Below are positions 1 through 55,489 of a stretch of DNA of 55,489 nucleotides, one piece after another. Position 1 is the first letter of the stretch. The number at the start of each line of letters is the position of its first letter. The notes under the pieces are model-generated. The model had not been told where the DNA came from and searched no databases. It saw only the letters and a list, made by a program, of their open reading frames with translations. The translations under genes were made by a program, and so were the position numbers. Source of the stretch: Alphaproteobacteria bacterium (GTDB lineage Bacteria; Pseudomonadota; Alphaproteobacteria; JABAAW01). The DNA lies in contig JABAAW010000006.1 in assembly GCA_014238535.1 (NCBI GenBank), positions 1 to 55,489 on the forward strand, in the 5' to 3' direction.

Positions 1-74
1 ACGGGAAGAAGAAGATCGCCTAAGAAAATCACTTAGATTGATCCTAGATTAGTCTTTACGAACTAATTTCTACA

Positions 75-120
75 GCACCGCCGAGTGCCCTAGTGTACTC
101 GGCGGTGCATTTATTATTTG
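75..120 (+). terminator. Rho-independent terminator of an upstream gene lying mostly outside the window
   Basis: Perfect 12-bp stem gcaccgccgagt (75-86) / actcggcggtgc (97-108), followed by T-rich atttattatttg. Confidence 0.75.
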
Positions 121-207
121 TTGATTATTTTGTATATTTTTCTATATTGTTTTTTTGTTTAGATTTTAGGCTAAACTGAAGATATTTAAGCCTATTGAGA
201 GAAGAGC

Positions 208-1416
208 ATGTCAGAGCATAGATCGAATTTAGACGAGGATAGTTTGAGCGTTGCGCTGGAGATATTGTCGCGCTTGGTTTCATTTCCGACGGTATCGAGT
301 TCTGGCAACCTTGCGCTTATTGAGTGGATAGGCTCGTATTTGTCGCGTTATTCTGTGCCCTACCGTATACAGGCGGCTGCGGATCAGGAAGACAAGGAGA
401 ACCCTAAGGCGAACCTTATAGCGAGCATTGGTCCTCAGACGGCGGGTGGAGTTATTCTTTCTGCGCATACGGATGTTGTTCCTGTTTCTTCTCAAGATTG
501 GGATAGCGATCCGTTTACGATGGTTGAGCGCGAAGGTCGGCTTTATGGTCGAGGTACTTGTGACATGAAGGGGTTTATAGCGAGCGTCTTGAGTCAGGTT
601 CCGCGCATGGTAGAGGCGAGTGAGGCTGGTCGCTTGCGCTATCCGTTGTATTTAGTATTCACCTACGATGAGGAGGTTGGCTGCCTAGGAGCGCCGCATG
701 CGATAAGGCTTTTGCGTTCGGACTTTGCGCCTGCACGCTGCGTTATTGTTGGCGAGCCGAGTAGCATGCGTCCGATTTCTGGTCACAAGTCGATCGACAT
801 ATACGAGACGAAGGTTACGGGTTTTTCGGGACACTCGAGCGATCCTCGTTTAGGGGTAAGCGCGGTGCTGGCGGCTTCTCGTTTAGTTTCGCATTTAGGG
901 GATATGCAGGATGAGTTACGCACGACGGAGAAGGACGAGCGATTTTCACCACCATGGGCGAGCGTACATGTTGGAGTTATTGAAGGGGGAACGGCAGTTA
1001 ATATTATTGCGCCGAGTTGTCACTTTGTCTGGGATGTGCGAGCGTTGCCTGAGGGTGATACGCAAGAGCTTCCGCGTTCTTTTAAGATTTGGCATGACAA
1101 GGTTATTTTACCGCCGATGCGTGCGCTACACGATGGCTGTTCGATTGAGACGAAGTCGCGCGCGTCGGTTATCTACCTTCGTCCTGAAATAGATTCGGCT
1201 GCGGAACGTTTAGTGCGCAAGATTACGGGAGACAATCAGCATCGCTATGTTGCGTATGTTACTGAGGCAGGTCAATTTCAGCAAGCAGGTATCGCGTCGA
1301 TAGTCTGCGGTCCTGGTTCGATAGAGCAAGCGCACAAGGCGAACGAGTTTTTAGAGAAGGAACAGTTATCTCTTTCGTGCGCTTTTATTGAAAAAATTAT
1401 CACTGAGTGTTGCTAG
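208..1416 (+). CDS. argE: Acetylornithine deacetylase (M20 family)
   Basis: LSAHTDVVP, YGRGTCDMKG, YDEEVGCLGA, IVGEPS, GHSS and GPGSIEQAHKANE motifs. Confidence 0.9.
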   Translation: MSEHRSNLDEDSLSVALEILSRLVSFPTVSSSGNLALIEWIGSYLSRYSVPYRIQAAADQEDKENPKANLIASIGPQTAGGVILSAHTDVVPVSSQDWDSDPFTMVEREGRLYGRGTCDMKGFIASVLSQVPRMVEASEAGRLRYPLYLVFTYDEEVGCLGAPHAIRLLRSDFAPARCVIVGEPSSMRPISGHKSIDIYETKVTGFSGHSSDPRLGVSAVLAASRLVSHLGDMQDELRTTEKDERFSPPWASVHVGVIEGGTAVNIIAPSCHFVWDVRALPEGDTQELPRSFKIWHDKVILPPMRALHDGCSIETKSRASVIYLRPEIDSAAERLVRKITGDNQHRYVAYVTEAGQFQQAGIASIVCGPGSIEQAHKANEFLEKEQLSLSCAFIEKIITECC

Positions 1417-1540
1417 TATCACATTTTTGTGATAGGTTAGTATTTACATTTGGGGGGAAGCGTATATTTGGCGATTTTTTATTTTTCGTTGATATGAAGG
1501 GGGATTATATATTGAACAAAATTTATAGGAGACTTGGAGA

Positions 1541-2149
1541 GTGTCTTTGATGTCAAAAATTTCTGCCACGGTATCTGGCGTGGCACCTGGTTGCGAAGTT
1601 AGTGAAGTTGCTTCGACGCCGACGGTTGTGGCTTCTGCGGTTAATTCTGAAGTTCTGGATAGTGTTTTCACTGAGGGTGACTACCTAGTGCATCCAGCGC
1701 ATGGAGTTGGTTATGTTAAGGGTGTTGAGGCCCAAGAGGTAGCAGGAGTGCGCCTTGATATGATAGCGATCAGTTTTGAGCAGGAGCGAATGGTTGTTCG
1801 CGTTCCGACGCAGGAATATGCGAGTTGTGGCTTACGCGCGGTTAGTTCTCCTAAGGCGATGGAGACGGTTTATGATGCGTTGCGCACGAAGAGTCGTGCA
1901 CGCAAGGCTATGTGGGGTCGTCGTGCGCAGGAGTATGACAACAAGATTCGCTCGGGCAACCCACTGCACTTGGCGCAGGTTGTGCGCGAGTTGTATCGTG
2001 GTGAGGAGCAACCGAGTCCATCGTATAGCGAGCGTCAATACTACCAGTTAGCGTTGGAGCGTTTGTCGCGCGAGGTCGCAGTTATCGAGAGCATCGAGGA
2101 GAACACGGCAGTCGAGAGACTGGAAACGATATTAGCCGAAGCCGCCTGA
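1541..2149 (+). CDS. carD: CarD/CdnL family RNA polymerase-binding regulator (start uncertain, N-terminal extension)
   Basis: GDYLVHPAHGVG, WGRRAQEYDNKIRSG and SYSERQYYQLALERLSREVA match alphaproteobacterial CarD. Confidence 0.9.
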   Translation: MSLMSKISATVSGVAPGCEVSEVASTPTVVASAVNSEVLDSVFTEGDYLVHPAHGVGYVKGVEAQEVAGVRLDMIAISFEQERMVVRVPTQEYASCGLRAVSSPKAMETVYDALRTKSRARKAMWGRRAQEYDNKIRSGNPLHLAQVVRELYRGEEQPSPSYSERQYYQLALERLSREVAVIESIEENTAVERLETILAEAA

Positions 2150-2170
2150 AAATCACGAATTGGTTACACA

Positions 2171-2245
2171 GCCGCGGGCTGATCACCACGGGCTTGTCGC
2201 CACGGGGCTGGTAGCCACGGATTGTTGCAACCATAGATTGTTACT
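2171..2245. repeat. Degenerate 14-16 bp tandem repeat, about 5 units
   Basis: gccgcgggctgatc / accacgggcttgtc / gccacggggctggta / gccacggattgttgca / accatagattgttact, just downstream of carD. Confidence 0.55.
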
Positions 2246-2358
2246 TACGCGAAATGGAAATGGTCTAGTGGTAGTCGAACCGAGAGTATACTTGCTACAA
2301 CATCTAGCCCCGCACGCGAGGTGGTGAAGCCACTGCTAATATATCAGAAGTTTTGCTA

Positions 2359-3342
2359 CTACTGCGAGTAGCTTGGCATAAGCAGTAGTTGAGCGCCCTC
2401 GACATCTATATCGTGTATTGAGAAGGCGATTGATTCCGATTTTTCTGTATCTATTAGCGATGAGTTTTTATCATCGAAGAATTCTTCTAGGGCTTTTTCG
2501 TCGCCGCCGAAGAGTGATTCGGAGAATCTATCGATGGTTTCAGCGCGCGAAGGTTTGCTTTTATCGATGTGCTCCCACCCGACTTTCATCTTTGCGGTAT
2601 CGAATGTCTCGGAGAGTATTACGCTATCGCCCCTATCGCTATCTACCTGAATTTGCCCTTGCAGCAGAGTAACGACGCATGTTCCTTCGGGGTAATCGGA
2701 TAGCCCCAAGAGTTTTGTACCGCGAATTCCTAATGTACCCAATGCGGTTTTTATGGTTACGGCTTCTGGGTCGACTTGCGCTAGCAAACCGCTTTGATAT
2801 GCGAAAGCGCCTTTTATTGCGGAGAGGCTTTGCAAGCCTGTTGAGGCGGCTTGATTGAAGACGAACTCGTTTATCAAGAGTTTTGCATCACTACCGAGAG
2901 TAAACTCCATTCCGTCAGTGAACTCGATTCGCAACATTGATCGCGCGCTAGTCGAGATTGTGTCGTGAGCGAGTATATCGTCTCCGCGTTCGAGGCTAGA
3001 TTGCTCTCCTTTACGCAAGACGGAAGCACTACCGTTTAGAAGTTCGACCTGCCCGACGACGGCGAACATGTCGTCATGCTGGTGTTCGGGCGAGAAGAAC
3101 AAATCGTGTAACCAATCGTATGCACTCTCGAGGCTCAATGCTGCTAACAGAGGGGTTTCACTAGTTACGCTAGAGATTATATGAGTTTCTTCTAGGTTAC
3201 TTCTGCTATCGTCGGTTGATGAGTTGGCTATTTGCAAATCAACCTGTGCGTCTACTAGATTAGATTCTTCCAGATTAGCGTCTACCAGATTGGCATTTTC
3301 GCCAACGCTTTTTTGCTCGAAATGTTCTGCCAGCTGTTGCAT
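2359..3342 (-). CDS. FecR domain-containing protein
   Basis: VGQV..LNGSASVLR, RIEFTDG..FTLG..AKLLINEFVF, KGAFAYQSG and IKTALGTLGIRGT are typical of FecR-like domains. Start moved from 3414 to ATG 3342, which has a GGGG RBS-like stretch. Confidence 0.7.
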   Translation of the reverse strand: MQQLAEHFEQKSVGENANLVDANLEESNLVDAQVDLQIANSSTDDSRSNLEETHIISSVTSETPLLAALSLESAYDWLHDLFFSPEHQHDDMFAVVGQVELLNGSASVLRKGEQSSLERGDDILAHDTISTSARSMLRIEFTDGMEFTLGSDAKLLINEFVFNQAASTGLQSLSAIKGAFAYQSGLLAQVDPEAVTIKTALGTLGIRGTKLLGLSDYPEGTCVVTLLQGQIQVDSDRGDSVILSETFDTAKMKVGWEHIDKSKPSRAETIDRFSESLFGGDEKALEEFFDDKNSSLIDTEKSESIAFSIHDIDVEGAQLLLMPSYSQ

Positions 3343-3604
3343 AGTATAGTCCCCACTTACAAAAAGGTTTCCACGAAAAAGCCCTTCCACTTCTGTGTCT
3401 GCCACTACTAGCATGGCTTTTGCGATAAAGCAAGTAATTAAAGTGGCGAGGTTAGCTTTATGTGCGTCTTTATGTGCGCCTAATTATTTGAGTTATTGCA
3501 TTGCCAAGCGCATTTTTTTTTGTTATTTTGTGTTTTTTTGCGTTCGAGAATTTAGACTAGGCTCACCTAGGATTATACGAGGGTTATTACGAGGGTTATA
3601 TAGC

Positions 3605-3919
3605 GTGTTTGCGGTTGTAGAAAGTGGTGGTAAGCAGTATCGTGTTTCGCGAGGTTCGCGTGTGACATTGGAGCGTTTGACGGCGGAAGTTGGCGAGAGC
3701 GTTACCTTTGATGATGTATTGTTGCTTGCTGATGGAGATAAGGCGACGGTGTATGAGGCTTCTGCGCTTGCGAATGTGAAGGTTTTAGGCAAGGTAGTTT
3801 CGCAGCATCGTGGTGAGAAGTTGTTGATTTTTAAGAAGCGTCGGCGAAAGAATTCGCGACGTAAGAATGGACATCGTCAGTATCTTACTGAGGTTGAGAT
3901 AACCTCGATTGAGAAGTGA
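3605..3919 (+). CDS. rplU: 50S ribosomal protein L21
   Basis: (V/M)FAVVESGGKQYRV...KKRRRKNSRRKNGHRQYLT. GTG start at 3605; the ORF-track extension to 3395 is spurious. Confidence 0.95.
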   Translation: MFAVVESGGKQYRVSRGSRVTLERLTAEVGESVTFDDVLLLADGDKATVYEASALANVKVLGKVVSQHRGEKLLIFKKRRRKNSRRKNGHRQYLTEVEITSIEK

Positions 3920-3958
3920 TTGATTAGTATAGCATTTATATCGTAGAGGTTATTTTTA

Positions 3959-4216
3959 ATGGCACACAAGAAAGCGGGAGGTTCGTCTCGCAATGGTCGT
4001 GACTCGGCTGGTCGTCGTTTGGGGGTTAAGCGTTATGGGGGCGAGCGAGTTAGTGCTGGAATGATAATCGTTCGCCAGCGCGGTACGAAGTTTCATGCGG
4101 GTGAAGATGTTGGTATGGGAAAGGATCATACGCTTTTTGCGTTGAGCGATGGCTATGTTCTTTTTAGGAAGCGTAGAACGCGTCCTTCTGTTTCGGTTAT
4201 TTCTGATCGCGTATAG
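3959..4216 (+). CDS. rpmA: 50S ribosomal protein L27
   Basis: [24 protein letters not shown]...[11 protein letters not shown]; follows rplU. Confidence 0.97.
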
Positions 4217-4247
4217 TTTTAGGTATGTATGATGGGGTAGCCGCGCG

Positions 4248-5336
4248 ATGCGGTTTCACGACCAAGCAAGAATAGAGCTTATAGCGGGTGATGGAGGAGA
4301 TGGTTGCGTAGCGTTTAGACGCGAGAAGTTTATTGCCCGCGGAGGTCCGAACGGTGGCAATGGGGGTCGCGGAGGGGATATTTATGCGCGAGCGATAGCG
4401 GGCTTGAATACGCTACTGGACTATCGCTATCGACGGCGTATTGCGAGCGAACGCGGGGGCGGTGGTCAAGGTAAGATGCGAAGCGGTCGTAGTGGAGCGC
4501 CGATAGTTTTAGACTTACCGCAAGGCACGCAGATTTACGATGAGCGAGATGGTGGTTTGCTAGCGGATTTGGTTTCGCTTGAAGAGCGCATATTACTGTG
4601 TAAGGGAGGTCGTGGCGGCTATGGTAACGCGCACTTTCGCAGTTCGACGAACCGCTCGCCGCGCATGGCGCAGAAGGGGGATATTGGTGAGCATCGCAGC
4701 ATAGTTTTGCGTTTGAAGGTTTTAGCGGATGTTGGTCTTGCGGGCTTGCCGAATGCTGGCAAATCATCATTGCTTCGTAAGATTAGCGGTTCGCGTACGA
4801 AGGTAGCGGATTACGCTTATACGACCTTGCACCCGCACTTGGGATTAGTTTCGCGTAATTACGAAGAGGCGGTTTTTGCGGACTTACCGGGCTTGATAGA
4901 GGGAGCGAGTTCGGGTGCGGGATTGGGACACCGTTTTTTGGCGCATATGGAGCGCTGTTCGATTTTGCTGCATTTAGTCGAGATAGCGAGCGATGCGACT
5001 AGTTTAGCTGAGATTGTCGAGCGAGCGCTTACGGACTTCCGCGTTGTTGAGAAAGAGTTATCGTTCTATGGCTGTGGCTTGTTGGGTAAGCGAAGGCTGT
5101 TGCTGTTGACCAAGAGCGATCTTCTTGCTGGTATTTTGGATGGTATTTCTGATGAGGATTTGTGCGCTGAGTTATGCACGCGAGTAAGGGACGAGTTGCA
5201 ACGAGGTAGAGATGCAACCTTACCTGAAGGCGATAGGTTAGTTGAGGGTGTTTTTCTCACGTCGAGTTTGACGGGTTTTGGCGTTCCAGCTTTACTGGAT
5301 CGAGTATTTGCGCTTTTATTGGAGGAGCGAGAATGA
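4248..5336 (+). CDS. obgE: Obg family GTPase ObgE/CgtA
   Basis: Gly-rich Obg fold (GDGGDG..FRREKF..GGPNGGNGGRGG), G1 GLPNAGKS, G3 DLPGLIEGA; rplU-rpmA-obgE synteny. Confidence 0.95.
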   Translation: MRFHDQARIELIAGDGGDGCVAFRREKFIARGGPNGGNGGRGGDIYARAIAGLNTLLDYRYRRRIASERGGGGQGKMRSGRSGAPIVLDLPQGTQIYDERDGGLLADLVSLEERILLCKGGRGGYGNAHFRSSTNRSPRMAQKGDIGEHRSIVLRLKVLADVGLAGLPNAGKSSLLRKISGSRTKVADYAYTTLHPHLGLVSRNYEEAVFADLPGLIEGASSGAGLGHRFLAHMERCSILLHLVEIASDATSLAEIVERALTDFRVVEKELSFYGCGLLGKRRLLLLTKSDLLAGILDGISDEDLCAELCTRVRDELQRGRDATLPEGDRLVEGVFLTSSLTGFGVPALLDRVFALLLEERE

Positions 5337-5420
5337 AATAAGGCTTATACTTCAACTTATTTTTTGGATTTATTTTTTGCGTATTGTTTATGATTTTTAT
5401 GTAGTATTGGTTTTTTGTGC

Positions 5421-5502
5421 GGAGGGATGTCCGAGTGGTTAAAGGAGACGGGCTGTAAACCCGTTGGCTATGCCTACGCAGGTTCGAATCCTGCTCCCTC
5501 CA
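5421..5502 (+). tRNA. tRNA-Tyr (GTA), CCA not encoded
   Basis: Acceptor stem GGAGGGA/TCCCTCC, anticodon loop CTGTAAA, long variable arm, T arm GCAGG-TTCGAAT-CCTGC. Confidence 0.95.
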
Positions 5503-5595
5503 TGCTTTTACGCATTTTTTACGCAGAGTCTTTAAAGGCTACCAATCCTAGACCGTGCACTCTGCTACACCACGTCCACGCATGACTAGTCCCTA

Positions 5596-6275
5596 CGGGA
5601 TGAATCCCCCCGCACCCCCTTGCTGGCATGTTAATATGTTTCACTGTGCCTATGCTCGCGCGCCCGCAAGGAAGCGCAAGCGGGCATAGGCGCGAAACGC
5701 AAAGCTATCTAACCTGACGCAACCTCTTTAATAAACTATGAGAGAAAAGAAACTATATTATTTAAAGTATTACCTTTTTTGCGCATTGCGAGCAATAGCT
5801 CTTGGGGTAATAAGCGTGCGCTTTAGCACACGCTCCGCTGACGAAAGCTCTTCGCAGGGAGACTCGGTCTCCATGGGACTCATCCCCCCACACCACCCTT
5901 GCATGTTAATATATCTCACTGTGCCTATGCTCGCGCGCCCGCAAGGTAGCGCAAGCGGGTATAGGCGCGAAACGCAAAGCTATCTAACCTTCCTCAACCC
6001 TTTTAATAAACTATGAGAGAAAAGAAACTATATTATTTAAAGTAATGTTTTTTTTGCGCATTGCAAGCAATAGCTCTTGGGGTAATAAGCGTGCGCTTTA
6101 GCACACGCTCCGCTAACGAAAGCTCTTCGCAGGGAGACTCGGTCTCCATGGGACTCATCCCCCCACACCCCCCCTTTATGTTTGGATAGATAATACACTT
6201 GAGAACTTACAACTTAATCTACTTCGCCTATGCTCGCGCGCCCGCTAGGAAGCGCAAGCGGGTATAGGCGCGATT
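5596..6275. repeat. Tandem direct repeat, 275-bp period (2 full units plus a partial third), hairpin-rich
   Basis: gcatgttaat starts at 5626 and 5901. Long stem gcctatgctcgc...gcggg(c/t)ataggc at 5648-5691, 5923-5966 and 6226-6269. Units end in a GGGA..TCCCC hairpin plus a C-rich tail ending CCCTT. Confidence 0.9.
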
Positions 6276-6334
6276 AAATTACGCGCCCGATGTGTTACTT
6301 TTATACGCCCCTCAAGCAATATATCTACGCCAAC

Positions 6335-6838
6335 TCAGGCTAAAGCCCAAGGTTCAGCCCATAGGGAATAGCGTGTGCGTCCTCCGACTTTAGCGGCACG
6401 CAGTATTTGATGACGCGGCGTGGAGTTTTCACGCGCCAAGCCTATATGTATCCACCCGCCCCTTGGCTCGTCTTCGATAAAGAACTCACCTATTATCTGA
6501 TCGATGGGCAAGTCCCTGCTTAACACACGAGGAGCTATTTGCAAGAACGCCTCGTAGTTTCCGACGGGCAGATTATCTAGGTCTGCGGCGAGTCCTAGTT
6601 TATGCATCGAGCGCTTTGCACCACCCTGCCCGTCATTGACTTTTCCCTTACGCAGACCACTTGATACGAATATGGATTTTCCGCCCAAGATATCTCGTAC
6701 CTGTTCTAGAGTTTCGCACACGCGCACTAGGTTTTGGCGTTGTTTTGCGGTTGGTTGATTGTCGAGTCCCATGCGCGTTGCGTATGAGGATCTGATCATT
6801 TCTTGCAGACTAAAATGTTCGGTAAGGTATTGCGCCAC
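6335..6838 (-). CDS. Peptidase M15 family zinc peptidase, phage-type endolysin-like
   Basis: LTEHFSLQEM..S, LEQVR, VSSGLR..VN, S-x-H-x6-D (SMHKLGLAAD), DQII and WIHIG; no signal peptide; GTG start with GGGG RBS. Confidence 0.8.
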   Translation of the reverse strand: MAQYLTEHFSLQEMIRSSYATRMGLDNQPTAKQRQNLVRVCETLEQVRDILGGKSIFVSSGLRKGKVNDGQGGAKRSMHKLGLAADLDNLPVGNYEAFLQIAPRVLSRDLPIDQIIGEFFIEDEPRGGWIHIGLARENSTPRHQILRAAKVGGRTRYSLWAEPWALA

Positions 6839-6944
6839 GGTTCCCCTATTTGAGATAAACGTTCAAGAATTACTTACGCTGGCTTTTTGCCACAGCACGA
6901 CGATGCTAGAGCCAACGCGTTTGTTTTTGAGATTACTGAGTTGT

Positions 6945-7223
6945 TTATTTTTTACGCTTGCGCCCGCGAGGGTTTTTAGCTTTTTCGACAGCGAGCTCGC
7001 CCATTCGCTTCATGAAGTCTGATTTTAGAAAAGCGAGTAATAGCCCGACGGTAAAGACGATGTAGAACATAGTTTCGTCTACTGCTTTGGGGTTATTGAC
7101 GCGGAAGTATAGAACGATTGCGCACAGCCCGCCGCCGAATATCGTACTTCTTTCTTTACTTCTTGCCCCTGCGTAGTTAGCGGTTGCACCGACAGCTTTT
7201 CCGACTACTGAGAATATTCCCAT
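6945..7223 (-). CDS. Putative holin (2 TM, basic C-terminus)
   Basis: About 92 aa; RSKERST followed by two hydrophobic segments and a KRKK tail; strong AGGAGG RBS before ATG 7223; directly upstream of the M15 peptidase. Confidence 0.55.
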   Translation of the reverse strand: MGIFSVVGKAVGATANYAGARSKERSTIFGGGLCAIVLYFRVNNPKAVDETMFYIVFTVGLLLAFLKSDFMKRMGELAVEKAKNPRGRKRKK

Positions 7224-7271
7224 GTTTCCTCCTGATTTTTTAGATGATAACAAATTAGATGATACTAAATT

Positions 7272-7300
7272 AGACTAATACAACTGAACTTTTTAGTCAA
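7272..7300 (-). promoter_or_regulatory. Sigma70-type promoter for the holin-endolysin pair, overlapped by an inverted repeat
   Basis: Minus strand reads TTGACT-N17-TAGTCT; the hexamers overlap the inverted repeat GACTAA...TTAGTC. Confidence 0.5.
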
Positions 7301-7434
7301 TAGGAGTTTATTATGATTTATGAGCGATTAGATTATAAGGGGAAGCATTGCTGTATTTATATTGTTGTTGTGATTATGATTATGATATTTTTGTGCGCAT
7401 TTTTTATTGAGTTGCTATACTATTTTCTAGTTAT

Positions 7435-7505
7435 GCGGGTGTAGCTCAACGGTAGAGTCCCAGCCTTCCAAGCTGGTGGTGTGGGTTCGATTCCCATCAC
7501 CCGCT
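7435..7505 (+). tRNA. tRNA-Gly (TCC), CCA not encoded
   Basis: Acceptor stem GCGGGTG/CACCCGC, anticodon arm CCAGC-CTTCCAA-GCTGG, T loop TTCGATT. Confidence 0.95.
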
Positions 7506-7511
7506 TATTAT

Positions 7512-7583
7512 AGGAGTGTAGCTCAACGGTAGAGCACCGGTCTCCAAAACCGGGGGCTGTGGGTTCGAATCCCTCCACTCCTG
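7512..7583 (+). tRNA. tRNA-Trp (CCA), 3' CCA not encoded
   Basis: Acceptor stem AGGAGTG/CACTCCT, anticodon arm CCGGT-CTCCAAA-ACCGG, T loop TTCGAAT. Confidence 0.95.
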
Positions 7584-7626
7584 CATCTTTAGATTTTGCA
7601 TCTTTAGATTCTGCATTTTTAGATTC
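7582..7626. repeat. 15-bp tandem triplication starting at the tRNA-Trp 3' end
   Basis: tgcatctttagattt / tgcatctttagattc / tgcatttttagattc. Confidence 0.85.
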
Positions 7627-7655
7627 TGTGTATTTGATTTTTTGCGACAATAGTT

Positions 7656-8432
7656 ATGACGAAAGAGATTATCGGCAATTGGAAGATGAACGGCTTGTTG
7701 AGTTGCGAGGCGACTTTTTGCGAGATAATGTCTGGCTATGCGGAGTATGATTCGCTTTCTGCTTCTGCTGATAGTGATTGTGAAGGAGCGCGTTTGACTA
7801 TTTGCCCGCCGTCGACTTTGCTTTATAGGTTTTCGAGCCTTGCACGCGAGCGTGATTCGCGAGTTTTGCTAGGTGGTCAGTCTTGTCACCACGCTGCTGA
7901 AGGCAGTTTTACGGGGGATATTTCGGCTAGTATGCTGCACGATTGCGGAGCGCATAGAACGCTTTTAGGTCATGCTGAGAGGCGAGCTTCTGGCGAGAAC
8001 GATGGTATGATTTCGCGTCAGTTGCTAGCAGCCCTGCACTCGGGGCTTACGCCTATATTGTGCGTTGGCGAGGATATGGACGAGCGCAGTTCTGGTCGCA
8101 CGCGTATACGCCTTGAGGAACAGTTAGCGGGAGCGTTGCTTTTAGTGCGCGAGATGGGTATTAGTATGCCTTCGCTATTGATTGCCTACGAACCTTTGTG
8201 GGCTATAGGTAGCGGCGAGTTACCTAGCGTTGATGAGATTTCACAAGCTTTAGAGTGTATTATGGCTAGCGTTTATGATTTTTCAGAAGTTAGCGTTTTG
8301 TATGGCGGTTCTGTTACTAGTAAGAATGCGGCGGCGATTTTGGATTGTAGCGATGGTCTTCTGATTGGCAAGGCTAGTTTAGATTCGGACGAGCTGCTTT
8401 CGATAGTTGGCTTGTGTTATGATTCTGTTTAG
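7656..8432 (+). CDS. tpiA: Triosephosphate isomerase (divergent)
   Basis: IGNWKMNG, GSFTGDISA, LGHAERR, AYEPLWAIGSG and LYGGSV. Confidence 0.92.
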   Translation: MTKEIIGNWKMNGLLSCEATFCEIMSGYAEYDSLSASADSDCEGARLTICPPSTLLYRFSSLARERDSRVLLGGQSCHHAAEGSFTGDISASMLHDCGAHRTLLGHAERRASGENDGMISRQLLAALHSGLTPILCVGEDMDERSSGRTRIRLEEQLAGALLLVREMGISMPSLLIAYEPLWAIGSGELPSVDEISQALECIMASVYDFSEVSVLYGGSVTSKNAAAILDCSDGLLIGKASLDSDELLSIVGLCYDSV

Positions 8433-8440
8433 GTTTATCG

Positions 8441-9130
8441 ATGATTGAGAAGGCTTTACGCGTTGAATCTGCTTCGGTTAAGGATTTAGCGATGGAGTTG
8501 AGCGATAGTTTGCCTGAGGGTCCCTCGCTATCGTGTGCGCCGCGCAGCACTGAGTTTAGTTCATTAGAATCGTCTATCGGTCGTCAAGTTCGCTTGTTGC
8601 GTAAGGAGCGAGGATTGACGACGACCGAGTTATCGAAGCAAGTTAGCATTTCTGCGAGCATGCTTTCGCGCATTGAGAATGGCAATGGAGCGCCCTCGCT
8701 CGGCAGCTTACATTCTTTAGCTGCGGCATTGAATGTTCCGATTTCGCATTTTTTTTATAATTTTGAGCGCTCGTGGGATGTTTCGCATGTTAAGTCTGGC
8801 AAAGGAATGTTGGTTGAGCGTCGAGGCACGAAGGCGGGACACCTCTACCAGTTGCTTGGACACCAGATAGGTGATGATGTTGTAGTTGAGCCATTTTTGA
8901 TTACGATGACGACTGATTCGGAGCCGTTTCCGATATTCCAACACGCGGGCACGGAGTTTTTGTATATTTTGCGTGGTCAGTTAGTCTACAGACACGGTGA
9001 TAAGCGATTTTTGTTGAAGCGAGGCGATTCGCTTTTTTTCGATGCGAACGCGCCGCACGGGCCGCTAGAGCTGCGAGGTTTGCCACTACGCTTCCTTTCA
9101 GTTATTTCTTATCGTAAAGAATTGGAATGA
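8441..9130 (+). CDS. XRE-family HTH plus cupin transcriptional regulator
   Basis: IGRQVRLLRKERGLT..ELS..SMLSRIENG..PSL HTH; C-terminal cupin FQHAGTEFLYIL.G...GDSLFFDA..PHG. Confidence 0.85.
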   Translation: MIEKALRVESASVKDLAMELSDSLPEGPSLSCAPRSTEFSSLESSIGRQVRLLRKERGLTTTELSKQVSISASMLSRIENGNGAPSLGSLHSLAAALNVPISHFFYNFERSWDVSHVKSGKGMLVERRGTKAGHLYQLLGHQIGDDVVVEPFLITMTTDSEPFPIFQHAGTEFLYILRGQLVYRHGDKRFLLKRGDSLFFDANAPHGPLELRGLPLRFLSVISYRKELE

Positions 9131-9156
9131 GAACAACATACGACTAGATAGCGAAT

Positions 9157-10422
9157 ATGAAGAAAGGATTGAATAGCGAGCAAGGAATAGAAGTCGTCCC
9201 GAAGGGTCAGAGGTTACTGGTCATCACGACGCAGAATATTTTCAGCGAGAACGGCGCCCGCAGCCTTATGCGAGGCAAGGCACGCGCGCTTTCAGAACAG
9301 GGTGTTTCGGTTAAGTTTTTCTGCCTGCGCTTTGGTGGAGTTAGTAGTAAGCAGCGTGCTGCGGCTGGCGTTGAGGTTGCGGGAACAGGCACGAGCGAGG
9401 GCTGGCTTTTGCGCTTGGGAGTTCTTTCTGATATTCGTGCTACGCTACGCACCTACCGTCCTGATTGGGTATTGGTATCGGGAGCGTGGCTATACCTATG
9501 GGGTGACAAGCTTGGTAGGGCTATCTCGTTGAGCGGTGCCTGCATTGCGGTTGACCTACAGGGACCTGTTGATGAGATAGCGGAGTATCAACGAGTGCTT
9601 GGCTCGCGCTTTCTTGCGCGTTTATTGAGCCGCTGGCTAGGATGGGCTGAGCATCGTTTTTTATCGCGTTGGACGCACCTTGTTGAGACGATGTCTGGCA
9701 ACGCTGTTCGCTATTTGAGTAGACATCGCCCGCGCTACGATGGCTCTGTGTGTTTAGTAAAATGTGGCTTTAGCGAAGCCTTTACGGATGCGCGTTATGC
9801 TAGTGAACGAGTTGCTTGGCGCAAGAAGTTAGGCATAGGAGCAGATAAGCGAGCGGTTGTTTTTGCGGGCACTTTGAGCGGTTGGCAGAATAAGGAAGCG
9901 CTGTTTGCGTTTGCGAAGAAGCATAGTAGTAGCGCAGACAAGACGGAGGTGCACTTTTTTGTTCCGCGTGCGCACCACGCGGAGGTAGCGGCGTTGGGTT
10001 TGCATAACACACGCACGGGCTTTTTACCTAGCGCACAGCTACAATCTGCGTTATGCGCGTTTGACTACGGCTTGCTACCGCGCGAGGAGACGATGACGAA
10101 CTATTTTGCGTTTCCGCTCAAGGTAAGCGAGTATGCGAACGCGCGTTTAGGTATTTTGGTAACCTATCGAGAAATGGGTTGGATGGAGGGCTTGCTCGCG
10201 CGAACATGCATCGACATAGATGCCTTTCCGCTTAGCGAAAAGAAGCTAGCGAGCGCTCGCTTGCGCTACGAAGATTTACGCGAATTGGAGTTTTCGCACA
10301 TGGTAGTCGGATTAATAAAGTTATATGGGAAGATAAGAAGAGATTTAGTTTCGAGCAAGATGGAGGTACTGGCTCGAGGTACGCGTGGAGCGTTTCAGCA
10401 TGCTATCGATATTCGCCGATAA
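9157..10422 (+). CDS. GT-B fold glycosyltransferase (GT4-like)
   Basis: VVFAGTLSGWQN and FDYGLLPRE...N.FAFPLKVSEY; overlaps the start of pseB. Confidence 0.65.
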   Translation: MKKGLNSEQGIEVVPKGQRLLVITTQNIFSENGARSLMRGKARALSEQGVSVKFFCLRFGGVSSKQRAAAGVEVAGTGTSEGWLLRLGVLSDIRATLRTYRPDWVLVSGAWLYLWGDKLGRAISLSGACIAVDLQGPVDEIAEYQRVLGSRFLARLLSRWLGWAEHRFLSRWTHLVETMSGNAVRYLSRHRPRYDGSVCLVKCGFSEAFTDARYASERVAWRKKLGIGADKRAVVFAGTLSGWQNKEALFAFAKKHSSSADKTEVHFFVPRAHHAEVAALGLHNTRTGFLPSAQLQSALCAFDYGLLPREETMTNYFAFPLKVSEYANARLGILVTYREMGWMEGLLARTCIDIDAFPLSEKKLASARLRYEDLRELEFSHMVVGLIKLYGKIRRDLVSSKMEVLARGTRGAFQHAIDIRR

Positions 10423-11434
10423 GCAGATATTGATAACTGGCGGTAGCGGCTCTTTTGGGCATGCGTTTTTGCGCTATGTTCTAGCTGGAGGTCAGGCTAA
10501 GCGCGTGGTTATTTTTTCGCGCGATGAGTATAAGCAATTTTTGATGCAGCGTGAGTTTAGCGATAATCGTCTGCGATTTTTTCTAGGAGATGTGCGTGAT
10601 CATGATCGATTGAAGCGTGCGTTTAGGAATATAGACATAGTTATCCATGCGGCGGCTTTGAAGCAGGTTACGGCTGCGGAATATAACCCTGGCGAGTGTA
10701 TTTTGACGAATGTTACTGGTGCGGACAATGTTATCAAGGCAGCGCTTGATTGCGGAGTTGATCGAGTTCTTGCGCTTTCGACGGACAAGGCGGTTAATCC
10801 TATTAACCTTTATGGAGCTGCGAAGTTATGCGCGGACAAGCTTTTTGTTGCGGCGAATAACTTGAGCGGAGCACGAGGCACGCGATTTTCGATAGTTCGT
10901 TATGGCAATGTAGTAGGTTCTCGCGGTAGCGTGGTGCCGTATTTTATCGAGCAGTCTCGTAGCGGTAGCATACCGATTACGGACGAGCGCATGACTCGCT
11001 TTTGGATTTCGCTAGACGATAGCGTAAGTTTTGTTGCGCGTTGCCTATGTGATATGCGCGGAGGCGAGATATATGTCCCGAAGATTCCGTCGATGCGCAT
11101 AGTAGACTTGGCGCGCGCGATAGCACCTGAAGCGAAGTTGCGAATAATTGGCGTTAGGGCTGGGGAGAAGATACACGAGGTGCTGGTGCCGAATGAGGAG
11201 GCACGCGATACGCTTTCCTTTAGCGATTACTATATTATAGGTCCGCGCGTGTTGGAATCGACTAGCGATGGGCGACAGGATTCGTTGTCGCTTGTGACAC
11301 GAGGTAGTGCTAGCGGAGAGTCTGGAGTTCAACCTAGTAAGGTAGATGAGGACTTTGAATATTCGAGTGCGAACAACGAGGAATGGCTTAGCGAGTCTAG
11401 ACTGCGCGAGATAATAGATACGAGCGGGGGTTAG
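10400..11434 (+). CDS. pseB: UDP-N-acetylglucosamine 4,6-dehydratase (inverting)
   Basis: ITGGSGSFG, FSRDEYKQ, HAAALKQV..AEYNP.ECI.TN, LSTDKAVNPINLYGA.K, VRYGNVVGSRGSVVP and TDERMTRFWI. ATG 10400 preferred over 10385. Confidence 0.93.
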   Translation: MLSIFADKQILITGGSGSFGHAFLRYVLAGGQAKRVVIFSRDEYKQFLMQREFSDNRLRFFLGDVRDHDRLKRAFRNIDIVIHAAALKQVTAAEYNPGECILTNVTGADNVIKAALDCGVDRVLALSTDKAVNPINLYGAAKLCADKLFVAANNLSGARGTRFSIVRYGNVVGSRGSVVPYFIEQSRSGSIPITDERMTRFWISLDDSVSFVARCLCDMRGGEIYVPKIPSMRIVDLARAIAPEAKLRIIGVRAGEKIHEVLVPNEEARDTLSFSDYYIIGPRVLESTSDGRQDSLSLVTRGSASGESGVQPSKVDEDFEYSSANNEEWLSESRLREIIDTSGG

Positions 11435-11462
11435 GCAAGCTATAACATTATGCTAAAAAATT

Positions 11463-12785
11463 ATGGAAGACATCCCTGAAGTTATTCCGTATGCGCGCCA
11501 TAGTTTGCACGATGATGATATGCGAGCGGTTATGGAGGTGTTGAGAGAGGATTCTGCGAGCCAACGCTTGACGCAAGGGTTTAGAACCTCGCGACTAGAA
11601 GTTCTTATTAGGGAGTATACGACAGCCGAGCACGCGGTCGCCTGTTCGAGCGGTACGGCGGGTTTGCACGCGAGTCTATTTGCGTTAGGAGTTAGCACGA
11701 ATGATATAGTTATCACTTCTGGCATCAGTTTTTGTTCGACGGCGAATGTTGTGCGTCATTGCGGAGGCGTGCCGCTATTTGCGGACATAGACGAGGATGC
11801 GCTTGGTCTGTGTCCGCGCTCGGTACGCGAGGCTTTAGAATGGGCGAAGGAGAATGGCAAGCGTGTTAAGGCTGTGATAGTGGTTTCTATGGGCGGGGTT
11901 GCGCATGCGAGTGCGGAGTTGCGTGATTTATGCAAGGCGTATGGTTGTAGAATAGTCGAGGATGCGGCGCACACGCTTGGTGGTCGTTATGCAGACGGAA
12001 GAGCGGTTGGTTGTGGCGAGTATGCGGACATCACGGTTTTTTCGCTGCATGCGATTAAACCTATAACGAGTGGCGAGGGGGGGGTTGCTACTACCAACGA
12101 TGAAGAGCTTGCGCGAAGGATGCGTTTGTTTTGCAACCATGGTATCGAGCGCGATGTTAGGAGGTTTAAGGACGATGTTGCCCTGAGTGCTCGTGAAATG
12201 GCAGCGCAGAAGATGACGTACGGCTATCAGCACTATCAGATGCAGGTATTAGGTTTGAACTACCGCATGTCTGAGTTGCACGCGGCGTTGGGATGCTCGC
12301 AGATGCGGCGTATAGATAGCAAGCGAGATAGAAGGAAGGAGCTAGCTGAGCGCTACGATAGGTTGCTTGATGATATACTTATCGATGATGTTAATCCTCT
12401 ATCTAGCATTATAAAGCCGTTGCAGCGGAACTATCGAGAACGTTCGGCGCACCATCTGTATGTGACAACGATAGATTGGCATAGGCTTGCTATAAATCGT
12501 AAGAGATTCATGCAAACGCTTGCGAATACGGGTAAGGATGGCTACGGGATTTGTACGCAAGTCCACTACATTCCGATTTACGAACACCCATATTATCGTG
12601 AAGCGGCAAAGTTTACCGAACGAGCTTTATTTGAAGCCGTTAAGCTTCCTCGTAGTGCTGAATATGCTAAGCGTGCGCTTTCGCTACCGTTATTTACGGA
12701 CATGCCACTATCGGCGGTTGAGCGAGTAGTCGATGCGCTTAAGGAGCTCGTGGATAATTGCCTCAAGAGAGATTTTAAACTTTAA
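11463..12785 (+). CDS. pseC: UDP-4-amino-4,6-dideoxy-N-acetyl-beta-L-altrosamine transaminase (DegT family)
   Basis: IPYARHSL, LTQG, SSGTAGLH, VEDAAH, FSLHAIKPITSGEGG (PLP lysine), LGLNYRMSE and QVHYIP; follows pseB. Confidence 0.88.
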   Translation: MEDIPEVIPYARHSLHDDDMRAVMEVLREDSASQRLTQGFRTSRLEVLIREYTTAEHAVACSSGTAGLHASLFALGVSTNDIVITSGISFCSTANVVRHCGGVPLFADIDEDALGLCPRSVREALEWAKENGKRVKAVIVVSMGGVAHASAELRDLCKAYGCRIVEDAAHTLGGRYADGRAVGCGEYADITVFSLHAIKPITSGEGGVATTNDEELARRMRLFCNHGIERDVRRFKDDVALSAREMAAQKMTYGYQHYQMQVLGLNYRMSELHAALGCSQMRRIDSKRDRRKELAERYDRLLDDILIDDVNPLSSIIKPLQRNYRERSAHHLYVTTIDWHRLAINRKRFMQTLANTGKDGYGICTQVHYIPIYEHPYYREAAKFTERALFEAVKLPRSAEYAKRALSLPLFTDMPLSAVERVVDALKELVDNCLKRDFKL

Positions 12786-12810
12786 GTCAGGCTAGGTACT
12801 TTAGTCAATT

Positions 12811-13000
12811 TGCGTCTATGGCTATCTTAAAAGGGGCATGGGGCATATTGCCACGCACGAATGGGAAAGCTCGGTCTGCGTCTATGATTATTTAAAGGGG
12901 GGCGTGGGGGGATGAATCCCCCCGCAAAAAAAGAAAAATCTTTAGGCAATAAACGAACTATTAGCATGTGTTGCGCGTAGCGTATCTTTTTTTGCATAAG
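12811..13000 (-). repeat. Inverted copy of the hairpin plus module B repeat (left flank of the AT-rich gene)
   Basis: 12891-13000 is a diverged reverse complement of 14092-14194 and 13811-13928. 12811-12857 is a further degenerate duplicate (tgcgtctatg..ttaaa(a)gggg occurs twice). Confidence 0.8.
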
Positions 13001-13062
13001 CGCAAGGTAAATTACTATTAAATGAAAATACAACTATTTTATTTTTATGCTAAAATAGCAAT

Positions 13063-13671
13063 ATGAGTGAAGTAACCTTCGATAGTATTTTTGCAGAGAT
13101 TGAAGAACATGCAAAAGATATTCGCATAAAAGAATTAAAGGAAAATGAAGACAGAAAAATAGCATGGCGGGATAGTGACTTACGCTGGATAAAGGACATT
13201 AGCTCGCCAAAGCAGCTGAGTAAAATCCTTCGGTCATTCCTACTGAAGATGATAGTAAAGGGGAATTTCCAATCCATAGAGGAAAAAACACAATCCAGGA
13301 AACATATTATATTAATCAACGATATAAATTTTCAGATAAAAACGTCTACAATTTGGCAAGGAGAGAAAAAAAGGCACTATAAATTTCAACAAATAAGAAA
13401 AAACAATTACGAAATACTTATTTGCTTTGGCTTGTCACCTTATGAAGCGCATTGTTGGGTTATCAAAAAAGACTGCATTATCGACGATGACAAAGAATGG
13501 ATAGATGATAGAACCATAGGACAACACGGTAAAAATTCGCGATGGCTTATAATAGACCCAGACGCAGTCGCAGATTGGCTACAGCCGCTCGGTGGTGATT
13601 TGCATGAAGCCTTGGCGGTACTGAAAGAAGCTATTCTTACTAGCGATAGTAAGCACGGAATGTTCACATAG
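13063..13671 (+). CDS. AT-rich hypothetical protein, PD-(D/E)XK restriction-endonuclease-like with degenerate catalytic motif
   Basis: Visibly AT-rich. IN..NFQIKTSTIW...YKFQQIR..NY..LICFGLSP..AHCWVI..GQHG resembles a family of putative type II REase-like proteins (recalled, not searched). QIK replaces E-x-K. Confidence 0.5.
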   Translation: MSEVTFDSIFAEIEEHAKDIRIKELKENEDRKIAWRDSDLRWIKDISSPKQLSKILRSFLLKMIVKGNFQSIEEKTQSRKHIILINDINFQIKTSTIWQGEKKRHYKFQQIRKNNYEILICFGLSPYEAHCWVIKKDCIIDDDKEWIDDRTIGQHGKNSRWLIIDPDAVADWLQPLGGDLHEALAVLKEAILTSDSKHGMFT

Positions 13672-13689
13672 CTTACGCATGGAGTTAGC

Positions 13690-14528
13690 GAGGACTCCTC
13701 CCTTGTGCGGAGACTCGTCTCTCGTGCTTTTTCAACGCAAACGAGCCACCAAGCGTCCAAGCCTAAAACTCTTCTTTGTTTTTGCGGGGGGATTCTCCCC
13801 CCACTCCCCCCTATGTGAAAAAGATGCGCTTCGCGCAGTGCCTGCTAAAGATTATTTACCATCGAAAGATGCTTTCTTCTTTTTTGCGAGGGACGAGTCC
13901 CGTGAGACGAGTCTCCGCGCTCCCTTTATGTAGACTAACCAAAGTCTAACAGACTCTCCTTGCTACCTTGTGCTTGTGGCGAGAGGCGTCCGCCAGGCAA
14001 CGCAAACGAGCCACCAAGCACCCAAGCAACCAAGCAACCAAGACTAAAATTCTTCTTTGTTTTTGCGGGGGGATTCTCCCCCCACTCCCCCCTATGTGAA
14101 AAAGATGCGCTTCGCGCAACGCATGCTAAAGATTATCTAACATCGAAAGATTTTTCTTTTTTGCGAGGGACTCGTCCCTCGCACTCCCTTTAAATTAGTT
14201 AATCGTAACTAATAGAGTCTCTGTTTTTTTACGAAGGTTTAGTCCCTCACTCTCCCTTTATGTAGACTACCAAAGTCTAACAGACTCTCCTTACTACCTT
14301 GCTATTACCTCGCGTGCTTGTGGCGAGTGCGTCCGCCAGGCAACGCAAACGAGCAAACAAGCACCAAGCACCAAGCACCAAGCACCAAGCACCAAGCACC
14401 CAAGCCTAATTTTTTTGTTTTTCTTTTTTTTTGCGAGGACGAGTCTCCGCGCTCCCTTTAAATTAGTTAATCGTAACCAATAGAGTCTCTGTTTTTTACG
14501 AAAGATTAGTCTCTCGCGCTCCCTTTAA
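13690..14528. repeat. Modular repeat array: a recurring hairpin/C-rich junction separating re-used modules
   Basis: Module B (ctatgtgaaaaagatgcgcttcgcgca...) at 13811 and 14092. Module C-A (tatgtagacta..aaagtctaac...caacgcaaacgagc) at about 13927 and 14259. Module D (taaattagttaatcgtaac...) at about 14191 and 14459. Confidence 0.9.
14358..14399. repeat. Heptanucleotide microsatellite (CAAGCAC)6
   Basis: Six perfect copies; the equivalent positions at about 13750 and 14014 hold fewer, imperfect copies. Confidence 0.95.
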
Positions 14529-14639
14529 GTTCTTTCACTGCAATTACAAGCGCATTATGTAACAATAGAATTCTACCATGTGCATGACAATTTGCTAGCA
14601 ATATAAACCTAGAACAGCAAGACACAAACATAGGCAACT

Positions 14640-15722
14640 ATGAGCAAACAAGCTAAACTACATATCGATTTTTTTGCAGACCTACAAATAGCAAGCAAAT
14701 CTAACCCAACCGCAATAGGATTAGGTCACGCACGGCGCATTCTAATCCTAGCAGAAAGCCTACAGCAAAACAATAGCCAGACAACCGAACTACGCTGCTT
14801 TTTTGACGAACCAAACCATGCAAGGCGGTTATTTCCACACACACAACTGCCATTTTTACATTGGTACGACACGAGTAGTAAGCACACCCCCCGCGATTTA
14901 CTGGTAGTAGATTCCTACCGCCTCACCGAGTTGCCCGCCCCTATTCGCAATAGCTATCGTCACATCGCTTGTTTTCACGATGACAAGAGCGCACCGTCCT
15001 ATGCGACAATTGCGATTTGCCCGAATGTCTCTGCACCGCCACCTTCGACCGATACACGCGGAGTGCATCACCTTACAGGAGCGATGTATTTTCCTTTTGA
15101 CCTTAGCCTAACCGATGAAGCATTATCACCGCGTGCGCAGGCGAGGGATGCGTTTCGCGTTATGCTCTGGCTTGGAGGAGATGAGGATGGCAGTAATGTT
15201 GCCCCTTTATTGAACGTTTTACTATCGTCGCCAGTCTTGTCGAATTTTGTGTTTGAGGTTATCCTCTCGCCGCTACTTACCTGTGATCGTGATATTTCGA
15301 GCGATTTGCGCTTGCACTTATCGTCTCCGCAAGTGCGCCTGCATCGAGATATTACTGCGATGTCGCGCTTATTTTCGTTTTGTGGCACCTATGTTGGAGG
15401 CGCAGGAGTTTCGAGTTGCGAGGCTGCGTTGCTTGGCTTGCGCTTGGTTCTTTGTGCGCTTGCAGACAACCAACGAGGCAATGCTAATTCTCTTGCACGA
15501 GCGGGTGCGATTTTATTTGACATTTCGCACCCACAGAGCCTATTGCTTGCATTTTTCTCGCTCCTTGAGGAGAGTCAAGATAGGCAACCTCTTAACTCTA
15601 CAGCACTTGCCTCTACGGCACTTGCCTCTACGGAGCGTGCCTCTAAGGCGGTTAGAGAATTGGGTTTTGACCGTCATGGTGCGTCTCGCCTCGCGAGCGC
15701 GCTTTTGCGTATTATCACCTGA
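14640..15722 (+). CDS. pseG: UDP-2,4-diacetamido-2,4,6-trideoxy-beta-L-altropyranose hydrolase-like (PseG/SpsG)
   Basis: IGLGHARR...LA, LLVVDSY, GGAGVSSCEAALLG, LADNQ..NA and D.HGASR; lies within the pse cluster. Confidence 0.75.
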   Translation: MSKQAKLHIDFFADLQIASKSNPTAIGLGHARRILILAESLQQNNSQTTELRCFFDEPNHARRLFPHTQLPFLHWYDTSSKHTPRDLLVVDSYRLTELPAPIRNSYRHIACFHDDKSAPSYATIAICPNVSAPPPSTDTRGVHHLTGAMYFPFDLSLTDEALSPRAQARDAFRVMLWLGGDEDGSNVAPLLNVLLSSPVLSNFVFEVILSPLLTCDRDISSDLRLHLSSPQVRLHRDITAMSRLFSFCGTYVGGAGVSSCEAALLGLRLVLCALADNQRGNANSLARAGAILFDISHPQSLLLAFFSLLEESQDRQPLNSTALASTALASTERASKAVRELGFDRHGASRLASALLRIIT

Positions 15723-16810
15723 TGTCAGATTTTTTTAGCGAGCGTTTATGTTCGAGCAGCGGTCGTCCTATCGTTGTTGCGGAGGTTTCGACGAACCACC
15801 GAGGCTCGTTATCTGAGGCGTGCGCGTTGATCTGCGCTGCTGCGCGAGCTGGAGCGGACGCGGTTAAGTTTCAGAGTTATGCTGCGCTCGACCTCACGCT
15901 TCGTTCTTCTCGTAAGGAGTTTATGCTTGAGCACCCTTTGTGGCGAGGTCGCAGTTTATTTTCGCTTTACAGCGAGGGCAGCCTTCCGTTGAGTTGGCAC
16001 GAGCGTTTATGGAGCGAGGCTTCTCGTTGCGGTATAGCGATATTTGCGTCGGTTTTTTCGCCTGAGCGCCTTGCGTTACTTGAATCGTTAATAGTATCGC
16101 CAGCCTACAAGATTGCTTCAGCCGAGTTAGTTGACTTGGAGTTGATCGGTTCGGTTGCGCGCACGGGTCGGGCGGTTATTATATCGACTGGCATGGGTAG
16201 TCACGAAGAGATAGAGCGAGCTGTTTCGGCGGTGCGAGCGGCGGGTAACGATCGCCTTGTGCTACTGCATTGCTTGAGTGCCTATCCGGCGCATAGCGAT
16301 GCGATGAACCTGCGTGCGCTTACGACTTTGGCGCGCGAGTTTGGCTGTGCGGTAGGCTTATCGGACCACACGCGAGATGCGGATGCGGCGCGACTTGCGG
16401 TTGCGCTTGGGGCGAGCGTGATTGAGAAGCACTTCACGCTTGAGCGGCGCGAGGGCGACTTGGACGCGGCTTTTTCGCTTACCGAGACTGAGTTTTCTGC
16501 TTTCAGTAGGGCGATCAGGGATGCGTGGTGCGCTATGGGTGATGGCGAGTTGGAGGTTGGAGATAGCGAGCGCGCCTCGCTACCTTTCAGACGGAGTTTA
16601 TATGTTGTCAAGGCTATGCGCGAGGGCGATGCTTTCACGGGCGAGAACATCCGCTCTATCCGCCCGAGCGCGGGTCTTGCGCCTTATCACTATCGGCGAG
16701 TTTTACGCGCCTGTGCGGCTTGTGACATTTCAGCGGGCGTGCCGCTAGAGGAGTCGATGCTGGACGAGTCACGAGCGCGAGTAAGTAGCCAGCAGGATTC
16801 AAGCCGATAA
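15722..16810 (+). CDS. pseI: Pseudaminic acid synthase (NeuB family, C-terminal SAF domain)
   Basis: VAEVSTNH.GSL, AVKFQSY, AYKIASAE, IISTGM, LLHC.SAYP, GLSDHT, IEKHFTL, D.AFSL, FRRSLY and SIRP..GL. Confidence 0.9.
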   Translation: MSDFFSERLCSSSGRPIVVAEVSTNHRGSLSEACALICAAARAGADAVKFQSYAALDLTLRSSRKEFMLEHPLWRGRSLFSLYSEGSLPLSWHERLWSEASRCGIAIFASVFSPERLALLESLIVSPAYKIASAELVDLELIGSVARTGRAVIISTGMGSHEEIERAVSAVRAAGNDRLVLLHCLSAYPAHSDAMNLRALTTLAREFGCAVGLSDHTRDADAARLAVALGASVIEKHFTLERREGDLDAAFSLTETEFSAFSRAIRDAWCAMGDGELEVGDSERASLPFRRSLYVVKAMREGDAFTGENIRSIRPSAGLAPYHYRRVLRACAACDISAGVPLEESMLDESRARVSSQQDSSR

Positions 16811-17628
16811 TGCCTAGTGAGGATTTTGCGTGCGCTGTGCGTATGAGTTCTGAGTTCCGCGAGCTTGGAGCGAGTATGGATTTTAGCGCTACTGAGTTTC
16901 GTTGTTTGGCGGTAATCCTTGCGCGAGGAGGTAGCGAGCGCATCAGGGATAAGAACATAGTTGATTTTTTTGGCAAGCCGTTATTGGGTTATTCGCTTGA
17001 GCTTGCGGATGCGGCGGATATTTTCACGCGTGTGCATGTATCGACTGATTGCGAGCGTATCGCGAGCGTTGCGCGAGCCTTTGGTCATGCGACGGACTTT
17101 GCGCGTCCTAGTGGTCTTAGCGATGCTCGAACTGGTGTCTGGTCGGTCGTGCGTTCGGTATTGGCTGAGTATAGCAGGCGTGGAGAGGAGTTTGACTATG
17201 TGTGCTTGCTATCGGCTTGTGCGCCGTTGTTGCGTCGGGAGGACTTACGCGGTGGAATGGCATATTTCTTATCGTATTTTAGGCGAGGTGAATGTATCCA
17301 GCTCATGGCTTGTTGCGAGTATCTAGCCTCGCCTTTGCGTGCGCTTGGCTTCAGCGAGACTGGAATGCTCGAGCCGTTGGACGCGTCGTCTTTTGCTGAG
17401 TCTCGCTCGCAGGATTTACGCGCTTATGTTATGGATACGGGCGCCTTTGCCTATCGTGCGAGTAGTGACTTGTTGAGCGGTGAGTATGTTGCTACGAATG
17501 GCGAGGTTGCGATGTCGCGCTTGGCGCGTGCTTACATTTTACCGCGTGCGCGGGCTGTAGACATCAACGAGCCCAGCGATTTAGAGTTCGCTAAGCTATT
17601 GTATCGGGCGCAAGAAATACGGGAGTAA
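16810..17628 (+). CDS. pseF: Pseudaminic acid cytidylyltransferase (NeuA family); start may be later
   Basis: LAVILARGGSERIRDKNI..F.GKPL, VSTD, RSQDL...DTGAF and AVDINEPSD. Confidence 0.85.
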   Translation: MPSEDFACAVRMSSEFRELGASMDFSATEFRCLAVILARGGSERIRDKNIVDFFGKPLLGYSLELADAADIFTRVHVSTDCERIASVARAFGHATDFARPSGLSDARTGVWSVVRSVLAEYSRRGEEFDYVCLLSACAPLLRREDLRGGMAYFLSYFRRGECIQLMACCEYLASPLRALGFSETGMLEPLDASSFAESRSQDLRAYVMDTGAFAYRASSDLLSGEYVATNGEVAMSRLARAYILPRARAVDINEPSDLEFAKLLYRAQEIRE

Positions 17629-17648
17629 ACTGCAAAACGCATCCCACC

Positions 17649-18722
17649 TTACAAGCCCCCTTCTTGCCTCTTGCTCGAGCTGATCACCGCAGCGAGTGCC
17701 TTTTCGACAAGGTTGTCGCTAGCCCTACCCTCTTTAACGAAACCACTCGGCTGATGGTCGGTCGCAACATCGAGGATTTTTTGCAGTAGCACTTGCCTAT
17801 CTTGCTCCGTTGTAGCCGCCTTGCTTAAGTTTTCGTATGACTCTAGCGTGATCGCACGCTGGTCGCAGACGATAGCATTATGATTATTGACAGCGTAGAA
17901 ACGCAAGCCACTAAAGAATGTAGCGAGCAGGGTTATCGATAGTAGCGTGTTGACAGAAAATATGGTTTCCAATGCTAGATGAAAATACAGATAATCCCTA
18001 ATAGGTATATGTGGCACCATCGTAGTACTTCCTCGCTGACAATAAGCTAAAAAAGCTAATGAAATCACGATAGCCAACGAGCATGCTAAAAAAGCATAAG
18101 AAGTTTTTTTATAACCTTTTGATTTGTTTCTAAAAGTAACTGCCTGTTCATTTAAATTTCCTACCGTTTTCTTTTTACTCTTTATCCGCTCTTCGATTTC
18201 AGTAAAAAAACTTACTGCATCATCTATTCTGTATATTAACCTTCCAAGAAAATTAATTTTCACCTCCTCAGGCATATTATCTACCGCTACAGATATATTT
18301 ATCTGCAGCTGCTCTAAAAATCCATGTATTTTAATGTTTATTAAAAATAATTCCGCCTGATTGATTTCTTTATAAATAATTGAATCTGTGTTACCTACTG
18401 TTTCTCTAATGAATTCAATAAACTTACGCAAATCATTTTCTGCTTTTACGAATAATTTTTTATTATTTGGATTACTGGTAATAACAGTAATAACATTTGG
18501 CTTAATAACGCATATAAATTTTATTCTATATTCTAATTTTCTTAAATTATTAAAGAATTTAATAGCAGTATCAAATCCATCAAGTGCATTTGTATAATCG
18601 TGCTGTTGTTTTGCTACTGTTTTAGAAGCGTAATCAGCAATTATTTTATCGGCAGCCTGTATGCCACTAGCTGGTTGCACCACCTCTTCAGATTCTTTAG
18701 AAGTTTTTTCGTCTTCAGCCAT
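17649..18722 (-). CDS. Hypothetical 2-TM membrane protein, tandem paralogue 1
   Basis: 357 aa; shares MAEDEKTSK, YRIKFIC, TVGNL, two TM segments and RFYA..HNA.VCDQRA.TL.SY...LQKILD.ATDHQPSGF.KE with its two neighbours. Confidence 0.85.
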   Translation of the reverse strand: MAEDEKTSKESEEVVQPASGIQAADKIIADYASKTVAKQQHDYTNALDGFDTAIKFFNNLRKLEYRIKFICVIKPNVITVITSNPNNKKLFVKAENDLRKFIEFIRETVGNTDSIIYKEINQAELFLINIKIHGFLEQLQINISVAVDNMPEEVKINFLGRLIYRIDDAVSFFTEIEERIKSKKKTVGNLNEQAVTFRNKSKGYKKTSYAFLACSLAIVISLAFLAYCQRGSTTMVPHIPIRDYLYFHLALETIFSVNTLLSITLLATFFSGLRFYAVNNHNAIVCDQRAITLESYENLSKAATTEQDRQVLLQKILDVATDHQPSGFVKEGRASDNLVEKALAAVISSSKRQEGGL

Positions 18723-18758
18723 CGTTCCCTCTCCTCCTAGCCGTTTACGCTCACGGGC

Positions 18759-18787
18759 TTACTAGCATGTAATACAAACTCATACAA
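18759..18787 (-). promoter_or_regulatory. Putative sigma70 promoter of paralogue 1
   Basis: TTGTAT-N17-TAGTAA with TGC just before the -10; same architecture upstream of all three paralogues; GGAGGAG RBS downstream. Confidence 0.45.
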
Positions 18788-18874
18788 ATTCATGCAACCA
18801 AATACCATTATGGTTCACCTAGACTATGTAAGTTATAGACTAGGATTCATCAACCCAAAAACAAGGAATAGCGA

Positions 18875-19939
18875 CTAACGAGGTTTACCTCTAAGCAATA
18901 TGACTAGCTCTGCCAATGACTTACCTATAAGGCTATCGCCATCCTTATCTTCTTTAGAGAAACCGCTCGGCTGATGGTCGGTCGCCGCATCGAGGATTTT
19001 TTGCAATACCAACAGCCTTTCTTCGCCCGCCGTAGCCGAGTTGCGTAAGGCTTTATAAGATTTTAGCGTATTGGCGCGTTGGTCGCAGACGACGGCGTTA
19101 TGCTTGTTCGCCGCATAGAAGCGGATAGAGGCAAATAGTATGACCAGCAGACTTACGGACAGCAACACCCTAAGAGAAAATATAGTCTTCAGCGCGATGT
19201 AGAAGTAGATATATTCCTTCGCCTCCTTCGCTTCGCTAAGCGGAACTTCAGAGAAGTAATTTGTTAATACAAAGATTGCGCAAACAAATAGGAGAAAAAT
19301 TCCACCCGCTCCTACTAAAAACCAGACTGCATTCTTTTTATATTTTTTTGAAGCAGCTGTAAAATTTTTTGCCTGCGCATCTAAATTACCTACCGTTTCT
19401 ACTTCTTTTAGCCTTTCTTTAATTGCTCCAATTATCTGCGCTATAGATGTATTCGTTAGATTAATATGCTCCTCTAATTTTTCAGCATCAGTTTCTTTAG
19501 CTTCATTTTTTTTAAATTTTATATTTTTTTGCAATAGTTGCAAGAAAGTATCTATTAGACTTTGTGTCCTTGCTAATTCATCTTTATTTGCTTTACTATA
19601 AAAAATTGCCTTTTCATGTAATTCTACTTCGAAAAATGCAATTAATCTTATCAAAAAATTCTTTGTGGTTGCATATATTTCTACTCTCCCACTAGCCGCA
19701 GTTAGGATATTATGATTGAAGGCGCATATAAATTTTATTTGGTAGTTTATTTTTTTACGGTCGTCAAAATTTTTAATCTTATCATTGACATTATCGAGCG
19801 TTGCAGCAAATTTATTTTGTTGCTGAATTGCCCTATTGTTATAACCAAAGTCATCAATTATTTCATCGACAGCCAGCATGCCACGAGTTGTTTTTGCCTC
19901 TGGCTCAGCGTCTTTAGAAGTTTCTTTCTCTTCAGCCAT
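18875..19939 (-). CDS. Hypothetical 2-TM membrane protein, tandem paralogue 2
   Basis: 354 aa; same conserved N- and C-terminal motifs, divergent AT-rich middle. Confidence 0.85.
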   Translation of the reverse strand: MAEEKETSKDAEPEAKTTRGMLAVDEIIDDFGYNNRAIQQQNKFAATLDNVNDKIKNFDDRKKINYQIKFICAFNHNILTAASGRVEIYATTKNFLIRLIAFFEVELHEKAIFYSKANKDELARTQSLIDTFLQLLQKNIKFKKNEAKETDAEKLEEHINLTNTSIAQIIGAIKERLKEVETVGNLDAQAKNFTAASKKYKKNAVWFLVGAGGIFLLFVCAIFVLTNYFSEVPLSEAKEAKEYIYFYIALKTIFSLRVLLSVSLLVILFASIRFYAANKHNAVVCDQRANTLKSYKALRNSATAGEERLLVLQKILDAATDHQPSGFSKEDKDGDSLIGKSLAELVILLRGKPR

Positions 19940-19977
19940 CGTCTGCTCTCCTCGTAGTCACGCCCTGCATCTAGGAT

Positions 19978-20006
19978 TTGATAGCAGATAACGCAGTCTT
20001 ATACAA
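19978..20006 (-). promoter_or_regulatory. Putative sigma70 promoter of paralogue 2
   Basis: TTGTAT-N17-TATCAA; the upstream region 19937-20023 is nearly identical to 21093-21183. Confidence 0.45.
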
Positions 20007-20042
20007 GTTTATGCAACCAAATACCATTAATGCACCAAGCCG

Positions 20043-21095
20043 CTACTTATTGCTAACGCTAATCAAAGTGGCTAATGCCTTTTCTATAGGGCTATCGCCC
20101 ACCTTATCCTCTTTGGTGAAACCACTAGGCTGATGGTCGGTCGCCGCGTCGAGGATTTTTTGTAACACTAGATGCTTTTCGGTATCGGTCGTAGCCGCAT
20201 TACGCAAGGATTGGTATGACCTAAGCGTATTGGCACGCTGGTCGCAGACGACGGCGTTATGGTAGCTCGAGGCGTAAAAACGAATAGAGGCAAATAGCAT
20301 GACGAGTAAGGTCACTGATAGTAGCGTCCTTGCAGAAAATATAGTTTTTAGCGCGATGTAGAAGTAGATATACTCCTTTGCCTTTTCCACTTCAGTAATT
20401 GTAGCATCAAAGTAGAAGTATGGAAGACAAGCGATTACAGCGACGATAATGACCGTACCTGCCAAGAAGCATCGCGCATTATATTTATATTTTTTTGAAT
20501 TTTTTTCAGAAAAATCTGCCTGCTCATTTAAATCCCCGACCGTTTCTTGCTCTTTTTCTCTTCTGATTTCTTTTTCTCTTATTCTTTTTCTAACGTCACG
20601 AAATATAATTTCTATAACATCTTTTGTTCTATCGGTATTTGATTGTAATTCTTCAGCATTTCCTCTCCCATATTCTATATTATCTTCTAATAGTTGTAAT
20701 AAAAAATTTATTTTTTCGCGTATTTTTGATAATTCATCATAATCTATTTCTTTATAAAAATTCGGTCTTTCATGGATTACATCACGAAAAAAATCAATTA
20801 ACCTACTAAACTTATATTGGGCGTCTGCATATCGTCCTTTAGTAATACTGACTGCGGCAAGGACATCGGGTTTGATAGCGCATATAAATTTTATTCTATA
20901 TTGTATTTTTTCATTTTCTTTTAGATGTTTAATTAACCCATCGATATGAGCTAGCGTTTCAGCAAATTTATTTTTCTGCTTAATTGCCCTATTGATAGAT
21001 TCGAAGTCAGCGATTATTTTATCGACCGCCTGCATGCCGACAGCTGTTTTTGCCTCTGCTTCAGTCTCTTTAGAAGTTTTTTCGTCTTCAGCCAT
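20043..21095 (-). CDS. Hypothetical 2-TM membrane protein, tandem paralogue 3
   Basis: 350 aa; same conserved motifs as paralogues 1 and 2. Confidence 0.85.
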   Translation of the reverse strand: MAEDEKTSKETEAEAKTAVGMQAVDKIIADFESINRAIKQKNKFAETLAHIDGLIKHLKENEKIQYRIKFICAIKPDVLAAVSITKGRYADAQYKFSRLIDFFRDVIHERPNFYKEIDYDELSKIREKINFLLQLLEDNIEYGRGNAEELQSNTDRTKDVIEIIFRDVRKRIREKEIRREKEQETVGDLNEQADFSEKNSKKYKYNARCFLAGTVIIVAVIACLPYFYFDATITEVEKAKEYIYFYIALKTIFSARTLLSVTLLVMLFASIRFYASSYHNAVVCDQRANTLRSYQSLRNAATTDTEKHLVLQKILDAATDHQPSGFTKEDKVGDSPIEKALATLISVSNK

Positions 21096-21137
21096 CGTCT
21101 GCTCTCCTCATAGCCATTCACGCCCTGCGTCTAGGAT

Positions 21138-21166
21138 TTGATAGCAGATAACGCAGTCTTATACAA
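21138..21166 (-). promoter_or_regulatory. Putative sigma70 promoter of paralogue 3
   Basis: TTGTAT-N17-TATCAA, identical to 19978-20006. Confidence 0.45.
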
Positions 21167-21301
21167 GTTTATGCAACCAAATAGCATCAACCATAGTCTG
21201 CACTTGACCGCTTTAGTAAAGCGTTTTACAATCGCTTGCCAAATCTAGTAAACACGCTAACGAGTAGCCAAGAACGAGTAAAACAAGGCGACTATAGGTT
21301 A

Positions 21302-22165
21302 ATGAGCAACACGAAGAATAGCTGGCAGCAGCTTGGGGCGGTCTCGCCGGTTGAGCTACAAGATACCCGCCTATACCTGCAGTATGCGCTACAATGGGTG
21401 CATCGCGCGGCGCTATGCACGCCGCCAGCCGAGCAGCAGGCGAGCACGGAAGAGATGGAGGAGACGCACGCACCGCTCTATTGGGATGCCGAGGCGATCG
21501 GTTTTTTCAGCAAACCCTATAAGGATGGTAAGCGCGTAGGGCTGACGCTAGACGAAGGCGTAGCGATGCTCACCTTTGGCGCGGCGAAGGCGGCGAGTGG
21601 CGGCGAACAACAACAGCAGCTATTCGAGCTTGATGGGCATACAGACGCTGAGGCGCGCCTATGGGTACGCGAGCAGATCGAAGATAGTGCATACGATACG
21701 ACAGAGTACAACGACCCCTCCGAACTACCCGCGCACCCCTTGGCTGAGGGCGCACGCTACAAGCTGAGCGAGTTAGGAGGTAGCATAACCGAGATAGCAC
21801 GCTGGCTATCGAACGCGCACCTATTGCTCGAAGACCTACGCCAAGCGCACGAACGGCTACTATGCACGCTCGAATACTTCGACCTCAGGCTCTACCACGC
21901 GCGTACAAAATCCGACAGCAGACGCCTACTACTAGGCATGTCGCTAGGCGATAGCTTGCACCCGCAACCTTACTTTTATGTGCTCGCGCAACCAGAATGG
22001 CAAGAAGTGCCGACTTTTGCAAACAACCTCTGTGGCTTGCACAAGAAGCAACCTACGACCATAATCCTTTTGAGCGAGAAGATAGTAAACCTAGTGCACC
22101 AGCACAGCCTCACACACGACTTTTTACAGCAAGCGATAAAACTACCGCTTGGGGGGACGAGGTAG
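21302..22165 (+). CDS. Conserved hypothetical protein (possibly DUF5996-like)
   Basis: Long ORF; RLYLQYALQ, ELPAHP, IARW.SNA and LGMSLGD....PYFYV recall an uncharacterised family. ATG 21302 preferred. Confidence 0.55.
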   Translation: MSNTKNSWQQLGAVSPVELQDTRLYLQYALQWVHRAALCTPPAEQQASTEEMEETHAPLYWDAEAIGFFSKPYKDGKRVGLTLDEGVAMLTFGAAKAASGGEQQQQLFELDGHTDAEARLWVREQIEDSAYDTTEYNDPSELPAHPLAEGARYKLSELGGSITEIARWLSNAHLLLEDLRQAHERLLCTLEYFDLRLYHARTKSDSRRLLLGMSLGDSLHPQPYFYVLAQPEWQEVPTFANNLCGLHKKQPTTIILLSEKIVNLVHQHSLTHDFLQQAIKLPLGGTR

Positions 22166-22177
22166 GAGATTAGTTAA

Positions 22178-23290
22178 TTACGCAGCCCTGCTATCGCTCG
22201 CGCCGAAATTTGCATTATTGCCATCTGGATTTGGCTTTTTACCTTTAAGACGCCAGACATAGCTGATTATTTCTGCGACCGCTTGGTAGTGTTCGGGTAG
22301 CACTTCCTCGCCGATATCGCAAGCAGCGTATATTGTACGCGCGAGCGCTGGGTTTGCGACCAACGGGATATTTGCATTGCGCGCAAGGCGTATTATTTCT
22401 TCGGCTAGGTAATCGACCCCCTTTGCGATTACCTTTGGTGCTTCCATTTGCCCGTCGTCATATTTTATGGCGACGGCATAGTGGGTTGGGTTTGTAATGA
22501 CGACATCGGCTTCTGGGATTGCCTGCACGATGCGCATCCTTGCGCGTTCGCTACGAATTTTTCTTATGCGTGCTTTTATTTGCGGATCGCCTTCGATTTG
22601 CTTGAACTCGTCTAGCACCTCCTGCCTTGTCATGCGCAACCTTTTTCTATGGCGCGCGCGCTGGAAGAATAGGTCTAGCACAGCGATGATGGCAAGCACG
22701 GCTAGTATCGACGCCATCATACCGACGAGTAGACTTTGCGTTTGCGTTAGCACTAGGTTTATGCTTGTCAGCATAAAATCCTCGATGTTTGGCAGTTGCG
22801 CTATCAGGAAGATAGCGCCGACGCCGCCGACGAGTATCAGTTTGATGATACCCTTGGTAAACTCGACGATACTCTCAAGCGAGAACAACCTCTTGAAGCC
22901 GGCTAGTGGCGAGATTTTATTGAGTTTTGGCTGAATTTTTTTAGGTGTGAATACGGGACCTATCTGTACGAACGATGCGACGATTGCGATTACGAAGATA
23001 GCGATAGCGGGTACTAGCAAGGTAACGCCTAACCCGCGCAGCACTTGCGCGAACAGGATTCCTAGTTCTTTTTCTGCAAAGACTATGTGTCCTGCTTTTT
23101 CAAGCAGCCCTTGCAACAGAGCTGTCATGCCGCGTGCTATAGAGCTACCGCCGGCGGCGATGATAATTGTTATCGTAAGTAGCAATAGGAAATGGTTGAC
23201 CTCGCGCGATAGTGGTACTTGTCCTTCGCCTTCTGCGTCCCTTAATCGTTTCGGAGTCGGTTCTTCGGTTTTTTGTGCGTCGTCAGCCAT
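22178..23290 (-). CDS. flhB: Flagellar export protein FlhB
   Basis: KTEEPTPKRL, EGDPQIKARIR and the autocleavage motif ITNPTHYAVA. Confidence 0.96.
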   Translation of the reverse strand: MADDAQKTEEPTPKRLRDAEGEGQVPLSREVNHFLLLLTITIIIAAGGSSIARGMTALLQGLLEKAGHIVFAEKELGILFAQVLRGLGVTLLVPAIAIFVIAIVASFVQIGPVFTPKKIQPKLNKISPLAGFKRLFSLESIVEFTKGIIKLILVGGVGAIFLIAQLPNIEDFMLTSINLVLTQTQSLLVGMMASILAVLAIIAVLDLFFQRARHRKRLRMTRQEVLDEFKQIEGDPQIKARIRKIRSERARMRIVQAIPEADVVITNPTHYAVAIKYDDGQMEAPKVIAKGVDYLAEEIIRLARNANIPLVANPALARTIYAACDIGEEVLPEHYQAVAEIISYVWRLKGKKPNPDGNNANFGASDSRAA

Positions 23291-23293
23291 ACA

Positions 23294-24061
23294 TCAAGTA
23301 TTACTCAAGAAGGTTGTCATAAGTTCTTGAAAATGTTGTAGAAAGATTTTCACCATCAGACTAATACTTATTGCCAACAACAGGAACCCCAAGATTAATT
23401 GTAACGGTAGCGCAATGAAAAAAACCTGCATTTGCGGCATCAACCTAGCCAACACACCCATCAATGCGTAGAATAGCACGGATATGATAAAAAATGGCGC
23501 GGCAATTTGAAATCCGAGTGCGAAGCTTTTGGTAAAAATATCTAACACGACTTGAGAAAAATCACCGGCAGGAAATGGTAAATCGCCTGGCACGAATATA
23601 GTATAGCTGTCTGCTAGTGCCAAAAATATAATATGATGTAGATCGGTTACAAAAAGTGCAGTTACGGATAATAGGTTTAGGAAGATTGCGGGTAAAACGC
23701 TTTGTTGCGCTTGTAACGGATTGAATAGTGCTGCGTTCGACATACCTACCAATAGCGCGAAAAAAGAACCTGTATATATAAAAGCTGAAGATGCAAAGCG
23801 TGCGACGGTTCCGATGAGAACGCCTATCAAGGCTTCATTAATAACCATTAAGAACAGGCGATCAAAGTTTTCTGGTTGCGGAGGTAGTTTATCTCCGATG
23901 ACAGGCAGTAAAATTAATACGATAAAGAAGGCGAGCAAGAACCGAATTCTAGGTAGCACGAAGCTCTGCCCGATATTTGGGAAAAGGGAAACCATCACCG
24001 AGATTCGCACGAAGAGCAGTGCAAAACGCCATGTTTCTTGCGGAAGTATTTCGCCGAGCAT
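23294..24061 (-). CDS. fliR: Flagellar biosynthetic protein FliR
   Basis: Hydrophobic; TDLHH, LADSY and GVLARLMPQMQVFFIALP; between fliQ and flhB. Confidence 0.93.
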   Translation of the reverse strand: MLGEILPQETWRFALLFVRISVMVSLFPNIGQSFVLPRIRFLLAFFIVLILLPVIGDKLPPQPENFDRLFLMVINEALIGVLIGTVARFASSAFIYTGSFFALLVGMSNAALFNPLQAQQSVLPAIFLNLLSVTALFVTDLHHIIFLALADSYTIFVPGDLPFPAGDFSQVVLDIFTKSFALGFQIAAPFFIISVLFYALMGVLARLMPQMQVFFIALPLQLILGFLLLAISISLMVKIFLQHFQELMTTFLSNT

Positions 24062-24082
24062 TCCGCTTTAAAGGCTACTATG

Positions 24083-24349
24083 CTAGCCGGTTGCGATGAT
24101 GCGGTCAGCGATCAGCTGCATGAAATCGAATATGCGGCGCATCATAAATGGCATCAGTAGCAGTAGCGATAGGAAGACGGCTATGATTTTCGGAACAAAA
24201 GTCAGAGTAACCTCTTGGATTTGTGTTAAGGCTTGGAACAAAGCGATCAACAATCCGACTATTAAACTTACCAATAAAATAGGTAAGCTGATCTCTAAAA
24301 GTAAAAAGATGCTTTCGCGTGCGAAAAGTAAAAGGTCTTCCTCTGTCAT
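24083..24349 (-). CDS. fliQ: Flagellar biosynthetic protein FliQ
   Basis: VGLLIALFQALTQIQEVTLTFVPK. Confidence 0.96.
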   Translation of the reverse strand: MTEEDLLLFARESIFLLLEISLPILLVSLIVGLLIALFQALTQIQEVTLTFVPKIIAVFLSLLLLMPFMMRRIFDFMQLIADRIIATG

Positions 24350-24369
24350 ATATTAGTAGTTGCGAAAAA

Positions 24370-25527
24370 TTATTTAGAATTTTTATTTATTTTTAGCAAC
24401 TGTTGTGCTTGCTTGTGTCCATCTTTATTTGGCTTTTCTGGAATAAATAGAATTTGCCCTGGTCTTATTAGATCAGGATTTTCTATTTGCGCCTTATTAG
24501 CTTCGTACAAGATTGTATGCAAATTACCAGTTCCGAAAACATTTCTAGCTATATGCCATAGGCTCACACCTGGTGTTACGACAAAATATTCGTCTTCGCC
24601 TTCGCGCACCAAAGGATTCCAAGAAACTGGTAGTGCTCTACGCTGTACGACCTTATTATTTTCGATCAGGTCTATGCGTAACACCTGCCCTGATAGGTTT
24701 GCGTCAGACTTTGGTAAAATTGCTGATATTTGCCAATCAGTGGGCACGGCGCCCTGCCCTTGATATCTACGACGAGCGATGAGTTTATTGTTTCGGTATA
24801 CTAGCATTTCGACTTTTTCGCCGCGCAAGCGTCCTGATAGCAACAGGAATCCGTTTTCGCCATAATCGAGTGTATCGATTATGAAGTCTGTCCCGGTTGC
24901 GGTTTTGTCGCCTAGGAATCGTTGCGATAGTATGCGCGAAGCTCCTCCACTGCCGTTAGGCAAAACGACGATAAGCGGCTGTGCTTCTTCTTGTTCGAAG
25001 GAGTGCTTTGGTATCACGGCGAGCAGAGTTTCGATTCCATAGACGATTTCGCGCTCGGCGATCTGTGTCTCGAGGCTCATAATGTACTGCCCTGGATCGA
25101 ATGACTGTTGCGATAGGAATAGCCATTCACCGTGGTCATCTACTAGAACGGCGCCGAACAATTCACCATCGAGAAACAAAGCAAGCCTTGAGAGTGGAGG
25201 CGCATAACCGCCAACCATAATCTGCCCTTCTTCGTTGACACGCGCTAGATTGAATCCTAACTCATTGCTACGCGCAGGTCTTTGTTCGAGACCATTGCGT
25301 TCGACTGAATCGTTGATATTTTTTTGCCAAAGCAGGATTTTTGCAGAGTTGCCTCCTTCTTCTTGCGCTTTGTCTAGCGCAAGCATTTGCATCAACAAGA
25401 CAGCACAAAAGATAAGAAGCAAGCCAGAACCAATACCGACAAGATACGAACGTTGGGCACTAGAAAAAGCACGCAACCGTTTCAAATAGCGTGGGTAGCG
25501 AATATTTGTGAAAAAAAAATTGCGCAC
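24370..25527 (-). CDS. Membrane-anchored LysM peptidoglycan-binding protein with Ig-like domains
   Basis: N-terminal TM segment; C-terminal VVTPGVSLWHIAR..FG.G....ILYEANKAQIENPDLIRPGQ. Confidence 0.85.
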   Translation of the reverse strand: MRNFFFTNIRYPRYLKRLRAFSSAQRSYLVGIGSGLLLIFCAVLLMQMLALDKAQEEGGNSAKILLWQKNINDSVERNGLEQRPARSNELGFNLARVNEEGQIMVGGYAPPLSRLALFLDGELFGAVLVDDHGEWLFLSQQSFDPGQYIMSLETQIAEREIVYGIETLLAVIPKHSFEQEEAQPLIVVLPNGSGGASRILSQRFLGDKTATGTDFIIDTLDYGENGFLLLSGRLRGEKVEMLVYRNNKLIARRRYQGQGAVPTDWQISAILPKSDANLSGQVLRIDLIENNKVVQRRALPVSWNPLVREGEDEYFVVTPGVSLWHIARNVFGTGNLHTILYEANKAQIENPDLIRPGQILFIPEKPNKDGHKQAQQLLKINKNSK

Positions 25528-25577
25528 GACCAGCAGTGTAGCACGAAAACTGGATTATTTGAAATTATCTAATCTGT

Positions 25578-26561
25578 TTAGAGCACAGCCCCTAGAACTA
25601 AAATACATAGCATCCCCCCCCCGCCTCGCCAGCATTCGTGGCGGAAGAACTTCATACAACAAACGCCATCGACAAGCCTTACACGCCGTATATCGTGCAA
25701 AAATGATATTCCGATTCCAATCGCGACACAACTGGGAGCTAGAAGCTCTAATCCAAAATCGCTATCAGCACCACCTGCCACCCATAGCGAGAGAAGTCCT
25801 GCGAGTAGAAAACAGCCATAAAGAAGGCACAAGATATTCTTCGCATGGCGTCCTTGTAACAAGAATGTCAAAGACTTCATGCCTGTGCGCTCGTCATCTG
25901 CTATATCTTGAAATGCATATACCGTATCATAAACTACGGTCCAACAAATCGCACCTAAAAAAAGAACAAACGCGCTAAGAGCGAATTTTGCTTGTACGGC
26001 AGCGAATCCGCAAAAGATTCCCCAATTGAAGACACAACCCAAGAACACTTGTGGGAAATAAGTAAATCTCTTGGCAAACGGATACAAAGCAGCTAACGGT
26101 ACTGCTGCGAGCGCGAAATATAGTAACAATAGACCATCAGATAGGAAAACTAGCAGCAATAAAATCCCGCCCCCACAAGCTGCGGTTATGAAAATAAATC
26201 CAATTGCCTGGCACTTAGACAAAGCCTGCGAAGCCAAAGGGCGTAGGCGTGTGCGTTCAGTCAATGCGTCAATTTTTCTATCGATTAAATCGTTCCAAGC
26301 ACAGCCACAAGCGCGCATTGATAACGCGCCTAAGGTAAAGAGCAACAGAAACAATATACTGCGTGTAAAGTTTATATCGTTCATTCTATCTAGAATCCCG
26401 CCTGTATTATGGGCGTAAGCCAAGACGCCCCCCCACCAACAGGGAATAACCAAATACCACGCCCCACTCAGACTATGAAATCGCCCGAGCGAGTAGTATA
26501 GAGGATAGTAAAGAGAGTAATATGCCGATATCTTATTACTGATCGCAGAGAAAGGACGCAT
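25578..26561 (-). CDS. ubiA: 4-hydroxybenzoate polyprenyltransferase (start uncertain)
   Basis: WNDLIDRKID...RT..RPLAS, LYPFAKRFTYFPQ and YDTVYAFQDIADD. Confidence 0.9.
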   Translation of the reverse strand: MRPFSAISNKISAYYSLYYPLYYSLGRFHSLSGAWYLVIPCWWGGVLAYAHNTGGILDRMNDINFTRSILFLLLFTLGALSMRACGCAWNDLIDRKIDALTERTRLRPLASQALSKCQAIGFIFITAACGGGILLLLVFLSDGLLLLYFALAAVPLAALYPFAKRFTYFPQVFLGCVFNWGIFCGFAAVQAKFALSAFVLFLGAICWTVVYDTVYAFQDIADDERTGMKSLTFLLQGRHAKNILCLLYGCFLLAGLLSLWVAGGADSDFGLELLAPSCVAIGIGISFLHDIRRVRLVDGVCCMKFFRHECWRGGGGMLCILVLGAVL

Positions 26562-26751
26562 AGAGCTTCTACCCAAAAGTTTTTCTATAATATTGTCGAA
26601 CTATTCCTAGTGCTTGCCTATTGCCCGCGTACTGCTAGGATGCGAGCAGTTAAGGCAACGTACGACCGAAGGATTGAACATTTGCGTACACGATTAGTAG
26701 CGCAACCGATAGTGTTTGGTCACCATAATTCGCTGAAGAGATAGCATTCTA

Positions 26752-27486
26752 ATGCCTAGCACCCCGAGACTATGGCAACAGTGTTTGTTGCGGCTACGAG
26801 AGCCTATCCTGCTTTCGAGCGCGGCGACCCACCACGCCCGAAATGTATTGCGCTTGCAGATAGGTTCTCGCTTTAGTGTATTTAACGAGCAACATGGTGA
26901 ATGGCTAGCGGAGGTAGTAAGTTGGCAAGGGAGCGAGGGAGAAGCGATCTGCTTGGAACGTCTACGCGCTCCGAACGCGCCCGAGCCTGATGCAGTTGCC
27001 CCGCGCTTGTATTTCTCTGCGATTCGAGCGCATCGTCTGAAGTTACTCATAGCCGGAGCGGTTGAGTTGGGCGTCTCCTCGCTTATCCCCTACCGCAGTG
27101 CCTATACTAACGCACGCTTTTCGCCTGAACGAGTTAGTCGCATGATAGTATCCTCTGTTGAACAGAGCAATCGGTTAAGCTGCCCTGAACTAAAATCGGA
27201 GCAACAGTTAAGTGAAAGCATCATAGCACAAGAGAAGGCACTGTTGTTTTGCGCTGAGAGCGGAGCTGCGCGAAAATTGCGAGATGCTATATCTGGACTT
27301 GCCCCTGATGTTAAAAGTATAGCGATTATGATAGGTCCTGAGGGAGGTTTTTCGGAGGTAGAACATGCTATGTTGCGCGCCAACCCCAAGGTTATACCTG
27401 TATCTTTAGGGAAACGCGTTTTACGCTGCGAAACTGCGGCACTAGCCGCTATAGCATGTTGGCAGGCTATGGCAGGAGATTGGTAA
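26752..27486 (+). CDS. rsmE: 16S rRNA m3U1498 methyltransferase
   Basis: HHARNVLRL, AVELGV, EQSNR, IGPEGGFS and VSLGKRVLRCETAA. Confidence 0.92.
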   Translation: MPSTPRLWQQCLLRLREPILLSSAATHHARNVLRLQIGSRFSVFNEQHGEWLAEVVSWQGSEGEAICLERLRAPNAPEPDAVAPRLYFSAIRAHRLKLLIAGAVELGVSSLIPYRSAYTNARFSPERVSRMIVSSVEQSNRLSCPELKSEQQLSESIIAQEKALLFCAESGAARKLRDAISGLAPDVKSIAIMIGPEGGFSEVEHAMLRANPKVIPVSLGKRVLRCETAALAAIACWQAMAGDW

Positions 27487-27535
27487 TATGGTTATAAAAA
27501 TGCTAGCAAATAGTATTTACAACTTGTGAGGTATT

Positions 27536-28918
27536 ATGGCTGACATTACCGCTATGGAAATTCCAGACCGCGATTTTCTGACCACTTGGTTTACGAAAGG
27601 AGCAACCTCTGATTTACGCATTGGTGCTGAGCACGAGAAATTGCTATTCCACAAGGAAAGTTTGTGCCCCCCGCGCTACGAAACGATTCGCGAGCTGCTA
27701 GAAGACCTACAGATACGCACGAATGGCGTGATGCAAAATGAAAATGGACAGCCTATCGGTTTAACAATCCCAGACTTGCGTAATTCGGTTTCGCTAGAGC
27801 CAGCGGGTCAGTTAGAGTTTGCAGGTGCCCCTCTACAATCTGTGCACGATATATGCACTGAGCTGAAAGAGCACCTATCTACCTTACGTCCGTTACTGGA
27901 GCAACGTTCTTTAGGAATGTGCGCTATCGGTGCTCGCCCCCGCGAAAAGAACGAAGACCTCCCTTGGATGCCCAAAGAGCGCTATGACATAATGCGACGC
28001 TATTTATCTAAGAGTGGCAAGCGTGGCGTTGCCATGATGGGTCGCACTGCGACGGTGCAGGCGAATCTCGACTTCACGGATGAATTGGACATGGTAAAGA
28101 AGATGCGCATAGCTACTGCCTTACAGCCGGTGGTGACGGCTTTATTTGCGCACTCGCCTTATTGTGAAGGCGAGGCGAACGGCATCCTCTCGAACCGCGC
28201 GCATTACTGGCTTGATAGCGATCAGCAACGTTGCGGGCTTCCTTTATTTGTATTTAGGGAGGATTTCAGTTTTGCGAAATGGCGTGATTATGCTTTGAAC
28301 ATTCCGCTATATTGTATCGTGCGCGATGGCAAGTATGTAGACATGTTGCAGCACACGTTTGCCGATTACCTAGATGGAGCGAACGGAGCAGAATTACGCC
28401 GAAAGCATGGTAGTGCGCGTTTAGAAGATTGGGAGAACCATATGCGTATGATTTTTCCTGAAGCACGCTTGAAGCATGTTATTGAAATGCGAGGAGCGGA
28501 TAGTGGTGATTCTGCTATGCTGTGCGCTCTGCCTGCATTGTGGGCTGGATTGCTGTATGACGAACAAGCGCAAGAGCAAGCCTTACTACTTGCGAGAGAA
28601 TTAGTAGCACCCGATGGTGAAAACGAGGAAGGAGAATCCCTTATTGCAGCTCACCGCCTTGTGCCGCGTTTAGGTTTGCATGCACGCTGTTGCTCGCGTA
28701 CTCTTAACTCTATTGCGAAGGATGTGATCGCCATCGCTAGTTTAGGACTCAAGCACCGTAGCGATAATTTTTCTATCACCGATGAAAGACCATTCCTAGA
28801 GCCATTGGAACAGATAGTGCAAGAGCAACGCACGCCCGCGGAACGCTTACTAGCCATATTCCCGCAACCACAAAGTATGCATGACTGGCGTTCTCTATAT
28901 GACCACTGCGCCTATTGA
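27536..28918 (+). CDS. gshA: Glutamate--cysteine ligase (alphaproteobacterial/plant type)
   Basis: RIGAEHEK, SLEPAGQLEFAGAP, PWMPKERY.IM, TATVQANLDF, FPEARLK..IEMRGADSG and ALPALWAGLLYD. Confidence 0.92.
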   Translation: MADITAMEIPDRDFLTTWFTKGATSDLRIGAEHEKLLFHKESLCPPRYETIRELLEDLQIRTNGVMQNENGQPIGLTIPDLRNSVSLEPAGQLEFAGAPLQSVHDICTELKEHLSTLRPLLEQRSLGMCAIGARPREKNEDLPWMPKERYDIMRRYLSKSGKRGVAMMGRTATVQANLDFTDELDMVKKMRIATALQPVVTALFAHSPYCEGEANGILSNRAHYWLDSDQQRCGLPLFVFREDFSFAKWRDYALNIPLYCIVRDGKYVDMLQHTFADYLDGANGAELRRKHGSARLEDWENHMRMIFPEARLKHVIEMRGADSGDSAMLCALPALWAGLLYDEQAQEQALLLARELVAPDGENEEGESLIAAHRLVPRLGLHARCCSRTLNSIAKDVIAIASLGLKHRSDNFSITDERPFLEPLEQIVQEQRTPAERLLAIFPQPQSMHDWRSLYDHCAY

Positions 28919-28933
28919 GCGCATTAGATGAAG

Positions 28934-29395
28934 CTATGTATCTATCTTGATAGGCGCGATATCGTCTGCGCGTTTTTCGAAAGCCTCGACCATGCGTTCA
29001 GCTGCGTTGCGAAACAATCGCTCGAAGATAAAACCGAAGTGGTTATGATGTAGTTCGAAGTTTATGAAGAAGTTCACTCGTGTGGCGGATGATTTTCTAT
29101 TAGAGCTATCTTGTAAGATACTCCACTGGCTTTCAAAATGTGAGAATATGCTATTATCTGCTTGCATATCGACTGTTCCTTTGGTTTTGTCGAATTTAAC
29201 ATAGCTACGAAATGTACGGCTGGCAACCCCATACCCAACACGCATATCACCAATCAAAGAAGATTCTCTGCGTGTCCGCACTTTTGCCTCGAGACACCAC
29301 GGCAAGAACTGCGGGTATTGTTCTATCGCCAATACTATTTCGAATAACAACTCTGGGCTATGATGCAGATGTCGCAGTTTATGGAATCTAGGCAT
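28934..29395 (-). CDS. ratA: RatA/PasT (Coq10, START-fold) protein
   Basis: V..IEQYPQFLPWC and MVEAFEKRA; lipA-ratA synteny. ATG 29395 preferred. Confidence 0.85.
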   Translation of the reverse strand: MPRFHKLRHLHHSPELLFEIVLAIEQYPQFLPWCLEAKVRTRRESSLIGDMRVGYGVASRTFRSYVKFDKTKGTVDMQADNSIFSHFESQWSILQDSSNRKSSATRVNFFINFELHHNHFGFIFERLFRNAAERMVEAFEKRADDIAPIKIDT

Positions 29396-29446
29396 TCTAT
29401 GACCTGAAAGCAATCACGGCAAGTTGGCACTTGTACGATCTCGCAC

Positions 29447-30385
29447 TTATGCTTGTGTTTTTTCGCGTGCGAGTTTTAGCGCACGAAAGTCATCGCCTGC
29501 GTGGTATGAGGAGCGCGTCATGGGCGATGATGCGACCATTAAGAAACCTTTTGCCTTTGCTATTACGGCGAAGCGCTTAAACTCGTCAGGCGTTGCATAG
29601 CGTTTTAAAGTAGCGTGCCTAGGCGTTGGTTGCAAGTACTGACCTATGGTAATAAAGTCTACGTTTGCGGCTCGCAAATCATCCATCACTTGCAATACTT
29701 CCTCGTTGCTTTCCCCCAGCCCTAGCATTAGCCCTGACTTGGTGAAGCAGGTATGGTGTCGGCGTTTTATTTGTGCGAGCAATTCGAGGCTGGTGAAGTA
29801 TCTAGCGCCTGGGCGAATTTTTGCATATAAGCGTGGGACTGTTTCTATGTTGTGATTGAATACGTCGGGTGGGGTATGCGACAAAATATCGAGCACGCCT
29901 TGCTTATTGCGAAAATCTGGTGTTAAAATTTCTATTGTTGCCTCTGGGGAGGTTTTACGAATAGCTATTATGGTTTCGCGAAATTGTTTTGCCCCTCCAT
30001 CATCGAGATCGTCGCGATCGACCGATGTGATTACGACATGCGTTAATTCCATTTCTTTGACTGCGCTGGCGATTCTGCGAGGTTCTCCCAAATCTACACT
30101 TTTAGGCTTGCCCGTTATGACATTGCAAAAAGCACAAGCCCGAGTGCAAACTGCTCCGAGTATCATAAAGGTTGCGTGTTTTTTTGCCCAACACTCGCCG
30201 ATGTTAGGACAAGCGGCCTCCTCGCATACGGTTGTTAGTTTCCGATTACGCAGAACGGACCGCGTTTCCTCGTATGCTTTGCTAGGAGCTTTGCCGCGTA
30301 TCCAAGCTGGTCGCTTAAGTGTAGGTGCGACGAGCACATGACGCTTTTCAGGATGGCGTATTGATGCGGATGTAAGCTGGTTCAT
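29447..30385 (-). CDS. lipA: Lipoyl synthase
   Basis: [33 protein letters not shown] and RSSYHA. Confidence 0.97.
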
Positions 30386-30455
30386 AGTATATGTTTATAA
30401 CGCCTATAGCTCGAAAAGCCAACCCACGAGCACTAATCCCACCGAGCCTTTTTCT

Positions 30456-32126
30456 TTAATTTTTTTGCCTTCGCAAGAAAGCAGGGATTGCCATTGGTTG
30501 CCCATTCGGTTGAGCGCTGTGCTGCCCGTTACTATTTCTAGAGTGCGGAGTGTTAGATTGTTTAGCACTCTGATATGCGTTTTGCGTATCGATAGACTGT
30601 TCGAATGGTAGCGAACTCGTTTCTGCCTCATATCGAGGTAGGTAGACTGGCGCGCTAGGAGGTAGGCTATCGCCTTTGATTCCTAGGAAGTTTTTCATAA
30701 CTTCTAGTATACTCTGTGCGCCACCTATATTTTTATGACTAGGCTTTTTTCTCTCTTTAGCACCGCTATTTCCTACGGAATTTGAAGCGTCTTGCCTTCC
30801 GCGGAGCGCGGTTTGCGTTTCTTCTGCATTTTTCACCAAGATTTGCCCGCTCATACGGTTATTGAGTTCATTGCGAAAAGCGCTGTTTTCCCGCCGCGAG
30901 ATTATGGGAGTATTTCTATTGGCTTTACCATTACCCTTGCTAGCGACTTTGTCGTCTACACTTGTTTTTTGCCTACTATTTTCTTCTTGTTCGAGCCTCA
31001 TATTACTATGCCTTTCGACATTGTTTTCGAACCCGCCTTGCATTTGTTCTTCTTCGCTAGCATTTTCGTGTTCTTTACGCCGTGCTCGCTGATGTGTATC
31101 GAACCACATAGCGGCTCTACCATCATCTCTGGCTGCGTCATTTTTTTCTTCGTCTGGATTTTCGATACCTGTTGCGACGACGGAGACTCGCAAGCGCCCT
31201 ACGAGTTCTTTATCGAGGGAGTATCCGAATGCTACCGAATGGTCCCCTTCGATGGATTGTCCTATACGATCTACGATTTCCTGCACCTCGAAGAGTTTTA
31301 AGTCTTCGGAGCCGACGACTTGTATCAGAAGTTTCTGCGCGGTGGCGATATCGACTTTTTCTAATAGAGGATTTAGCACTACGGCTTCAGCGGCTCTTTC
31401 TGCGCGTCCTTCGCCTTCGGTTTCGACGGTTGAGATTAGCGCACGTCCGCCATTAGCCATTACCGTCCGCACATCTGCGAAGTCGCTATTGATGACTCCT
31501 GGTCGAGTTACCAAGTCTGTGATGCTGCGCACGCTAGAAGCGAGTACTTCGTCTGCTGTTGCGAATGCTTCTTGCATTTTTGTGCTGTCGGAGGAGATAC
31601 GAAATAGATTTTGGTTATTGATGACGGAAATAGTATCGACGATTCCCTCTAGTTCCATAACCCCGCATTCGGCGAGTTGCCTTCGTTGCTTGCCTTCAAA
31701 GGCGAAAGGAGTAGTAACTACGGCTACGGTTAGTATTCCTAGTTCTTTTGCGATTCTAGCGATGACTGGGCTGGAACCTGTTCCTGTTCCACCTCCCATC
31801 CCTGCTGCGAGGAAGACCATTTGCGCGTCTTGCAAGAATGCGCGAATTTCGTCTTGGTTTTCCTCTGCGGCTTTTCTTCCGATTTGCGGTGAACTGCCTG
31901 CGCCTAAGCCTTTAGTTTCTTCCTCGCCTAGTTGCAATCGATGCTCGCACACAGACTTTAGCAAAGCTTGTGCGTCGGTATTACAAATCAGAAACTCGAC
32001 TCCGCTCATTCCATTTCCAATCATATTATCGATAGCGTTTCCGCCTGCGCCGCCTACACCTAGCACTTTTATACGCGGTAAGTTTTCTTCGACGTCTCGT
32101 CCGGGCACGGATAGATTTTTAAGCAT
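30456..32126 (-). CDS. ftsZ: Cell division protein FtsZ with long C-terminal linker
   Basis: GVGGAGGNA, NTDAQAL, GMGGGTGTG, INSDFADV and C-terminal IPAFLRRQ. Confidence 0.97.
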   Translation of the reverse strand: MLKNLSVPGRDVEENLPRIKVLGVGGAGGNAIDNMIGNGMSGVEFLICNTDAQALLKSVCEHRLQLGEEETKGLGAGSSPQIGRKAAEENQDEIRAFLQDAQMVFLAAGMGGGTGTGSSPVIARIAKELGILTVAVVTTPFAFEGKQRRQLAECGVMELEGIVDTISVINNQNLFRISSDSTKMQEAFATADEVLASSVRSITDLVTRPGVINSDFADVRTVMANGGRALISTVETEGEGRAERAAEAVVLNPLLEKVDIATAQKLLIQVVGSEDLKLFEVQEIVDRIGQSIEGDHSVAFGYSLDKELVGRLRVSVVATGIENPDEEKNDAARDDGRAAMWFDTHQRARRKEHENASEEEQMQGGFENNVERHSNMRLEQEENSRQKTSVDDKVASKGNGKANRNTPIISRRENSAFRNELNNRMSGQILVKNAEETQTALRGRQDASNSVGNSGAKERKKPSHKNIGGAQSILEVMKNFLGIKGDSLPPSAPVYLPRYEAETSSLPFEQSIDTQNAYQSAKQSNTPHSRNSNGQHSAQPNGQPMAIPAFLRRQKN

Positions 32127-32140
32127 ATTTCTTCTCCTTA

Positions 32141-33469
32141 TTAGTTTGTGGCGAGGATTTCATTTTTAGCAATTGTTGTTTGTGAAAGTTTGAACTGTTT
32201 TGTTGAGTATTCGTGCGCATTATGATTTTTGTTTTCGTAAGCGTTATTTTGCCTAGATTGACTAGCAAGCAAGAACAGAGCGGCGATGGCACTTATACTC
32301 TCTGTATGCCTTCGGTCGGATATTCCCTCGATGCGCGGTAGTATTGCTGGAAAGACGCACCGCTGTAGTATGTTTGTAGCGAGCGTCTGTGCTCCTGGTA
32401 TATTGGCACCGCCGCCGTACATATACACTGGTGCATCTTTTGGGAATCGCGGAGCGATACGGTTTATTTGACTTGCGACCTCTTGCATCGCGATAGAATA
32501 TATGGGAGTGATAATTTGTTCTACTCCTTGCTTTCCAAGGTGTTGTGATAGCATAGTGTTTTGCAACGAGCTAGCGATGCGTTGGGGAAAGTGGCGTTTT
32601 ATTTCTATTACTTTGCTATATTTCTCTTTGTGCTTTTCTCTTTCGATTCCAAGGTATGACGCGATAGTTTCTTCGGAGAAGCGCATTGAGTGTAATAGCT
32701 GCTCGGCATTTTTGCTCGTTATCTGCAAGGTATCGGCTAAAGCGTTGTTTAGTTTGCGCGTACCAAAGTCGATGGTAGAAAATGCACGAACTGCTTTATC
32801 GTTGATTGCGCTAGAAGTTTTGTTGTGCGTCCTATTGAGGCTTTCGTGTGGTATTTTCTGATACATTCCGTATGGTAGTCCATCTTCGAACAATGCGATG
32901 CTAACCTTGTGCGCGCCAATATCGAGCACGATGAAACTATTTGCATTTTTATGCTTTGGCATTTGCGTTAGCAGGCAGTATCCCATAGCGATTGTTGGGA
33001 AGACGAACCCTATGATTTTGACTCCTGCATAGTCAGCGATACGGTTATATGCTTGCCATTTTTTTTCTTCCATTGCATAGAAAGCAAGCGGTCGCTTGTT
33101 GTGATCTACGACGATAGCATTCAGCCTTCGCAACCCATTTTTTCTATAATCTTGGTCGCTATGCGAGATTGCCTGCAGAGAAGATTCTGCTGCTAGGAGC
33201 AGAACTCTACGCACCTTTTGTTGAGCTTTTTGTTCCGCGCGAATGCGTATGCGACGCAATGCTTCACCGCGTTGGATTTCCTGCTTGCTTGTAGGTGCTG
33301 TTTGCAAGTCTATATGAAGGTTTTCGAAAGCCATCGCTTTGCAAAAAATTTGGCTATTTACATAGTTTCCCGCGACCGAGTTTTGCTCTCTGTTTGCCTC
33401 TCTTGGCACTGTGACTGCTACCTTTGCGTGCCCTAAGTCTATGATTGCGTCGGCGACAGACTTTCTCAT
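32141..33469 (-). CDS. ftsA: Highly divergent FtsA-like actin-family protein
   Basis: Lies between ftsQ and ftsZ; remnant motifs IDLGHAKV, VLDIGAHKVSIALF and YGGGANIPG. Confidence 0.7.
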   Translation of the reverse strand: MRKSVADAIIDLGHAKVAVTVPREANREQNSVAGNYVNSQIFCKAMAFENLHIDLQTAPTSKQEIQRGEALRRIRIRAEQKAQQKVRRVLLLAAESSLQAISHSDQDYRKNGLRRLNAIVVDHNKRPLAFYAMEEKKWQAYNRIADYAGVKIIGFVFPTIAMGYCLLTQMPKHKNANSFIVLDIGAHKVSIALFEDGLPYGMYQKIPHESLNRTHNKTSSAINDKAVRAFSTIDFGTRKLNNALADTLQITSKNAEQLLHSMRFSEETIASYLGIEREKHKEKYSKVIEIKRHFPQRIASSLQNTMLSQHLGKQGVEQIITPIYSIAMQEVASQINRIAPRFPKDAPVYMYGGGANIPGAQTLATNILQRCVFPAILPRIEGISDRRHTESISAIAALFLLASQSRQNNAYENKNHNAHEYSTKQFKLSQTTIAKNEILATN

Positions 33470-34224
33470 CGCTCGTTCCTCATTTTCATTACCAATTCTT
33501 TTGCATCATTGGATATTGCGCGAACGCTAGCGCGATCATTTGCACGCAGGTCTATGATCATCGGTGGAGCTTCGAGTATTCCAAAGTGTCTCTCTAGGCG
33601 TAAGAGTTGCACGATGTTTCGCACCAAAGGGTCTGGCGCCAGCAAGATTTTTGTTCCTGTTCGTAATGTAATGTTCCAAGTGTTTTGTGGACTTAAATTA
33701 GCTTGCGTTATATGCGTTCGTAATTCTTGCCAATGATCTATTACCTGTAATAGTTCCTCTAGCCGAGCTGGAGCCTCTTCGCCGGATATATGGAATAGGT
33801 TTTCGAAAGGAGTGAAACCGTCGGTCACGATAGGTGTCCCGTCGATACTTATAGGCACTAGAGTTTGTCCGTTTTGCCACAGAGCTGCGGGGTTGTGCTC
33901 TTGTAGTTCGACTACGAGCAGCCCAGCCCAGTAGCGCTGTACGCTAGCATCGTCGACCCATCGCAAAGTTAGTAGGCGCTCTCGTAATTTGCTTGGCGAT
34001 ATTGCTGCCAAGCTCATCCCGATATCTAGATTCAAGCTATCGAGCACCTCTTGCTTGTCGCTACGCTCTCGATCATAGATTCGTATTTCACGCAAAACGA
34101 AGCCAGACTTTTTACTTAAGGAGTTAAGCATTAGCTCATAACCGAGGATGATAGGCAAAGTTAGCGCTCCTAACAAGATAGCGCGCAGAACCCATTTCAT
34201 AATTATTCTAGTTTGCGGCTTCAT
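33466..34224 (-). CDS. ftsQ: Cell division protein FtsQ
   Basis: N-terminal TM, POTRA (L.WVDDASVQR.W), E..PAALWQ and IDLR; dcw position. Confidence 0.88.
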   Translation of the reverse strand: MKPQTRIIMKWVLRAILLGALTLPIILGYELMLNSLSKKSGFVLREIRIYDRERSDKQEVLDSLNLDIGMSLAAISPSKLRERLLTLRWVDDASVQRYWAGLLVVELQEHNPAALWQNGQTLVPISIDGTPIVTDGFTPFENLFHISGEEAPARLEELLQVIDHWQELRTHITQANLSPQNTWNITLRTGTKILLAPDPLVRNIVQLLRLERHFGILEAPPMIIDLRANDRASVRAISNDAKELVMKMRNER

Positions 34225-35200
34225 ACCTTTTACCCTTGTGTTCTTTTTTCTGCCACGCGTCGAGCACGAGAGTTTCTATTATCTCTTCGAACTCTATGCC
34301 TACCCCTCGCGCTTGTTCTGGAACTAGCGACATGCCTGTCATACCTGGGTGCGTATTTATTTCTAACATATAGAGGTTTTTTTCTTCTGGTTCTTGTGGA
34401 TTGTATCGAAAGTCGCATCGGCTGATTACGCGACAGCCTAAATTTTTATGCGCGAGTTCTGCCCATTTGCATATTTTAGTAGCCAATTTATGTTCTATTT
34501 TAGCTGGGAAGACATGGCTTGCGGCCATTTCTTCGTTGTATTTAGCTTTATAATCGTAGAATTCGCCTTGCCTAGCGATGACTTCTGTAATTCCTAATGC
34601 TGTACCTTTGAAAACGCCGACAGTAAACTCGCGCCCGTGAATATACCGCTCGATCATCAATGGGAACTGTCTACTGCTTGGCAAAGGTTTTCCTTTCTCG
34701 AGATTTCGCACGACCCCGATGCTTGAGCCTTGCGCGATTGGTTTGATTACATAGGGTACGGGAATAGGAGATTCCTGCCTTTCGTTGCCTACCGCGACTT
34801 CTAGTTTCATGCTTTCAGGGAAGCGGATTCCGCTTTGCTCTAGCAGCTGTTTAGTCATCAACTTATCCATTGCGATAGCGGATGCGAGAGTTGCGGAATG
34901 GGTTGTAGGGATTGCGCAACACTCCATTAATCCGTATAGGCAACCATCTTCGCCGCAAGTTCCATGCAGCGCGTTGAACGCGACATCGGGTGTAGGAGTT
35001 GTTATGGCTTGCAACAGCTGTGTTGCTTCGCGTTTTTGCCAATCGAAAACCCGAACCTTGTATCCGCGCTTGTTTAGCGCATCTACGCATGCCTGCCCTG
35101 TTTGTAGAGATACCTCACGCTCAGACGATACTCCACCGAGGATGACCAGAATATTTTCCGGTTTAGCTCTGTTTTTATTTTCAGACTGCTTTACGCTCAC
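34208..35200 (-). CDS. ddl: D-alanine--D-alanine ligase
   Basis: GGVSSEREVSL, FNALHG..GEDG, IKP..QGSSIG, FYDYKAKY and LEINTHPGMT..SLVP. GTG 35200 overlaps the murB stop and has a GAGGA RBS. Confidence 0.93.
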   Translation of the reverse strand: MSVKQSENKNRAKPENILVILGGVSSEREVSLQTGQACVDALNKRGYKVRVFDWQKREATQLLQAITTPTPDVAFNALHGTCGEDGCLYGLMECCAIPTTHSATLASAIAMDKLMTKQLLEQSGIRFPESMKLEVAVGNERQESPIPVPYVIKPIAQGSSIGVVRNLEKGKPLPSSRQFPLMIERYIHGREFTVGVFKGTALGITEVIARQGEFYDYKAKYNEEMAASHVFPAKIEHKLATKICKWAELAHKNLGCRVISRCDFRYNPQEPEEKNLYMLEINTHPGMTGMSLVPEQARGVGIEFEEIIETLVLDAWQKKEHKGKRYEAAN

Positions 35201-36276
35201 GCTATTATCCTCGTGCTTGTTTTTTCTGCATACCATCCCAAGCGCACTATTTCCCACTCGAGTTGTACGCCGCACATGCTTTTCACGCGTGCGCGTACTT
35301 TTTTTGCGAGCGCCATGATATCGTTTGCGCTTGCGTGATCATGGTTTATCAGGAAGTTGCAATGCTTTTCCGAGACCTTTGCGCCCCCGATGCGAGCACC
35401 TCGCATTCCTGCGCGTTCTATCAAGAGCCAAGCTTTATCGCCGAGCGGGTTTTTGAATGTTGAACCGCCTGTTTTCTGATCGATGGGTTGCGTGCGTTTT
35501 CTTTTAGCCTTGATTTCGGCTATTTTTCTAGCGATTTCCTCACGCTTGCCAGTTTTTGTTTCGAAGCGTGCGCTCAAGACGATCATATCCCTACCTATTG
35601 CTGAGGCTCGGTATGCGAATTGTAACTCTTGATTGGATATGGTTATCACTTTAGGCGTATCTGTGCGCAAGTCGCAGATACGAGCATCGAGTAGACGATC
35701 TTTGGTTTCGACACCTTCTGCACCTGCATTCATGCGTACGGCGCCTCCGATGGTACCTGGTATGCCTGCGTAGAATTCCAACCCTGAGCGTTCGTTTGCT
35801 TGCGCGAATCGAGCAAGTGCGCCGTCGCCTAGAGCCGCGCCTGCGGTTATGCGTCCATCCTCGTCGATACTTTTATGAGTGAAGTTATGCGATAATATTA
35901 CGACAAGCCCTCGTATTCCGCTGTCAGAAATAAGCACATTTGAGCCTGCGCCTAGCACTGTTATCGGTATTTTTGGCGCATTATTTAGGAATGTTATCAG
36001 GTCGTCTTCGTCTTTTGGCTCGAACAAGATATCGGCTTTTCCTGCGCATTTGAACCATACGCGCTTTGCTAGTTCTGCATTGCGCGTGATCTTGCCGCGG
36101 CATGGAGAAAGCGTCATGCTTGCGAGTTTCTCTGTATCTATATACGTACGGTTATTTGCATGCGTATGCGTATGCGTACAGGTATCTGTATGCGTATTTT
36201 TTTCTGCGTGAGAGTGTGTAGAAATATTATCAGCCATAGTTTCGCTAATGGATATGTTTTTTTGTGTCTGCGTCAT
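35197..36276 (-). CDS. murB: UDP-N-acetylenolpyruvoylglucosamine reductase (His/Thr-rich N-terminal extension)
   Basis: LGAGSNVL, GIPGTIGGA..MNAGA, GGSTFKNP and SEKHCNFLIN. Confidence 0.93.
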   Translation of the reverse strand: MTQTQKNISISETMADNISTHSHAEKNTHTDTCTHTHTHANNRTYIDTEKLASMTLSPCRGKITRNAELAKRVWFKCAGKADILFEPKDEDDLITFLNNAPKIPITVLGAGSNVLISDSGIRGLVVILSHNFTHKSIDEDGRITAGAALGDGALARFAQANERSGLEFYAGIPGTIGGAVRMNAGAEGVETKDRLLDARICDLRTDTPKVITISNQELQFAYRASAIGRDMIVLSARFETKTGKREEIARKIAEIKAKRKRTQPIDQKTGGSTFKNPLGDKAWLLIERAGMRGARIGGAKVSEKHCNFLINHDHASANDIMALAKKVRARVKSMCGVQLEWEIVRLGWYAEKTSTRIIA

Positions 36277-36280
36277 GGGG

Positions 36281-37792
36281 TTAGCCTTTTTTATTTTTTG
36301 CTACGAATTCTTTTGCACATTCTTGCGCCCATTGCGTTATCGAGCCTGCGCCCAAGAAGACGATATAGTCTCCACATTTAGCTTGTTCTATAAGTTTTTT
36401 ATTCACCTCTTCGCAGGATTCGATATAGTTTGCATCGCGATGTCCGCAGGTTTTTATTCCTTCGACTAGGCTTTGGCTATCGGCGCCTTGTATTGGATTT
36501 TCTTCGGCAGCGAAGACGGGAGCGACGAAAAGTTTATCGGCATCATTGAAGCAGCGGCGAAAATCTTCGAACAATCTAGATAGTCTAGAATATCGATGTG
36601 GCTGGTATACGACGATTAGGCGAGCGCCTTGCTTGATGAGAGGTCTTGCGGCTTTTAGGACGGCGGTGATTTCTACAGGATGATGCCCGTAGTCGTCGAT
36701 GATGGTCACCCCGTTAGTTTTTCCTACTTGAGTGAATCGTCTTCTTACGCCTTTGAAATTTTCTAAAGATTGAGCGATTGCGTTTGCTTTTAGGTTTAGG
36801 CGCAGAGCGACGGTAGCAGCTGCGAGCGCGTTAGCGACATTATGTTCGCCAAACATGGGTAAGGTTATGTTTTCTATGACGCATTTTTGGTTTTTATCTT
36901 CGACCTTTATTGAGAATTGCATACCGATATCGGGCTTTAGCCGAACATCGACGGCACGGTATAGAGCCTGCGGGCTAAAGCCGTATGTTAGTACACGCCT
37001 GTCGTCTATCTCGCCGACCAGTTTTTGTACGCTGGGATGGTCGACGCAGAGAACTGCGAATCCGTAGAATGGAATACTCTGTACGAACGAGCGGAAGCTT
37101 TGCCGCAAATGTTCGAAGTTATCATAATTTTCTAAGTGCTCTGGATCGATATTTGTAACGATTGCGATAGTTGGTCGCAAGTGCAGGAATGAGCCGTCAG
37201 ATTCGTCGGCCTCGACGACCATCCACGCACTCTCGCCCTTACGCGCATTGGAGCCGAAGGCATTGATGATTCCACCATTTATGACGGTTGGGTCGAGTCC
37301 GCAGTTTTCGAGCATTGTTGCGACTATCGATGTTGTCGTTGTTTTTCCATGAGTTCCTGCGACGGCGATGGTTGTTTTGAAGCGCATCAGTTCTGCTAGG
37401 ATTTCTGCGCGGCGCACGATGGGTATCCTTAGAGCGCGAGCGTGGCATAGTTCAACATGGTCTTCGCGTACTGCAGATGAGTATACCAATACTGCGGCAC
37501 ACTCGACTGCCTTTAGGTTTTCGCCGATGTTGATTTTTATTCCTAATTCTTGTAGCCTTTTGATGTTTGCATTATGGGAGCGGTCGCTGCCTTGCACGCT
37601 GAATCCTAGGTTGTGCATAGTTTCAGCGATTCCCGACATCCCGATACCTCCGATGCCGGTAAAATGAATGATCCCATGTGGTGCTAGTCCTTTGTCAAAG
37701 GATAGTCCTTGCTCGATGAGTATAGCGTCTGGCTTCTCGCGGGCATCTAGGCGAGTTTTTTTTGCTAGTTCATTTTTGTGCAATGGCTTCAT
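36281..37792 (-). CDS. murC: UDP-N-acetylmuramate--L-alanine ligase
   Basis: GIGGIGMSGIA, AGTHGKTTTT, VEADESDGSF, DDYGHHPVEI and QPHRYSR. Confidence 0.97.
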   Translation of the reverse strand: MKPLHKNELAKKTRLDAREKPDAILIEQGLSFDKGLAPHGIIHFTGIGGIGMSGIAETMHNLGFSVQGSDRSHNANIKRLQELGIKINIGENLKAVECAAVLVYSSAVREDHVELCHARALRIPIVRRAEILAELMRFKTTIAVAGTHGKTTTTSIVATMLENCGLDPTVINGGIINAFGSNARKGESAWMVVEADESDGSFLHLRPTIAIVTNIDPEHLENYDNFEHLRQSFRSFVQSIPFYGFAVLCVDHPSVQKLVGEIDDRRVLTYGFSPQALYRAVDVRLKPDIGMQFSIKVEDKNQKCVIENITLPMFGEHNVANALAAATVALRLNLKANAIAQSLENFKGVRRRFTQVGKTNGVTIIDDYGHHPVEITAVLKAARPLIKQGARLIVVYQPHRYSRLSRLFEDFRRCFNDADKLFVAPVFAAEENPIQGADSQSLVEGIKTCGHRDANYIESCEEVNKKLIEQAKCGDYIVFLGAGSITQWAQECAKEFVAKNKKG

Positions 37793-38952
37793 GCGAGTAT
37801 CTGCCCCTTGCTGGCTTTGTTTTCGTTATCGACTAGGTCGCGCACGACGGCGACGAGTTTTTTTTCGGCATTTTTATGAGCTAGTTTTCGAGCGCATTTT
37901 GCGGCGATGGTTAAGAACTCGTTATGCTCTAGTAGCCCTGCTATTTTTCTAGATAGTATCTCTGGAGTTAATGTATCTTCGGGTATCATCCATCCAGCAC
38001 CTGCGCGAACGATCCGTAGGGCGTTTTCGCGTTGATGGTCGTCGATGGCATGAGGGTATGGTATTAGCACAGCGGGTCGTCCGACAGTGACGATTTCGGC
38101 TAGCGTTGTAGCGCCTGCGCGGCATACGATTAGATGAGCTGCGTCCATTCGTGCAGCGATATCGGCGAAGAAATGATTAGTCTGTGCTTTTATTCTGTAG
38201 CGTTTGTAGAATTGGCGTACGGATTGGATTTGGTCTTTGCGCACCTGTTGGCAAAGTTGTATGCGCTCGCGCAAGTTTTGTGGTAGCAAAGCGATTGCTT
38301 GAGGAACGCAAGAGCCAAAGACGCGAGCACCTTGGCTTCCACCCAATACGAGTAACCTTATAGTATCATTTTTGCTATTGATAGTTTGATATGATTTTTG
38401 TGTTAGTCGTTGGAATGAAGATCGCACTGGATTTCCTGTCCAGACGGCGAGCCCTTTACTGATTGATCCTTCGATGAATCGAGTTTGTCGGAAAGATAAA
38501 GCAACTCGATCGGCACCTGGTAGTAGCAACCTATTAGCGCGTCCTAGCACTGCGTTCTGCTCGTGCAATACGGTTGGCACGCGAGTTATGTTAGCGGCGA
38601 GCATCGGCGGTAATGCGGCGTATCCGCCAAACCCTATGACGACTGCGGGACGAGTTTTACGCAATAAGTATAGCGATTGCAGGAAACCTATAGCGAGTAT
38701 AGTTATAGCTAGCAGGAATCCCAATCGAGATCGTCCGCTAATTCCTTCAGCTGATATGCGATGGAATTCGATTTTTTTCAGTGCTCCGTTTAGCGGAAGT
38801 ATGCGCTTGTCGCCAAGCAAGACTAGTCTGTAATTGGTTATTTTTTGCAAGGTTTCGACGAAGGCTTGTGCTGGGAAGATGTGCCCTCCTGTACCGCCTG
38901 CTGCGATCATCACTAGTTTTTGCTGTTTGCTATCGTTATGCTTTTTTTTCAC
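37789..38952 (-). CDS. murG: Lipid II GlcNAc transferase
   Basis: AGGTGGHIFPA, GFGGY, HEQNAVLGRANR, GGSQGA, RAGATT and DDHQ. Confidence 0.96.
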   Translation of the reverse strand: MKKKHNDSKQQKLVMIAAGGTGGHIFPAQAFVETLQKITNYRLVLLGDKRILPLNGALKKIEFHRISAEGISGRSRLGFLLAITILAIGFLQSLYLLRKTRPAVVIGFGGYAALPPMLAANITRVPTVLHEQNAVLGRANRLLLPGADRVALSFRQTRFIEGSISKGLAVWTGNPVRSSFQRLTQKSYQTINSKNDTIRLLVLGGSQGARVFGSCVPQAIALLPQNLRERIQLCQQVRKDQIQSVRQFYKRYRIKAQTNHFFADIAARMDAAHLIVCRAGATTLAEIVTVGRPAVLIPYPHAIDDHQRENALRIVRAGAGWMIPEDTLTPEILSRKIAGLLEHNEFLTIAAKCARKLAHKNAEKKLVAVVRDLVDNENKASKGQILA

Positions 38953-40136
38953 ACGAGCGCCCTCTCGTTATTGTATCGCGTCAAGCACAACAATGAACCT
39001 AGGGTTATCCCTAAAGCCAACAATGAGGAGCCACCTGCGGATATCCAAGGCAAAGTAGTACCTTTAGGAGGTATCATAGCCAGAGTTGAGGCGATGTTAA
39101 TTGCTGCTTGGCATACTATCTGCGTCAGCAATCCTGTGGTAGCGAGCAGAGTAAAGGGAAGATTTATGGAGTGCACGCGCATGATGACACGCCATACGAT
39201 GCAGGCATATAGTATCACGACGACGAGAGCTATTACTATTCCTAGTTGTTCTCCGATTGCGATGAAGACGAAATCGCTTTGCGGGTCGAACATTCTTCGC
39301 GCGGCCTTACCGATACCCAATCCCTTACCGAACATTCCGCCTTGGCGTAGTAGTTCTAGTCCCATGTGTACTTGGTCGCCGTGTACTGCTTCTGATTGTG
39401 ATGCGGTTTTTATGAATGCATCCAACCGCCCTGCGACATGCGGTAGTGTTTTATAGAGCATTATTGCGGCTAATGGTACGGCTGCGAGCCAGGCTAGCAT
39501 TACGAAAAAGGACATTCCTGCGACGAACCACATGCTGAGTAGGCTAAAGGTTATCAAGAGCAGTTGCCCGATATCTGGCTGTAGGAATAGCAGTGTAGCG
39601 AGTATAGCGTATAGGGCGATTAGCGCGAGTAACCACATATTATTGCGGTCTGCTTGCAAGTAGCGCGCGAACATTGCAGCTGCGATCAATGTAAAAGCGG
39701 GTTTCATAAACTCTGATGGCTGTATTGTGAATAGCCCGAATGATAACCACCGTCGTGCGCCATAATATGGCTCTGCGGTAAGTAGAATCACTATCGTTGT
39801 TATGCCTGCCAGCAATAGCAAGAATCCTGCATAGCGCACCAATATTGAGCGATTCGAGCCTGCGATTACGAGAGCGATTACCAAGCTCACGCTTAGGAAC
39901 AGAGTATGCTTTGCAGCGAATGTATATGGAGCTAGAGAGAATTTTTTACCCAGTATTGGACTTATCCCGAATTGTATGAGCAAGCCTAATAGAGCGAGTA
40001 CTAGAACGTATGCAAGCAACCACCTATCGATGCTTGCCCACCATCGCGCGATGCCAACGGCTATGGTTTGCGATTCAACGCGCACCTCACCTCTAGAGTT
40101 TGCTTTCGCGAGATGATTTATTTGATGCTCTGTCAT
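38949..40136 (-). CDS. ftsW: SEDS family peptidoglycan polymerase FtsW
   Basis: GARRW, IQPSEF.KP, LQPDIG, DFVF..IGEQLG and P.KG.TLPWISAGGSS. Confidence 0.93.
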   Translation of the reverse strand: MTEHQINHLAKANSRGEVRVESQTIAVGIARWWASIDRWLLAYVLVLALLGLLIQFGISPILGKKFSLAPYTFAAKHTLFLSVSLVIALVIAGSNRSILVRYAGFLLLLAGITTIVILLTAEPYYGARRWLSFGLFTIQPSEFMKPAFTLIAAAMFARYLQADRNNMWLLALIALYAILATLLFLQPDIGQLLLITFSLLSMWFVAGMSFFVMLAWLAAVPLAAIMLYKTLPHVAGRLDAFIKTASQSEAVHGDQVHMGLELLRQGGMFGKGLGIGKAARRMFDPQSDFVFIAIGEQLGIVIALVVVILYACIVWRVIMRVHSINLPFTLLATTGLLTQIVCQAAINIASTLAMIPPKGTTLPWISAGGSSLLALGITLGSLLCLTRYNNERALV

Positions 40137-40140
40137 GTCT

Positions 40141-41661
40141 CTATATTTGTGCTACTTGGTTTTTACTTATGGAGATAGCATCAGCTTCAAATGTTTTGAC
40201 TAAAAGTTCGAAACACTTACCGCGCTCGGCGTGGTTTGCGAATTGATCAAAGGAGGCACAAGATGGTGATAATAGTATTATCGGCTGCCTATTTGCTTTC
40301 CTTGCGCCTTTTTCTCCTACTGCATCCTCTTTTTCGACCTGTTTACGCGCGGCGTTGATAGCGGCGTTGAAAGCCTCTTTTAGCGTTGCTACGCTTGTGC
40401 ATGGGAATTTATTTACGAAGCAACTGGTGAAAATATCTCTCGCTTCACCAAAGAAGAAACCTTCTTGCACGAGCGGTTTTGTAGCGAGTAGTTCGACAAT
40501 TTCTTGTAGCCAAGTAGCCCCACCTTTCATCCTACCACCAGCGAGCCAAAATATATTGCTATCGGAGCAAGCTGCTATGGCGTGCTTTGTTGCGTGTGGG
40601 TTTGTTGCTTTTGAATCGTTGATGAAGAGTATTCCTGCGCGCGTTCCTAAATCGAGCATTCGATGCTCTAGACCTTTAAAGCTTTTCAGACTTTCGATGA
40701 TATTTTGCGGAGTTATCCTTTGATAGCATTTGGCAGCAGTGTATGCGGCGGCTATGTTTTGCGCGTTATGCATGCCGCGCAGATATTTGTTTTCGGGAAT
40801 ATCATATACTTTTGTTGCCCCTTGCGTATCGTCGTATAGCCTACCGCCTATGACCCATACCCCACTTGGAGCCTCGTTTTTTGCGGATATTGGTAATGTT
40901 TTCAACCCCTGGTTGCTAAATGCTAAGAACAAGCGTTGCGACCATTCGTCGTCGATTCCGCATATTAGTATATCTTTGCCTTTTGTGTTTCGAGCGATGC
41001 GTGTTTTAGCTGCTATGTATGCGTCCATGGACTCGTATCGCTCGAGATGATCTGGAGCGATATTCAGCAGGATTCCGACCTCGAAACGCGCCTTTTTGAT
41101 CAAGTCTAGTTGGAAGGATGAGAGTTCCAATACCAACTCTACACCCTCGCTTGAGTTTGCTGTATCGAGTTCGAGGATCGGTCGTCCGATATTTCCTCCG
41201 ACCTGCACCCTGCACCCGCATTTTTCGAATATGTGTCCTAGCAGAGCAGTAGTAGTAGACTTCCCGTTAGTGCCGGTAATAGCAAGCACCTTTATATTTG
41301 GGTTTGCCCGCCATGCTAGTTCTATATCGCCTATTATCTCCTTACCCCAGAGCCTAGCGTTATTTGCGATTGGATGCTCTAGAGGTATGCCTGGAGCGAG
41401 CACGAGGAAGCTACAATCTCGCATCGGCTGTTCTAGATTTAGATCGCCGAGCGGTATGCCTATTTCTGCTGCGCGCGCGCGCGCGTCTTTGCTATCATCC
41501 CATGCGTGCAGTATGGCTCCACCCTGTATCAATGCTTTTGCGCATGCTAGTCCCGACTTTCCTAAGCCGAACAATCCTACCTCTAGATTGCGGAAGCATA
41601 ATGGAGCCTCTTTAGCCTTATTGGCATCATCGTGCTGTGAATTTTGAGGTTTTGTTTTCAT
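40141..41661 (-). CDS. murD: UDP-N-acetylmuramoyl-L-alanine--D-glutamate ligase
   Basis: GLGKSG, AITGTNGKSTTT, LELSSFQL, NDSKATN and LLSPSCASFDQF. True start is ATG 41661, overlapping the mraY stop. Confidence 0.95.
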   Translation of the reverse strand: MKTKPQNSQHDDANKAKEAPLCFRNLEVGLFGLGKSGLACAKALIQGGAILHAWDDSKDARARAAEIGIPLGDLNLEQPMRDCSFLVLAPGIPLEHPIANNARLWGKEIIGDIELAWRANPNIKVLAITGTNGKSTTTALLGHIFEKCGCRVQVGGNIGRPILELDTANSSEGVELVLELSSFQLDLIKKARFEVGILLNIAPDHLERYESMDAYIAAKTRIARNTKGKDILICGIDDEWSQRLFLAFSNQGLKTLPISAKNEAPSGVWVIGGRLYDDTQGATKVYDIPENKYLRGMHNAQNIAAAYTAAKCYQRITPQNIIESLKSFKGLEHRMLDLGTRAGILFINDSKATNPHATKHAIAACSDSNIFWLAGGRMKGGATWLQEIVELLATKPLVQEGFFFGEARDIFTSCFVNKFPCTSVATLKEAFNAAINAARKQVEKEDAVGEKGARKANRQPIILLSPSCASFDQFANHAERGKCFELLVKTFEADAISISKNQVAQI

Positions 41662-42737
41662 CGTATTTTTAGTGTTGCCAACGCTAGTAGAGCGAATATG
41701 ATTGATATTATCCAAAAGCGTATTACGATGGTTGCTTCTGCCCATCCTCGTTTTTCGAAATGATGGTGTAGTGGAGCGATTGCGAATATTCTCTTGCCAA
41801 ACAACTGGAATGAGGCGATCTGCAAGAGAACCGAAACGGTTTCGATTACGAACAATCCGCCGACGATTCCAAGAACTATCTCGTGCTTTGTTATTACTGC
41901 GATGCTTGCCAATGCGGCGCCCATGGATAGCGAGCCAGTGTCGCCCATGAAGATTCGTGCTGGCGGTGCATTGAACCATAGGAATCCGAGGCAAGAACCG
42001 ACTAGAGCGGCGCAAATTACCCCTAGTTCGCCAGCCTCTGGAATGTATAGTATCTGTAGATGCTGTGCGTAGATTGCGTTTCCGCAAATGTATGCGATTA
42101 ATCCGAAGCAGCCTAGTGCGGCGGTTAATGGTCCTGTTGCCAAACCATCCAAGCCGTCGGTGATGTTTACGGCGTTTGCGCTAGAAACTATCATCACTAT
42201 TGCTAGCATTATGTAGAAGTAGTTTAATTCTATTAGCGCATTTTTGAAAAAAGGAAACGGCAGGCTTGTAGCGAATCCCAAGTCTGTATAGTGCAGGTAT
42301 AAGAAGCAGCCTATTGCTGCGAGAGATACTTCCATGATGATACGCGAGCGAACTGATATGCCTTTTGATTTGTGTCGAATTTTACGCATGTCATCAAGGA
42401 ATCCTACGACAGCGAAACCCCAGAATATTCCCAAGACGATCCATACATTTACTACTCGTAGATCGGTCCAAAGCAGAATTGCGACTGAAGAGGAAGCGAG
42501 CATTAGCAATCCGCCCATAGTAGGAGTTCCATGCTTTGCCAGATGCGTATCTGGCACATATTCGCGCACGGTGGTCGCCCCCCGCTGCATTGCTTTCAGT
42601 TTTGCGATCAACCAATTTCCAAAGAATAGGCTTAGCAATAAAGATGTTGCGAGCGCCCCCCCACCTCGAAAGCTTAGATATCGGAATAGGTTGAATAGGA
42701 TCGATAGGTCCGTGTATGTTGCAAGATAAGTAACCAT
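41658..42737 (-). CDS. mraY: Phospho-N-acetylmuramoyl-pentapeptide transferase
   Basis: GTPTMGG, NAVNITDGLDGL, IFMGDTGS and APLHHHFE. Confidence 0.97.
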   Translation of the reverse strand: MVTYLATYTDLSILFNLFRYLSFRGGGALATSLLLSLFFGNWLIAKLKAMQRGATTVREYVPDTHLAKHGTPTMGGLLMLASSSVAILLWTDLRVVNVWIVLGIFWGFAVVGFLDDMRKIRHKSKGISVRSRIIMEVSLAAIGCFLYLHYTDLGFATSLPFPFFKNALIELNYFYIMLAIVMIVSSANAVNITDGLDGLATGPLTAALGCFGLIAYICGNAIYAQHLQILYIPEAGELGVICAALVGSCLGFLWFNAPPARIFMGDTGSLSMGAALASIAVITKHEIVLGIVGGLFVIETVSVLLQIASFQLFGKRIFAIAPLHHHFEKRGWAEATIVIRFWIISIIFALLALATLKIR

Positions 42738-42799
42738 AGTATTTACCTATTTCCTTCTGCCCTATTTTTCACGGCTTTATGAACTTGTTTAGCCATGTT

Positions 42800-44242
42800 T
42801 TATGCTGTCGCGTGCTGGTTGAGTTCTTCTAGCAAAATCTGCATACCACTACCGAGCGAACCTTTAACGAGCAGAGTATCGCCATGCTTTAGATGCGCTA
42901 ACAAAGGCTTTGCTAGTTCCTGCGCTTCGTCCCTATGCGCTCCGCGTTTGCTGCGTGGTAGATTTCGGTATAGTTTCTGCATCAAATTTCCACAAGTGAA
43001 GACTGCATCGCAACTGCGCGCTGCGTCGGCGGCGAGTTCTGAGTGCATTTCGATTTCATGCTTACCCAGTTCGAGCATGTCGCCTAGGGCTGCGATCCTG
43101 CGTGGATTTAGGGATGCTAATGTTGCAAGGGCTGTGCGTAATGCGACAGGGGAAGAGTTATAGCTTTCGTCGATGACGCGAATTCGCCGATGAAAGCTCT
43201 TGGCTGGAGAAGCGAGATTTATCTCGCTGATAGCTCCTCTTCCCTGCAGAGGGAATTGGTTTTGCAGTTTTTTTGCGATACTCGCTACATCTAGATTTAG
43301 TTCATTGCAAATGGCTAGCGCGCCGAGACTGCCTAATACGCGCGCGGCACCGTATCCACCGATACGCCATTGGTGTTCTATACCTTTCTCCCCTTGATGT
43401 TGCTCCTCTTGCTCGCTACCTTTAGATTTACTTGGAAAGATAGCACGCACTTCTGTTGAGTCATTGCGAGTAGTGTATTGGCATAATCGATAGTTGCTTT
43501 TTTCATCGCTACCGAATGTTGCGACCTTTGGAACATTTACGGCGTGCGCGTATAGTCGCTCTCGATACTTTTCGTTTGCGGGGAATAGAGCGCATTGTGA
43601 AACATTTGCGAAGATTTCGGCTTTAGCGTCGCATATTTCGTCCTCGCTTTCGAAGAACATTAGATGTGCTGGAGCGATAGCGGTAATTATGGCGAAGTGC
43701 GGACGTACGATAGCCGATAGGTTAGCGATTTCGCCTTGTTTGCTCATCCCTAGTTCGAAGACACCGTATTGGCTTTCGCGAGGCATGCGCGCGAGTGATA
43801 GGGGAACTCCGATATGATTATTGAGATTTCCTAAGCTAGCAGCGACGGCACCTGGCAAGATATTTTGTAGCAACGCACGCAAGCTTGTTTTTCCGACACT
43901 TCCTGTAATAGCGATGATACGCGCTGATGTACGGCTACGCGCGTATGACGCTAGACGCGTGAGGGTTTTCAAGGTGTCATCTACCTTTAGCACACGCGCG
44001 CCATCGATTTTCTGTTGTTTTTTATACTCGCCAGCGATGATTGCATAAGCTACCCCGCGAGCGAAGGCTTGTTCTAGGAAGTCTATCCCATCGAACTTTG
44101 GCCCCTTCAAGGCGAAGAACAGGTCTCCTTTTTCTGCGCTGCGTGAATCTATGGATACTCCGCTGACTGCGGGCGTTGAGCTAGATATACCTAAAGCTTG
44201 AGCGAGTTCGTCTTGTTTGTATAGCATTGTATTTTGTCTCAC
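42800..44242 (-). CDS. murF: UDP-MurNAc-tripeptide--D-Ala-D-Ala ligase
   Basis: SIDSR, AITGSVGKT, NNHIGVP, ELGMS..GEI, DESYNSSP, LGDMLELG and LVKGS. Confidence 0.95.
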   Translation of the reverse strand: MRQNTMLYKQDELAQALGISSSTPAVSGVSIDSRSAEKGDLFFALKGPKFDGIDFLEQAFARGVAYAIIAGEYKKQQKIDGARVLKVDDTLKTLTRLASYARSRTSARIIAITGSVGKTSLRALLQNILPGAVAASLGNLNNHIGVPLSLARMPRESQYGVFELGMSKQGEIANLSAIVRPHFAIITAIAPAHLMFFESEDEICDAKAEIFANVSQCALFPANEKYRERLYAHAVNVPKVATFGSDEKSNYRLCQYTTRNDSTEVRAIFPSKSKGSEQEEQHQGEKGIEHQWRIGGYGAARVLGSLGALAICNELNLDVASIAKKLQNQFPLQGRGAISEINLASPAKSFHRRIRVIDESYNSSPVALRTALATLASLNPRRIAALGDMLELGKHEIEMHSELAADAARSCDAVFTCGNLMQKLYRNLPRSKRGAHRDEAQELAKPLLAHLKHGDTLLVKGSLGSGMQILLEELNQHATA

Positions 44243-45972
44243 CCCTTTGCTATGGCATTTAGAGCGTCGCGCACGACCATAGCGTCGTCGAATGTACGCA
44301 CTTCGCTTCCGATTATTTGCCCGCTTTCGTGCCCTTTGCCGGCGATGATTAGGACGTCGCGCGGTTGCATATCGCTTATAGCGAGTTTGATTGCGACCTT
44401 GCGATCATCTATTTCGTAATAGGGAGCATTTTTAGAGTTATCTGACGATGATTTCGATGCGTCCTGCAACGGCTGCAGTATTGCTTTGCGTATTCCAGCT
44501 GCTTTTTCGCCCCTAGGGTTATCGTCTGTTATGTATATTCTATCTGCTAGTTCTGCGGCGATGGCGCCCATTTTAGGTCGTTTTTCGCGATCACGATCGC
44601 CGCCACAACCGAAGAGACATAGCACGCGCCCGCTTACTTTTTCAGTATGACTAGCCTTGACTAGCCGCCTAGCTTCTTTTAGCACGACTTCTAGTGCTTG
44701 GGGAGTATGCGCGAAGTCTACATATACGCTTGCCTGCATTAGCGGATGGGTGAAACGCTGCATGCGCCCGCGCACTGCATGCAATCGCGTTAAGATAGCA
44801 GGCAGGGATGCAATCATAGTAGCGAAGGCTGGCTCTACGCTTGCGCTGGTGTTTCTCGTAGCCTTGATGTGGCTATGCGCGTTCTGCTTCTGCATAGCGA
44901 GAGCGATGAAGGCGGTTATAGCTCCTAACAGGTTATTGATTTGGAATCGCTCGACGAACGGCACTTCGACTTGCTCTAGTATGATGTCTTTTGGAGTGTT
45001 GCTTGTTGATATTTGAGATTGCCCAATAAAATCTTTGGTAGCGAAGCGTAAAGAAAGTCTAGTCGAGCCTTTTTTTTCGTCTATTTTTGCATTGAATGCG
45101 CTTATGGATGCGCGCTTGTCGTCTGTATCACCGAGATGCGTTTTCAGTATGCTTATGGGGTTTTGAGCGGCTGCGATTTTTTTTTCAATTGCTTGTGCGA
45201 ATGGTTCTGCGAGCGGTAATACGACTGAGGCATTGGCTGCCAGCAATTCGTTAAACAACCGTTGTTTTGCGGAGCGGTAGTTTTCCCAAGTTTTATGGTA
45301 ATCGAGATGGTCTTGCGACAGGTTTGTTAGAATTGCAGCGTTGAAGAGTAGCCCATCTAGACGATATTGCGCCAAACCGTGGCTCGAAGCCTCTAATGCG
45401 CAATGCGTGACTCCGTTGTTTGCGAGCTGCGCGAGCAATTCGTGTAGAAGAATGGGGTCTGGTGTCGTTAGGCTTGCGTGTTGCGCTGAAGCATTTTTTG
45501 CGTCTTTCGAGGATATGCCAGATGTATATTCTGCCTCTTCGTTTTTTTGCCGCAAGCCTAATGTTCCGATGGAAGCGCAAGTTATACCTGATGCGTGCCA
45601 TAGCTGCTGCAGGAATACGACACTGGAAGTTTTTCCATTAGTGCCGGTTACGGCGACGACATTCTGAGGTTTTTCGGCATGGTATAGGCTTGCGAGTTGC
45701 GCTAGTTTTCGGCGTGGTTCAGGTGCTTCGATCCATATAGTATCTGCTGGCATTTGCGGTGGCTTTTTACAACCGACCTGCGCGAGCACGGCTTTTGCGC
45801 CGCGCTTTAGTGCATCCTCTATATAGTCTCTACCGTCGAGTCTATCGCCTGTTAGAGCGGCGAACAACCAACCTTTTCGGACTCTGCGGCTATCGGAAGT
45901 CATGCCGAGCAGGTTTGCGACGATGTTAGCGTCAGGGTTTAGCATCGGTTTTGCTTCAGAGAGGTTTTTCAT
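44239..45972 (-). CDS. murE: UDP-MurNAc-dipeptide--meso-DAP ligase (with several insertions)
   Basis: VTGTNGKTS, LTTPD, EASSHGL, TNLSQDHLDYH, DFAHTP, GCGGDRD..KR, DNPR (meso-DAP specificity motif) and AGKGHE. Confidence 0.95.
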   Translation of the reverse strand: MKNLSEAKPMLNPDANIVANLLGMTSDSRRVRKGWLFAALTGDRLDGRDYIEDALKRGAKAVLAQVGCKKPPQMPADTIWIEAPEPRRKLAQLASLYHAEKPQNVVAVTGTNGKTSSVVFLQQLWHASGITCASIGTLGLRQKNEEAEYTSGISSKDAKNASAQHASLTTPDPILLHELLAQLANNGVTHCALEASSHGLAQYRLDGLLFNAAILTNLSQDHLDYHKTWENYRSAKQRLFNELLAANASVVLPLAEPFAQAIEKKIAAAQNPISILKTHLGDTDDKRASISAFNAKIDEKKGSTRLSLRFATKDFIGQSQISTSNTPKDIILEQVEVPFVERFQINNLLGAITAFIALAMQKQNAHSHIKATRNTSASVEPAFATMIASLPAILTRLHAVRGRMQRFTHPLMQASVYVDFAHTPQALEVVLKEARRLVKASHTEKVSGRVLCLFGCGGDRDREKRPKMGAIAAELADRIYITDDNPRGEKAAGIRKAILQPLQDASKSSSDNSKNAPYYEIDDRKVAIKLAISDMQPRDVLIIAGKGHESGQIIGSEVRTFDDAMVVRDALNAIAKG

Positions 45973-47765
45973 GGTAGCTCCTGAAACGTGCGATTTTGCG
46001 TTTCTAGCTGCTCGAGCGATTTTTTGTTACCCGCAACGGATTTAGAATTTTTTCTGGTAGCCTTTTTTTTATGCAGAATATTTTTACTATTCCCGAGCGC
46101 GGTATGGAATTCTTCGGACTTTTGGTCGCTACGCTTTATTCCACGAGCTACGATCATGTGTTGGAAGATGTTTGCGACTGCGGTGCTCAAGACTCGACTT
46201 GCATTTATGGCGCCCAAATCGCTACTTTGAGGGGATGGTTCGTCGAGCATCGTGAATATCACATATCGCGGCTTATCTATCGGCAGGACTCCGATGAATG
46301 AAGCGACGACTTTGTCATCTGCGTATCGTATTCCTTCTTGGTTGCGAATTGGTTTTTCGGCGGTTCCAGTCTTCCCGCCTAATGCGTAGCCTTTGATGGC
46401 GGTACGCGCGCCTGTTCCACTTTGAATATTCAACCACAGCAATCTTCGCAAGGATTGGACTGTTTCTTCTGAGATTACACGCGAGTGTAAGTTTTTTTCA
46501 CTTTTTTCGCGCTTGACGATGCTTGGAGCGCGCACGATTCCGTCTGTCACCAACCCTGCGACGGTTGTAACGAGGTGTAGAGGACTAACGGCGATGCCGT
46601 GTCCGAATCCGATAGTCATTGCGCGTAGATCATCGGCACCTGACGATAGTAGCGGTCGGCTTTTTCCCTCGAACGCTACGGGCAAGACTTCGAGCATGCG
46701 GAAGTCGTATAGGAAATTTTGTTGCAGGTCTGGTCCTAGGTCTCGCGAGATCATAGCAGCGCCGATGTTAGAAGAATGTATAAATACTTCCTCGAAGCTG
46801 AGGGGTCTTTCGCTCTGTTTGATATCGGATATTTTTTTGTTAGAAAAGACGATAGGTTCGCGCACGTCGTATATGCTTTCGAAGTTTGCGACTTCGCTTT
46901 CTAGAGCCATCGCCATGGTTAGTATTTTGAATATGGAACCTAGTTCATAATTTCCCTGAACTACGCAGTTGAAGTATTGCGCGGGTGTAATTTTAGCAGG
47001 CAGATGGGGATCGAAGGTAGGTAGAGAGACCAAAGCGAGTATTTCGGCACTGTTAGCCTCGAGAATGACTCCGCATGCGGCGCGAGCGTTGTATTTTTCG
47101 TAAGCTTGCTGGAGATATTTTCTGAGTATATGCTGTAGCAACTCATCTAAGGTTAGTTTTATGGGGCTATGATCTCGTTGCAGGCGCGAGTTTAGACTCA
47201 GCTCGATACCGCTCTGCCCGACATTATCGATATTGACGAACCCGACGGCGTGTGCGAATAGGTCTCCGTGCGGGTATAGCCTTGTTGGTCTAGCGATGAG
47301 ATGTATTCCTGGTATGCCCAAACTACGCACTGCGAAAGCTTCTTTAGGCAGTATTCGTTGCATTATAGGGAATCGTCCGCCGCGCTCTAGTCGTGTGAGT
47401 AGTTTTTCTTCGTTTATTTGTGGTATGCTTTCGGCGAGCCTGCGTGCGGCGGATTTTAGGTCGACACCCGCACGATGCATTAGCGGCACGTCTGCATTTA
47501 GACTAGATACCGGCAGGTCTGAGGCGAGCAGTACTCCGTTGCGCTCGATGATATCTGCGCGCGCTTGAAAGAGATCAGATGAAGATTGGCTATTACTATT
47601 TAGCGCCGACCTCTGCTCTAAGAATGGCGTTCTTAGCAGTCGTACGCTCAAGATTGCTAATAGCAATAGCATAGCGACTCCTAGCACGTACAGCCTAGCC
47701 CTGCTTTCGCGTATGCGGCGCCAATAGCGTTGCTCTCTGCTTTCTTGGCTATTGTTTAGGATCAT
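45969..47765 (-). CDS. ftsI: Class B penicillin-binding protein FtsI (PBP3)
   Basis: SxxK (GSIFK), SxN (HSSN), KTG (GKTGTA) and RADIIERNG; dcw position. Confidence 0.93.
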   Translation of the reverse strand: MILNNSQESREQRYWRRIRESRARLYVLGVAMLLLLAILSVRLLRTPFLEQRSALNSNSQSSSDLFQARADIIERNGVLLASDLPVSSLNADVPLMHRAGVDLKSAARRLAESIPQINEEKLLTRLERGGRFPIMQRILPKEAFAVRSLGIPGIHLIARPTRLYPHGDLFAHAVGFVNIDNVGQSGIELSLNSRLQRDHSPIKLTLDELLQHILRKYLQQAYEKYNARAACGVILEANSAEILALVSLPTFDPHLPAKITPAQYFNCVVQGNYELGSIFKILTMAMALESEVANFESIYDVREPIVFSNKKISDIKQSERPLSFEEVFIHSSNIGAAMISRDLGPDLQQNFLYDFRMLEVLPVAFEGKSRPLLSSGADDLRAMTIGFGHGIAVSPLHLVTTVAGLVTDGIVRAPSIVKREKSEKNLHSRVISEETVQSLRRLLWLNIQSGTGARTAIKGYALGGKTGTAEKPIRNQEGIRYADDKVVASFIGVLPIDKPRYVIFTMLDEPSPQSSDLGAINASRVLSTAVANIFQHMIVARGIKRSDQKSEEFHTALGNSKNILHKKKATRKNSKSVAGNKKSLEQLETQNRTFQELP

Positions 47766-47778
47766 GGGTATAGAAGAG

Positions 47779-48135
47779 TTACTGGTTTTGCCTTATTGCT
47801 TCGTAGTTTAGAGCCTGCGGTTTTTCTACTTTAGGCTTTTCAGCGGCGCGTATTTCTTCTTCTACATTTTGCGCCTCGATGACGCGCACTTGTTGAGTTT
47901 TTGCTTTACGCAGGTGTGGCAATAGGTTTTTGGTAAGTTTTTCTAACCGTTCGATTCGCGTTATGTTTGCGTAATCGACGCGCAAGACAGCGATACGGGA
48001 TCGTTCGCTTTCAATTTTCTGCTCCAAGCGAGCGACCTCGGCGCGTAATTCACGCAGACTAGTGTTGTTCTGTAGCGCGAATGTTAGCGTTAGCAGTAGA
48101 GCGATCAAAGCGAGCAATGTTGCGGTGCGTCTCAT
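47779..48135 (-). CDS. ftsL: Cell division protein FtsL-like
   Basis: TM segment plus coiled coil (I.VLR.DY......ERLE.L) between rsmH and ftsI. Confidence 0.75.
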   Translation of the reverse strand: MRRTATLLALIALLLTLTFALQNNTSLRELRAEVARLEQKIESERSRIAVLRVDYANITRIERLEKLTKNLLPHLRKAKTQQVRVIEAQNVEEEIRAAEKPKVEKPQALNYEAIRQNQ

Positions 48136-49292
48136 TTTACGCTTCCTATCCTTTTATCATCTTTGTATGCGCGTGTATGTTTTTCGACGGCGCGTAGTTT
48201 TGCGCTGCGTGAGCGGGGGTTTGCGGAGCGCTCGCGCAAGCTTGGTCGCAACAAGCGTTCGGAGATGTATCGATAGCGAGGCTGTTTTGCTAATAGCTGC
48301 GCCTGCATACTTGGGCTCGCATCGGCGAGAGTATTTTTTTTACTACTGCTTATACTATGAGCGATATCTTCTAAGCTTGCACGATGGCGCGAAGTTGTAG
48401 ATTGGCTTGAACGCCGCCCTGTCCAGGCTGCGAATTGTTGCTTGACGATTCGATCTTCGAGCGAATGGAAAGATATAGCGGCGATTCGTCCGCCCTCATT
48501 CAACATAGCGTCGGCTTGCCGCAAGCCCTCTGCGATTTGCTCTAGTTCGTTGTTTACGGCGATTCGTATAGCCATAAAAGTTAGAGTTGCGCTGTCGCGC
48601 TGCGCCCGCGTTTGATTTTTTCTGAAGTTGTATGAAGGTCTTTTAGTAATTTTTCTAGGTATATTAGCGCGCACCAATTCTGCGAGTTGTTGCGTATTGT
48701 GCGGTAGTTTTTTTTCTGCTCTTGCTTGTATGATTGCGCGTGTTATTCGCCTTGCGTGTTGCTCGCCGCAAGCGCGTAGATTTTCTAATAAGCCTTGTTC
48801 TGTTACGCTTTGCAGGAATTCTTGTGCGGTTGCGCCTTGTTGTGCTATTCGCATATCGAGAGGTCCATTTTTTTGGAATGAGAATCCGCGCTCGGCATCA
48901 TCTAGCTGAGTGGATGAAATTCCGTAATCGAACAGGACGCCGTCGAGGGCGTTGATGTCGTGTTGAGCCAACAGTTTATTTGCGCTTGCGAAAGGTCCTT
49001 GAGTTATTGCGAAGCGTTTGTCGTGCTTGCGGAAGAATGGCTGTTTTAGTGCGTATTCGACGGCTTCTTTGTCGCAATCGATTGCAAAGACGCTGCAGGA
49101 TGTCTGGTTTAGTATTGCGCGCGAATGCCCTCCGCGCCCGAAAGTTGCATCGAGTATCAGCCCATTTCCTAACGGAGCAAATATTTCGAGCACCTCCTCC
49201 AGCATAACGCTATCGTGCGTCATGGCTTTGCGCTTGCTTGCAGGAAGTTCTACAGCTTCATTCGCTTTAGCTTGTGCTTGTTTGTTTTGCAT
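48132..49292 (-). CDS. rsmH: 16S rRNA m4C1402 methyltransferase
   Basis: DATFGRGGHS, ERGFSF..GPLDMR, AIRIAVNNEL, ISFHSLEDRIVK and NPRSRSAKLR. Confidence 0.95.
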   Translation of the reverse strand: MQNKQAQAKANEAVELPASKRKAMTHDSVMLEEVLEIFAPLGNGLILDATFGRGGHSRAILNQTSCSVFAIDCDKEAVEYALKQPFFRKHDKRFAITQGPFASANKLLAQHDINALDGVLFDYGISSTQLDDAERGFSFQKNGPLDMRIAQQGATAQEFLQSVTEQGLLENLRACGEQHARRITRAIIQARAEKKLPHNTQQLAELVRANIPRKITKRPSYNFRKNQTRAQRDSATLTFMAIRIAVNNELEQIAEGLRQADAMLNEGGRIAAISFHSLEDRIVKQQFAAWTGRRSSQSTTSRHRASLEDIAHSISSSKKNTLADASPSMQAQLLAKQPRYRYISERLLRPSLRERSANPRSRSAKLRAVEKHTRAYKDDKRIGSVK

Positions 49293-49326
49293 TTTTTCTC
49301 TTACCCTTTTTTTCGCATTTTCTTTT

Positions 49327-49839
49327 TCAGTTTGGCGATGTTGGAATATTAAAAGGTGCGATACTTTTACGGGAACGCTCTTTGTGCCAACGCTGGTGGC
49401 TGCTTTCTGAGAATATCACGAAGCGCCTAGCGAAGCCGACGAAGACGGCGACGCTCGATAAGGATATTTCGTCGAGGAACTCTTTAGGTAGCAATATTCG
49501 TCCATTTCCGTCGAATGCGATTCTGCGAGCGGCGGCGACTATTTGCGCCATTATGCTATCTTCTTCGTCTGAGAACATTGCGGTTGAGTTTTCAATATCT
49601 CTGCATATGTGCTGAAAGTGTATTGGCGATAGAGCTTCCAACCGCCCCCCACGCGGCGATGGGAATGCGTATATTGCTTTATCGTTCTGCCCTTCGCCGC
49701 ATAGGGATTGTCGAAACTCTGCGGGTATTGAAACTCGCCCTTTTGGGTCGAGTCGATTTTTGTATGTACCACTGAAGACTGGCTGCGTCAGCTTTTCTTC
49801 TTCTGTGTTTACCGAAGCAATTTCTGTAGATGTTTCCAT
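49327..49839 (-). CDS. mraZ: Division/cell wall cluster transcriptional repressor MraZ
   Basis: LDPKGRVSIPA.FR and DGNGRILLP; first gene of the dcw cluster. Confidence 0.92.
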   Translation of the reverse strand: METSTEIASVNTEEEKLTQPVFSGTYKNRLDPKGRVSIPAEFRQSLCGEGQNDKAIYAFPSPRGGRLEALSPIHFQHICRDIENSTAMFSDEEDSIMAQIVAAARRIAFDGNGRILLPKEFLDEISLSSVAVFVGFARRFVIFSESSHQRWHKERSRKSIAPFNIPTSPN

Positions 49840-49877
49840 TACTTTTCATGGAGCCTGCGTTCGTCTTACGATTTAGG

Positions 49878-49924
49878 ACACTTTTTCACACTTTATACCT
49901 TATTATGGGATTGCATACCACTTT
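49878..49924 (-). promoter_or_regulatory. Candidate MraZ operator boxes
   Basis: Minus-strand AAAGTG(T/G) at 49878-49884, 49888-49894 and 49918-49924, all in 10-bp phase, upstream of mraZ. Confidence 0.5.
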
Positions 49925-50188
49925 TGTGCCTTAAGGTCAAGAAGCGATACGATACTGCCGATAATTCCGAAGATGTTTTTGCAGACGAGCGCATAAGGTT
50001 ATAGACTGAATAGCTAGTTCGCTATGATATGTTTCCCTATGGCGGGGTCGTATGAGTAATAGTTTATCTATTGATAGCCTTGAGGTGTAGAAATGAGAAG
50101 TTTTGCCTTTGTCCTTATTTTGCTAATTCTCTCTGCGCTTGCGCTTTATTGGACATTTTTTCCACCGGTTTTTCCCACTTGAAAGCGC

Positions 50189-50872
50189 GTGGAAGTTAAG
50201 ATATGTGGCATCACGAATGCGGAGGATGCGAGGAATAGTGTTGCGTTGGGAGCGACGATGCTTGGCATTGTTTTCGCGAAGGGTTCTGCGCGCTACCTTC
50301 CTGTTGCGCGAGCGCGCGAGCTAGTATCCGAGTGCCCGCGCTCCTTCTGCTTTGTTGGAGTTTTTGTCGATGAGGAAGCCTCGCATATACGCGAGGTCGC
50401 CACTAGGGTCGGTCTCAAGAAGATACAACTGCATGGTGTAGAGTCTCCGAGTTTTTGTGGTAGTTTTTCGCTCCCTGTGATCAAAGCCTTTAGAGTCGCC
50501 AATGCTTCTAGTAATTCTTCTAGTAATGCTTCTGAAAATGATTCTTGCGATGATTTGGGACAAGAAGCAGATAGAGCCCCGCGATTTTACACCCGCGTTG
50601 AGTCGCATTTATTCGATAGCAAGAGCGGAGGCAGCGGTAGTAGTTTTGATTGGCAACGGTTGAACTTGCTCGATCGTATTAAGCCGTGGATTCTAGCGGG
50701 TGGCTTAAAGGCGGAGAACATAGCGCGAGCGGTCTCGATTGTGCGGCCGGATGGTGTTGACCTTTCTAGTTCTGTTGCGCGAGACGATGATATTCGGCGC
50801 AAGGATTACACTAAGATAGAGACTTTCATCCGTGCTCTGAGAACAGAGTGCGCTCGCAGCACTACTTGCTAG
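50189..50872 (+). CDS. trpF: Phosphoribosylanthranilate isomerase
   Basis: VKICGIT, VGVFVD, IQLHG.ES, GGSG.SFDW, ILAGGL...NI and GVDLSSSV. Confidence 0.92.
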   Translation: MEVKICGITNAEDARNSVALGATMLGIVFAKGSARYLPVARARELVSECPRSFCFVGVFVDEEASHIREVATRVGLKKIQLHGVESPSFCGSFSLPVIKAFRVANASSNSSSNASENDSCDDLGQEADRAPRFYTRVESHLFDSKSGGSGSSFDWQRLNLLDRIKPWILAGGLKAENIARAVSIVRPDGVDLSSSVARDDDIRRKDYTKIETFIRALRTECARSTTC

Positions 50873-50896
50873 AAGCACTTACGGTTGCTATTTGCT

Positions 50897-51766
50897 ATGC
50901 CGGAGTTACCTGAAGTTGAGACCATTCGCCGTTACCTATGCTCCTGTTTAGTAGATCGCTGCATCTCGAGCGTCCGCCTAGCGCGCAAGGATTTGCGTTT
51001 TCCGTTTCCTGCGCGTTTTTGCGAAAGACTTGCTGGTGCGCGTATTACGGCATTGAAACGGCGTGGTAAGTATTTAGCTATTTTTTGCGTTAAGGATGAT
51101 ACGAGTTTCATCTGGCTAGTGCATTTAGGCATGTCTGGACGTCTGCTATGGTTTTCTGAAGGAGCGGATGGTTTAGGTATAGATCATAGACATGTTTGCG
51201 CCGATATGGTTTGTGGAGGAGCGCTATGCTACGATGATGTGCGCCGCTTTGGCTTTATGGATTTATGCGCGGGCACTGATATGGATAATGACTGCGAGCG
51301 CCTGCGTCATCTAGGCATAGAACCACTGTCGAATAGGTTTAACGGGCGTTGGCTATGGGAAGAAGTTTCTAAGAAATCTAAATCCAGCAAGAATAGCGGA
51401 GGCAAGGCTATCAAGGATATTTTAATGGATCAGCGTTATGTTGCGGGTCTTGGCAACATTTATGTAACCGAGTGTTTATGGGATGCTATGGTTCATCCGA
51501 TGCGCAAGATTCATGACTTAACTTTAGATGAGTGCGAGCAAATAGTTAAAGGCGTTAGAAAAGTATTAAGGCTTGCGATCGATGCTGGCGGCAGTTCCCT
51601 TCGCGACTATCGACAGGGTGACGGCTCGTTGGGTTATTTTCAATTGATGCTACGCGCGTATGCGAGAGCTGGCAAGGAGTGCTTGCGCGTGGGGTGCGAT
51701 GGCACAATTAATAAGATTACGATAGGTGGTAGGTCTAGTTTTTTTTGCTCAAAGTTAAAAACATAA
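50897..51766 (+). CDS. mutM: Formamidopyrimidine-DNA glycosylase (zinc finger lacks the 4th Cys)
   Basis: MPELPEVET, RRGKYL, HLGMSG, D.RRFG, LMDQ..VAGLGNIY and GGSSLRDY. Start is ATG 50897. Confidence 0.95.
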   Translation: MPELPEVETIRRYLCSCLVDRCISSVRLARKDLRFPFPARFCERLAGARITALKRRGKYLAIFCVKDDTSFIWLVHLGMSGRLLWFSEGADGLGIDHRHVCADMVCGGALCYDDVRRFGFMDLCAGTDMDNDCERLRHLGIEPLSNRFNGRWLWEEVSKKSKSSKNSGGKAIKDILMDQRYVAGLGNIYVTECLWDAMVHPMRKIHDLTLDECEQIVKGVRKVLRLAIDAGGSSLRDYRQGDGSLGYFQLMLRAYARAGKECLRVGCDGTINKITIGGRSSFFCSKLKT

Positions 51767-51825
51767 TTAAATTATAAAAAATAAGAATTAACAGATCAAT
51801 GGATAGTTAATTATTTTACCTATTG

Positions 51826-52617
51826 TTATTGTAGAAGTAGAACGATTGCTATCGCCAAGGTTGCGCCGCAGACAAGAAGCCATAGGGCAAAGATAGACAC
51901 GCGTAAGGCAATAAGGCTACCGAATCCTGCGCCAACTATCTGCCCTAGTGCCATCACGATCCAGGCACGCCAGGCGAAGCCAGCGGCGAGCGCAAATATT
52001 AATATTGCTCCGATGTTACTAGACATATTTAGTATCCGCACTAGTGCGATGCTAACTCGCAAACCCACATTCTTAATATCGGTAAGCACCACTAGATAGA
52101 AAGTGCCAGCCCCCGGACCAAAAAGCCCGTCGTAATATGCGATAATATAGAATAGAAAATTAGAGAAGATATTTATTTTTTTTGAAGATTTATTTTTATA
52201 TTTAGATTCAGATTTTTTATTTATATTAATTTTTTGCCGATAAGCATTCAACGCAAAGGATATAGCTGTAAGGATAAGCACGATTGGGATTGCTAACTCC
52301 AAGATGCGTGTATCTATTTTTGTTGCGCAAAAAGCTCCTAGCATACCGCCGATGGCACAGGGTATTGCGTATTTTACCAGCATTTCCCGTAGTGTTATAG
52401 ACGAGTATAACCCTGCCCTAGCGTAGCGAATAGTTGCGACCACCTTTCCGACTGTACTCTGTAGTTTATTTGTAGCCAAAGCCTGAATGGGATTGACGCC
52501 GTATAAGAGCAAAGCTGGCAGACCGATCAAGCCGCCGCCGCCGGCGACTGCATCGATCGCCCCCGCGCAGATTGCGGCTAGGAACAACAGTCCCAGCTCA
52601 AGAGTAAATAAGTCCAT
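51826..52617 (-). CDS. TSUP (TauE/SafE, YfcA-like) transporter
   Basis: AG.IDAVAGGGGLI.LPALL, ALATNKLQS, YDG.FGPGAGTF and N..SN.GA. Confidence 0.88.
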   Translation of the reverse strand: MDLFTLELGLLFLAAICAGAIDAVAGGGGLIGLPALLLYGVNPIQALATNKLQSTVGKVVATIRYARAGLYSSITLREMLVKYAIPCAIGGMLGAFCATKIDTRILELAIPIVLILTAISFALNAYRQKININKKSESKYKNKSSKKINIFSNFLFYIIAYYDGLFGPGAGTFYLVVLTDIKNVGLRVSIALVRILNMSSNIGAILIFALAAGFAWRAWIVMALGQIVGAGFGSLIALRVSIFALWLLVCGATLAIAIVLLLQ

Positions 52618-52631
52618 CGAAGGTTATAGTT

Positions 52632-53768
52632 TTAAGAGTATAACTCGAAGATTATAGCTATAGTCACTAATAGTGCGCACAAGCATAGCATAGCATAGTT
52701 GATGGTATGCCGCGCACGACTTATGTGATTGGTGCTGCATCTTGCGGAGCCGCCCCCGATCCATCTTCCGACCTTCCAGGTTTCTCCGTTTATTTTATAC
52801 AACCTCTCGCCTGCGAGTTTGATGTTTAGCGCGCCAGCCAATGCTGCTTCGGTATGCGGAGCGTTAGGAGAAGATTGGAAACCGCCCCGTGCCCAAGTTA
52901 TGACGGATGGAGCGAAGATGAGCACCGATTTAATCGCGCGCCAGCCTGAGCCTTTAGGCGTAAGGAATGCGGCGATACATATTCCGAATGCGCTGATACG
53001 CGCGGGCACTATATTTGCGATATCGTCGAGTCTGGCAGCGAAGCGACCGAATTCTGCGTAGCGCTCGAAGCGATAACCGAACTGGCTATCGAGTGTATTT
53101 ACGGCTTTATAGAAGAAGATACCGGGCAACCCGAACAACAAGTAGTAAGATAGAGGAGCGATAGAACCGTCGGAGAAATTTTCAGCTAGGCTTTCCATAG
53201 CGGCTCGCGCTACTGCGTATCGAGATAGACTTTTGGTTTCGCGTCCGACGATATGCGCTAGTTTCCGCCTTGCCCCTACTAGGTCTCGTGCGCGTAGCCG
53301 GCTTTCGATACTTGCGACATGCCTATCGAGAGCTGCGTGTGAGATCAACCATGCGCAAAAGAAGGCGTGCGCGAGCAACAAGAGTATCATCGCTATTATG
53401 GTAGAGTTCAATGGTAGAACTAACGAGGATTGTATCAAGGCTTGTGTTACTGCTTGTATCAGAAGCTCCAGCGCAAGACCTACTATAGCGGCTAGCATGA
53501 CTAGGATTAGGCTCCATGACAAGCCGCGCCAAAAGCGAGATGAGCCGACGAGGATATGCGTTTTTTTTAGCGAAGTATTTAGTAGCCCCTCGCCAAACGC
53601 GGCGAGAGAACCGAATATAGCGACGGGATGTGCGTAGCCAAGTAGGGATTTTTGTAAGGATTTGCTTTGCTCTAATATGCGATCGCCACACAATGCTAGC
53701 AAGCAGACGACTGCGCGTAGCGAGAATATGCAGACGAGTGCGCTCGCTTGGTATAGGCTATCACTCAT
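52632..53768 (-). CDS. cbiB: Adenosylcobinamide-phosphate synthase CbiB/CobD
   Basis: HPV, IVGRET, RAAMESLAENFSDG..AP, YKAVNTLDS..GY, FGRFAARLDD..N..PAR and SPNA...EAALAGAL. Confidence 0.9.
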   Translation of the reverse strand: MSDSLYQASALVCIFSLRAVVCLLALCGDRILEQSKSLQKSLLGYAHPVAIFGSLAAFGEGLLNTSLKKTHILVGSSRFWRGLSWSLILVMLAAIVGLALELLIQAVTQALIQSSLVLPLNSTIIAMILLLLAHAFFCAWLISHAALDRHVASIESRLRARDLVGARRKLAHIVGRETKSLSRYAVARAAMESLAENFSDGSIAPLSYYLLFGLPGIFFYKAVNTLDSQFGYRFERYAEFGRFAARLDDIANIVPARISAFGICIAAFLTPKGSGWRAIKSVLIFAPSVITWARGGFQSSPNAPHTEAALAGALNIKLAGERLYKINGETWKVGRWIGGGSARCSTNHISRARHTINYAMLCLCALLVTIAIIFELYS

Positions 53769-53822
53769 GGAAAGGATAGTGCTCGCCTTGTTTTTTTTAT
53801 AATATACATATATTATGTACTC

Positions 53823-53863
53823 GCATTACGATTCCTGCATTACGATTTCTGCATTATGCTTCT
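53823..53863. repeat. 14-bp tandem triplication at the clpS 5' end
   Basis: gcattacgattcct / gcattacgatttct / gcattatgcttct; the third copy supplies the ATG at 53856. Confidence 0.8.
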
Positions 53864-54329
53864 AGACTATAATTTTCAGCCTATGATAGTAGCGATGAGA
53901 CTACGAGAAGGCTTGCAAACGAGCGAACAAGACTTCCTCCTGCAAGAAAGCATGCTAGTATCGACTGGCTCCCCCTCCCGCAGGCAGCCAAATGAGAGGG
54001 CAAATAAGAGGGAAGAGTCTAACGCCTCGCCTGATAGTGATTTACTTTTGAGTGAGCGAGAGAAGGTTGAACCGCCGTCGCAATATAAGGTTTTACTAAT
54101 TAACGATGATTACACGCCGATGGATTTTGTGATAGATATTTTAGAAGATTTATTTAACCTGCCCCGCTTGGAGGCGATTGATATTATGCTACAAGTTCAT
54201 AATAAAGGCATAGGGGTTTGCGGTTTATTTCCCTATGAGATAGCGGAGACGAAGGCAAGGCAAGTTATGATTTTAGCTCGCAAGAACGAACATCCCCTGC
54301 AATGCGTTGTTGAGAAGGAGAAGGCTTGA
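53856..54329 (+). CDS. clpS: ATP-dependent Clp protease adaptor ClpS (start uncertain)
   Basis: [32 protein letters not shown] and HPLQC. Confidence 0.95.
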
Positions 54330-55489
54330 TGCTTTCGGACTCGCTTGAGAAGACACTGCATCGTGCTATGGAGAACGCACATAAGCGCAAGCACGAGTAT
54401 GCTACGCTAGAACACCTATTGCTTGCCTTGATCGATGATCGAGATGCGAGTGCGGTTATGCGCGCCTGTGGTCTTGATTTAGAACAGCTTGGTCGCGAGT
54501 TGAAGACTTATATTGATGGCGACTTAGGTTTTTTGGTTTCTGCGACCCCGAAGGATACACGCCCGACGGCTGGCTTCCAACGAGTGTTGCAACGCTCTGC
54601 TGTGCATGTGCAGTCGTCTGAGCAAAGCGAGGTAACTGGAGCGAACATTTTGGTAGCGTTATTTTCGGAACGCGAGAGTCATGCGGTCTATTTCCTGCAA
54701 CGCCAAGAGATGACACGTTTAGATGCGATAAACTACATCAGTCACGGCATTGCGAAGGTGCCTGGTATAGGTGATCAGCTGAGCGTAGCGGAGGATGATT
54801 TACGCGAGAAGAGTGCAAATAAGGTAGCGCGCGAGCATCGCTCTGCGCTTTCGTCGTGGTGCATTGATCTGAACGAGAAGGCGCGTAGTGGCAATGTTGA
54901 TCCGCTTATAGGTCGTAGCGAAGAGGTTTCGCGCACGATGCAAGTTTTAGCGCGTAGGACTAAGAACAATCCGCTTTTGGTTGGCGATCCTGGTGTTGGA
55001 AAGACGGCGATAGTCGAGGGTTTAGCGTTGAAGATAGTGAGTAGCGAAAAGGAAGAAGAGTCTTCGAAGGAACGAAGTTGCACTTTATCTGGCAAAAGGA
55101 TTTTTGCTTTGGATATGGGCGCGCTGATAGCGGGCACGCGCTATCGTGGTGATTTTGAGGAACGCCTTAAGAAGATTATCAAGGAGCTAGAGTCTTGCGA
55201 AGACGCGATTCTTTTTATAGACGAGATTCACACGATTGTTGGGGCTGGAGCTACCTCAGGTGGTGCATTGGACGCCTCCAACCTACTGAAGCCTGCGCTT
55301 GCGAGCGCGAGTTTGCGCTGCATAGGGGCGACGACACACAAAGAATATCGTCAAGCATTTGAGAAGGACCGAGCACTATCGCGGCGCTTTCAGAAGGTAG
55401 AGGTTGGCGAGCCTACGAACGAGGAGAGTGTTTTAATCCTACAAGGCTTGAGTAAGCGCTATGAAGATTTTCACAAGTTGCGCTACACG
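54329..55489 (+). CDS. clpA: ATP-dependent Clp protease ATPase ClpA (3' partial, runs off the window; absent from the ORF track)
   Basis: Segments translated by hand in one frame: [13 protein letters not shown]...[13 protein letters not shown], Walker [23 protein letters not shown], Walker B LFIDEIH. Start overlaps the clpS stop. Confidence 0.96.

Follow-up and report, generated by a model that had tools for sequence, protein, structure and literature searches.

A genus-restricted family of hairpin repeats, probably part of a palindromic MITE/REPIN-like element, brackets a restriction-endonuclease-like gene in a pseudaminic-acid operon

A hairpin motif that recurs in the 55,489-nucleotide (55-kb) stretch of DNA analysed here, referred to as the window, is probably one module of a genus-specific, non-coding palindromic element that resembles MITEs and REPINs and holds foreign cargo at its centre in a minority of cases. 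Such an element would consist of two inverted arms of ~100-250 bp with their T-run sides inward and their C-rich tails outward. Most elements would be empty and intergenic, lying between ordinary genes, and a minority would carry one or two foreign genes at the palindrome centre. In the window, a restriction-enzyme-like gene is inserted into a pseudaminic-acid operon within such an element, which would be composed of a left arm (-), the gene and a right arm (+) that has expanded to a tandem array. Two questions meet here, namely the spread of REP- and MITE-like repeats without a transposase and the movement of defence genes in small genomes with few IS elements.

The repeats form one real family. 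The covariance model R1, scanned over the whole window with filters off and units accepted at E <= 0.004, detected eight units, one on the minus strand (12892-12937) and seven on the plus strand between 13772 and 14529, in agreement with the original prediction of an inverted copy at 12891-12926 and about seven copies in 13783-14528. The best further match in the window had an E-value of only 0.73, consistent with the earlier remark that the motif is not seen in core regions. Five matches were obtained with a strict pattern of T-run, GCG, stem and C-rich tail, compared with none in each of 100 shuffles. A generic descriptor (T-run, any hairpin, C-run) was discarded as non-specific, matching 106 times in the reversed and 130 times in the real genome in one comparison and 32 and 37 times in another. 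The hairpin of the unit, an 8-bp stem that opens with GCG and a loop of 3-7 nt, is preceded by a T-run and followed by (G/A)C(T/C)CCC. In a helix alignment of 17 copies, 92.6% of cells are paired and three of the eight pairs are altered on both sides; the covariation score of this alignment was reached by none of 500 shuffles. The proposal that stems vary while pairing is kept is thus supported across the family by compensatory change, but does not extend to three window units (14219, 14421 and 14486), whose stems are decayed (-1.3 to -4.5 kcal/mol, z -1.0 to +0.1).

R1 units are present in six of the seven genomes of the genus, with 17 in the genome that contains the window (G000), 15 in G001, 10 in G002, at least 150 in G003 (a single contig of 1.9 Mb, in which at least 264 units were mapped in all), 69 in G004 and 28 in G005, and none in G006. 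None of 60 other genomes of the class contains a unit, and the family is confined to the genus. Viral contigs showed no matches to the core pattern. In an Rfam scan only three tRNAs passed family thresholds; weaker matches (E <= 1) were far below the gathering score and none describes the repeats. The literature searched offers general precedents for this kind of element and no description of this family.

In the window, repeats lie on both sides of a gene within an insertion between pseC and pseG (Table 1). Both genes abut in G003 and G004, where the 1.85-kb insertion is missing, so that the suggested comparison of filled and empty sites yielded a filled site in G000 and two relatives without the insertion. 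The left arm takes part in inverted repeats I1 (52 nt, 73%), I5 (31 nt, 90%) and I6 (81%), and its inner module recurs in inverted form at 13818-13848 and 14099-14129. Right-arm units are located at 13772, 13874 (a double hairpin), 14053, 14151, 14219, 14421 and 14486, and the array contains direct repeats D2 (145 nt, 88%, spacing 281), D3 and D11; related arrays also occur on G000 contigs C21 and C54. The cargo ORF matches the PADLOC model PDLC03515 REase_II (E 2.3e-19), with no match in Pfam or NCBIfam and no relative in the PDB, and its product has a single database relative (54% identity). The claim that the repeats bracket an acquired gene is therefore sustained at this locus by a low-GC REase_II-like ORF between inverted units and by the absence of the insertion from two relatives. 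Four DNA sequencing runs from one study contain the insert; joints inside the arrays of run contigs may stem from other repeat copies, and as none of these contigs joins pseC to pseG, the empty allele was not seen. A search for related loci with PseC as query returned one remote locus (31% identity), which was useless for synteny.

Table 1. Features of the two repeat-bearing regions of the window.
Feature	Positions	Strand	Evidence and remarks
tRNA-Tyr, left neighbour of the first repeat cluster	5421..5502	+	ARAGORN, Rfam; context only
Partial unit, 3' arm and C-rich tail without T-run or full stem	5586..5625	+	Direct repeat D4
275-bp composite monomer, present twice in tandem	5602..6151	+	TRF period 275, 2.0 copies, 94% matches
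Family B, third copy of a second hairpin motif	6221..6273	+	Direct repeat D6, 92-96%
Whole insertion	12786..14639	.	pseC ends at 12785, pseG starts at 14640; tblastn synteny and junction sequences
Left arm	12892..12991	-	One hairpin unit, 12892-12937 (R1 57.6 bits), and inner module
Cargo ORF, 202 aa, type II restriction-endonuclease-like	13063..13671	+	GC 0.374
Right arm, tandem array of a ~280-340-bp composite	13737..14546	+	Seven R1 units
(CAAGCAC)n microsatellite within the array	14358..14405	+	TRF; a shorter one at 14009-14042
Promoter-like site upstream of pseG, bordering the array on its outer side	14543..14571	+	Consensus match only

In the cluster downstream of tRNA-Tyr (5586-6330), one-armed monomers follow one another in tandem and hold no cargo. 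The two copies of the 275-bp monomer, which lack an inverted partner, are also recorded as direct repeat D1 (91%), with a partial unit at the end of each (5850-5902 and 6125-6180). Judged by eye, the monomer corresponds to the (+) arm of the long G003 element. Additional copies of family B are located at 5643-5695 and 5918-5970, and this motif is also found on G000 contig C41. Copies of the hairpin had been proposed at 5596, 5854 and 6129, all within the 275-bp tandem repeat; these share only the 3' arm and tail (D4, 65-77% identity; inverted repeat I7, 27 nt with 89% complementarity to 12894-12920), are not full units and remained unmatched by R1 even at E <= 10. The partial unit at 5586-5625, also missed by R1, folds weakly (z = -1.06). 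The M15 peptidase gene (6335-6838, GC 0.51) and the ORF at 6945-7253, previously considered lysis genes and a second foreign-looking locus flanked by the repeats, occur in the same order in G003 and G004 with 50-72% amino acid identity; we reject them as cargo, as they are syntenic core genes.

The architecture of the element was mapped in the single-contig genome G003, where neighbouring pairs were analysed among 264 units with crude longest-ORF gene calls. Pairs less than 450 bp apart comprise 49 in (-,+), none in (+,-), four in (+,+) and seven in (-,-) orientation, and at distances of 450-4000 bp there are 32 (-,+) and 20 (+,-) pairs. The short (-,+) dimers are ~450-nt palindromes, one of which folds as a single long hairpin (-176.8 kcal/mol compared with -97.4 +/- 5.3 kcal/mol for shuffles, z = -15). 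In G004, where unit detection is incomplete, pairs within 4 kb are (-,+) in 15 and (+,-) in five cases. The polarity is the same in G000, whose (-,+) pairs are 7208-/7293+ on C41, 2900-/3217+ on C27 and 12892-/13772+ in the window, and R1 revealed no (+,-) pair within 4 kb in this genome. Only one gene-sized (-,+) pair is visible in G000 because its assembly, which is 81.6% complete, is fragmented and four contig ends stop inside repeats.

Might the units be no more than intrinsic terminators, or hairpins that stabilise RNA at the 3' ends of genes, and play no part in gene movement? Their GC-rich hairpins adjoin T-runs, and terminator-like sites in the arms are more numerous than expected (four compared with 1.2 in a G003 dimer, four compared with 2.2 in the window region). 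However, the T-run lies 5' of the hairpin, and on the opposite strand an A-run lies 3' of it. The units, in either orientation, are found between convergent, between divergent and between tandem genes, including divergent promoter regions (C27) and a position upstream of cimA (C54). The G000 loci examined are intergenic, most of them between housekeeping genes. The terminator-like sites point outward in the G003 dimer and inward in the window, which speaks against terminators and also led us to reject outward-facing insulation by the arms as a general rule. Terminators would leave the dimer polarity of 49 versus 0 and the low-GC cargo unexplained. We consider this reading highly improbable.

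Cargo in G003 is concentrated between inverted units of one polarity. The median GC content of the gaps is 0.467 in the 32 (-,+) pairs versus 0.531 in the 20 (+,-) pairs (p = 3.7e-5), and the largest gap ORF has a GC content below 0.45 in 18 of the 32 (-,+) gaps versus none of the 20 (+,-) gaps. The suggested enrichment beside low-GC genes accordingly holds for the (-,+) gaps of G003, but not for genes flanking repeats in G000 overall (median GC 0.474 vs 0.479, p = 0.86). Among the 32 gene-sized (-,+) pairs, 23 have a left arm that reaches the dimer centre intact (D273-316). Genes for restriction-modification, methylase, GIY-YIG, T5orf172, GmrSD or HNH proteins are present in 10 of the 32 (-,+) gaps, and ordinary-looking cargo occurs as well, including BCCT and SSF transporters, a redoxin and ORFs with a GC content of ~0.51-0.56.

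These nucleases raise the possibility that the element centre is a homing site, at which free-standing nuclease genes (GIY-YIG, T5orf172, HNH or restriction-enzyme-like) would cut the multi-copy palindrome and copy themselves in, with other cargo being secondary. GIY-YIG, T5orf172 or HNH genes are found in five of the 32 G003 cargo sets (four stand-alone, one methylase-T5orf172 fusion), the two G003 GIY-YIG genes are paralogues (53.5% identity), an HNH gene abuts a dimer on G000 contig C11, and the window cargo is nuclease-like. On the other hand, 22 of the 32 cargo sets are without a restriction-modification or nuclease domain and contain Sel1, RTX, coiled-coil, transporter and unknown genes. 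The GIY-YIG gene was rejected as driver because no genome has more than two members of its family, because G006 carries it although it contains no units, and because no member was detected in G000. Overall, homing appears quite unlikely.

Comparison of G003 and G004, which are related to each other and hence not independent replicates, suggests that cargo moves between elements. A methylase cassette is 95.7% identical in both genomes at different loci, compared with 87-94% for flanking core DNA, and on one side of its G004 copy the element is only partial. One syntenic site differs in content between the two genomes, with a GIY-YIG gene in G003 and another ORF in G004. Recombinase-driven cassette exchange is known from the attC sites of integrons and from Xer-dependent dif modules; in an integron, an integrase gene lies beside an array of cassettes in the same orientation, each ending in an attC site. 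Exchange of this kind, in which a site-specific recombinase of the host would act on the hairpins, would fit the inverted hairpin sites bracketing cargo, the differently filled syntenic site and the sole recombinases detected, two tyrosine recombinase genes (PF00589) each in G003 and G004. These two are presumably XerC and XerD and are not among the cargo, and no integrase beyond them was found. Loaded G003 elements are dispersed over the chromosome with cargo genes on both strands, and homology breaks at the palindrome centre, which lies 100-150 bp away from the hairpins. We therefore give site-specific exchange very little credence.

The window contains no transposase, as had been noted. PF13358, PF01609 and PF01548 had no matches in five genomes (G000-G004, two of them near-closed), PF00665 had one sub-threshold match and none over the cut-off in the same genomes, PF00239 was absent from three genomes, and none of the 32 G003 cargo sets includes a transposase gene. 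No match was obtained for PF04986 (IS91-type), a result that is uninformative, since the control likewise matched nowhere. Absence was determined by Pfam profiles, which may miss an unrecognised transposase. Under a further reading, the elements would be classical MITEs that depend in trans on a DDE-type transposase which went unassembled or unrecognised or has been lost, with the loaded forms as composite transposons made of two MITE copies. Long inverted arms, non-coding sequence, sizes below ~600 bp, high copy number and the near-identical cores of the G003 elements speak for MITEs, and cargo between inverted copies recalls MITE-flanked integrons and MITE-297 as presented in the excerpts of PMC6382973. 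This is countered by the lack of rve, DDE_Tnp_1, DDE_3 and IS110 family genes in the five genomes and of a transposase among the cargo. No target-site duplication was resolved at the outer ends, which differ between sub-families, and the sole G003/G004 site compared keeps a partial element. We regard transposition of this type as unlikely. For empty elements, neither a target-site duplication nor a clean filled/empty junction was resolved, and mobility of the elements themselves is therefore not demonstrated.

The original prediction favoured a REP/REPIN family whose mobilising enzyme, a RAYT or another HUH (Y1) protein, would be encoded outside the window. The units agree with REPs in being short, GC-rich, extragenic hairpins of high copy number that mostly form inverted dimers, as outlined in the excerpts of PMC3733652. 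PF01797 (Y1_Tnp), however, was found in none of the seven genus genomes, including the single-contig G003, although the control was positive in six of 14 reference genomes. The description of the motif as lacking GTAG was inexact: (A/T)GTAGAC occurs 3' of the tail in two window copies (13922 and 14254) and in other genomic copies, placing GTAG ~7-10 nt from the stem in some G000 copies, and it is absent from G003 copies. Neither GTAG nor CGTC adjoins the stem end of the units directly, and no CGTC tag was found. With no Y1/HUH, DDE, IS110 or serine-recombinase gene detected, the RAYT idea is unsupported, and we consider it highly improbable. Gene capture as proposed finds partial support, from the bracketed gene of the window and the G003 cargo but not from the lysis genes or a dedicated HUH enzyme.

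For the palindromic element proposed here, we infer a different mode of movement. Cargo might first enter at the fragile palindrome centre and could then travel between elements and genomes by homologous recombination via the shared arms, without a dedicated transposase, a route that we put forward as a tentative but reasonable possibility. More speculatively, the elements may constitute a transposase-free cassette system with ~80 dispersed inverted-arm docks per genome, whose central genes would be swapped between docks and between species of the genus by host recombination alone, through common arms of 100-250 bp; we consider this rather doubtful. Should the arms serve as portable homology, or as a fragile site at which genes land, they would offer a simple transposase-free route of accessory-gene exchange. 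If the cassette system exists, any gene landing at a palindrome centre would become portable, and a streamlined marine bacterium would possess an integron-like reservoir of restriction-modification, nuclease and surface-repeat genes spread over its genome. The result for the window itself is narrower, comprising one restriction-enzyme-like gene in the pseudaminic-acid operon and supposed lysis cargo that is ordinary core DNA.

Among known repeats, REPs are described in the excerpts of PMC3733652 and PMC3337134 as short, GC-rich extragenic palindromes of high copy number that mostly form inverted dimers able to fold into larger structures and are kept vertically within lineages, with an unpaired GTAG or CGTC tetranucleotide directly at the stem end as criterion (PMC3733652). 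The family shares with REPs and REPINs a short extragenic palindromic unit, of 20-40 bp by the REP criterion, in many copies and inverted pairs with a spacer, and differs from those with RAYTs in having no GTAG adjoining the stem and no Y1_Tnp gene in seven genomes. Its arms are far longer (~100-250 bp, with several hairpins), same-orientation tandem arrays occur in G000, and genes are located at dimer centres. The CGTC-REPs listed for alpha-proteobacteria in the same excerpts, including Neisseria dRS3/NIME and Rickettsia RPE-4/6, apparently have no dedicated transposase, and have stems of 8-9 bp, loops of 4-5 nt, mainly head-to-head dimers and a clustered distribution in some genomes (PMC3733652). 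Going by that text description, the units differ in lacking the CGTC tag, the A/T at the first two stem pairs and the CCA tail; their stem starts with GCG, and their flanks are a T-run and GCTCCC.

The Neisseria CREE, a genus-restricted, non-coding inverted-repeat element that is abundant intergenically, alters neighbouring transcription and is mobilised between genomes according to the excerpts of PMC2649163, resembles the family in being genus-restricted, non-coding, inverted-repeat and intergenic. There is no sequence relation between the two, no TA duplication or IHF site is shown here, and the excerpted description of CREE does not include cargo-bearing forms (PMC2649163). Passenger genes bracketed by two inverted copies of a non-autonomous element (PMC6382973) and restriction-modification genes flanked by inverted repeats, with genome insertion and allelic substitution (PMC2853133), have been reported; these cases are few per genome and tied to known IS or transposases. 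In contrast, a 1.9-Mb genome with no detected transposase contains at least 32 loaded and 49 empty elements of the family described here.

The repeat unit, which consists of a T-run, a GC-rich hairpin and a C-rich tail, was modelled from an alignment of 17 copies from the source genome (G000) and one relative. In this alignment, 92.6% of the cells of the 8-bp helix are paired, three of the eight pairs show two-sided changes, and the covariation score was reached by none of 500 column shuffles; slid controls of the helix are 50-77% paired. A search of the window with the resulting covariance model (filters off, acceptance at E <= 0.004, E-values being rough) recovered eight units with a next-best match at E = 0.73, and the repeat family originally predicted for the second of two clusters thus proved largely right. 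A strict pattern matched five times in the window versus never in 100 shuffles. Folding indicated sound hairpins at 12892, at 13772 and its twin 14053, and at 14151 (z -1.7 to -5.0), decayed stems at 14219, 14421 and 14486 (z between -1.0 and +0.1), and one unit that is a fused double hairpin.

This second cluster comprises one reverse-strand unit, a 202-aa ORF (13063-13671) and a forward-strand array of ~800 bp. As pseC and pseG are directly adjacent in both the single-contig genome G003 and the genome G004 of the same genus, positions 12786-14639 represent a 1.85-kb insertion in G000. The GC content of the ORF (0.374) lies below the 5th percentile of the source genome (0.398). In PADLOC, the ORF hits the REase_II profile (E 2.3e-19); it lacks matches to Pfam or NCBIfam families and PDB chains, and has one single database relative (54% identity). 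It is surrounded by inverted arms (12896-12947 pairing with 13761-13812, 52 nt, 73%; 12961-12991 pairing with 14099-14129, 31 nt, 90%). In marine-metagenome runs of one study, contigs span pseC into the cargo, and no empty pseC-pseG site was found among the contigs of these runs.

The array also contains a heptamer, (CAAGCAC)6.7, and an octamer, (AGCAACCA)4.2, microsatellite (14358-14405 and 14009-14042, respectively), a motif also present in the arrays of contigs C21 and C54. A promoter-like site is predicted at the array's outer end, immediately 5' of pseG (14543-14571), and both arms carry inward-facing terminator-like hairpins (12972-12984, forward; 13837-13825 and 14118-14106, reverse). 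With the insertion, the pse operon may have come to be transcribed as two units. Directly after pseF lies a low-GC block (17649-21200; 0.34-0.37 per kb) with an internal repeat (19716-20027 versus 20872-21187, 82.8% identity) and two reverse-strand ORFs that belong to no family (17649-18722 and 18875-19939). The block is weakly similar to the same position in G003 and has no flanking units recovered by the model.

Features of the window and related repeat and cargo loci in genomes of the genus
Feature	Position	Remarks
tRNA-Tyr	5421-5502	
Repeat cluster 1	5586-6330	3' of tRNA-Tyr
Cluster 1 monomers	5602-5876, 5877-6151	direct repeat D1; then one more partial copy
Family B hairpins	5643-5695, 5918-5970, 6221-6273	second, longer GC-rich motif; also C41 510-675 (G000)
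pseB	10385-11434	pseudaminic-acid operon
pseC	11463-12785	DegT family; left neighbour of cluster 2
Repeat unit (-)	12892-12937	covariance model
Repeat units (+)	13772, 13874, 14053, 14151, 14219, 14421, 14486	covariance model
PseG-like ORF	14640-15722	NCBIfam E 8.5e-17, under curated cut-off; right neighbour of cluster 2
neuB	15722-16810	pseudaminic-acid operon
pseF	16810-17628	cytidylyltransferase gene; pseudaminic-acid operon
Further repeat sites, G000	C21 1-300 and 11650-12200; C54 1-560; C11 75100-75520; C13; C27; C34; C41	
CCDC90-like paralogues, G003	L027:1430-1942, L029:17683-18273, L034:14127-14504, L101:11726-12145, L102:14170-14571, L112:9552-9995	

The first cluster is a tandem repeat with a period of 275 bp (2.0 copies, 94% matches), whose monomer, matched by eye, appears to correspond to a single arm of the palindromic dimers of G003. 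For this cluster the original observation was only loosely right. The copies predicted here at 5596, 5854 and 6129 retain the 3' arm and tail (direct match D4, 65-77% identity; inverted match I7, 27 nt, 89%), but not as full units, which the model did not recover even at E <= 10. The family B hairpin accompanies the 275-bp monomer and, at the start of contig C41, adjoins an MT-A70 methylase fragment. The neighbouring M15 peptidase gene (GC 0.51) and the ORF at 6945-7253, formerly read as lysis genes acquired as cargo, share 50-72% amino acid identity with their G003 and G004 relatives. Both relatives keep the order L21-L27-Obg-(tRNA-Tyr)-M15-ORF102-TIM-HTH/cupin-GT4-pseB-pseC-pseG-neuB-pseF, and these two genes are therefore core. 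Directly 3' of tRNA-Trp and 5' of tpiA, a 15-nt tandem repeat (7581-7628, 3.2 copies, 90% matches) shows length variants in sequencing contigs (joints 7584-7655 and 7611-7643). The L21 ORF (3395-3919), with GTG as its first start, places ~70 residues before the Pfam domain (residues 72-172 of 174), which may be a genuine extension or merely an over-long ORF call.

The whole sequence of G003 (1,902,689 bp, GC 55%) contains 264 mapped units, and adjacent units are oriented in a strongly non-random way. Among pairs less than 450 bp apart, 49 are inverted with their T-run sides facing each other (-,+), versus zero (+,-), four (+,+) and seven (-,-) pairs; the corresponding numbers are 32, 20, 9 and 11 at 450-4000 bp and 10, 70, 23 and 28 above 4000 bp. 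The unit is therefore a module found in both arms of a long palindrome, where its T-run side points to the centre and its C-rich tail to the outside. Each arm is a series of hairpins, and a 491-nt dimer of G003 folds at -176.8 kcal/mol versus -97.4 +/- 5.3 for shuffles (z = -15). The bias recurs in G004, which as a relative of G003 is not an independent sample: 15 (-,+) and five (+,-) pairs lie <=4 kb apart, scored on 150 of 1336 candidates. The polarity is the same in G000, which has (-,+) pairs from the model in the window (12892-/13772+), on C27 (2900-/3217+) and on C41 (7208-/7293+), one further pair on C11 defined by a regular expression, and no (+,-) pairs within 4 kb.

In G003, median GC content is 0.467 for the 32 gene-sized (-,+) gaps versus 0.531 for the 20 (+,-) gaps (Mann-Whitney p = 3.7e-5), and the largest ORF falls below 0.45 GC in 18 of the former and none of the latter (genes in G003 and G000 were called by longest-ORF heuristics). 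Pfam scans of the (-,+) cargo identified ten sets of DNA-modification or nuclease genes, comprising two methylase and endonuclease pairs, one methylase-T5orf172 fusion, one MT-A70 methylase, two GIY-YIG, one T5orf172, two GmrSD and one HNH set. Further sets encode Sel1-repeat proteins (four), RTX-repeat proteins (two), CCDC90-like coiled-coil paralogues (five), transporters or redoxin (three) and ORFs without family (seven); one tiny ORF lay outside the scan. Two of the 20 (+,-) gaps were scanned, giving citrate synthase and CbiD. When the loaded elements are set against a reference empty dimer, 23 of 32 retain the left arm up to the centre (positions 273-316); the filter detected the right arm in 17, and in 11 of these it begins within positions 279-340, so the cargo is located at the palindrome centre. 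Small CCDC90-like paralogues with a hydrophobic C-terminus are a recurrent cargo at these centres.

The G000 assembly (1.39 Mb, 91 contigs, GC 47%, completeness 81.6%) carries the family at ~10 further places outside the window, as identified by BLAST and the model; four contig ends break off inside repeats, and this copy number is thus a lower bound. Neighbouring genes are mostly housekeeping, including EamA and a class Ib tRNA synthetase beside dnaA, CysRS, IspG, a citramalate/isopropylmalate synthase-like gene, ribosomal protein L25, a glycosyltransferase, and a divergent pair of alcohol dehydrogenase and Na/Ca exchanger genes; two look accessory, an HNH gene (GC 0.357) and the MT-A70 fragment. 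An association with foreign genes holds in G003 but is weak in G000 (median flanking-gene GC 0.474 versus 0.479 for the rest, p = 0.86; two of 17 strongly low in GC). Plain transcription terminators were considered and rejected because the T-run lies ahead of the hairpin and units are found in either orientation, whether the adjacent genes are convergent, divergent or in tandem. The model matched 17, 15, 10, at least 150, 69, 28 and 0 times in the genus genomes G000 to G006; at E <= 0.001, 60 genomes of the class outside the genus gave no match. Rfam contained nothing matching the repeats, and the unit core had no match among viral contigs. The palindromic repeat family is real and genus-specific.

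Several comparisons between G003 and G004 bear on movement. In G003, a methylase-T5orf172 cassette is located between CbiD and an oxoprolinase gene; G004 has a copy with 95.7% identity at a different locus, syntenic core blocks being 87-94% identical, and only a partial element at the G003 site. At another syntenic site, G003 carries a GIY-YIG gene and G004 a different ORF, on the reverse strand; repeat arms flank the site on either side in both genomes. Synteny breaks coincide with repeats; between G003 L044 and G004 L047/L048, breakpoints and an inversion fall at repeat elements. The proposed HUH/RAYT mechanism is unsupported, since Y1_Tnp is absent from all seven genus genomes and searches for other enzymes were also negative: G000-G004 contain no DDE_3, DDE_Tnp_1 or IS110-type domains, rve gave a single sub-threshold match in these genomes (in G002), and Resolvase is absent from G000, G003 and G004. 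G003 and G004 each encode two tyrosine recombinases, presumed to be XerC and XerD. If a classical transposase exists, it has escaped recognition. The simplest mechanism we infer has two steps, in which cargo would enter the fragile centre of a long palindrome and would then pass from element to element and from genome to genome through homologous recombination in the shared arms. Composite transposition is a live rival; in the 32 (-,+) cargo sets of G003, no transposase or recombinase family was identified. A second live rival is homing by the nuclease cargo. Genomes carry no more than two copies of the GIY-YIG family, which is present in the unit-free G006 and was not found in G000. Gene capture thus has partial support, stronger in G003 than in the window itself. 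Precedents include restriction-modification genes flanked by inverted repeats (2010, PMC2853133) and passenger DNA between MITE pairs (PMC6382973).

As described by Di Nocera et al. (2013, PMC3733652), tagged REPs have GTAG or CGTC immediately at one end of the stem. Those with CGTC, common in alpha-proteobacteria and without known transposase, have A/T in stem positions one and two and end in a CCA tail. The original statement that the GTAG tag is missing was inexact, as (A/T)GTAGAC occurs behind the tail at 13922, 14254 and in other genomic copies, but 7-10 nt from the stem. Judged by the text of that study, the genus family is without these tags at the stem and is therefore kept apart from tagged REPs. 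Like such elements, it forms inverted dimers, is extragenic and is retained within a lineage; its closest genus-specific analogue is the Correia element (PMC2649163).

Follow-up and report, generated by a model that had tools for sequence, protein, structure and literature searches.

The array considered here is probably one cluster of a lineage-specific family of gene-less, hairpin-bearing intergenic repeats, a mosaic of the REP, BIME, NIME and BOX kind shaped by recombination and slippage at its junctions. It lies in a stretch of 55,489 nt (the window) from the 1.39-Mb metagenome-assembled genome of a marine alphaproteobacterium (G000 below; completeness 81.6%). There is direct support for the family itself, its spread and intergenic position, for the exchange of copies among loci and the location of breakpoints at junctions, for deletion derivatives, for the lack of the usual transposases, and for the status of the locus as an insertion. 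In the proposed history, junction cores at different loci, or within one array, would recombine, with the shared junction supplying the homology, so that arrays grow and are re-sorted, and replication slippage and microhomology deletion would trim the products. The shuffling is presumably done by host recombination or template switching rather than by a dedicated enzyme, and, apart from incidental effects on mRNA 3' ends, the array presumably serves the cell in no sequence-specific way.

Parsed at the junction ends on the + strand, the array has exactly the module order proposed in an earlier note made from the sequence alone (A, B, C-A, B, D, C-A, D; the A, B and C-A of that note correspond to C, A and B.C here). 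Each of seven bodies has a terminal T-run, a GC palindrome and CTCCCTTTA or CCCCCCTAT (Table 1), and all seven junctions are on the + strand, i.e., head-to-tail. The same note held that this is not a simple tandem repeat, and Tandem Repeats Finder agrees, reporting no long-period array, just microsatellites of period 7 (14358-14405) and period 8 (14009-14042). The 10 direct-repeat families are irregularly spaced; a 28-nt junction piece, for example, occurs seven times at 66–201 nt apart. All five small hairpins previously named were found within modules: TGCGC-TTC-GCGCA and ATC-GAAA-GAT in module A, TAGACT..AGTCTA in B, TGGCG..CGCCA in C, and ATTAGTTA-ATCG-TAACTAAT in D. CTCCCTTTA occurs five times in the window, always on the + strand and within the array, where 0.31 copies are expected and none of 100 shuffles reached five. 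A CRISPR array was considered and rejected, as the spacing runs from 66 to 201 nt, the repeats are not identical to one another, and the "spacers" turn up again both within the array and at other loci.

Table 1. Features of the array and of the insertion that contains it (positions in the window).
Feature	Position	Strand	Comparison or remark
Insertion, 1,854 bp, pseC stop to pseG start	12786..14639		specific to G000
Solo unit, reverse: J2 hairpin (12892-12932) and diverged A-like body	12892..12997	-	
P0001, 202-aa type II restriction endonuclease family gene	13063..13671	+	compositionally foreign
Terminator-like hairpin GTGCGGAGAC-TC-GTCTC(T)CGTGC and TTTTT, just past nuclease gene	13705..13732	+	read from sequence
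Cx: 3' part of module C without module B	13730-13778	+	92% to C21 11671-11706
J2 junction (T-run, GCGGGGGGA-TTC-TCCCCCC, ACT, CCCCCCTAT)	13779-13814	+	dG -7.7, z -3.7
Module A copy 1	13815-13879	+	94.6% to C54 413-358; 91% to copy 2
J1d junction: two 12-nt palindromes in GCG...CGC stem, then CTCCCTTTA	13880-13928	+	96% to three C21/C54 copies
Module B.C copy 1 (B hairpin TAGACT..AGTCTA; C with octamer microsatellite)	13929-14059	+	
J2 junction, second copy	14060-14095	+	identical to 13779-13814
Module A copy 2	14096-14156	+	96.5% to both C54 copies
J1 junction (GCGAGGGAC-TC-GTCCCTCGC, A, CTCCCTTTA)	14157-14193	+	best hairpin; dG -9.6, z -4.8
Module D copy 1 and decayed junction J1'	14194-14223 and 14224-14261	+	J1' dG -1.3
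Module B.C copy 2, (CAAGCAC)x6.7 at 14358-14405	14262-14423	+	95-96% to C21 12068-12176
J1b junction, one-palindrome deletion form of J1d	14424-14461	+	100% over 37 nt to C21 12020-12056
Module D copy 2 and decayed J1', right array end	14462-14491 and 14492-14528	+	
Weak sigma-70-like site 5' of pseG (ATTACA-17-TAGAAT, 9/12)	14543..14571	+	consensus match only

The basic unit is ~90–100 nt long and runs through CTAAAGAT and a T-run, GCG, a GC palindrome, CGC, a C-rich tail and a small AT-rich hairpin; the tail (CTCCCTTTA or CCCCCCTAT) repeats the 3' arm. The description of the junctions as hairpins holds, when they are folded as DNA, for both copies of J2 and for J1 (dG -7.7 to -9.6 kcal/mol, z -3.2 to -4.8), but not for the rest: J1d, with its pair of small palindromes, has z -0.5, J1b folds weakly (z -1.3), and the two copies of J1' have decayed (dG -1.3 and -2.0; z near -0.5). 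Such decay inside arrays, in J1' and J1b, is as expected for DNA under little selection. Three of the six stem pairs differ between J1 and J2, all of them compensated, and the tail varies with the 3' arm; on sequence grounds the compensated changes suggest selection on pairing, which is a point against the mosaic-repeat reading. Neither strand has a junction hairpin and then a T-run: read on the + strand, the T-run comes before the palindrome, and read on the - strand, an A-run comes after it. The J1 and J2 stems begin GCG-AGGGAC or GCG-GGGGGA, and an unpaired CGTC tag at the foot is absent. In G000, some 10 nt separate the stem from GTAG, which stands beyond the tail (CTCCCTTTA-T-GTAG); the H5 hairpins (CTACGCGC-GTA-GCGCGTAG) of G003, a complete genome of the same genus, do carry GTAG at the palindrome foot. 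Several of the J loops in G000 contain GANTC (GACTC, GAGTC, GATTC, GAATC), the CcrM methylation site in Alphaproteobacteria. Rfam 15 has no family at gathering threshold in the region, where 10 sub-threshold matches scored 13–20 bits against gathering thresholds of 40–100, and a search at E ≤ 10 gave nothing usable; the matches that did reach gathering threshold are three tRNAs, all elsewhere.

Breakpoints had been predicted to fall at the junctions. Four of six self-HSP boundary pairs do, in the T-run, hairpin or tail, while the other two lie in the heptamer microsatellite of module C. Breakpoints at shared junctions are also expected of ordinary homologous recombination, so site-specific and homologous exchange look alike here. 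Module A copy 2 is 96.5% identical to both copies on contig C54 and 91% identical to copy 1 in its own array; with module copies more alike across loci than inside the array, copies have been exchanged between loci. J1b is J1d with one of the two GACGAGTC-containing units removed, and a D-J1' unit at C21 1-330 runs straight into module C, the two being joined at a CTCGCG that they share. The cut-and-paste at the junction motif put forward in the earlier note is a possibility; the processes that the sequence does show are slippage and microhomology deletion.

The modules were mapped elsewhere in the genome and occur there in a different order (C21 11648-12176, C21 1-330 and C54 1-560). A BLAST search of the genome with the region gave module blocks on C21 (two loci), C54, C27, C11, C34 and C13, and a second site in the window. 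A regular-expression search of G000 returned 24 sites, 19 of them members by eye; the other five (C4 twice, C19, C41:5334 and C55) were discarded as non-members. The family occupies about 10 intergenic loci, three at contig ends, and contigs C54, C21 and C34 break inside such arrays. Long ORFs border each of the 10 loci; both flanks are resolved at six, and at three of these the flanking genes are convergent. Units are found in both orientations relative to neighbouring genes. At C11 and C41 there are gene-less inverted J pairs with their tails outward.

Matches to an 889-nt query were found in five of six same-genus genomes, to J1 or J2 only (query 108-151, 385-432 and 485-533), and in none of four same-order genomes. 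The J2 pattern is present 88 times in the complete G003 (46 forward, 42 reverse), 20 times in G004 and five times in G000; the reversed pattern, used as a control, gives 0. Forward and reverse copies are mixed along the G003 chromosome, and this crude count speaks against a lagging-strand bias, a trace that transposition through single strands would be expected to leave. In G003, J2 is part of a longer, fixed hairpin mosaic. Overall, junction cores are common across the genus, and the linker bodies (A, B.C and D) were found in G000 only. A full-text literature search for the junction strings found no description of the motif; among the 20 matches listed, of 189, there were only unrelated primer and aptamer papers.

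Partner enzymes were sought in the same genomes. Y1_Tnp/RAYT (PF01797) is in none of the seven genus genomes, complete G003 included (six of 14 control genomes were positive), nor is IS110 or TnpB; DDE_Tnp_1 is in none of three genomes, and rve gave weak matches only, in G005 and G002. The tyrosine recombinases, two each in G003 and G004 (four contigs), are XerC/D-like only. No GTTRRRY was seen by eye at unit ends. A search of G000 for an SsnA-type GIY-YIG gene (PF01541) matched only UvrC, and an SsnA/NTS link is not supported for this genome; the additional PF01541 matches in G001, G003 and G006 are ORFs of about 200 aa that cover half the domain, and G005 has a fuller match (positions 2–73 of 78). 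As to MITE criteria, P0001 and the copies at C11 and C41 each lie within an inverted J pair, and no target-site duplication was identified. Nor were terminal duplications, defined ends or a mobilising gene identified, so "mobile" is a statement about the distribution of the units.

The array belongs to an insertion between pseC and pseG that also holds a solo unit in reverse and P0001, a type II restriction-endonuclease gene of low GC content. The two flanking genes abut in all three relatives holding the locus: by tblastn the end of the aligned pseC and the start of the aligned pseG are separated by 6 nt in both G003 and G004 and by 90 nt in G001 (whose alignment begins at residue 26), versus ~1.9 kb here. 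The interrupted operon is for pseudaminic acid, a sugar synthesis of the flagellin-glycosylation type, and the flanking genes are on the same strand as the array. P0001 matches PADLOC profile PDLC03515 (REase_II, E 2.3e-19) over positions 33–174 of 186, and has a GC content of 0.32–0.37, versus 0.46–0.55 in neighbour genes. It was not found in 40 relatives, and the six other genus genomes (G003 included) gave no homologue; it matches 347 representative clusters at E ≤ 0.001 in a library of 1.84 billion proteins. Pfam and NCBIfam gave nothing meaningful for it and PHROGs only a family of unknown function; an AlphaFold2 model made from a two-sequence alignment (mean pLDDT 37.4) was set aside. 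There is no methyltransferase gene beside it; elsewhere in the genome there are 10 N6/N4 methyltransferase matches, and none in G000 to the Dam type (PF02086).

The terminator-like hairpin just past the nuclease gene is an inverted half of J1d (13707-13724 and 13901-13918 are 94% complementary); with a 2-nt central loop and a bulge, it was missed by the terminator consensus scan. On the + strand the body of the solo unit has a terminator-like TGCGCGTAGCGTA and T-run at 12972-12984. A genome contig search gave no PseG relatives and, for PseC, one distant record from an uncultured alphaproteobacterium; a metagenome scan with the 28-nt pseG start, for the same locus in other strains, gave 0 matches.

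Beyond the genus, the 27-nt J1 core (24 specified bases) is letter-perfect at 80 or more metagenome loci of about 68% GC, and with one mismatch allowed it is in none of 400 other genomes sampled across the class. Conservation so exact and patchy across very different base compositions is harder to explain by neutral junk than by horizontal spread or by functional constraint on the motif, and so counts against the mosaic-repeat reading. For 69 distinct GC-rich sites the upstream 300 nt were classified by codon-position GC, ORF-based gene calling there being unreliable (37/69); 46 are same-strand coding, 16 antisense and seven unclear. A core that is mostly downstream of a same-strand gene hints at a possible role in RNA 3' ends.

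If the units act as RNA, they would be a structured 3'-UTR element or sRNA, transcribed from the flanking operon or from promoters of their own, and the single-stranded CUCCC(UUU) tail would pair with GGGAG Shine-Dalgarno-like sequences; tandem C-rich-motif sRNAs are known in Alphaproteobacteria. Such a role is consistent with the compensated stem changes, with the strand of the flanking genes, with the excess of same-strand over antisense genes upstream of the core (46 versus 16 of the 69 GC-rich sites), and with the folding of the whole array, which is better than that of shuffles on both strands (z -8.2 and -5.8), although much of this z-score is supplied by repeats pairing with each other. 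It is nonetheless considered unlikely, as there is no Rfam match, a T-run follows the junction hairpin on neither strand, and terminator-like sites inside the array are limited to the - strand, where the 5-bp stems of module A supply them. Moreover, two of seven junctions are decayed, units lie both ways round relative to neighbouring genes, and the array is an insertion absent from relatives. The position of P0001 raises another question, since it lies between inverted copies of J2 (solo unit on the - strand, first array junction on the + strand) with tails outward, like the gene-less pairs at C11 and C41. G003 has an unrelated GIY-YIG gene (199 aa) between inverted blocks H1-J2-H5 (547-712 and mirror 1566-1695 of L032), a bracketing unlikely by chance with 88 J2 copies in 1.9 Mb, and both genes are AT-rich and nuclease-like. 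The nuclease gene and repeats might then form one system, in which P0001 either moves elements bounded by J or is a selfish gene of the homing type that cuts the repeat and has been copied into it, with the array to its right as a by-product. This is quite improbable: P0001 has no homologue in the six other genus genomes, even in G003 with its many J2 copies, the small GIY-YIG gene is absent from G000, and the second paralogue in G003 is flanked by repeats on just one side. With different or missing nucleases from genome to genome, no one enzyme accompanies the family, and the repeats may simply gather around foreign DNA, or help to recombine it in. A broader version, equally doubtful, would make the J hairpins the DNA substrate of structure- or sequence-specific nucleases encoded inside inverted J pairs and unrelated from species to species (type II REase-family here, GIY-YIG in G003), a RAYT-independent partnership parallel to RAYT/REP and SsnA/NTS. 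Selfish nuclease genes would home into or mobilise the repeats, shuffled arrays would be the scars of cutting and repair, and cutting might be methylation-gated via GANTC in the J loops.

Least credible of all is an integron-like array, in which an integrase would recombine gene-less cassettes at hairpins resembling attC; this analogy was drawn earlier, and its chances are negligible. A recurring imperfect hairpin between variable cassettes in a single orientation does recall it, but no integron integrase (TIGR02249) is over cut-off in five genus genomes (best 82 bits versus 265; control genomes alike), recombinases are XerC/D-like only, the cassettes, at 30–160 nt, recur genome-wide, and the junctions also occur singly and in inverted pairs. 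An assembly artefact, in which a short-read assembly joined collapsed repeat copies from several loci in a chimeric order, is very unlikely as well. Logan contigs were used from four DNA runs of one marine study, which may include the source sample; no RNA run was among those listed. No single contig in them spans the array, so the long-range order is without a spanning read; flank contigs stop at 13799-13835 and 14438-14470, three other contigs of the genome end in the same repeats, and depth inside reaches 15x that of the flank. The summed contig depth, from ~30x in the flanks up to 468x in J1b-D, is a hint only, as contigs of other organisms are included. However, short pieces with 0–2 mismatches cover every pair of neighbouring modules; exact ones include 13808-13928 and a piece of 228 nt that runs from A2 through J1, D and J1' into B (14110-14337). 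With 12% of their positions different, the two C-J2-A blocks are distinguishable, and both unique flanks continue into the array. Positions ~13984-13995 and ~14370-14379 are uncovered by the pieces listed, a subset of all, and the Logan "joints" come from elsewhere in the genome, namely the module variants on C54 and C21, and do not represent variants of the array locus.

Mosaic intergenic repeats are well known as a class; this case adds head-to-tail arrays with a core of T-run, palindrome and arm repeat. The family thrives in small genomes where the transposase families searched for were not found (Y1/RAYT, IS110 and TnpB; DDE_Tnp_1 in three; rve weak in two), its 27-nt core is identical in unrelated, very GC-rich environmental bacteria, and the locus offers a clean filled-versus-empty comparison, with repeats and a foreign restriction-enzyme gene interrupting a pseudaminic acid operon. 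If the repeats aid the entry of foreign genes into operons, or are nuclease targets, this would bear on the plasticity of streamlined marine genomes without insertion sequences.

Among known systems, restriction-modification genes behave as mobile units, and the locus resembles such a unit in having a low-GC type II REase gene in an otherwise conserved operon, with flanking repeats, but differs in that no methyltransferase gene lies beside P0001. Pneumococcal BOX elements (boxA-(boxB)n-boxC) are likewise modular and gene-less with variable short modules, but have fixed end modules and no recurring junction hairpin; the account of them in PMC3049150 gives a variable number and order of modules and no transposase of their own. 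The comparison with BIME mosaics drawn in the earlier note is a fair one, given the reshuffling of modules elsewhere, the switches at junctions and the inter-locus exchange. Like E. coli REP/BIME sequences, the units are extragenic and in many copies, have imperfect GC-rich palindromes in mosaics with specific linkers, favour the 3' ends of genes and intergenic regions between convergent genes, and carry GTAG/CTAC near their ends; the inverted doublets at C11 and C41 recall REPINs. The array palindromes, however, are head-to-tail rather than alternating, GTAG is about 10 nt from the palindrome instead of at its foot, and RAYT, in such systems a single-copy gene that REPs usually flank, is found in none of seven genus genomes. 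Neisseria intergenic mosaic elements (NIMEs), whose RS modules have dRS3 inverted repeats between them, are closer still, although the junction is unrelated to dRS3 (ATTCCC-N8-GGGAAT), its palindrome having a T-run before it and, after it, a C-rich tail in which the 3' arm is repeated, and the 94-aa SsnA-type GIY-YIG gene was not seen in G000. The passages on dRS3 in PMC3733652 and PMC11893778 place it in the CGTC-tagged REP class, without a dedicated transposase, and in the former this class has a CGTC tag, a stem beginning AT and a CCA-like tail. The likeness is in the architecture, with short non-coding modules separated by a recurring ~20-bp palindrome, a module order that varies over many loci, and arrays that flank variable or foreign genes. 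NIME modules are 50–150 bp long, and NIMEs have a role in gene exchange.

The array is one site of a dispersed repeat family, not a local oddity. Its modules, which the earlier note had proposed to map elsewhere, do recur as blocks at other loci of the genome and in other orders (table below). All ten repeat loci of this genome are intergenic, and contig ends carry three of the arrays. The window is contig C66 of the assembly (1.39 Mb in 91 contigs, 81.6% complete, 47% GC), and the sequencing runs containing this sequence come under the label marine metagenome. Over the flanks the contig depth, summed across four runs from a single study, is ~30x; inside the array it climbs to a maximum of 468x, at J1b-D. 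Because contigs of other organisms enter the sum, this only hints at extra copies.

Positions of the array, its neighbors and related blocks (C numbers are other contigs of the same genome)
Feature	Position	Orientation	Remark
Array block, reversed A-J2 unit	12892-12997	reverse	within the 1,854-bp segment
P0001, 202-aa ORF	13063-13671	+	left neighbor of array; within the segment
Repeat array	13690-14528	+	bounded by the 202-aa and 360-aa ORFs; within the segment
Terminator-like hairpin	13705-13732		within the segment
Module C microsatellites	14009-14042; 14358-14405; C21 11990-12180
Weak candidate promoter	14543-14571		upstream of pseG
360-aa ORF	14640-15722	+	right neighbor of array
Array blocks elsewhere	C21 1-330; C21 11648-12176; C54 1-560; C27; C11; C34; C13; C41

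Seven units result when the + strand is cut after every CTCCCTTTA or CCCCCCTAT. In each, a body precedes a junction made up of a T-run, a GCG...CGC-framed GC palindrome, and a C-rich tail. All five copies of CTCCCTTTA in the window are in the array on the + strand (0.31 expected). The bodies run Cx, A, B.C, A, D, B.C, D, the same non-periodic order that was originally lettered A, B, C-A, B, D, C-A, D, and the five small hairpins named with it are all present. TRF gives microsatellites only, in keeping with the statement that this is no simple tandem repeat, and a repeat search found ten direct-repeat families at irregular spacing. The term “hairpin junction” suits only some of the junctions: in DNA folding the two J2 copies and J1 form the only good hairpins (dG -7.7 to -9.6, z -3.2 to -4.8), J1d has two small palindromes within an outer stem, J1b is a weak hairpin, and the two J1' copies are decayed.

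The unit order is C, J1, D, J1d, D, J1d, B.C, J1b, B.C in C21 and D', J2, A, J1d, D, J1', B'.C, J2, A, J1d in C54. Some neighbors are constant, with J2 followed by A, and B by C, in five of five array cases each; others vary: after J1d comes B in two cases and D in three, and after C comes J2, J1b, J1 or a variant. Solo copies have the core unit ..CTAAAGAT-T-run, palindrome, tail, then (T/A)GTAGACT-N6-AGTCTAA. The heptamer/octamer microsatellite of module C (CAAGCAC and relatives) has a different copy number in each module copy. A compound microsatellite without kinship to the J family, GCCAGTTTTTGTT repeats and then GCTTGTTG repeats, is intergenic at C21 15390-15470.

Module A copy 2 shares 96.5% identity with both C54 copies but only 91% with copy 1 of the same array; for copy 1, one C54 copy reaches 94.6%. 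J1b matches C21 12020-12056 exactly across 37 nt, and a 12-nt insertion is common to B.C copy 2 and the last C21 unit. Local tandem duplication therefore did not produce the array; its blocks were moved or converted between loci. The suggestion that breakpoints fall at the junction holds for four of six self-HSP boundary pairs (T-run, hairpin or tail); the other two lie in the module C microsatellite. J1b is J1d minus one of its two palindromes bearing GACGAGTC, and where C21 begins, a D-J1' unit is fused directly to module C at a common CTCGCG, both of them direct signs of slippage or microhomology deletion.

A pseudaminic-acid-type gene cluster surrounds the array, with an HTH-cupin regulator, GT4 glycosyltransferase, PseB-like (Polysacc_synt_2) and PseC-like (DegT aminotransferase) proteins to its left and PseG-like (TIGR03590, E 8.5e-17, under the family cut-off), NeuB/PseI and cytidylyltransferase proteins to its right. 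Three same-genus genomes (G003, complete; G004, in four contigs; and G001) have HTH-cupin, GT4, pseB, pseC, pseG, pseI and pseF in synteny, with 6, 6, and 90 nt, respectively, between the last aligned PseC and first aligned PseG residues (L130, L131, L132), compared to about 1.9 kb here. As pseC and pseG abut in these three, the segment at 12786-14639 is an insertion of 1,854 bp, and pseG-pseI-pseF may therefore depend on a new promoter. Within 10000-17600, GC skew is strongly positive (+0.14 to +0.36) on the strand that codes for the pse genes, and the array + strand is C-rich (-0.18 to -0.26).

P0001 has 32-37% GC, against 46-55% in its neighbors. It matches PADLOC REase_II PDLC03515 over nearly the full profile (E 2.3e-19), in agreement with an ESM atlas lead, “Type II restriction endonuclease” (0.96), and its conserved D87...Q91-x-K93, read from the alignment, resembles a PD-(D/E)xK-type motif. 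No homologue was found among 40 relatives; there is one close cluster in a 5.8-billion-protein set, and the family comprises 347 representative clusters in a larger protein library. No methyltransferase gene is adjacent, and ten matches to N6/N4 methyltransferase (PF01555) elsewhere suggest an unusually rich restriction-modification complement for a 1.39-Mb genome. Many J loops, at 13779-14193 and elsewhere, contain GANTC (GATTC, GACTC, GAGTC, GAATC), the CcrM site of Alphaproteobacteria; genome-wide GANTC is somewhat under-represented (4376, ~5363 expected from base composition).

Beyond this genome, array-region matches were found in five of six same-genus genomes, confined to J1 and J2, and in none of four same-order genomes; one same-class match was dismissed as a 21-nt A-rich low-complexity alignment. 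G003 (1.9 Mb) has 88 copies of the J2 pattern, 46 forward and 42 reverse, the two orientations being intermixed along its chromosome; G004 has 20 and the genome of the window five, and the reversed control had no matches. In G003, J2 is part of a long, nearly fixed hairpin mosaic: an GCGCACGC hairpin, J2, a CCCCGC hairpin, an optional 15-nt palindrome, a CTAC...GTAG hairpin (stem variable, always complementary), and a terminator-like GC hairpin. The palindrome, GGGGAATTTATCCCC, varies in position inside otherwise fixed mosaics, and others are nested in CTAC...GTAG loops (L019-L038), which suggests very small, independently inserting palindromes.

The J1 core, GCGAGGGAC-NN-GTCCCTCGC-N-CTCCCT, was found in at least 80 metagenome loci (at least 82 matches, at least 69 distinct) with mean GC 0.68, many of them, among the matches listed, on long contigs of one metagenome. 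Its 27 nt are letter-perfect in unrelated contigs of ~68% GC, where an outer stem, GTTGAAGGG ... CCCTCAAC, lengthens the core and another conserved module, GCCGCGCCGCAGGC...GCGGCTTCGCCGC, comes after it (L050-L129). In these loci the core is mostly placed directly past a same-strand gene and ahead of a convergent one. A codon-position GC test on the 69 distinct sites listed scored the 300 nt upstream as same-strand at 46 sites, antisense at 16 and unclear at seven, and the region 250-550 nt downstream as opposite-strand at 55, same-strand at seven and unclear at seven. Among 400 other genomes sampled evenly across the class, none had the pattern with up to one mismatch.

The array is probably a mosaic resembling REP, BIME and NIME elements, built of hairpin repeats that are selfish or close to neutral; their common junctions would be sites of recombination and slippage, and they would accompany a horizontally acquired nuclease-family gene that split the operon. 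The main fact ill-suited to a purely neutral reading is the patchy, exact conservation of the J1 core. An RNA-level function of the repeat units is on the whole unlikely. A partnership of nuclease and repeats seems quite improbable. P0001 is bracketed by inverted J2 copies with tails pointing outward, and in G003 two mosaic blocks, H1-J2-palindrome-H5-GTAGCCTCTT and its mirror image, enclose a 199-aa AT-rich GIY-YIG ORF (L032 547-1695; G003:237200-239400); the 220-aa paralogue of this ORF (L048) is flanked by repeats on a single side. Mis-assembly of the array is very doubtful. An integron-like system is scarcely credible, the tyrosine recombinases of G003 (two), G004 (two) and this genome (one) all being under the integron-integrase cut-off.

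Among possible partner enzymes, Y1/RAYT, IS110, and TnpB families were absent from all seven genus genomes and DDE_Tnp_1 from the three searched; rve gave weak matches in G005 and G002 only. GIY-YIG is present as UvrC in all seven, with additional AT-rich ORFs of ~200 aa matching half the domain in G001, G003, and G006, a fuller match in G005, and none beyond UvrC in the genome of the window. These ORFs differ from the 94-aa SsnA type that accompanies the dRS3/NTS repeats of Neisseria (PMC11893778). REP sequences without a dedicated transposase, dRS3 included, are common in Alphaproteobacteria (Di Nocera et al., PMC3733652); the CGTC tag, AT-first stem, and CCA tail given there for this class are absent from the J cores. 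At C11 and C41, two facing cores have a body between them, a layout like that of a REPIN or MITE.

Follow-up and report, generated by a model that had tools for sequence, protein, structure and literature searches.

What function three adjacent genes with similar ends and strongly divergent, AT-rich cores could have in an uncultured marine alphaproteobacterium (genome of 1.39 Mb at 81.6% completeness) is the question raised by this locus, which was originally predicted from the DNA alone to be a diversifying sensor-effector array with a role in phage defence or in host interaction and immunity. The window, i.e. the whole stretch of DNA analysed, was 55,489 nucleotides long.

Three tandem paralogues and their leaders

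ORF coordinates and alignment agreed that the three minus-strand ORFs of 350–357 aa are paralogues, as proposed, with the following features.

17649–18722, minus strand: copy A, ORF of 357 aa, the most divergent of the trio
18875–19939, minus strand: copy B, ORF of 354 aa, paralogue of copy C
20043–21095, minus strand: copy C, ORF of 350 aa with helical N-domain, TM1, short loop, TM2 and conserved C-terminal module
20496–21095, minus strand: N-domain of copy C (residues 1–200), AT-rich, helical, predicted cytoplasmic
About 19340–19939 (copy B) and 18123–18722 (copy A), minus strand: matching N-domain stretches
20415–20471 (copy C, residues 209–227), 19265–19321 (B) and 18039–18095 (A), minus strand: TM1, from hydropathy scan
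20289–20345 (copy C, residues 251–269), 19130–19186 (B) and 17889–17945 (A), minus strand: TM2, from hydropathy scan
20106–20288, minus strand: conserved juxtamembrane C-terminal module of copy C (residues 270–330; RFY..HNAVVCDQRANTL...LQKILDAATDHQPSGF.K), DUF6161-homologous
21096–21190, minus strand: leader/promoter region of copy C, Shine-Dalgarno GAGGAGAG
19940–20042, minus strand: leader/promoter region of copy B, from alignment
18723–18811, minus strand: leader/promoter region of copy A, Shine-Dalgarno identical to that of copy C (GAGGAGAG)

TM segments were called by Kyte-Doolittle hydropathy with a 19-residue window, and their nucleotide coordinates were computed from residue numbers. 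Identity to copy A (357 aa) was 38% and 45% for the other two copies; copy C shared 51% identity with copy B and 43% with copy A, which had the longest branch among the trio in the tree. The anchors Y(R/Q)IKFIC and TVG(N/D)L and the C-terminal motif named in the original prediction were all invariant in the three-way alignment (Y65 and I67–C71, Y.IKFIC; T186–G188 and L190, TVG.L; and the stretch HNA.VCDQRA.TL...LQKILD.ATDHQPSGF.KE). Sharing of DNA in the conserved part was also upheld, with the 17-mer GGCTGATGGTCGGTCGC occurring three times, once per copy, and giving no match in 100 shuffles. A conserved N-terminal tip was present, but the conservation claimed for the first ~30 residues was uneven, with values between 40% and 64% when the three copies are compared over the first 25 alignment columns.

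The coding parts of the N-domains had a GC content down to 0.23–0.30 versus 0.47 for the whole window; for residues 1–200, GC was 0.29–0.31 and GC3 0.21–0.23. Along the alignment, GC3 was mostly 0.05–0.35 over the first ~220 aligned codons (two 20-codon windows reached 0.46 and 0.55) and mostly 0.45–0.70 over the ~100 codons at the C-terminal end; most values for the remaining window genes were 0.42–0.57 (range 0.37–0.63). The AT-rich core described earlier is real, but low GC is not peculiar to the hypervariable core of the trio and is family-wide in the loci examined: GC was 9–28 points below that of the flanks in 22/22 alphaproteobacterial family genes, and below the flanks at 52/54 metagenomic or viral family loci.

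Each of the three genes retains its own conserved upstream leader. The 73 nt upstream of copy C (21118–21190) showed 96% identity with 19958–20030 upstream of copy B, and the leaders of copies A and B were 64% identical over 73 nt. A promoter/terminator scan was no richer than shuffled sequence (13 versus 10.8 expected; 3 versus 3.7), Rfam gave nothing at E ≤ 1 for positions 17000–22300, and no RNA run was listed among the sequencing runs containing the sequence.

Protein architecture and predicted topology

TM1 and TM2 were seen in all three copies (Kyte-Doolittle peaks 2.4–2.8). The AF2 model of copy C was all-helical (pLDDT 88.5), and its helix 255–292 extended from TM2 into the juxtamembrane helix. 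The protein was shown to be all-helical: an N-domain of ~200 aa precedes a TM hairpin, which is followed by a conserved juxtamembrane C-module of ~80 aa. In a 129-sequence family alignment, nearly invariant columns fell almost exclusively, apart from the start Met, in the TM and C-terminal half, which alone is shared with DUF6161; the predicted division into a variable soluble helical domain and a conserved 2-TM module is thereby supported. The oligomerisation that the original prediction ascribed to this module is putative.

Four to five K/R residues were located within 15 residues before TM1, and this K/R-rich stretch suggests an N-in/C-in topology, in which both soluble parts would be cytoplasmic and the predicted periplasmic loop would measure only ~20–30 residues. 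This bears on the host-interaction/immunity alternative included in the original prediction, taken here to mean that the family would supply variable antigens, effectors or immunity proteins against membrane-targeting toxins, in host interaction or interbacterial competition, with paralogue arrays representing different specificities. We regard it as distinctly improbable, since with only such a loop predicted to lie outside the cytoplasm a host would encounter little of the protein. Arrays of immunity genes typically show hypervariable alleles and tandem paralogues, genomes are small (1.1–2.0 Mb in the genus), and RTX-repeat giants and a Sel1-repeat protein are among the neighbours of the copies in one genome (G003); one weak row of the VIA fold search was labelled ‘Immunity protein’ (4nsr_B, Z 8.2). 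Beside the trio, however, there was no secretion signal, toxin gene or secretion-system gene, the only T6SS link was one VasI among 150 neighbours in the wider family, and the samples containing the window sequence were labelled marine metagenome, without host information.

Fold and domain searches returned no match indicative of mechanism. The best Foldseek E value against PDB was only 0.25, the VIA search gave generic helical hairpins with a top Z of 9.3 (below ~13, the chance level of the tool for helical proteins), and when the family profile was searched against PDB sequences, the only matches were to coiled-coil and designed helical proteins. No Pfam model of SLATT or related 2-TM effectors matched the three copies at E ≤ 1, no SLATT-type model matched at E ≤ 0.1 among seven aligned family members, and NCBIfam gave noise only for the three copies. 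The long antiparallel helical hairpin of the model (residues ~184–300) resembles those of ESCRT-III/Snf7/CHMP, the WXG100 family and FliJ; in VIA, such hairpins scored Z 8–9.3 (rmsd 1.5–4, 79–117 residues aligned), which is again below the chance level of ~13, and the hairpin of the trio differs in containing both TM helices and in having no sequence similarity to them.

A large family related to DUF6161

A profile search retrieved 1848 cluster representatives (50% identity level) at E ≤ 1e-3 and 302 at E ≤ 1e-10. The trio proteins are thus not orphans and belong to a large, sporadically distributed, uncharacterised family of at least 1848 clusters, largely outside Pfam. Within the class Alphaproteobacteria, 18/401 sampled genomes contained a family match at E ≤ 1e-5 and 3/401 genomes of a second sample at E ≤ 1e-15; none was found in four genomes of the other family of the order. 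Up to four family genes per genome occurred across the genus, and the trio is a lineage-specific tandem triplication within this genus-wide expansion. Scanning genome contigs with a profile of seven members recovered one locus only, in a MAG. Three protein queries had no match among 50,697 phage records and shared the same single match among 72,556 plasmid records, Vibrio tubiashii pFP31. None of 10 proteins of the family cluster carried a name.

Alignment of the TM hairpin and C-module with Pfam DUF6161 (PF19658) by hhalign, using the 129-sequence family alignment and eight DUF6161 proteins taken from genomes, gave a probability of 96.7% (E 3.3e-10, 152 columns), which shows, at the level of sequence profiles, that hairpin and C-module are homologous to DUF6161. 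Single-protein matches were borderline: copy C scored 26.4 bits (E 5.8e-6) in hmmscan, where the gathering cut-off is 27, and 28 bits, flagged over the cut-off, in a six-frame genome search; copies A and B had no match at E ≤ 1. Three of 50 sampled family members matched DUF6161 at E ≤ 0.001, one of them above the cut-off, and in one genome (G266) a locus was matched by both profiles.

Likeness to DUF6161 is confined to the TM hairpin and the juxtamembrane C-terminal helices. The N-domains were unrelated to those of DUF6161 proteins (hhalign probability 0.1%), whereas N-domains of the trio and of typical family members were homologous (96.6%). Since homology links the trio N-domains both with one another and with the N-domains of typical members, they were not exchanged for unrelated domains. 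The core motif also differs, being HL..DA.ER.TMA.TY in DUF6161 proper, HN..VN.HR.NAL in the typical family and HNA.VCDQRANTL in the trio, and the DUF6161 genes examined encode about 370–510 aa and often lie inside R-M operons, compared with 350–357 aa in the trio.

Genomic neighbourhood of the trio

The trio is bordered by pseF and flhB, its neighbours in the window being pseudaminic-acid genes, an unknown ORF and flhB/fliR/fliQ. No defence island or mobile element was present at the trio. A REase_II-like ORF at 13063–13671, about 4 kb away, was the sole defence-like gene nearby, and the closest tRNA genes were about 10 kb away; PDB sequence searches with ORFs 13063–13671 and 21236–22165 found nothing. 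Against PADLOC-DB 2.0 the trio had no significant match (none for copies A and B; for copy C only DrmA, E 0.021, 10.6 bits). The flhB-adjacent place is common to a second genome (G005) and the pseF-adjacent place to a third (G003). Other alphaproteobacterial copies sit between ABC1 kinase and FtsK, PGI and UvrA, PPDK and GlnA, or pth and ilvD, with a clear R-M neighbour at one locus only (G189).

Such surroundings could indicate a resident envelope protein domesticated in the genus, for instance a cytoplasmic helical scaffold anchored by its TM hairpin and acting in membrane organisation, stress response, cell division or flagellar or glycosylation assembly, with the paralogues as sub-functionalised housekeeping copies. 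Copies lie between core genes, FtsK adjoins a copy in three genomes, and the paralogue positions are syntenic between species of the genus, with flanks 90–97% identical; the weak structural likeness to ESCRT-III/Snf7 hairpins and FliJ (Z about 8–9) points the same way, although these values are under chance level for helical proteins. We nevertheless consider this explanation unlikely, if deserving of some weight: neighbour genes vary from copy to copy, 383/401 class genomes and all four genomes of the order’s other family had no family match, one copy in a further genome (G004) is apparently frameshifted near its 3′ end, and a housekeeping protein would not be expected to diverge as strongly as described below.

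Association with defence genes in the wider family

In the wider family, matches to PADLOC models (E ≤ 1e-6, within two genes) were found at 20/68 loci and in 29/150 neighbours. Around the trio and 19 other alphaproteobacterial copies, 13/121 proteins matched. The two sets are not matched controls, with none from the same metagenomes, and the models also pick up generic ATPases and methylases. In our judgement the matches were strong and specific at 16 of the 20 positive loci of the wider family, while nine of the 13 alphaproteobacterial matches read as generic (ABC1 kinases, FtsK, UvrA, ABC-type ATPases, HTH regulator). PADLOC system components make up 0.65% of RefSeq proteins, a system-level figure, according to bioRxiv 10.1101/2025.01.08.631966; the preprint also names a DUF6161 family from Pseudomonadota as a candidate with a high ESM-DefenseFinder score, still unvalidated.

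Defence neighbours included type I, ISP/IIG and III R-M enzymes, a PLD-helicase with a DUF1156 methylase, SIR2, AbiD, an OLD/AriA-like protein and PDC candidate families. Several family genes followed a defence gene in the same orientation, either overlapping it or leaving a short gap (HsdS, −31; type ISP enzymes, −25; AbiD, −33). DUF6161 proper occurred in a type I R-M operon, hsdM-hsdS-DUF6161-(3 ORFs)-hsdR, and other DUF6161 genes adjoined Abi_alpha, Schlafen AlbA_2 and a RelA_SpoT protein. The pFP31 locus was an array with Hhe, a HEPN-associated protein, GIY-YIG, AbiH and P-loop NTPases. On viral contigs carrying a family gene, phage or defence genes lay within two genes at 3/5 loci (terminase and portal at one, portal with an integrase-like protein at another, RexA at the third). 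Genes for integrases, transposases or a resolvase were equally close at five metagenome loci. The idea of a conserved partner gene was rejected, as the 242 neighbours located up to three genes away formed 235 BLAST clusters, so the protein probably acts alone.

The defence link proposed originally is favoured by association in distant relatives only; the trio itself has no significant PADLOC match, and the alphaproteobacterial neighbours are mostly housekeeping genes.

Divergence, selection and recombination

Between two sister species, a syntenic copy was 49% identical at the amino acid level compared with 91–94% for its flanks, and its dS was about 4–9 times higher (1.06–1.29 versus 0.15–0.24). 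Nucleotide identity dropped from ~0.92–0.97 to 0.62–0.76 across the gene. This combination of low identity and raised dS inside near-identical flanks means that the loci carry hyperdivergent alleles. Pairwise dN/dS was below 1 everywhere, with dS saturated and composition extreme; among trio pairs it was 0.32–0.73 for the core, so positive selection was not demonstrated, and 0.12–0.21 for the C-module (dS 1.06–1.35). The predicted diversification hence holds for syntenic copies between sister species, but not in the sense of positive selection measurable by pairwise dN/dS.

Ongoing gene conversion as the source of C-terminal conservation was ruled out by the dS values of the C-module. Domain swapping, also suggested at the outset, is weakly supported by a single mosaic protein on a 1188-bp contig and a single hybrid contig at low depth; the C-terminal DNA is not homogenised. 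A deletion of copy C in one sequencing run (X2) was considered and rejected: a contig skipped copy C at a 54-nt identical upstream repeat, but copy C was found on a separate contig at equal depth, and the skip was accordingly read as assembly across the repeat. Joints at conserved 5′ parts in a multi-strain run (X3) were equally ambiguous.

The core dN/dS would fit relaxed constraint, and with it a membrane gene of selfish or phage origin (for example a moron, a remnant of holin-like or superinfection-exclusion type, or an addiction module) which spreads horizontally and decays neutrally, N-domain divergence reflecting relaxed constraint and AT-biased mutation. GC under that of the flanks at nearly all loci, the five viral contigs, the mobile-element genes at metagenome loci and the apparently frameshifted copy in G004 are compatible with such an origin. 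It seems to us quite improbable all the same, as neutral decay leaves the rise in dS over the flanks unexplained, the C-module is under clear purifying selection, and the N-domain has a high-confidence predicted fold and is homologous across the family; all three window copies are intact with conserved leaders and Shine-Dalgarno sequences, and no phage or mobile-element gene flanks them.

Discussion

We tentatively favour, at somewhat less than an even chance, the explanation that the trio protein serves defence or exclusion as a stand-alone membrane protein that senses through a cytoplasmic domain; the role of the family as a one-gene system for phage defence or exclusion is inferred from association in relatives. 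In such a system an inner-membrane protein would work on its own: its fast-evolving cytoplasmic N-domain would recognise a phage-derived cue, or be held in check by a neighbouring R-M enzyme, and the conserved membrane module would execute the response, most plausibly through membrane disturbance. Paralogues would offer different specificities, and allele turnover would come about by replacement and, now and then, by unequal crossing-over between copies. Against the defence explanation, the kept syntenic places look more like those of resident genes than a fast-turnover defence island.

Abortive-infection genes embedded in type I R-M loci are exemplified by PrrC (prr locus) and RloC, both soluble anticodon nucleases with ATPase domains. 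DUF6161 proper similarly fills the slot between hsdS and hsdR, and HsdS, type ISP enzymes or AbiD precede typical family members with overlaps or short gaps; by analogy, this slot in R-M loci would fit a latent effector linked to the restriction system. Unlike PrrC and RloC, members of the trio family are helical membrane proteins without a recognised enzymatic domain, and the trio itself is not beside an R-M system.

Two- or multi-TM defence effectors include the SLATT-domain effectors of CBASS-like systems and lambda RexB. The trio family resembles them in joining a small helical membrane module to a cytoplasmic domain and, in the wider family, in its proximity to defence genes, RexA being two genes away at one viral locus. 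It differs in that the trio has no Pfam or PADLOC match to either, the family has no linked signal-generating enzyme or conserved partner, and its conserved part includes the ~80-aa cytoplasmic helical module after TM2.

If the defence explanation is true, this would be a large, mostly unannotated single-gene defence family missed by current tools, its compact design of sensor and membrane module would be easy to test, and the genus-level expansion would provide a natural series of specificities. A bolder version, which we hold to be doubtful, is that the family constitutes a widespread new one-gene anti-phage system combining a hypervariable cytoplasmic helical sensor with a DUF6161-type membrane executioner, represented here by a resident, receptor-like paralogue array whose alleles are made hyperdiverse by replacement and unequal crossing-over; the array would then be a bacterial counterpart to the fast-evolving clusters of immune receptor genes in eukaryotes. 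Should the defence explanation be false, this would still be a widespread membrane protein family with a membrane module shared with DUF6161. Either way, finding hyperdivergent alleles between nearly identical flanks marks these loci as being under unusual selection, even though the marine genome is small.

Trio organisation, composition and predicted topology

The trio consists of three tandem paralogous membrane-protein genes with the following coordinates:

17649-18722, minus strand, copy A, ORF of 357 aa
18875-19939, minus strand, copy B, ORF of 354 aa
20043-21095, minus strand, copy C, ORF of 350 aa

At the protein level, copies B and A were 51% and 43% identical to copy C, respectively. 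The original prediction of paralogues with shared anchors, AT-rich DNA in the divergent N-terminal part (the N-domain) and two transmembrane (TM) helices was confirmed. All three copies share invariant Y.IKFIC and TVG.L anchors and an invariant C-terminal motif. A 17-mer common to them occurred once per copy and had zero matches in the shuffled window. GC content across the N-domain coding parts was 0.23–0.30 versus 0.47 window-wide. GC3 was mostly 0.05–0.35 in N-domain parts and mostly 0.45–0.70 in the C-terminal third, with the window's other genes mostly at 0.42–0.57. No Rfam match was found in the trio region.

A hydropathy scan placed two TM helices in each copy, with four to five Lys/Arg residues within the 15 residues preceding TM1 and an inter-helix loop of ~ 20–30 residues; this charge distribution and the short loop suggest that both termini, and with them both soluble parts, are cytoplasmic (N-in/C-in). 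The alternative of a host-interaction or immunity family, also raised originally, appears distinctly improbable; a surface antigen would fit poorly with a predicted topology that leaves almost nothing outside the cytoplasm. An AlphaFold2 model of copy C, built from a 129-sequence alignment, was all-helical (pLDDT 88.5), with a very long helix (residues 147–228) entering TM1 and a second one (255–292) leaving TM2. Foldseek returned no convincing solved-structure match (best E 0.25), and a PDB sequence search gave coiled coils only. The top VIA matches (Z 9.3) were rejected as generic hairpins, being under the tool's stated chance level for helical proteins.

Relationship to DUF6161

A word-indexed search recovered only six proteins. 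Exhaustive profile searching matched 1848, 302 and 17 cluster representatives at E ≤ 1e-3, 1e-10 and 1e-30, respectively, most of them aligning across the second two-thirds of the profile. Copy C scored 26.4 bits against DUF6161 (Pfam PF19658; cut-off 27), and copies A and B had no Pfam match. Among 50 sampled family members, three matched DUF6161 at E ≤ 0.001 and one scored above cut-off; none of ten members looked up carried a name.

When a DUF6161 profile was built from eight bona fide DUF6161 proteins taken from genomes, it aligned with the family profile across TM1, TM2 and the C-terminal helices (96.7% probability, E 3.3e-10). Between the trio's clade and typical members of the family, the N-domains matched over 178 columns (96.6%), but those of DUF6161 proper gave no match to the clade's N-domains (0.1% probability). 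The trio thus has the TM hairpin and C-terminal helices in common with DUF6161 and differs from it in the N-domain, which argues for one membrane module combined with differing N-domains at superfamily level, and for a single homologous, fast-diverging N-domain within the trio's own family. Typical members carry the signature RHN..VN.HR.NAL.T(Y/F), of which the genus version is HNA(V/I)(V/I)CDQRANTL. The trio is an expanded and divergent offshoot of a superfamily that has only a DUF designation. Family genes were poorer in GC than the adjacent DNA at all 22 alphaproteobacterial loci compared and at 52 of 54 loci of metagenomic or viral origin.

Occurrence of the family and ancestry of the trio

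The genome (1.39 Mb, 81.6% complete) has, on a different contig, a fourth copy that is only distantly related. Four of six other genomes of the genus had matches, one to five each; two of the five in genome G004 were pieces of one gene, giving at most four genes per genome. The order's other family, sampled by four genomes, gave no match. At class level, 18 of 401 sampled genomes matched at E ≤ 1e-5, and three of 401 in a second sample at E ≤ 1e-15, with one match per listed genome outside the genus; the family is therefore sporadic. Sequencing runs holding the sequence were labelled marine metagenome.

In a 27-row maximum-likelihood tree, the genus formed a single clade (100/99) containing several deep paralogue lineages. 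The trio grouped with the metagenomic protein P0004 (100/99), and the sister group comprised the protein P0006 and the single copy of genome G005, which occupies the syntenic place adjoining flhB. This placement makes the triplication younger than the divergence from the G005 lineage. One copy in genome G003 adjoins a Sel1-repeat gene, pseF and neuB.

Upstream stretches, selection and possible recombination within the trio

Each copy is a separate unit with its own related upstream stretch of ~ 95 nt, ending in GAGGAGAG followed by ATG. The 73 nt upstream of copies B (19958-20030) and C (21118-21190) were 96% identical, compared with only about 70–80% in coding DNA, and may represent an operator or leader, or a recent conversion tract. 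These stretches contain an inverted repeat, though an imperfect one, which in copy C reads CTGCGT...ACGCAG.

Between copies, dS in the first 40 codons was 0.33–0.73, below the 0.68–1.97 seen elsewhere, pointing to regulatory constraint or occasional homogenisation at the 5′ end. TM2 and the C-terminal part had dS of 1.06–1.35 and dN/dS of 0.12–0.21; this part is therefore held by purifying selection on the protein, and the same dS values rule out recent gene conversion as the cause of its conservation. A selfish or phage-derived gene in neutral decay, against which this constraint can be set, is quite unlikely. In the N-domain core, dN/dS was 0.32–0.73, a rough estimate given saturation and extreme composition. 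The proposed diversification found support in syntenic copies that are hyperdivergent between sister species (see below), but pairwise values below 1 do not demonstrate positive selection; the core is under relaxed constraint or contains mixed site classes.

Domain swapping, also part of the original proposal, gained two observations of the same hybrid, a copy B N-domain joined to the conserved juxtamembrane C-module of copy A. On the 1188-bp contig of P0004, the N-domain resembled copy B (54–70% per 25-column block, against 18–41% for A/C), and TM1 and the loop resembled copy A (50–67%, against 19–36% for B). In sequencing run X4, one contig of depth 2.1 and side 30 joined 18170 to 19412, both positions lying immediately ahead of TM1, with 12 additional letters; 18309–19313 was covered by no contig. 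Either hybrid may have arisen as an assembly chimera, which leaves unequal crossing-over between copies as a lead rather than a result. Joints in runs X2 and X3 fall at repeats and are ambiguous.

Hyperdivergent alleles within conserved flanks

Two syntenic pairs of family copies were compared between G003 and G004, which are closely related sister species:

L012:6364-7488 (G003) and L016:9554-10654 (G004), syntenic pair
L014:8979-10202 and L053:1549-2658, syntenic pair

At the FtsK locus, five flanking genes were 91–93% identical (dS 0.15–0.24), and at the second locus the PPDK flank was 94% identical (dS 0.23), whereas the family copies at both loci were only 49% identical (dS 1.06–1.29, dN 0.42). 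Nucleotide identity dropped from about 0.92–0.97 to 0.62–0.76 across the gene and its GC trough. A dS ~ 4–9 times the flank value indicates more than faster protein evolution alone: the alleles predate the species split or were replaced from divergent sources. Such hyperdivergence would match the pattern of loci under diversifying or frequency-dependent selection. Two abutting profile matches in different frames (21–297 and 296–343) suggest that the FtsK-adjacent G004 copy (L016:9554-10654; G004:C2:1061652-1062652) is frameshifted near its 3′ end, a caveat on its allele comparison. Between the window and G005, family copies were 34–39% identical versus 76–81% for FlhB/FliR, with dS saturated.

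Genomic neighbourhoods

The trio is flanked by pseudaminic-acid genes (NeuB family, cytidylyltransferase, PseB-like, PseC-like), an unknown ORF, flhB, fliR and fliQ. Several further ORFs of the window were recorded:

13063-13671, plus strand, AT-rich ORF within the pseudaminic-acid cluster (GC 0.37, GC3 0.37)
21236-22165, plus strand, 309-aa ORF separating the trio from flhB
40141-42087, minus strand, MurD-like ORF from its first start codon
41658-42737, minus strand, MraY-like ORF

The first matched the PADLOC model REase_II (type II restriction enzyme, E 2.3e-19), with no Pfam match and an empty PDB sequence search; it lies ~ 4 kb from the trio and is possibly an insert of foreign origin. 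Searches of Pfam, NCBIfam, PADLOC and PDB returned nothing for the second; G005 has a 57% identical homologue at the same place, and G003 and G004 have ~ 40% homologues (L012:11781-12668, L016:14655-15566). The last two overlap by ~ 430 nt, and the true MurD start probably lies further downstream. In G003, giant RTX-repeat proteins of 1160 and 1249 aa (3206-6685 and 13975-17721 of L013, G003:C1:933000-952999) lie either side of one family copy, and a Sel1-repeat protein (L012:16656-17387) follows another; these may point to a way of life in the genus that is host-associated or surface-active.

The other 19 alphaproteobacterial copies had mostly housekeeping neighbours (hisA/hisF, purQ/MCP, FtsK, PGI/UvrA, PPDK/GlnA). 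PADLOC models matched 13 of 121 proteins around alphaproteobacterial copies, nine of which we read as generic and housekeeping-type (ABC1 kinases, FtsK, UvrA, ABC-type ATPases, HTH regulator). Only the locus of genome G189 had clear defence neighbours (type III methylase, PDC-S16).

For the wider family, confirmation of 317 metagenomic relatives led to a set of 85 loci (5 viral, 80 metagenomic). Their 242 neighbours up to three genes away fell into 235 clusters, hence no conserved partner. PADLOC (E ≤ 1e-6) matched 29 of 150 neighbours within two genes, at 20 of 68 loci, as a raw count with no matched control; we judge matches at 16 loci strong and specific. They included type I HsdS/HsdR, type ISP/IIG enzymes, a type III Mod and Res pair, a PLD-helicase with a DUF1156 methylase, SIR2, AbiD, an OLD/AriA-like ATPase and the candidates PDC-M30/S15/S43/S60. 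Pfam added Mrr_cat, NgoFVII, RexA, Schlafen AlbA_2, PIN and Fic, together with integrases, transposases, and phage portal and terminase genes. In several cases the family gene lies behind a defence gene of the same orientation, overlapping it or separated from it by a short gap. At locus L071 (IMGVR_UViG_2571042916_000002), a family member (8001-8804) lies between terminase large subunit and lambda-type portal genes, a moron-like position.

Among DUF6161 genes, one in genome G429 is embedded in an operon ordered hsdM, hsdS, DUF6161, three small ORFs, hsdR (L154 = G429:C2:24000-43999, 5434-16501); its HsdM matched 3khk at 6.5e-195 and its HsdR matched EcoR124 HsdR at 8e-29. Others adjoin a Schlafen AlbA_2, Abi_alpha or RelA_SpoT protein. 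In other genomes, the gene 3′ of DUF6161 encodes a Schlafen AlbA_2/HATPase_c_4 protein. The accessible part of a preprint describes a DUF6161 family from Pseudomonadota that scores highly as a candidate and lacks known defence features; no test of this family is reported there (bioRxiv 10.1101/2025.01.08.631966).

The single match among 72,556 plasmid records, Vibrio tubiashii pFP31 (NZ_CP117031.1, L052, 183414-204298), sits in an array whose short genes all run in one direction with gaps of ~ 110–500 nt, encoding Hhe, a HEPN-associated protein, 5′-nucleotidase, GIY-YIG, AbiH and AAA/P-loop NTPases, which looks like a defence cassette array. No match occurred among 50,697 phage records.

Candidate function

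Defence genes were thus seen beside distant relatives, but the surroundings of the alphaproteobacterial copies are mostly housekeeping, and the defence case for the trio locus rests on those relatives. Further points against a defence role are the stable synteny in the genus, dN/dS values under 1, an enrichment without matched control, and the fact that no known defence protein was matched. A domesticated envelope protein, a reading that can be set beside this context and synteny, seems somewhat unlikely.

We tentatively favour, as the best-supported reading of the sequences, a membrane protein that acts in defence or exclusion as a one-gene system, because of the sporadic distribution, low GC, absence of a conserved partner, restriction-modification-embedded and Abi-adjacent relatives, prophage copies and hyperdivergent alleles. 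In such a protein, the cytoplasmic N-domain would meet phage products and hence evolve fast, and the membrane would be the target of the conserved DUF6161-type module. What sets the trio above an ordinary cluster of hypothetical proteins in interest is its hyperdivergent alleles, together with the association of relatives with defence genes.
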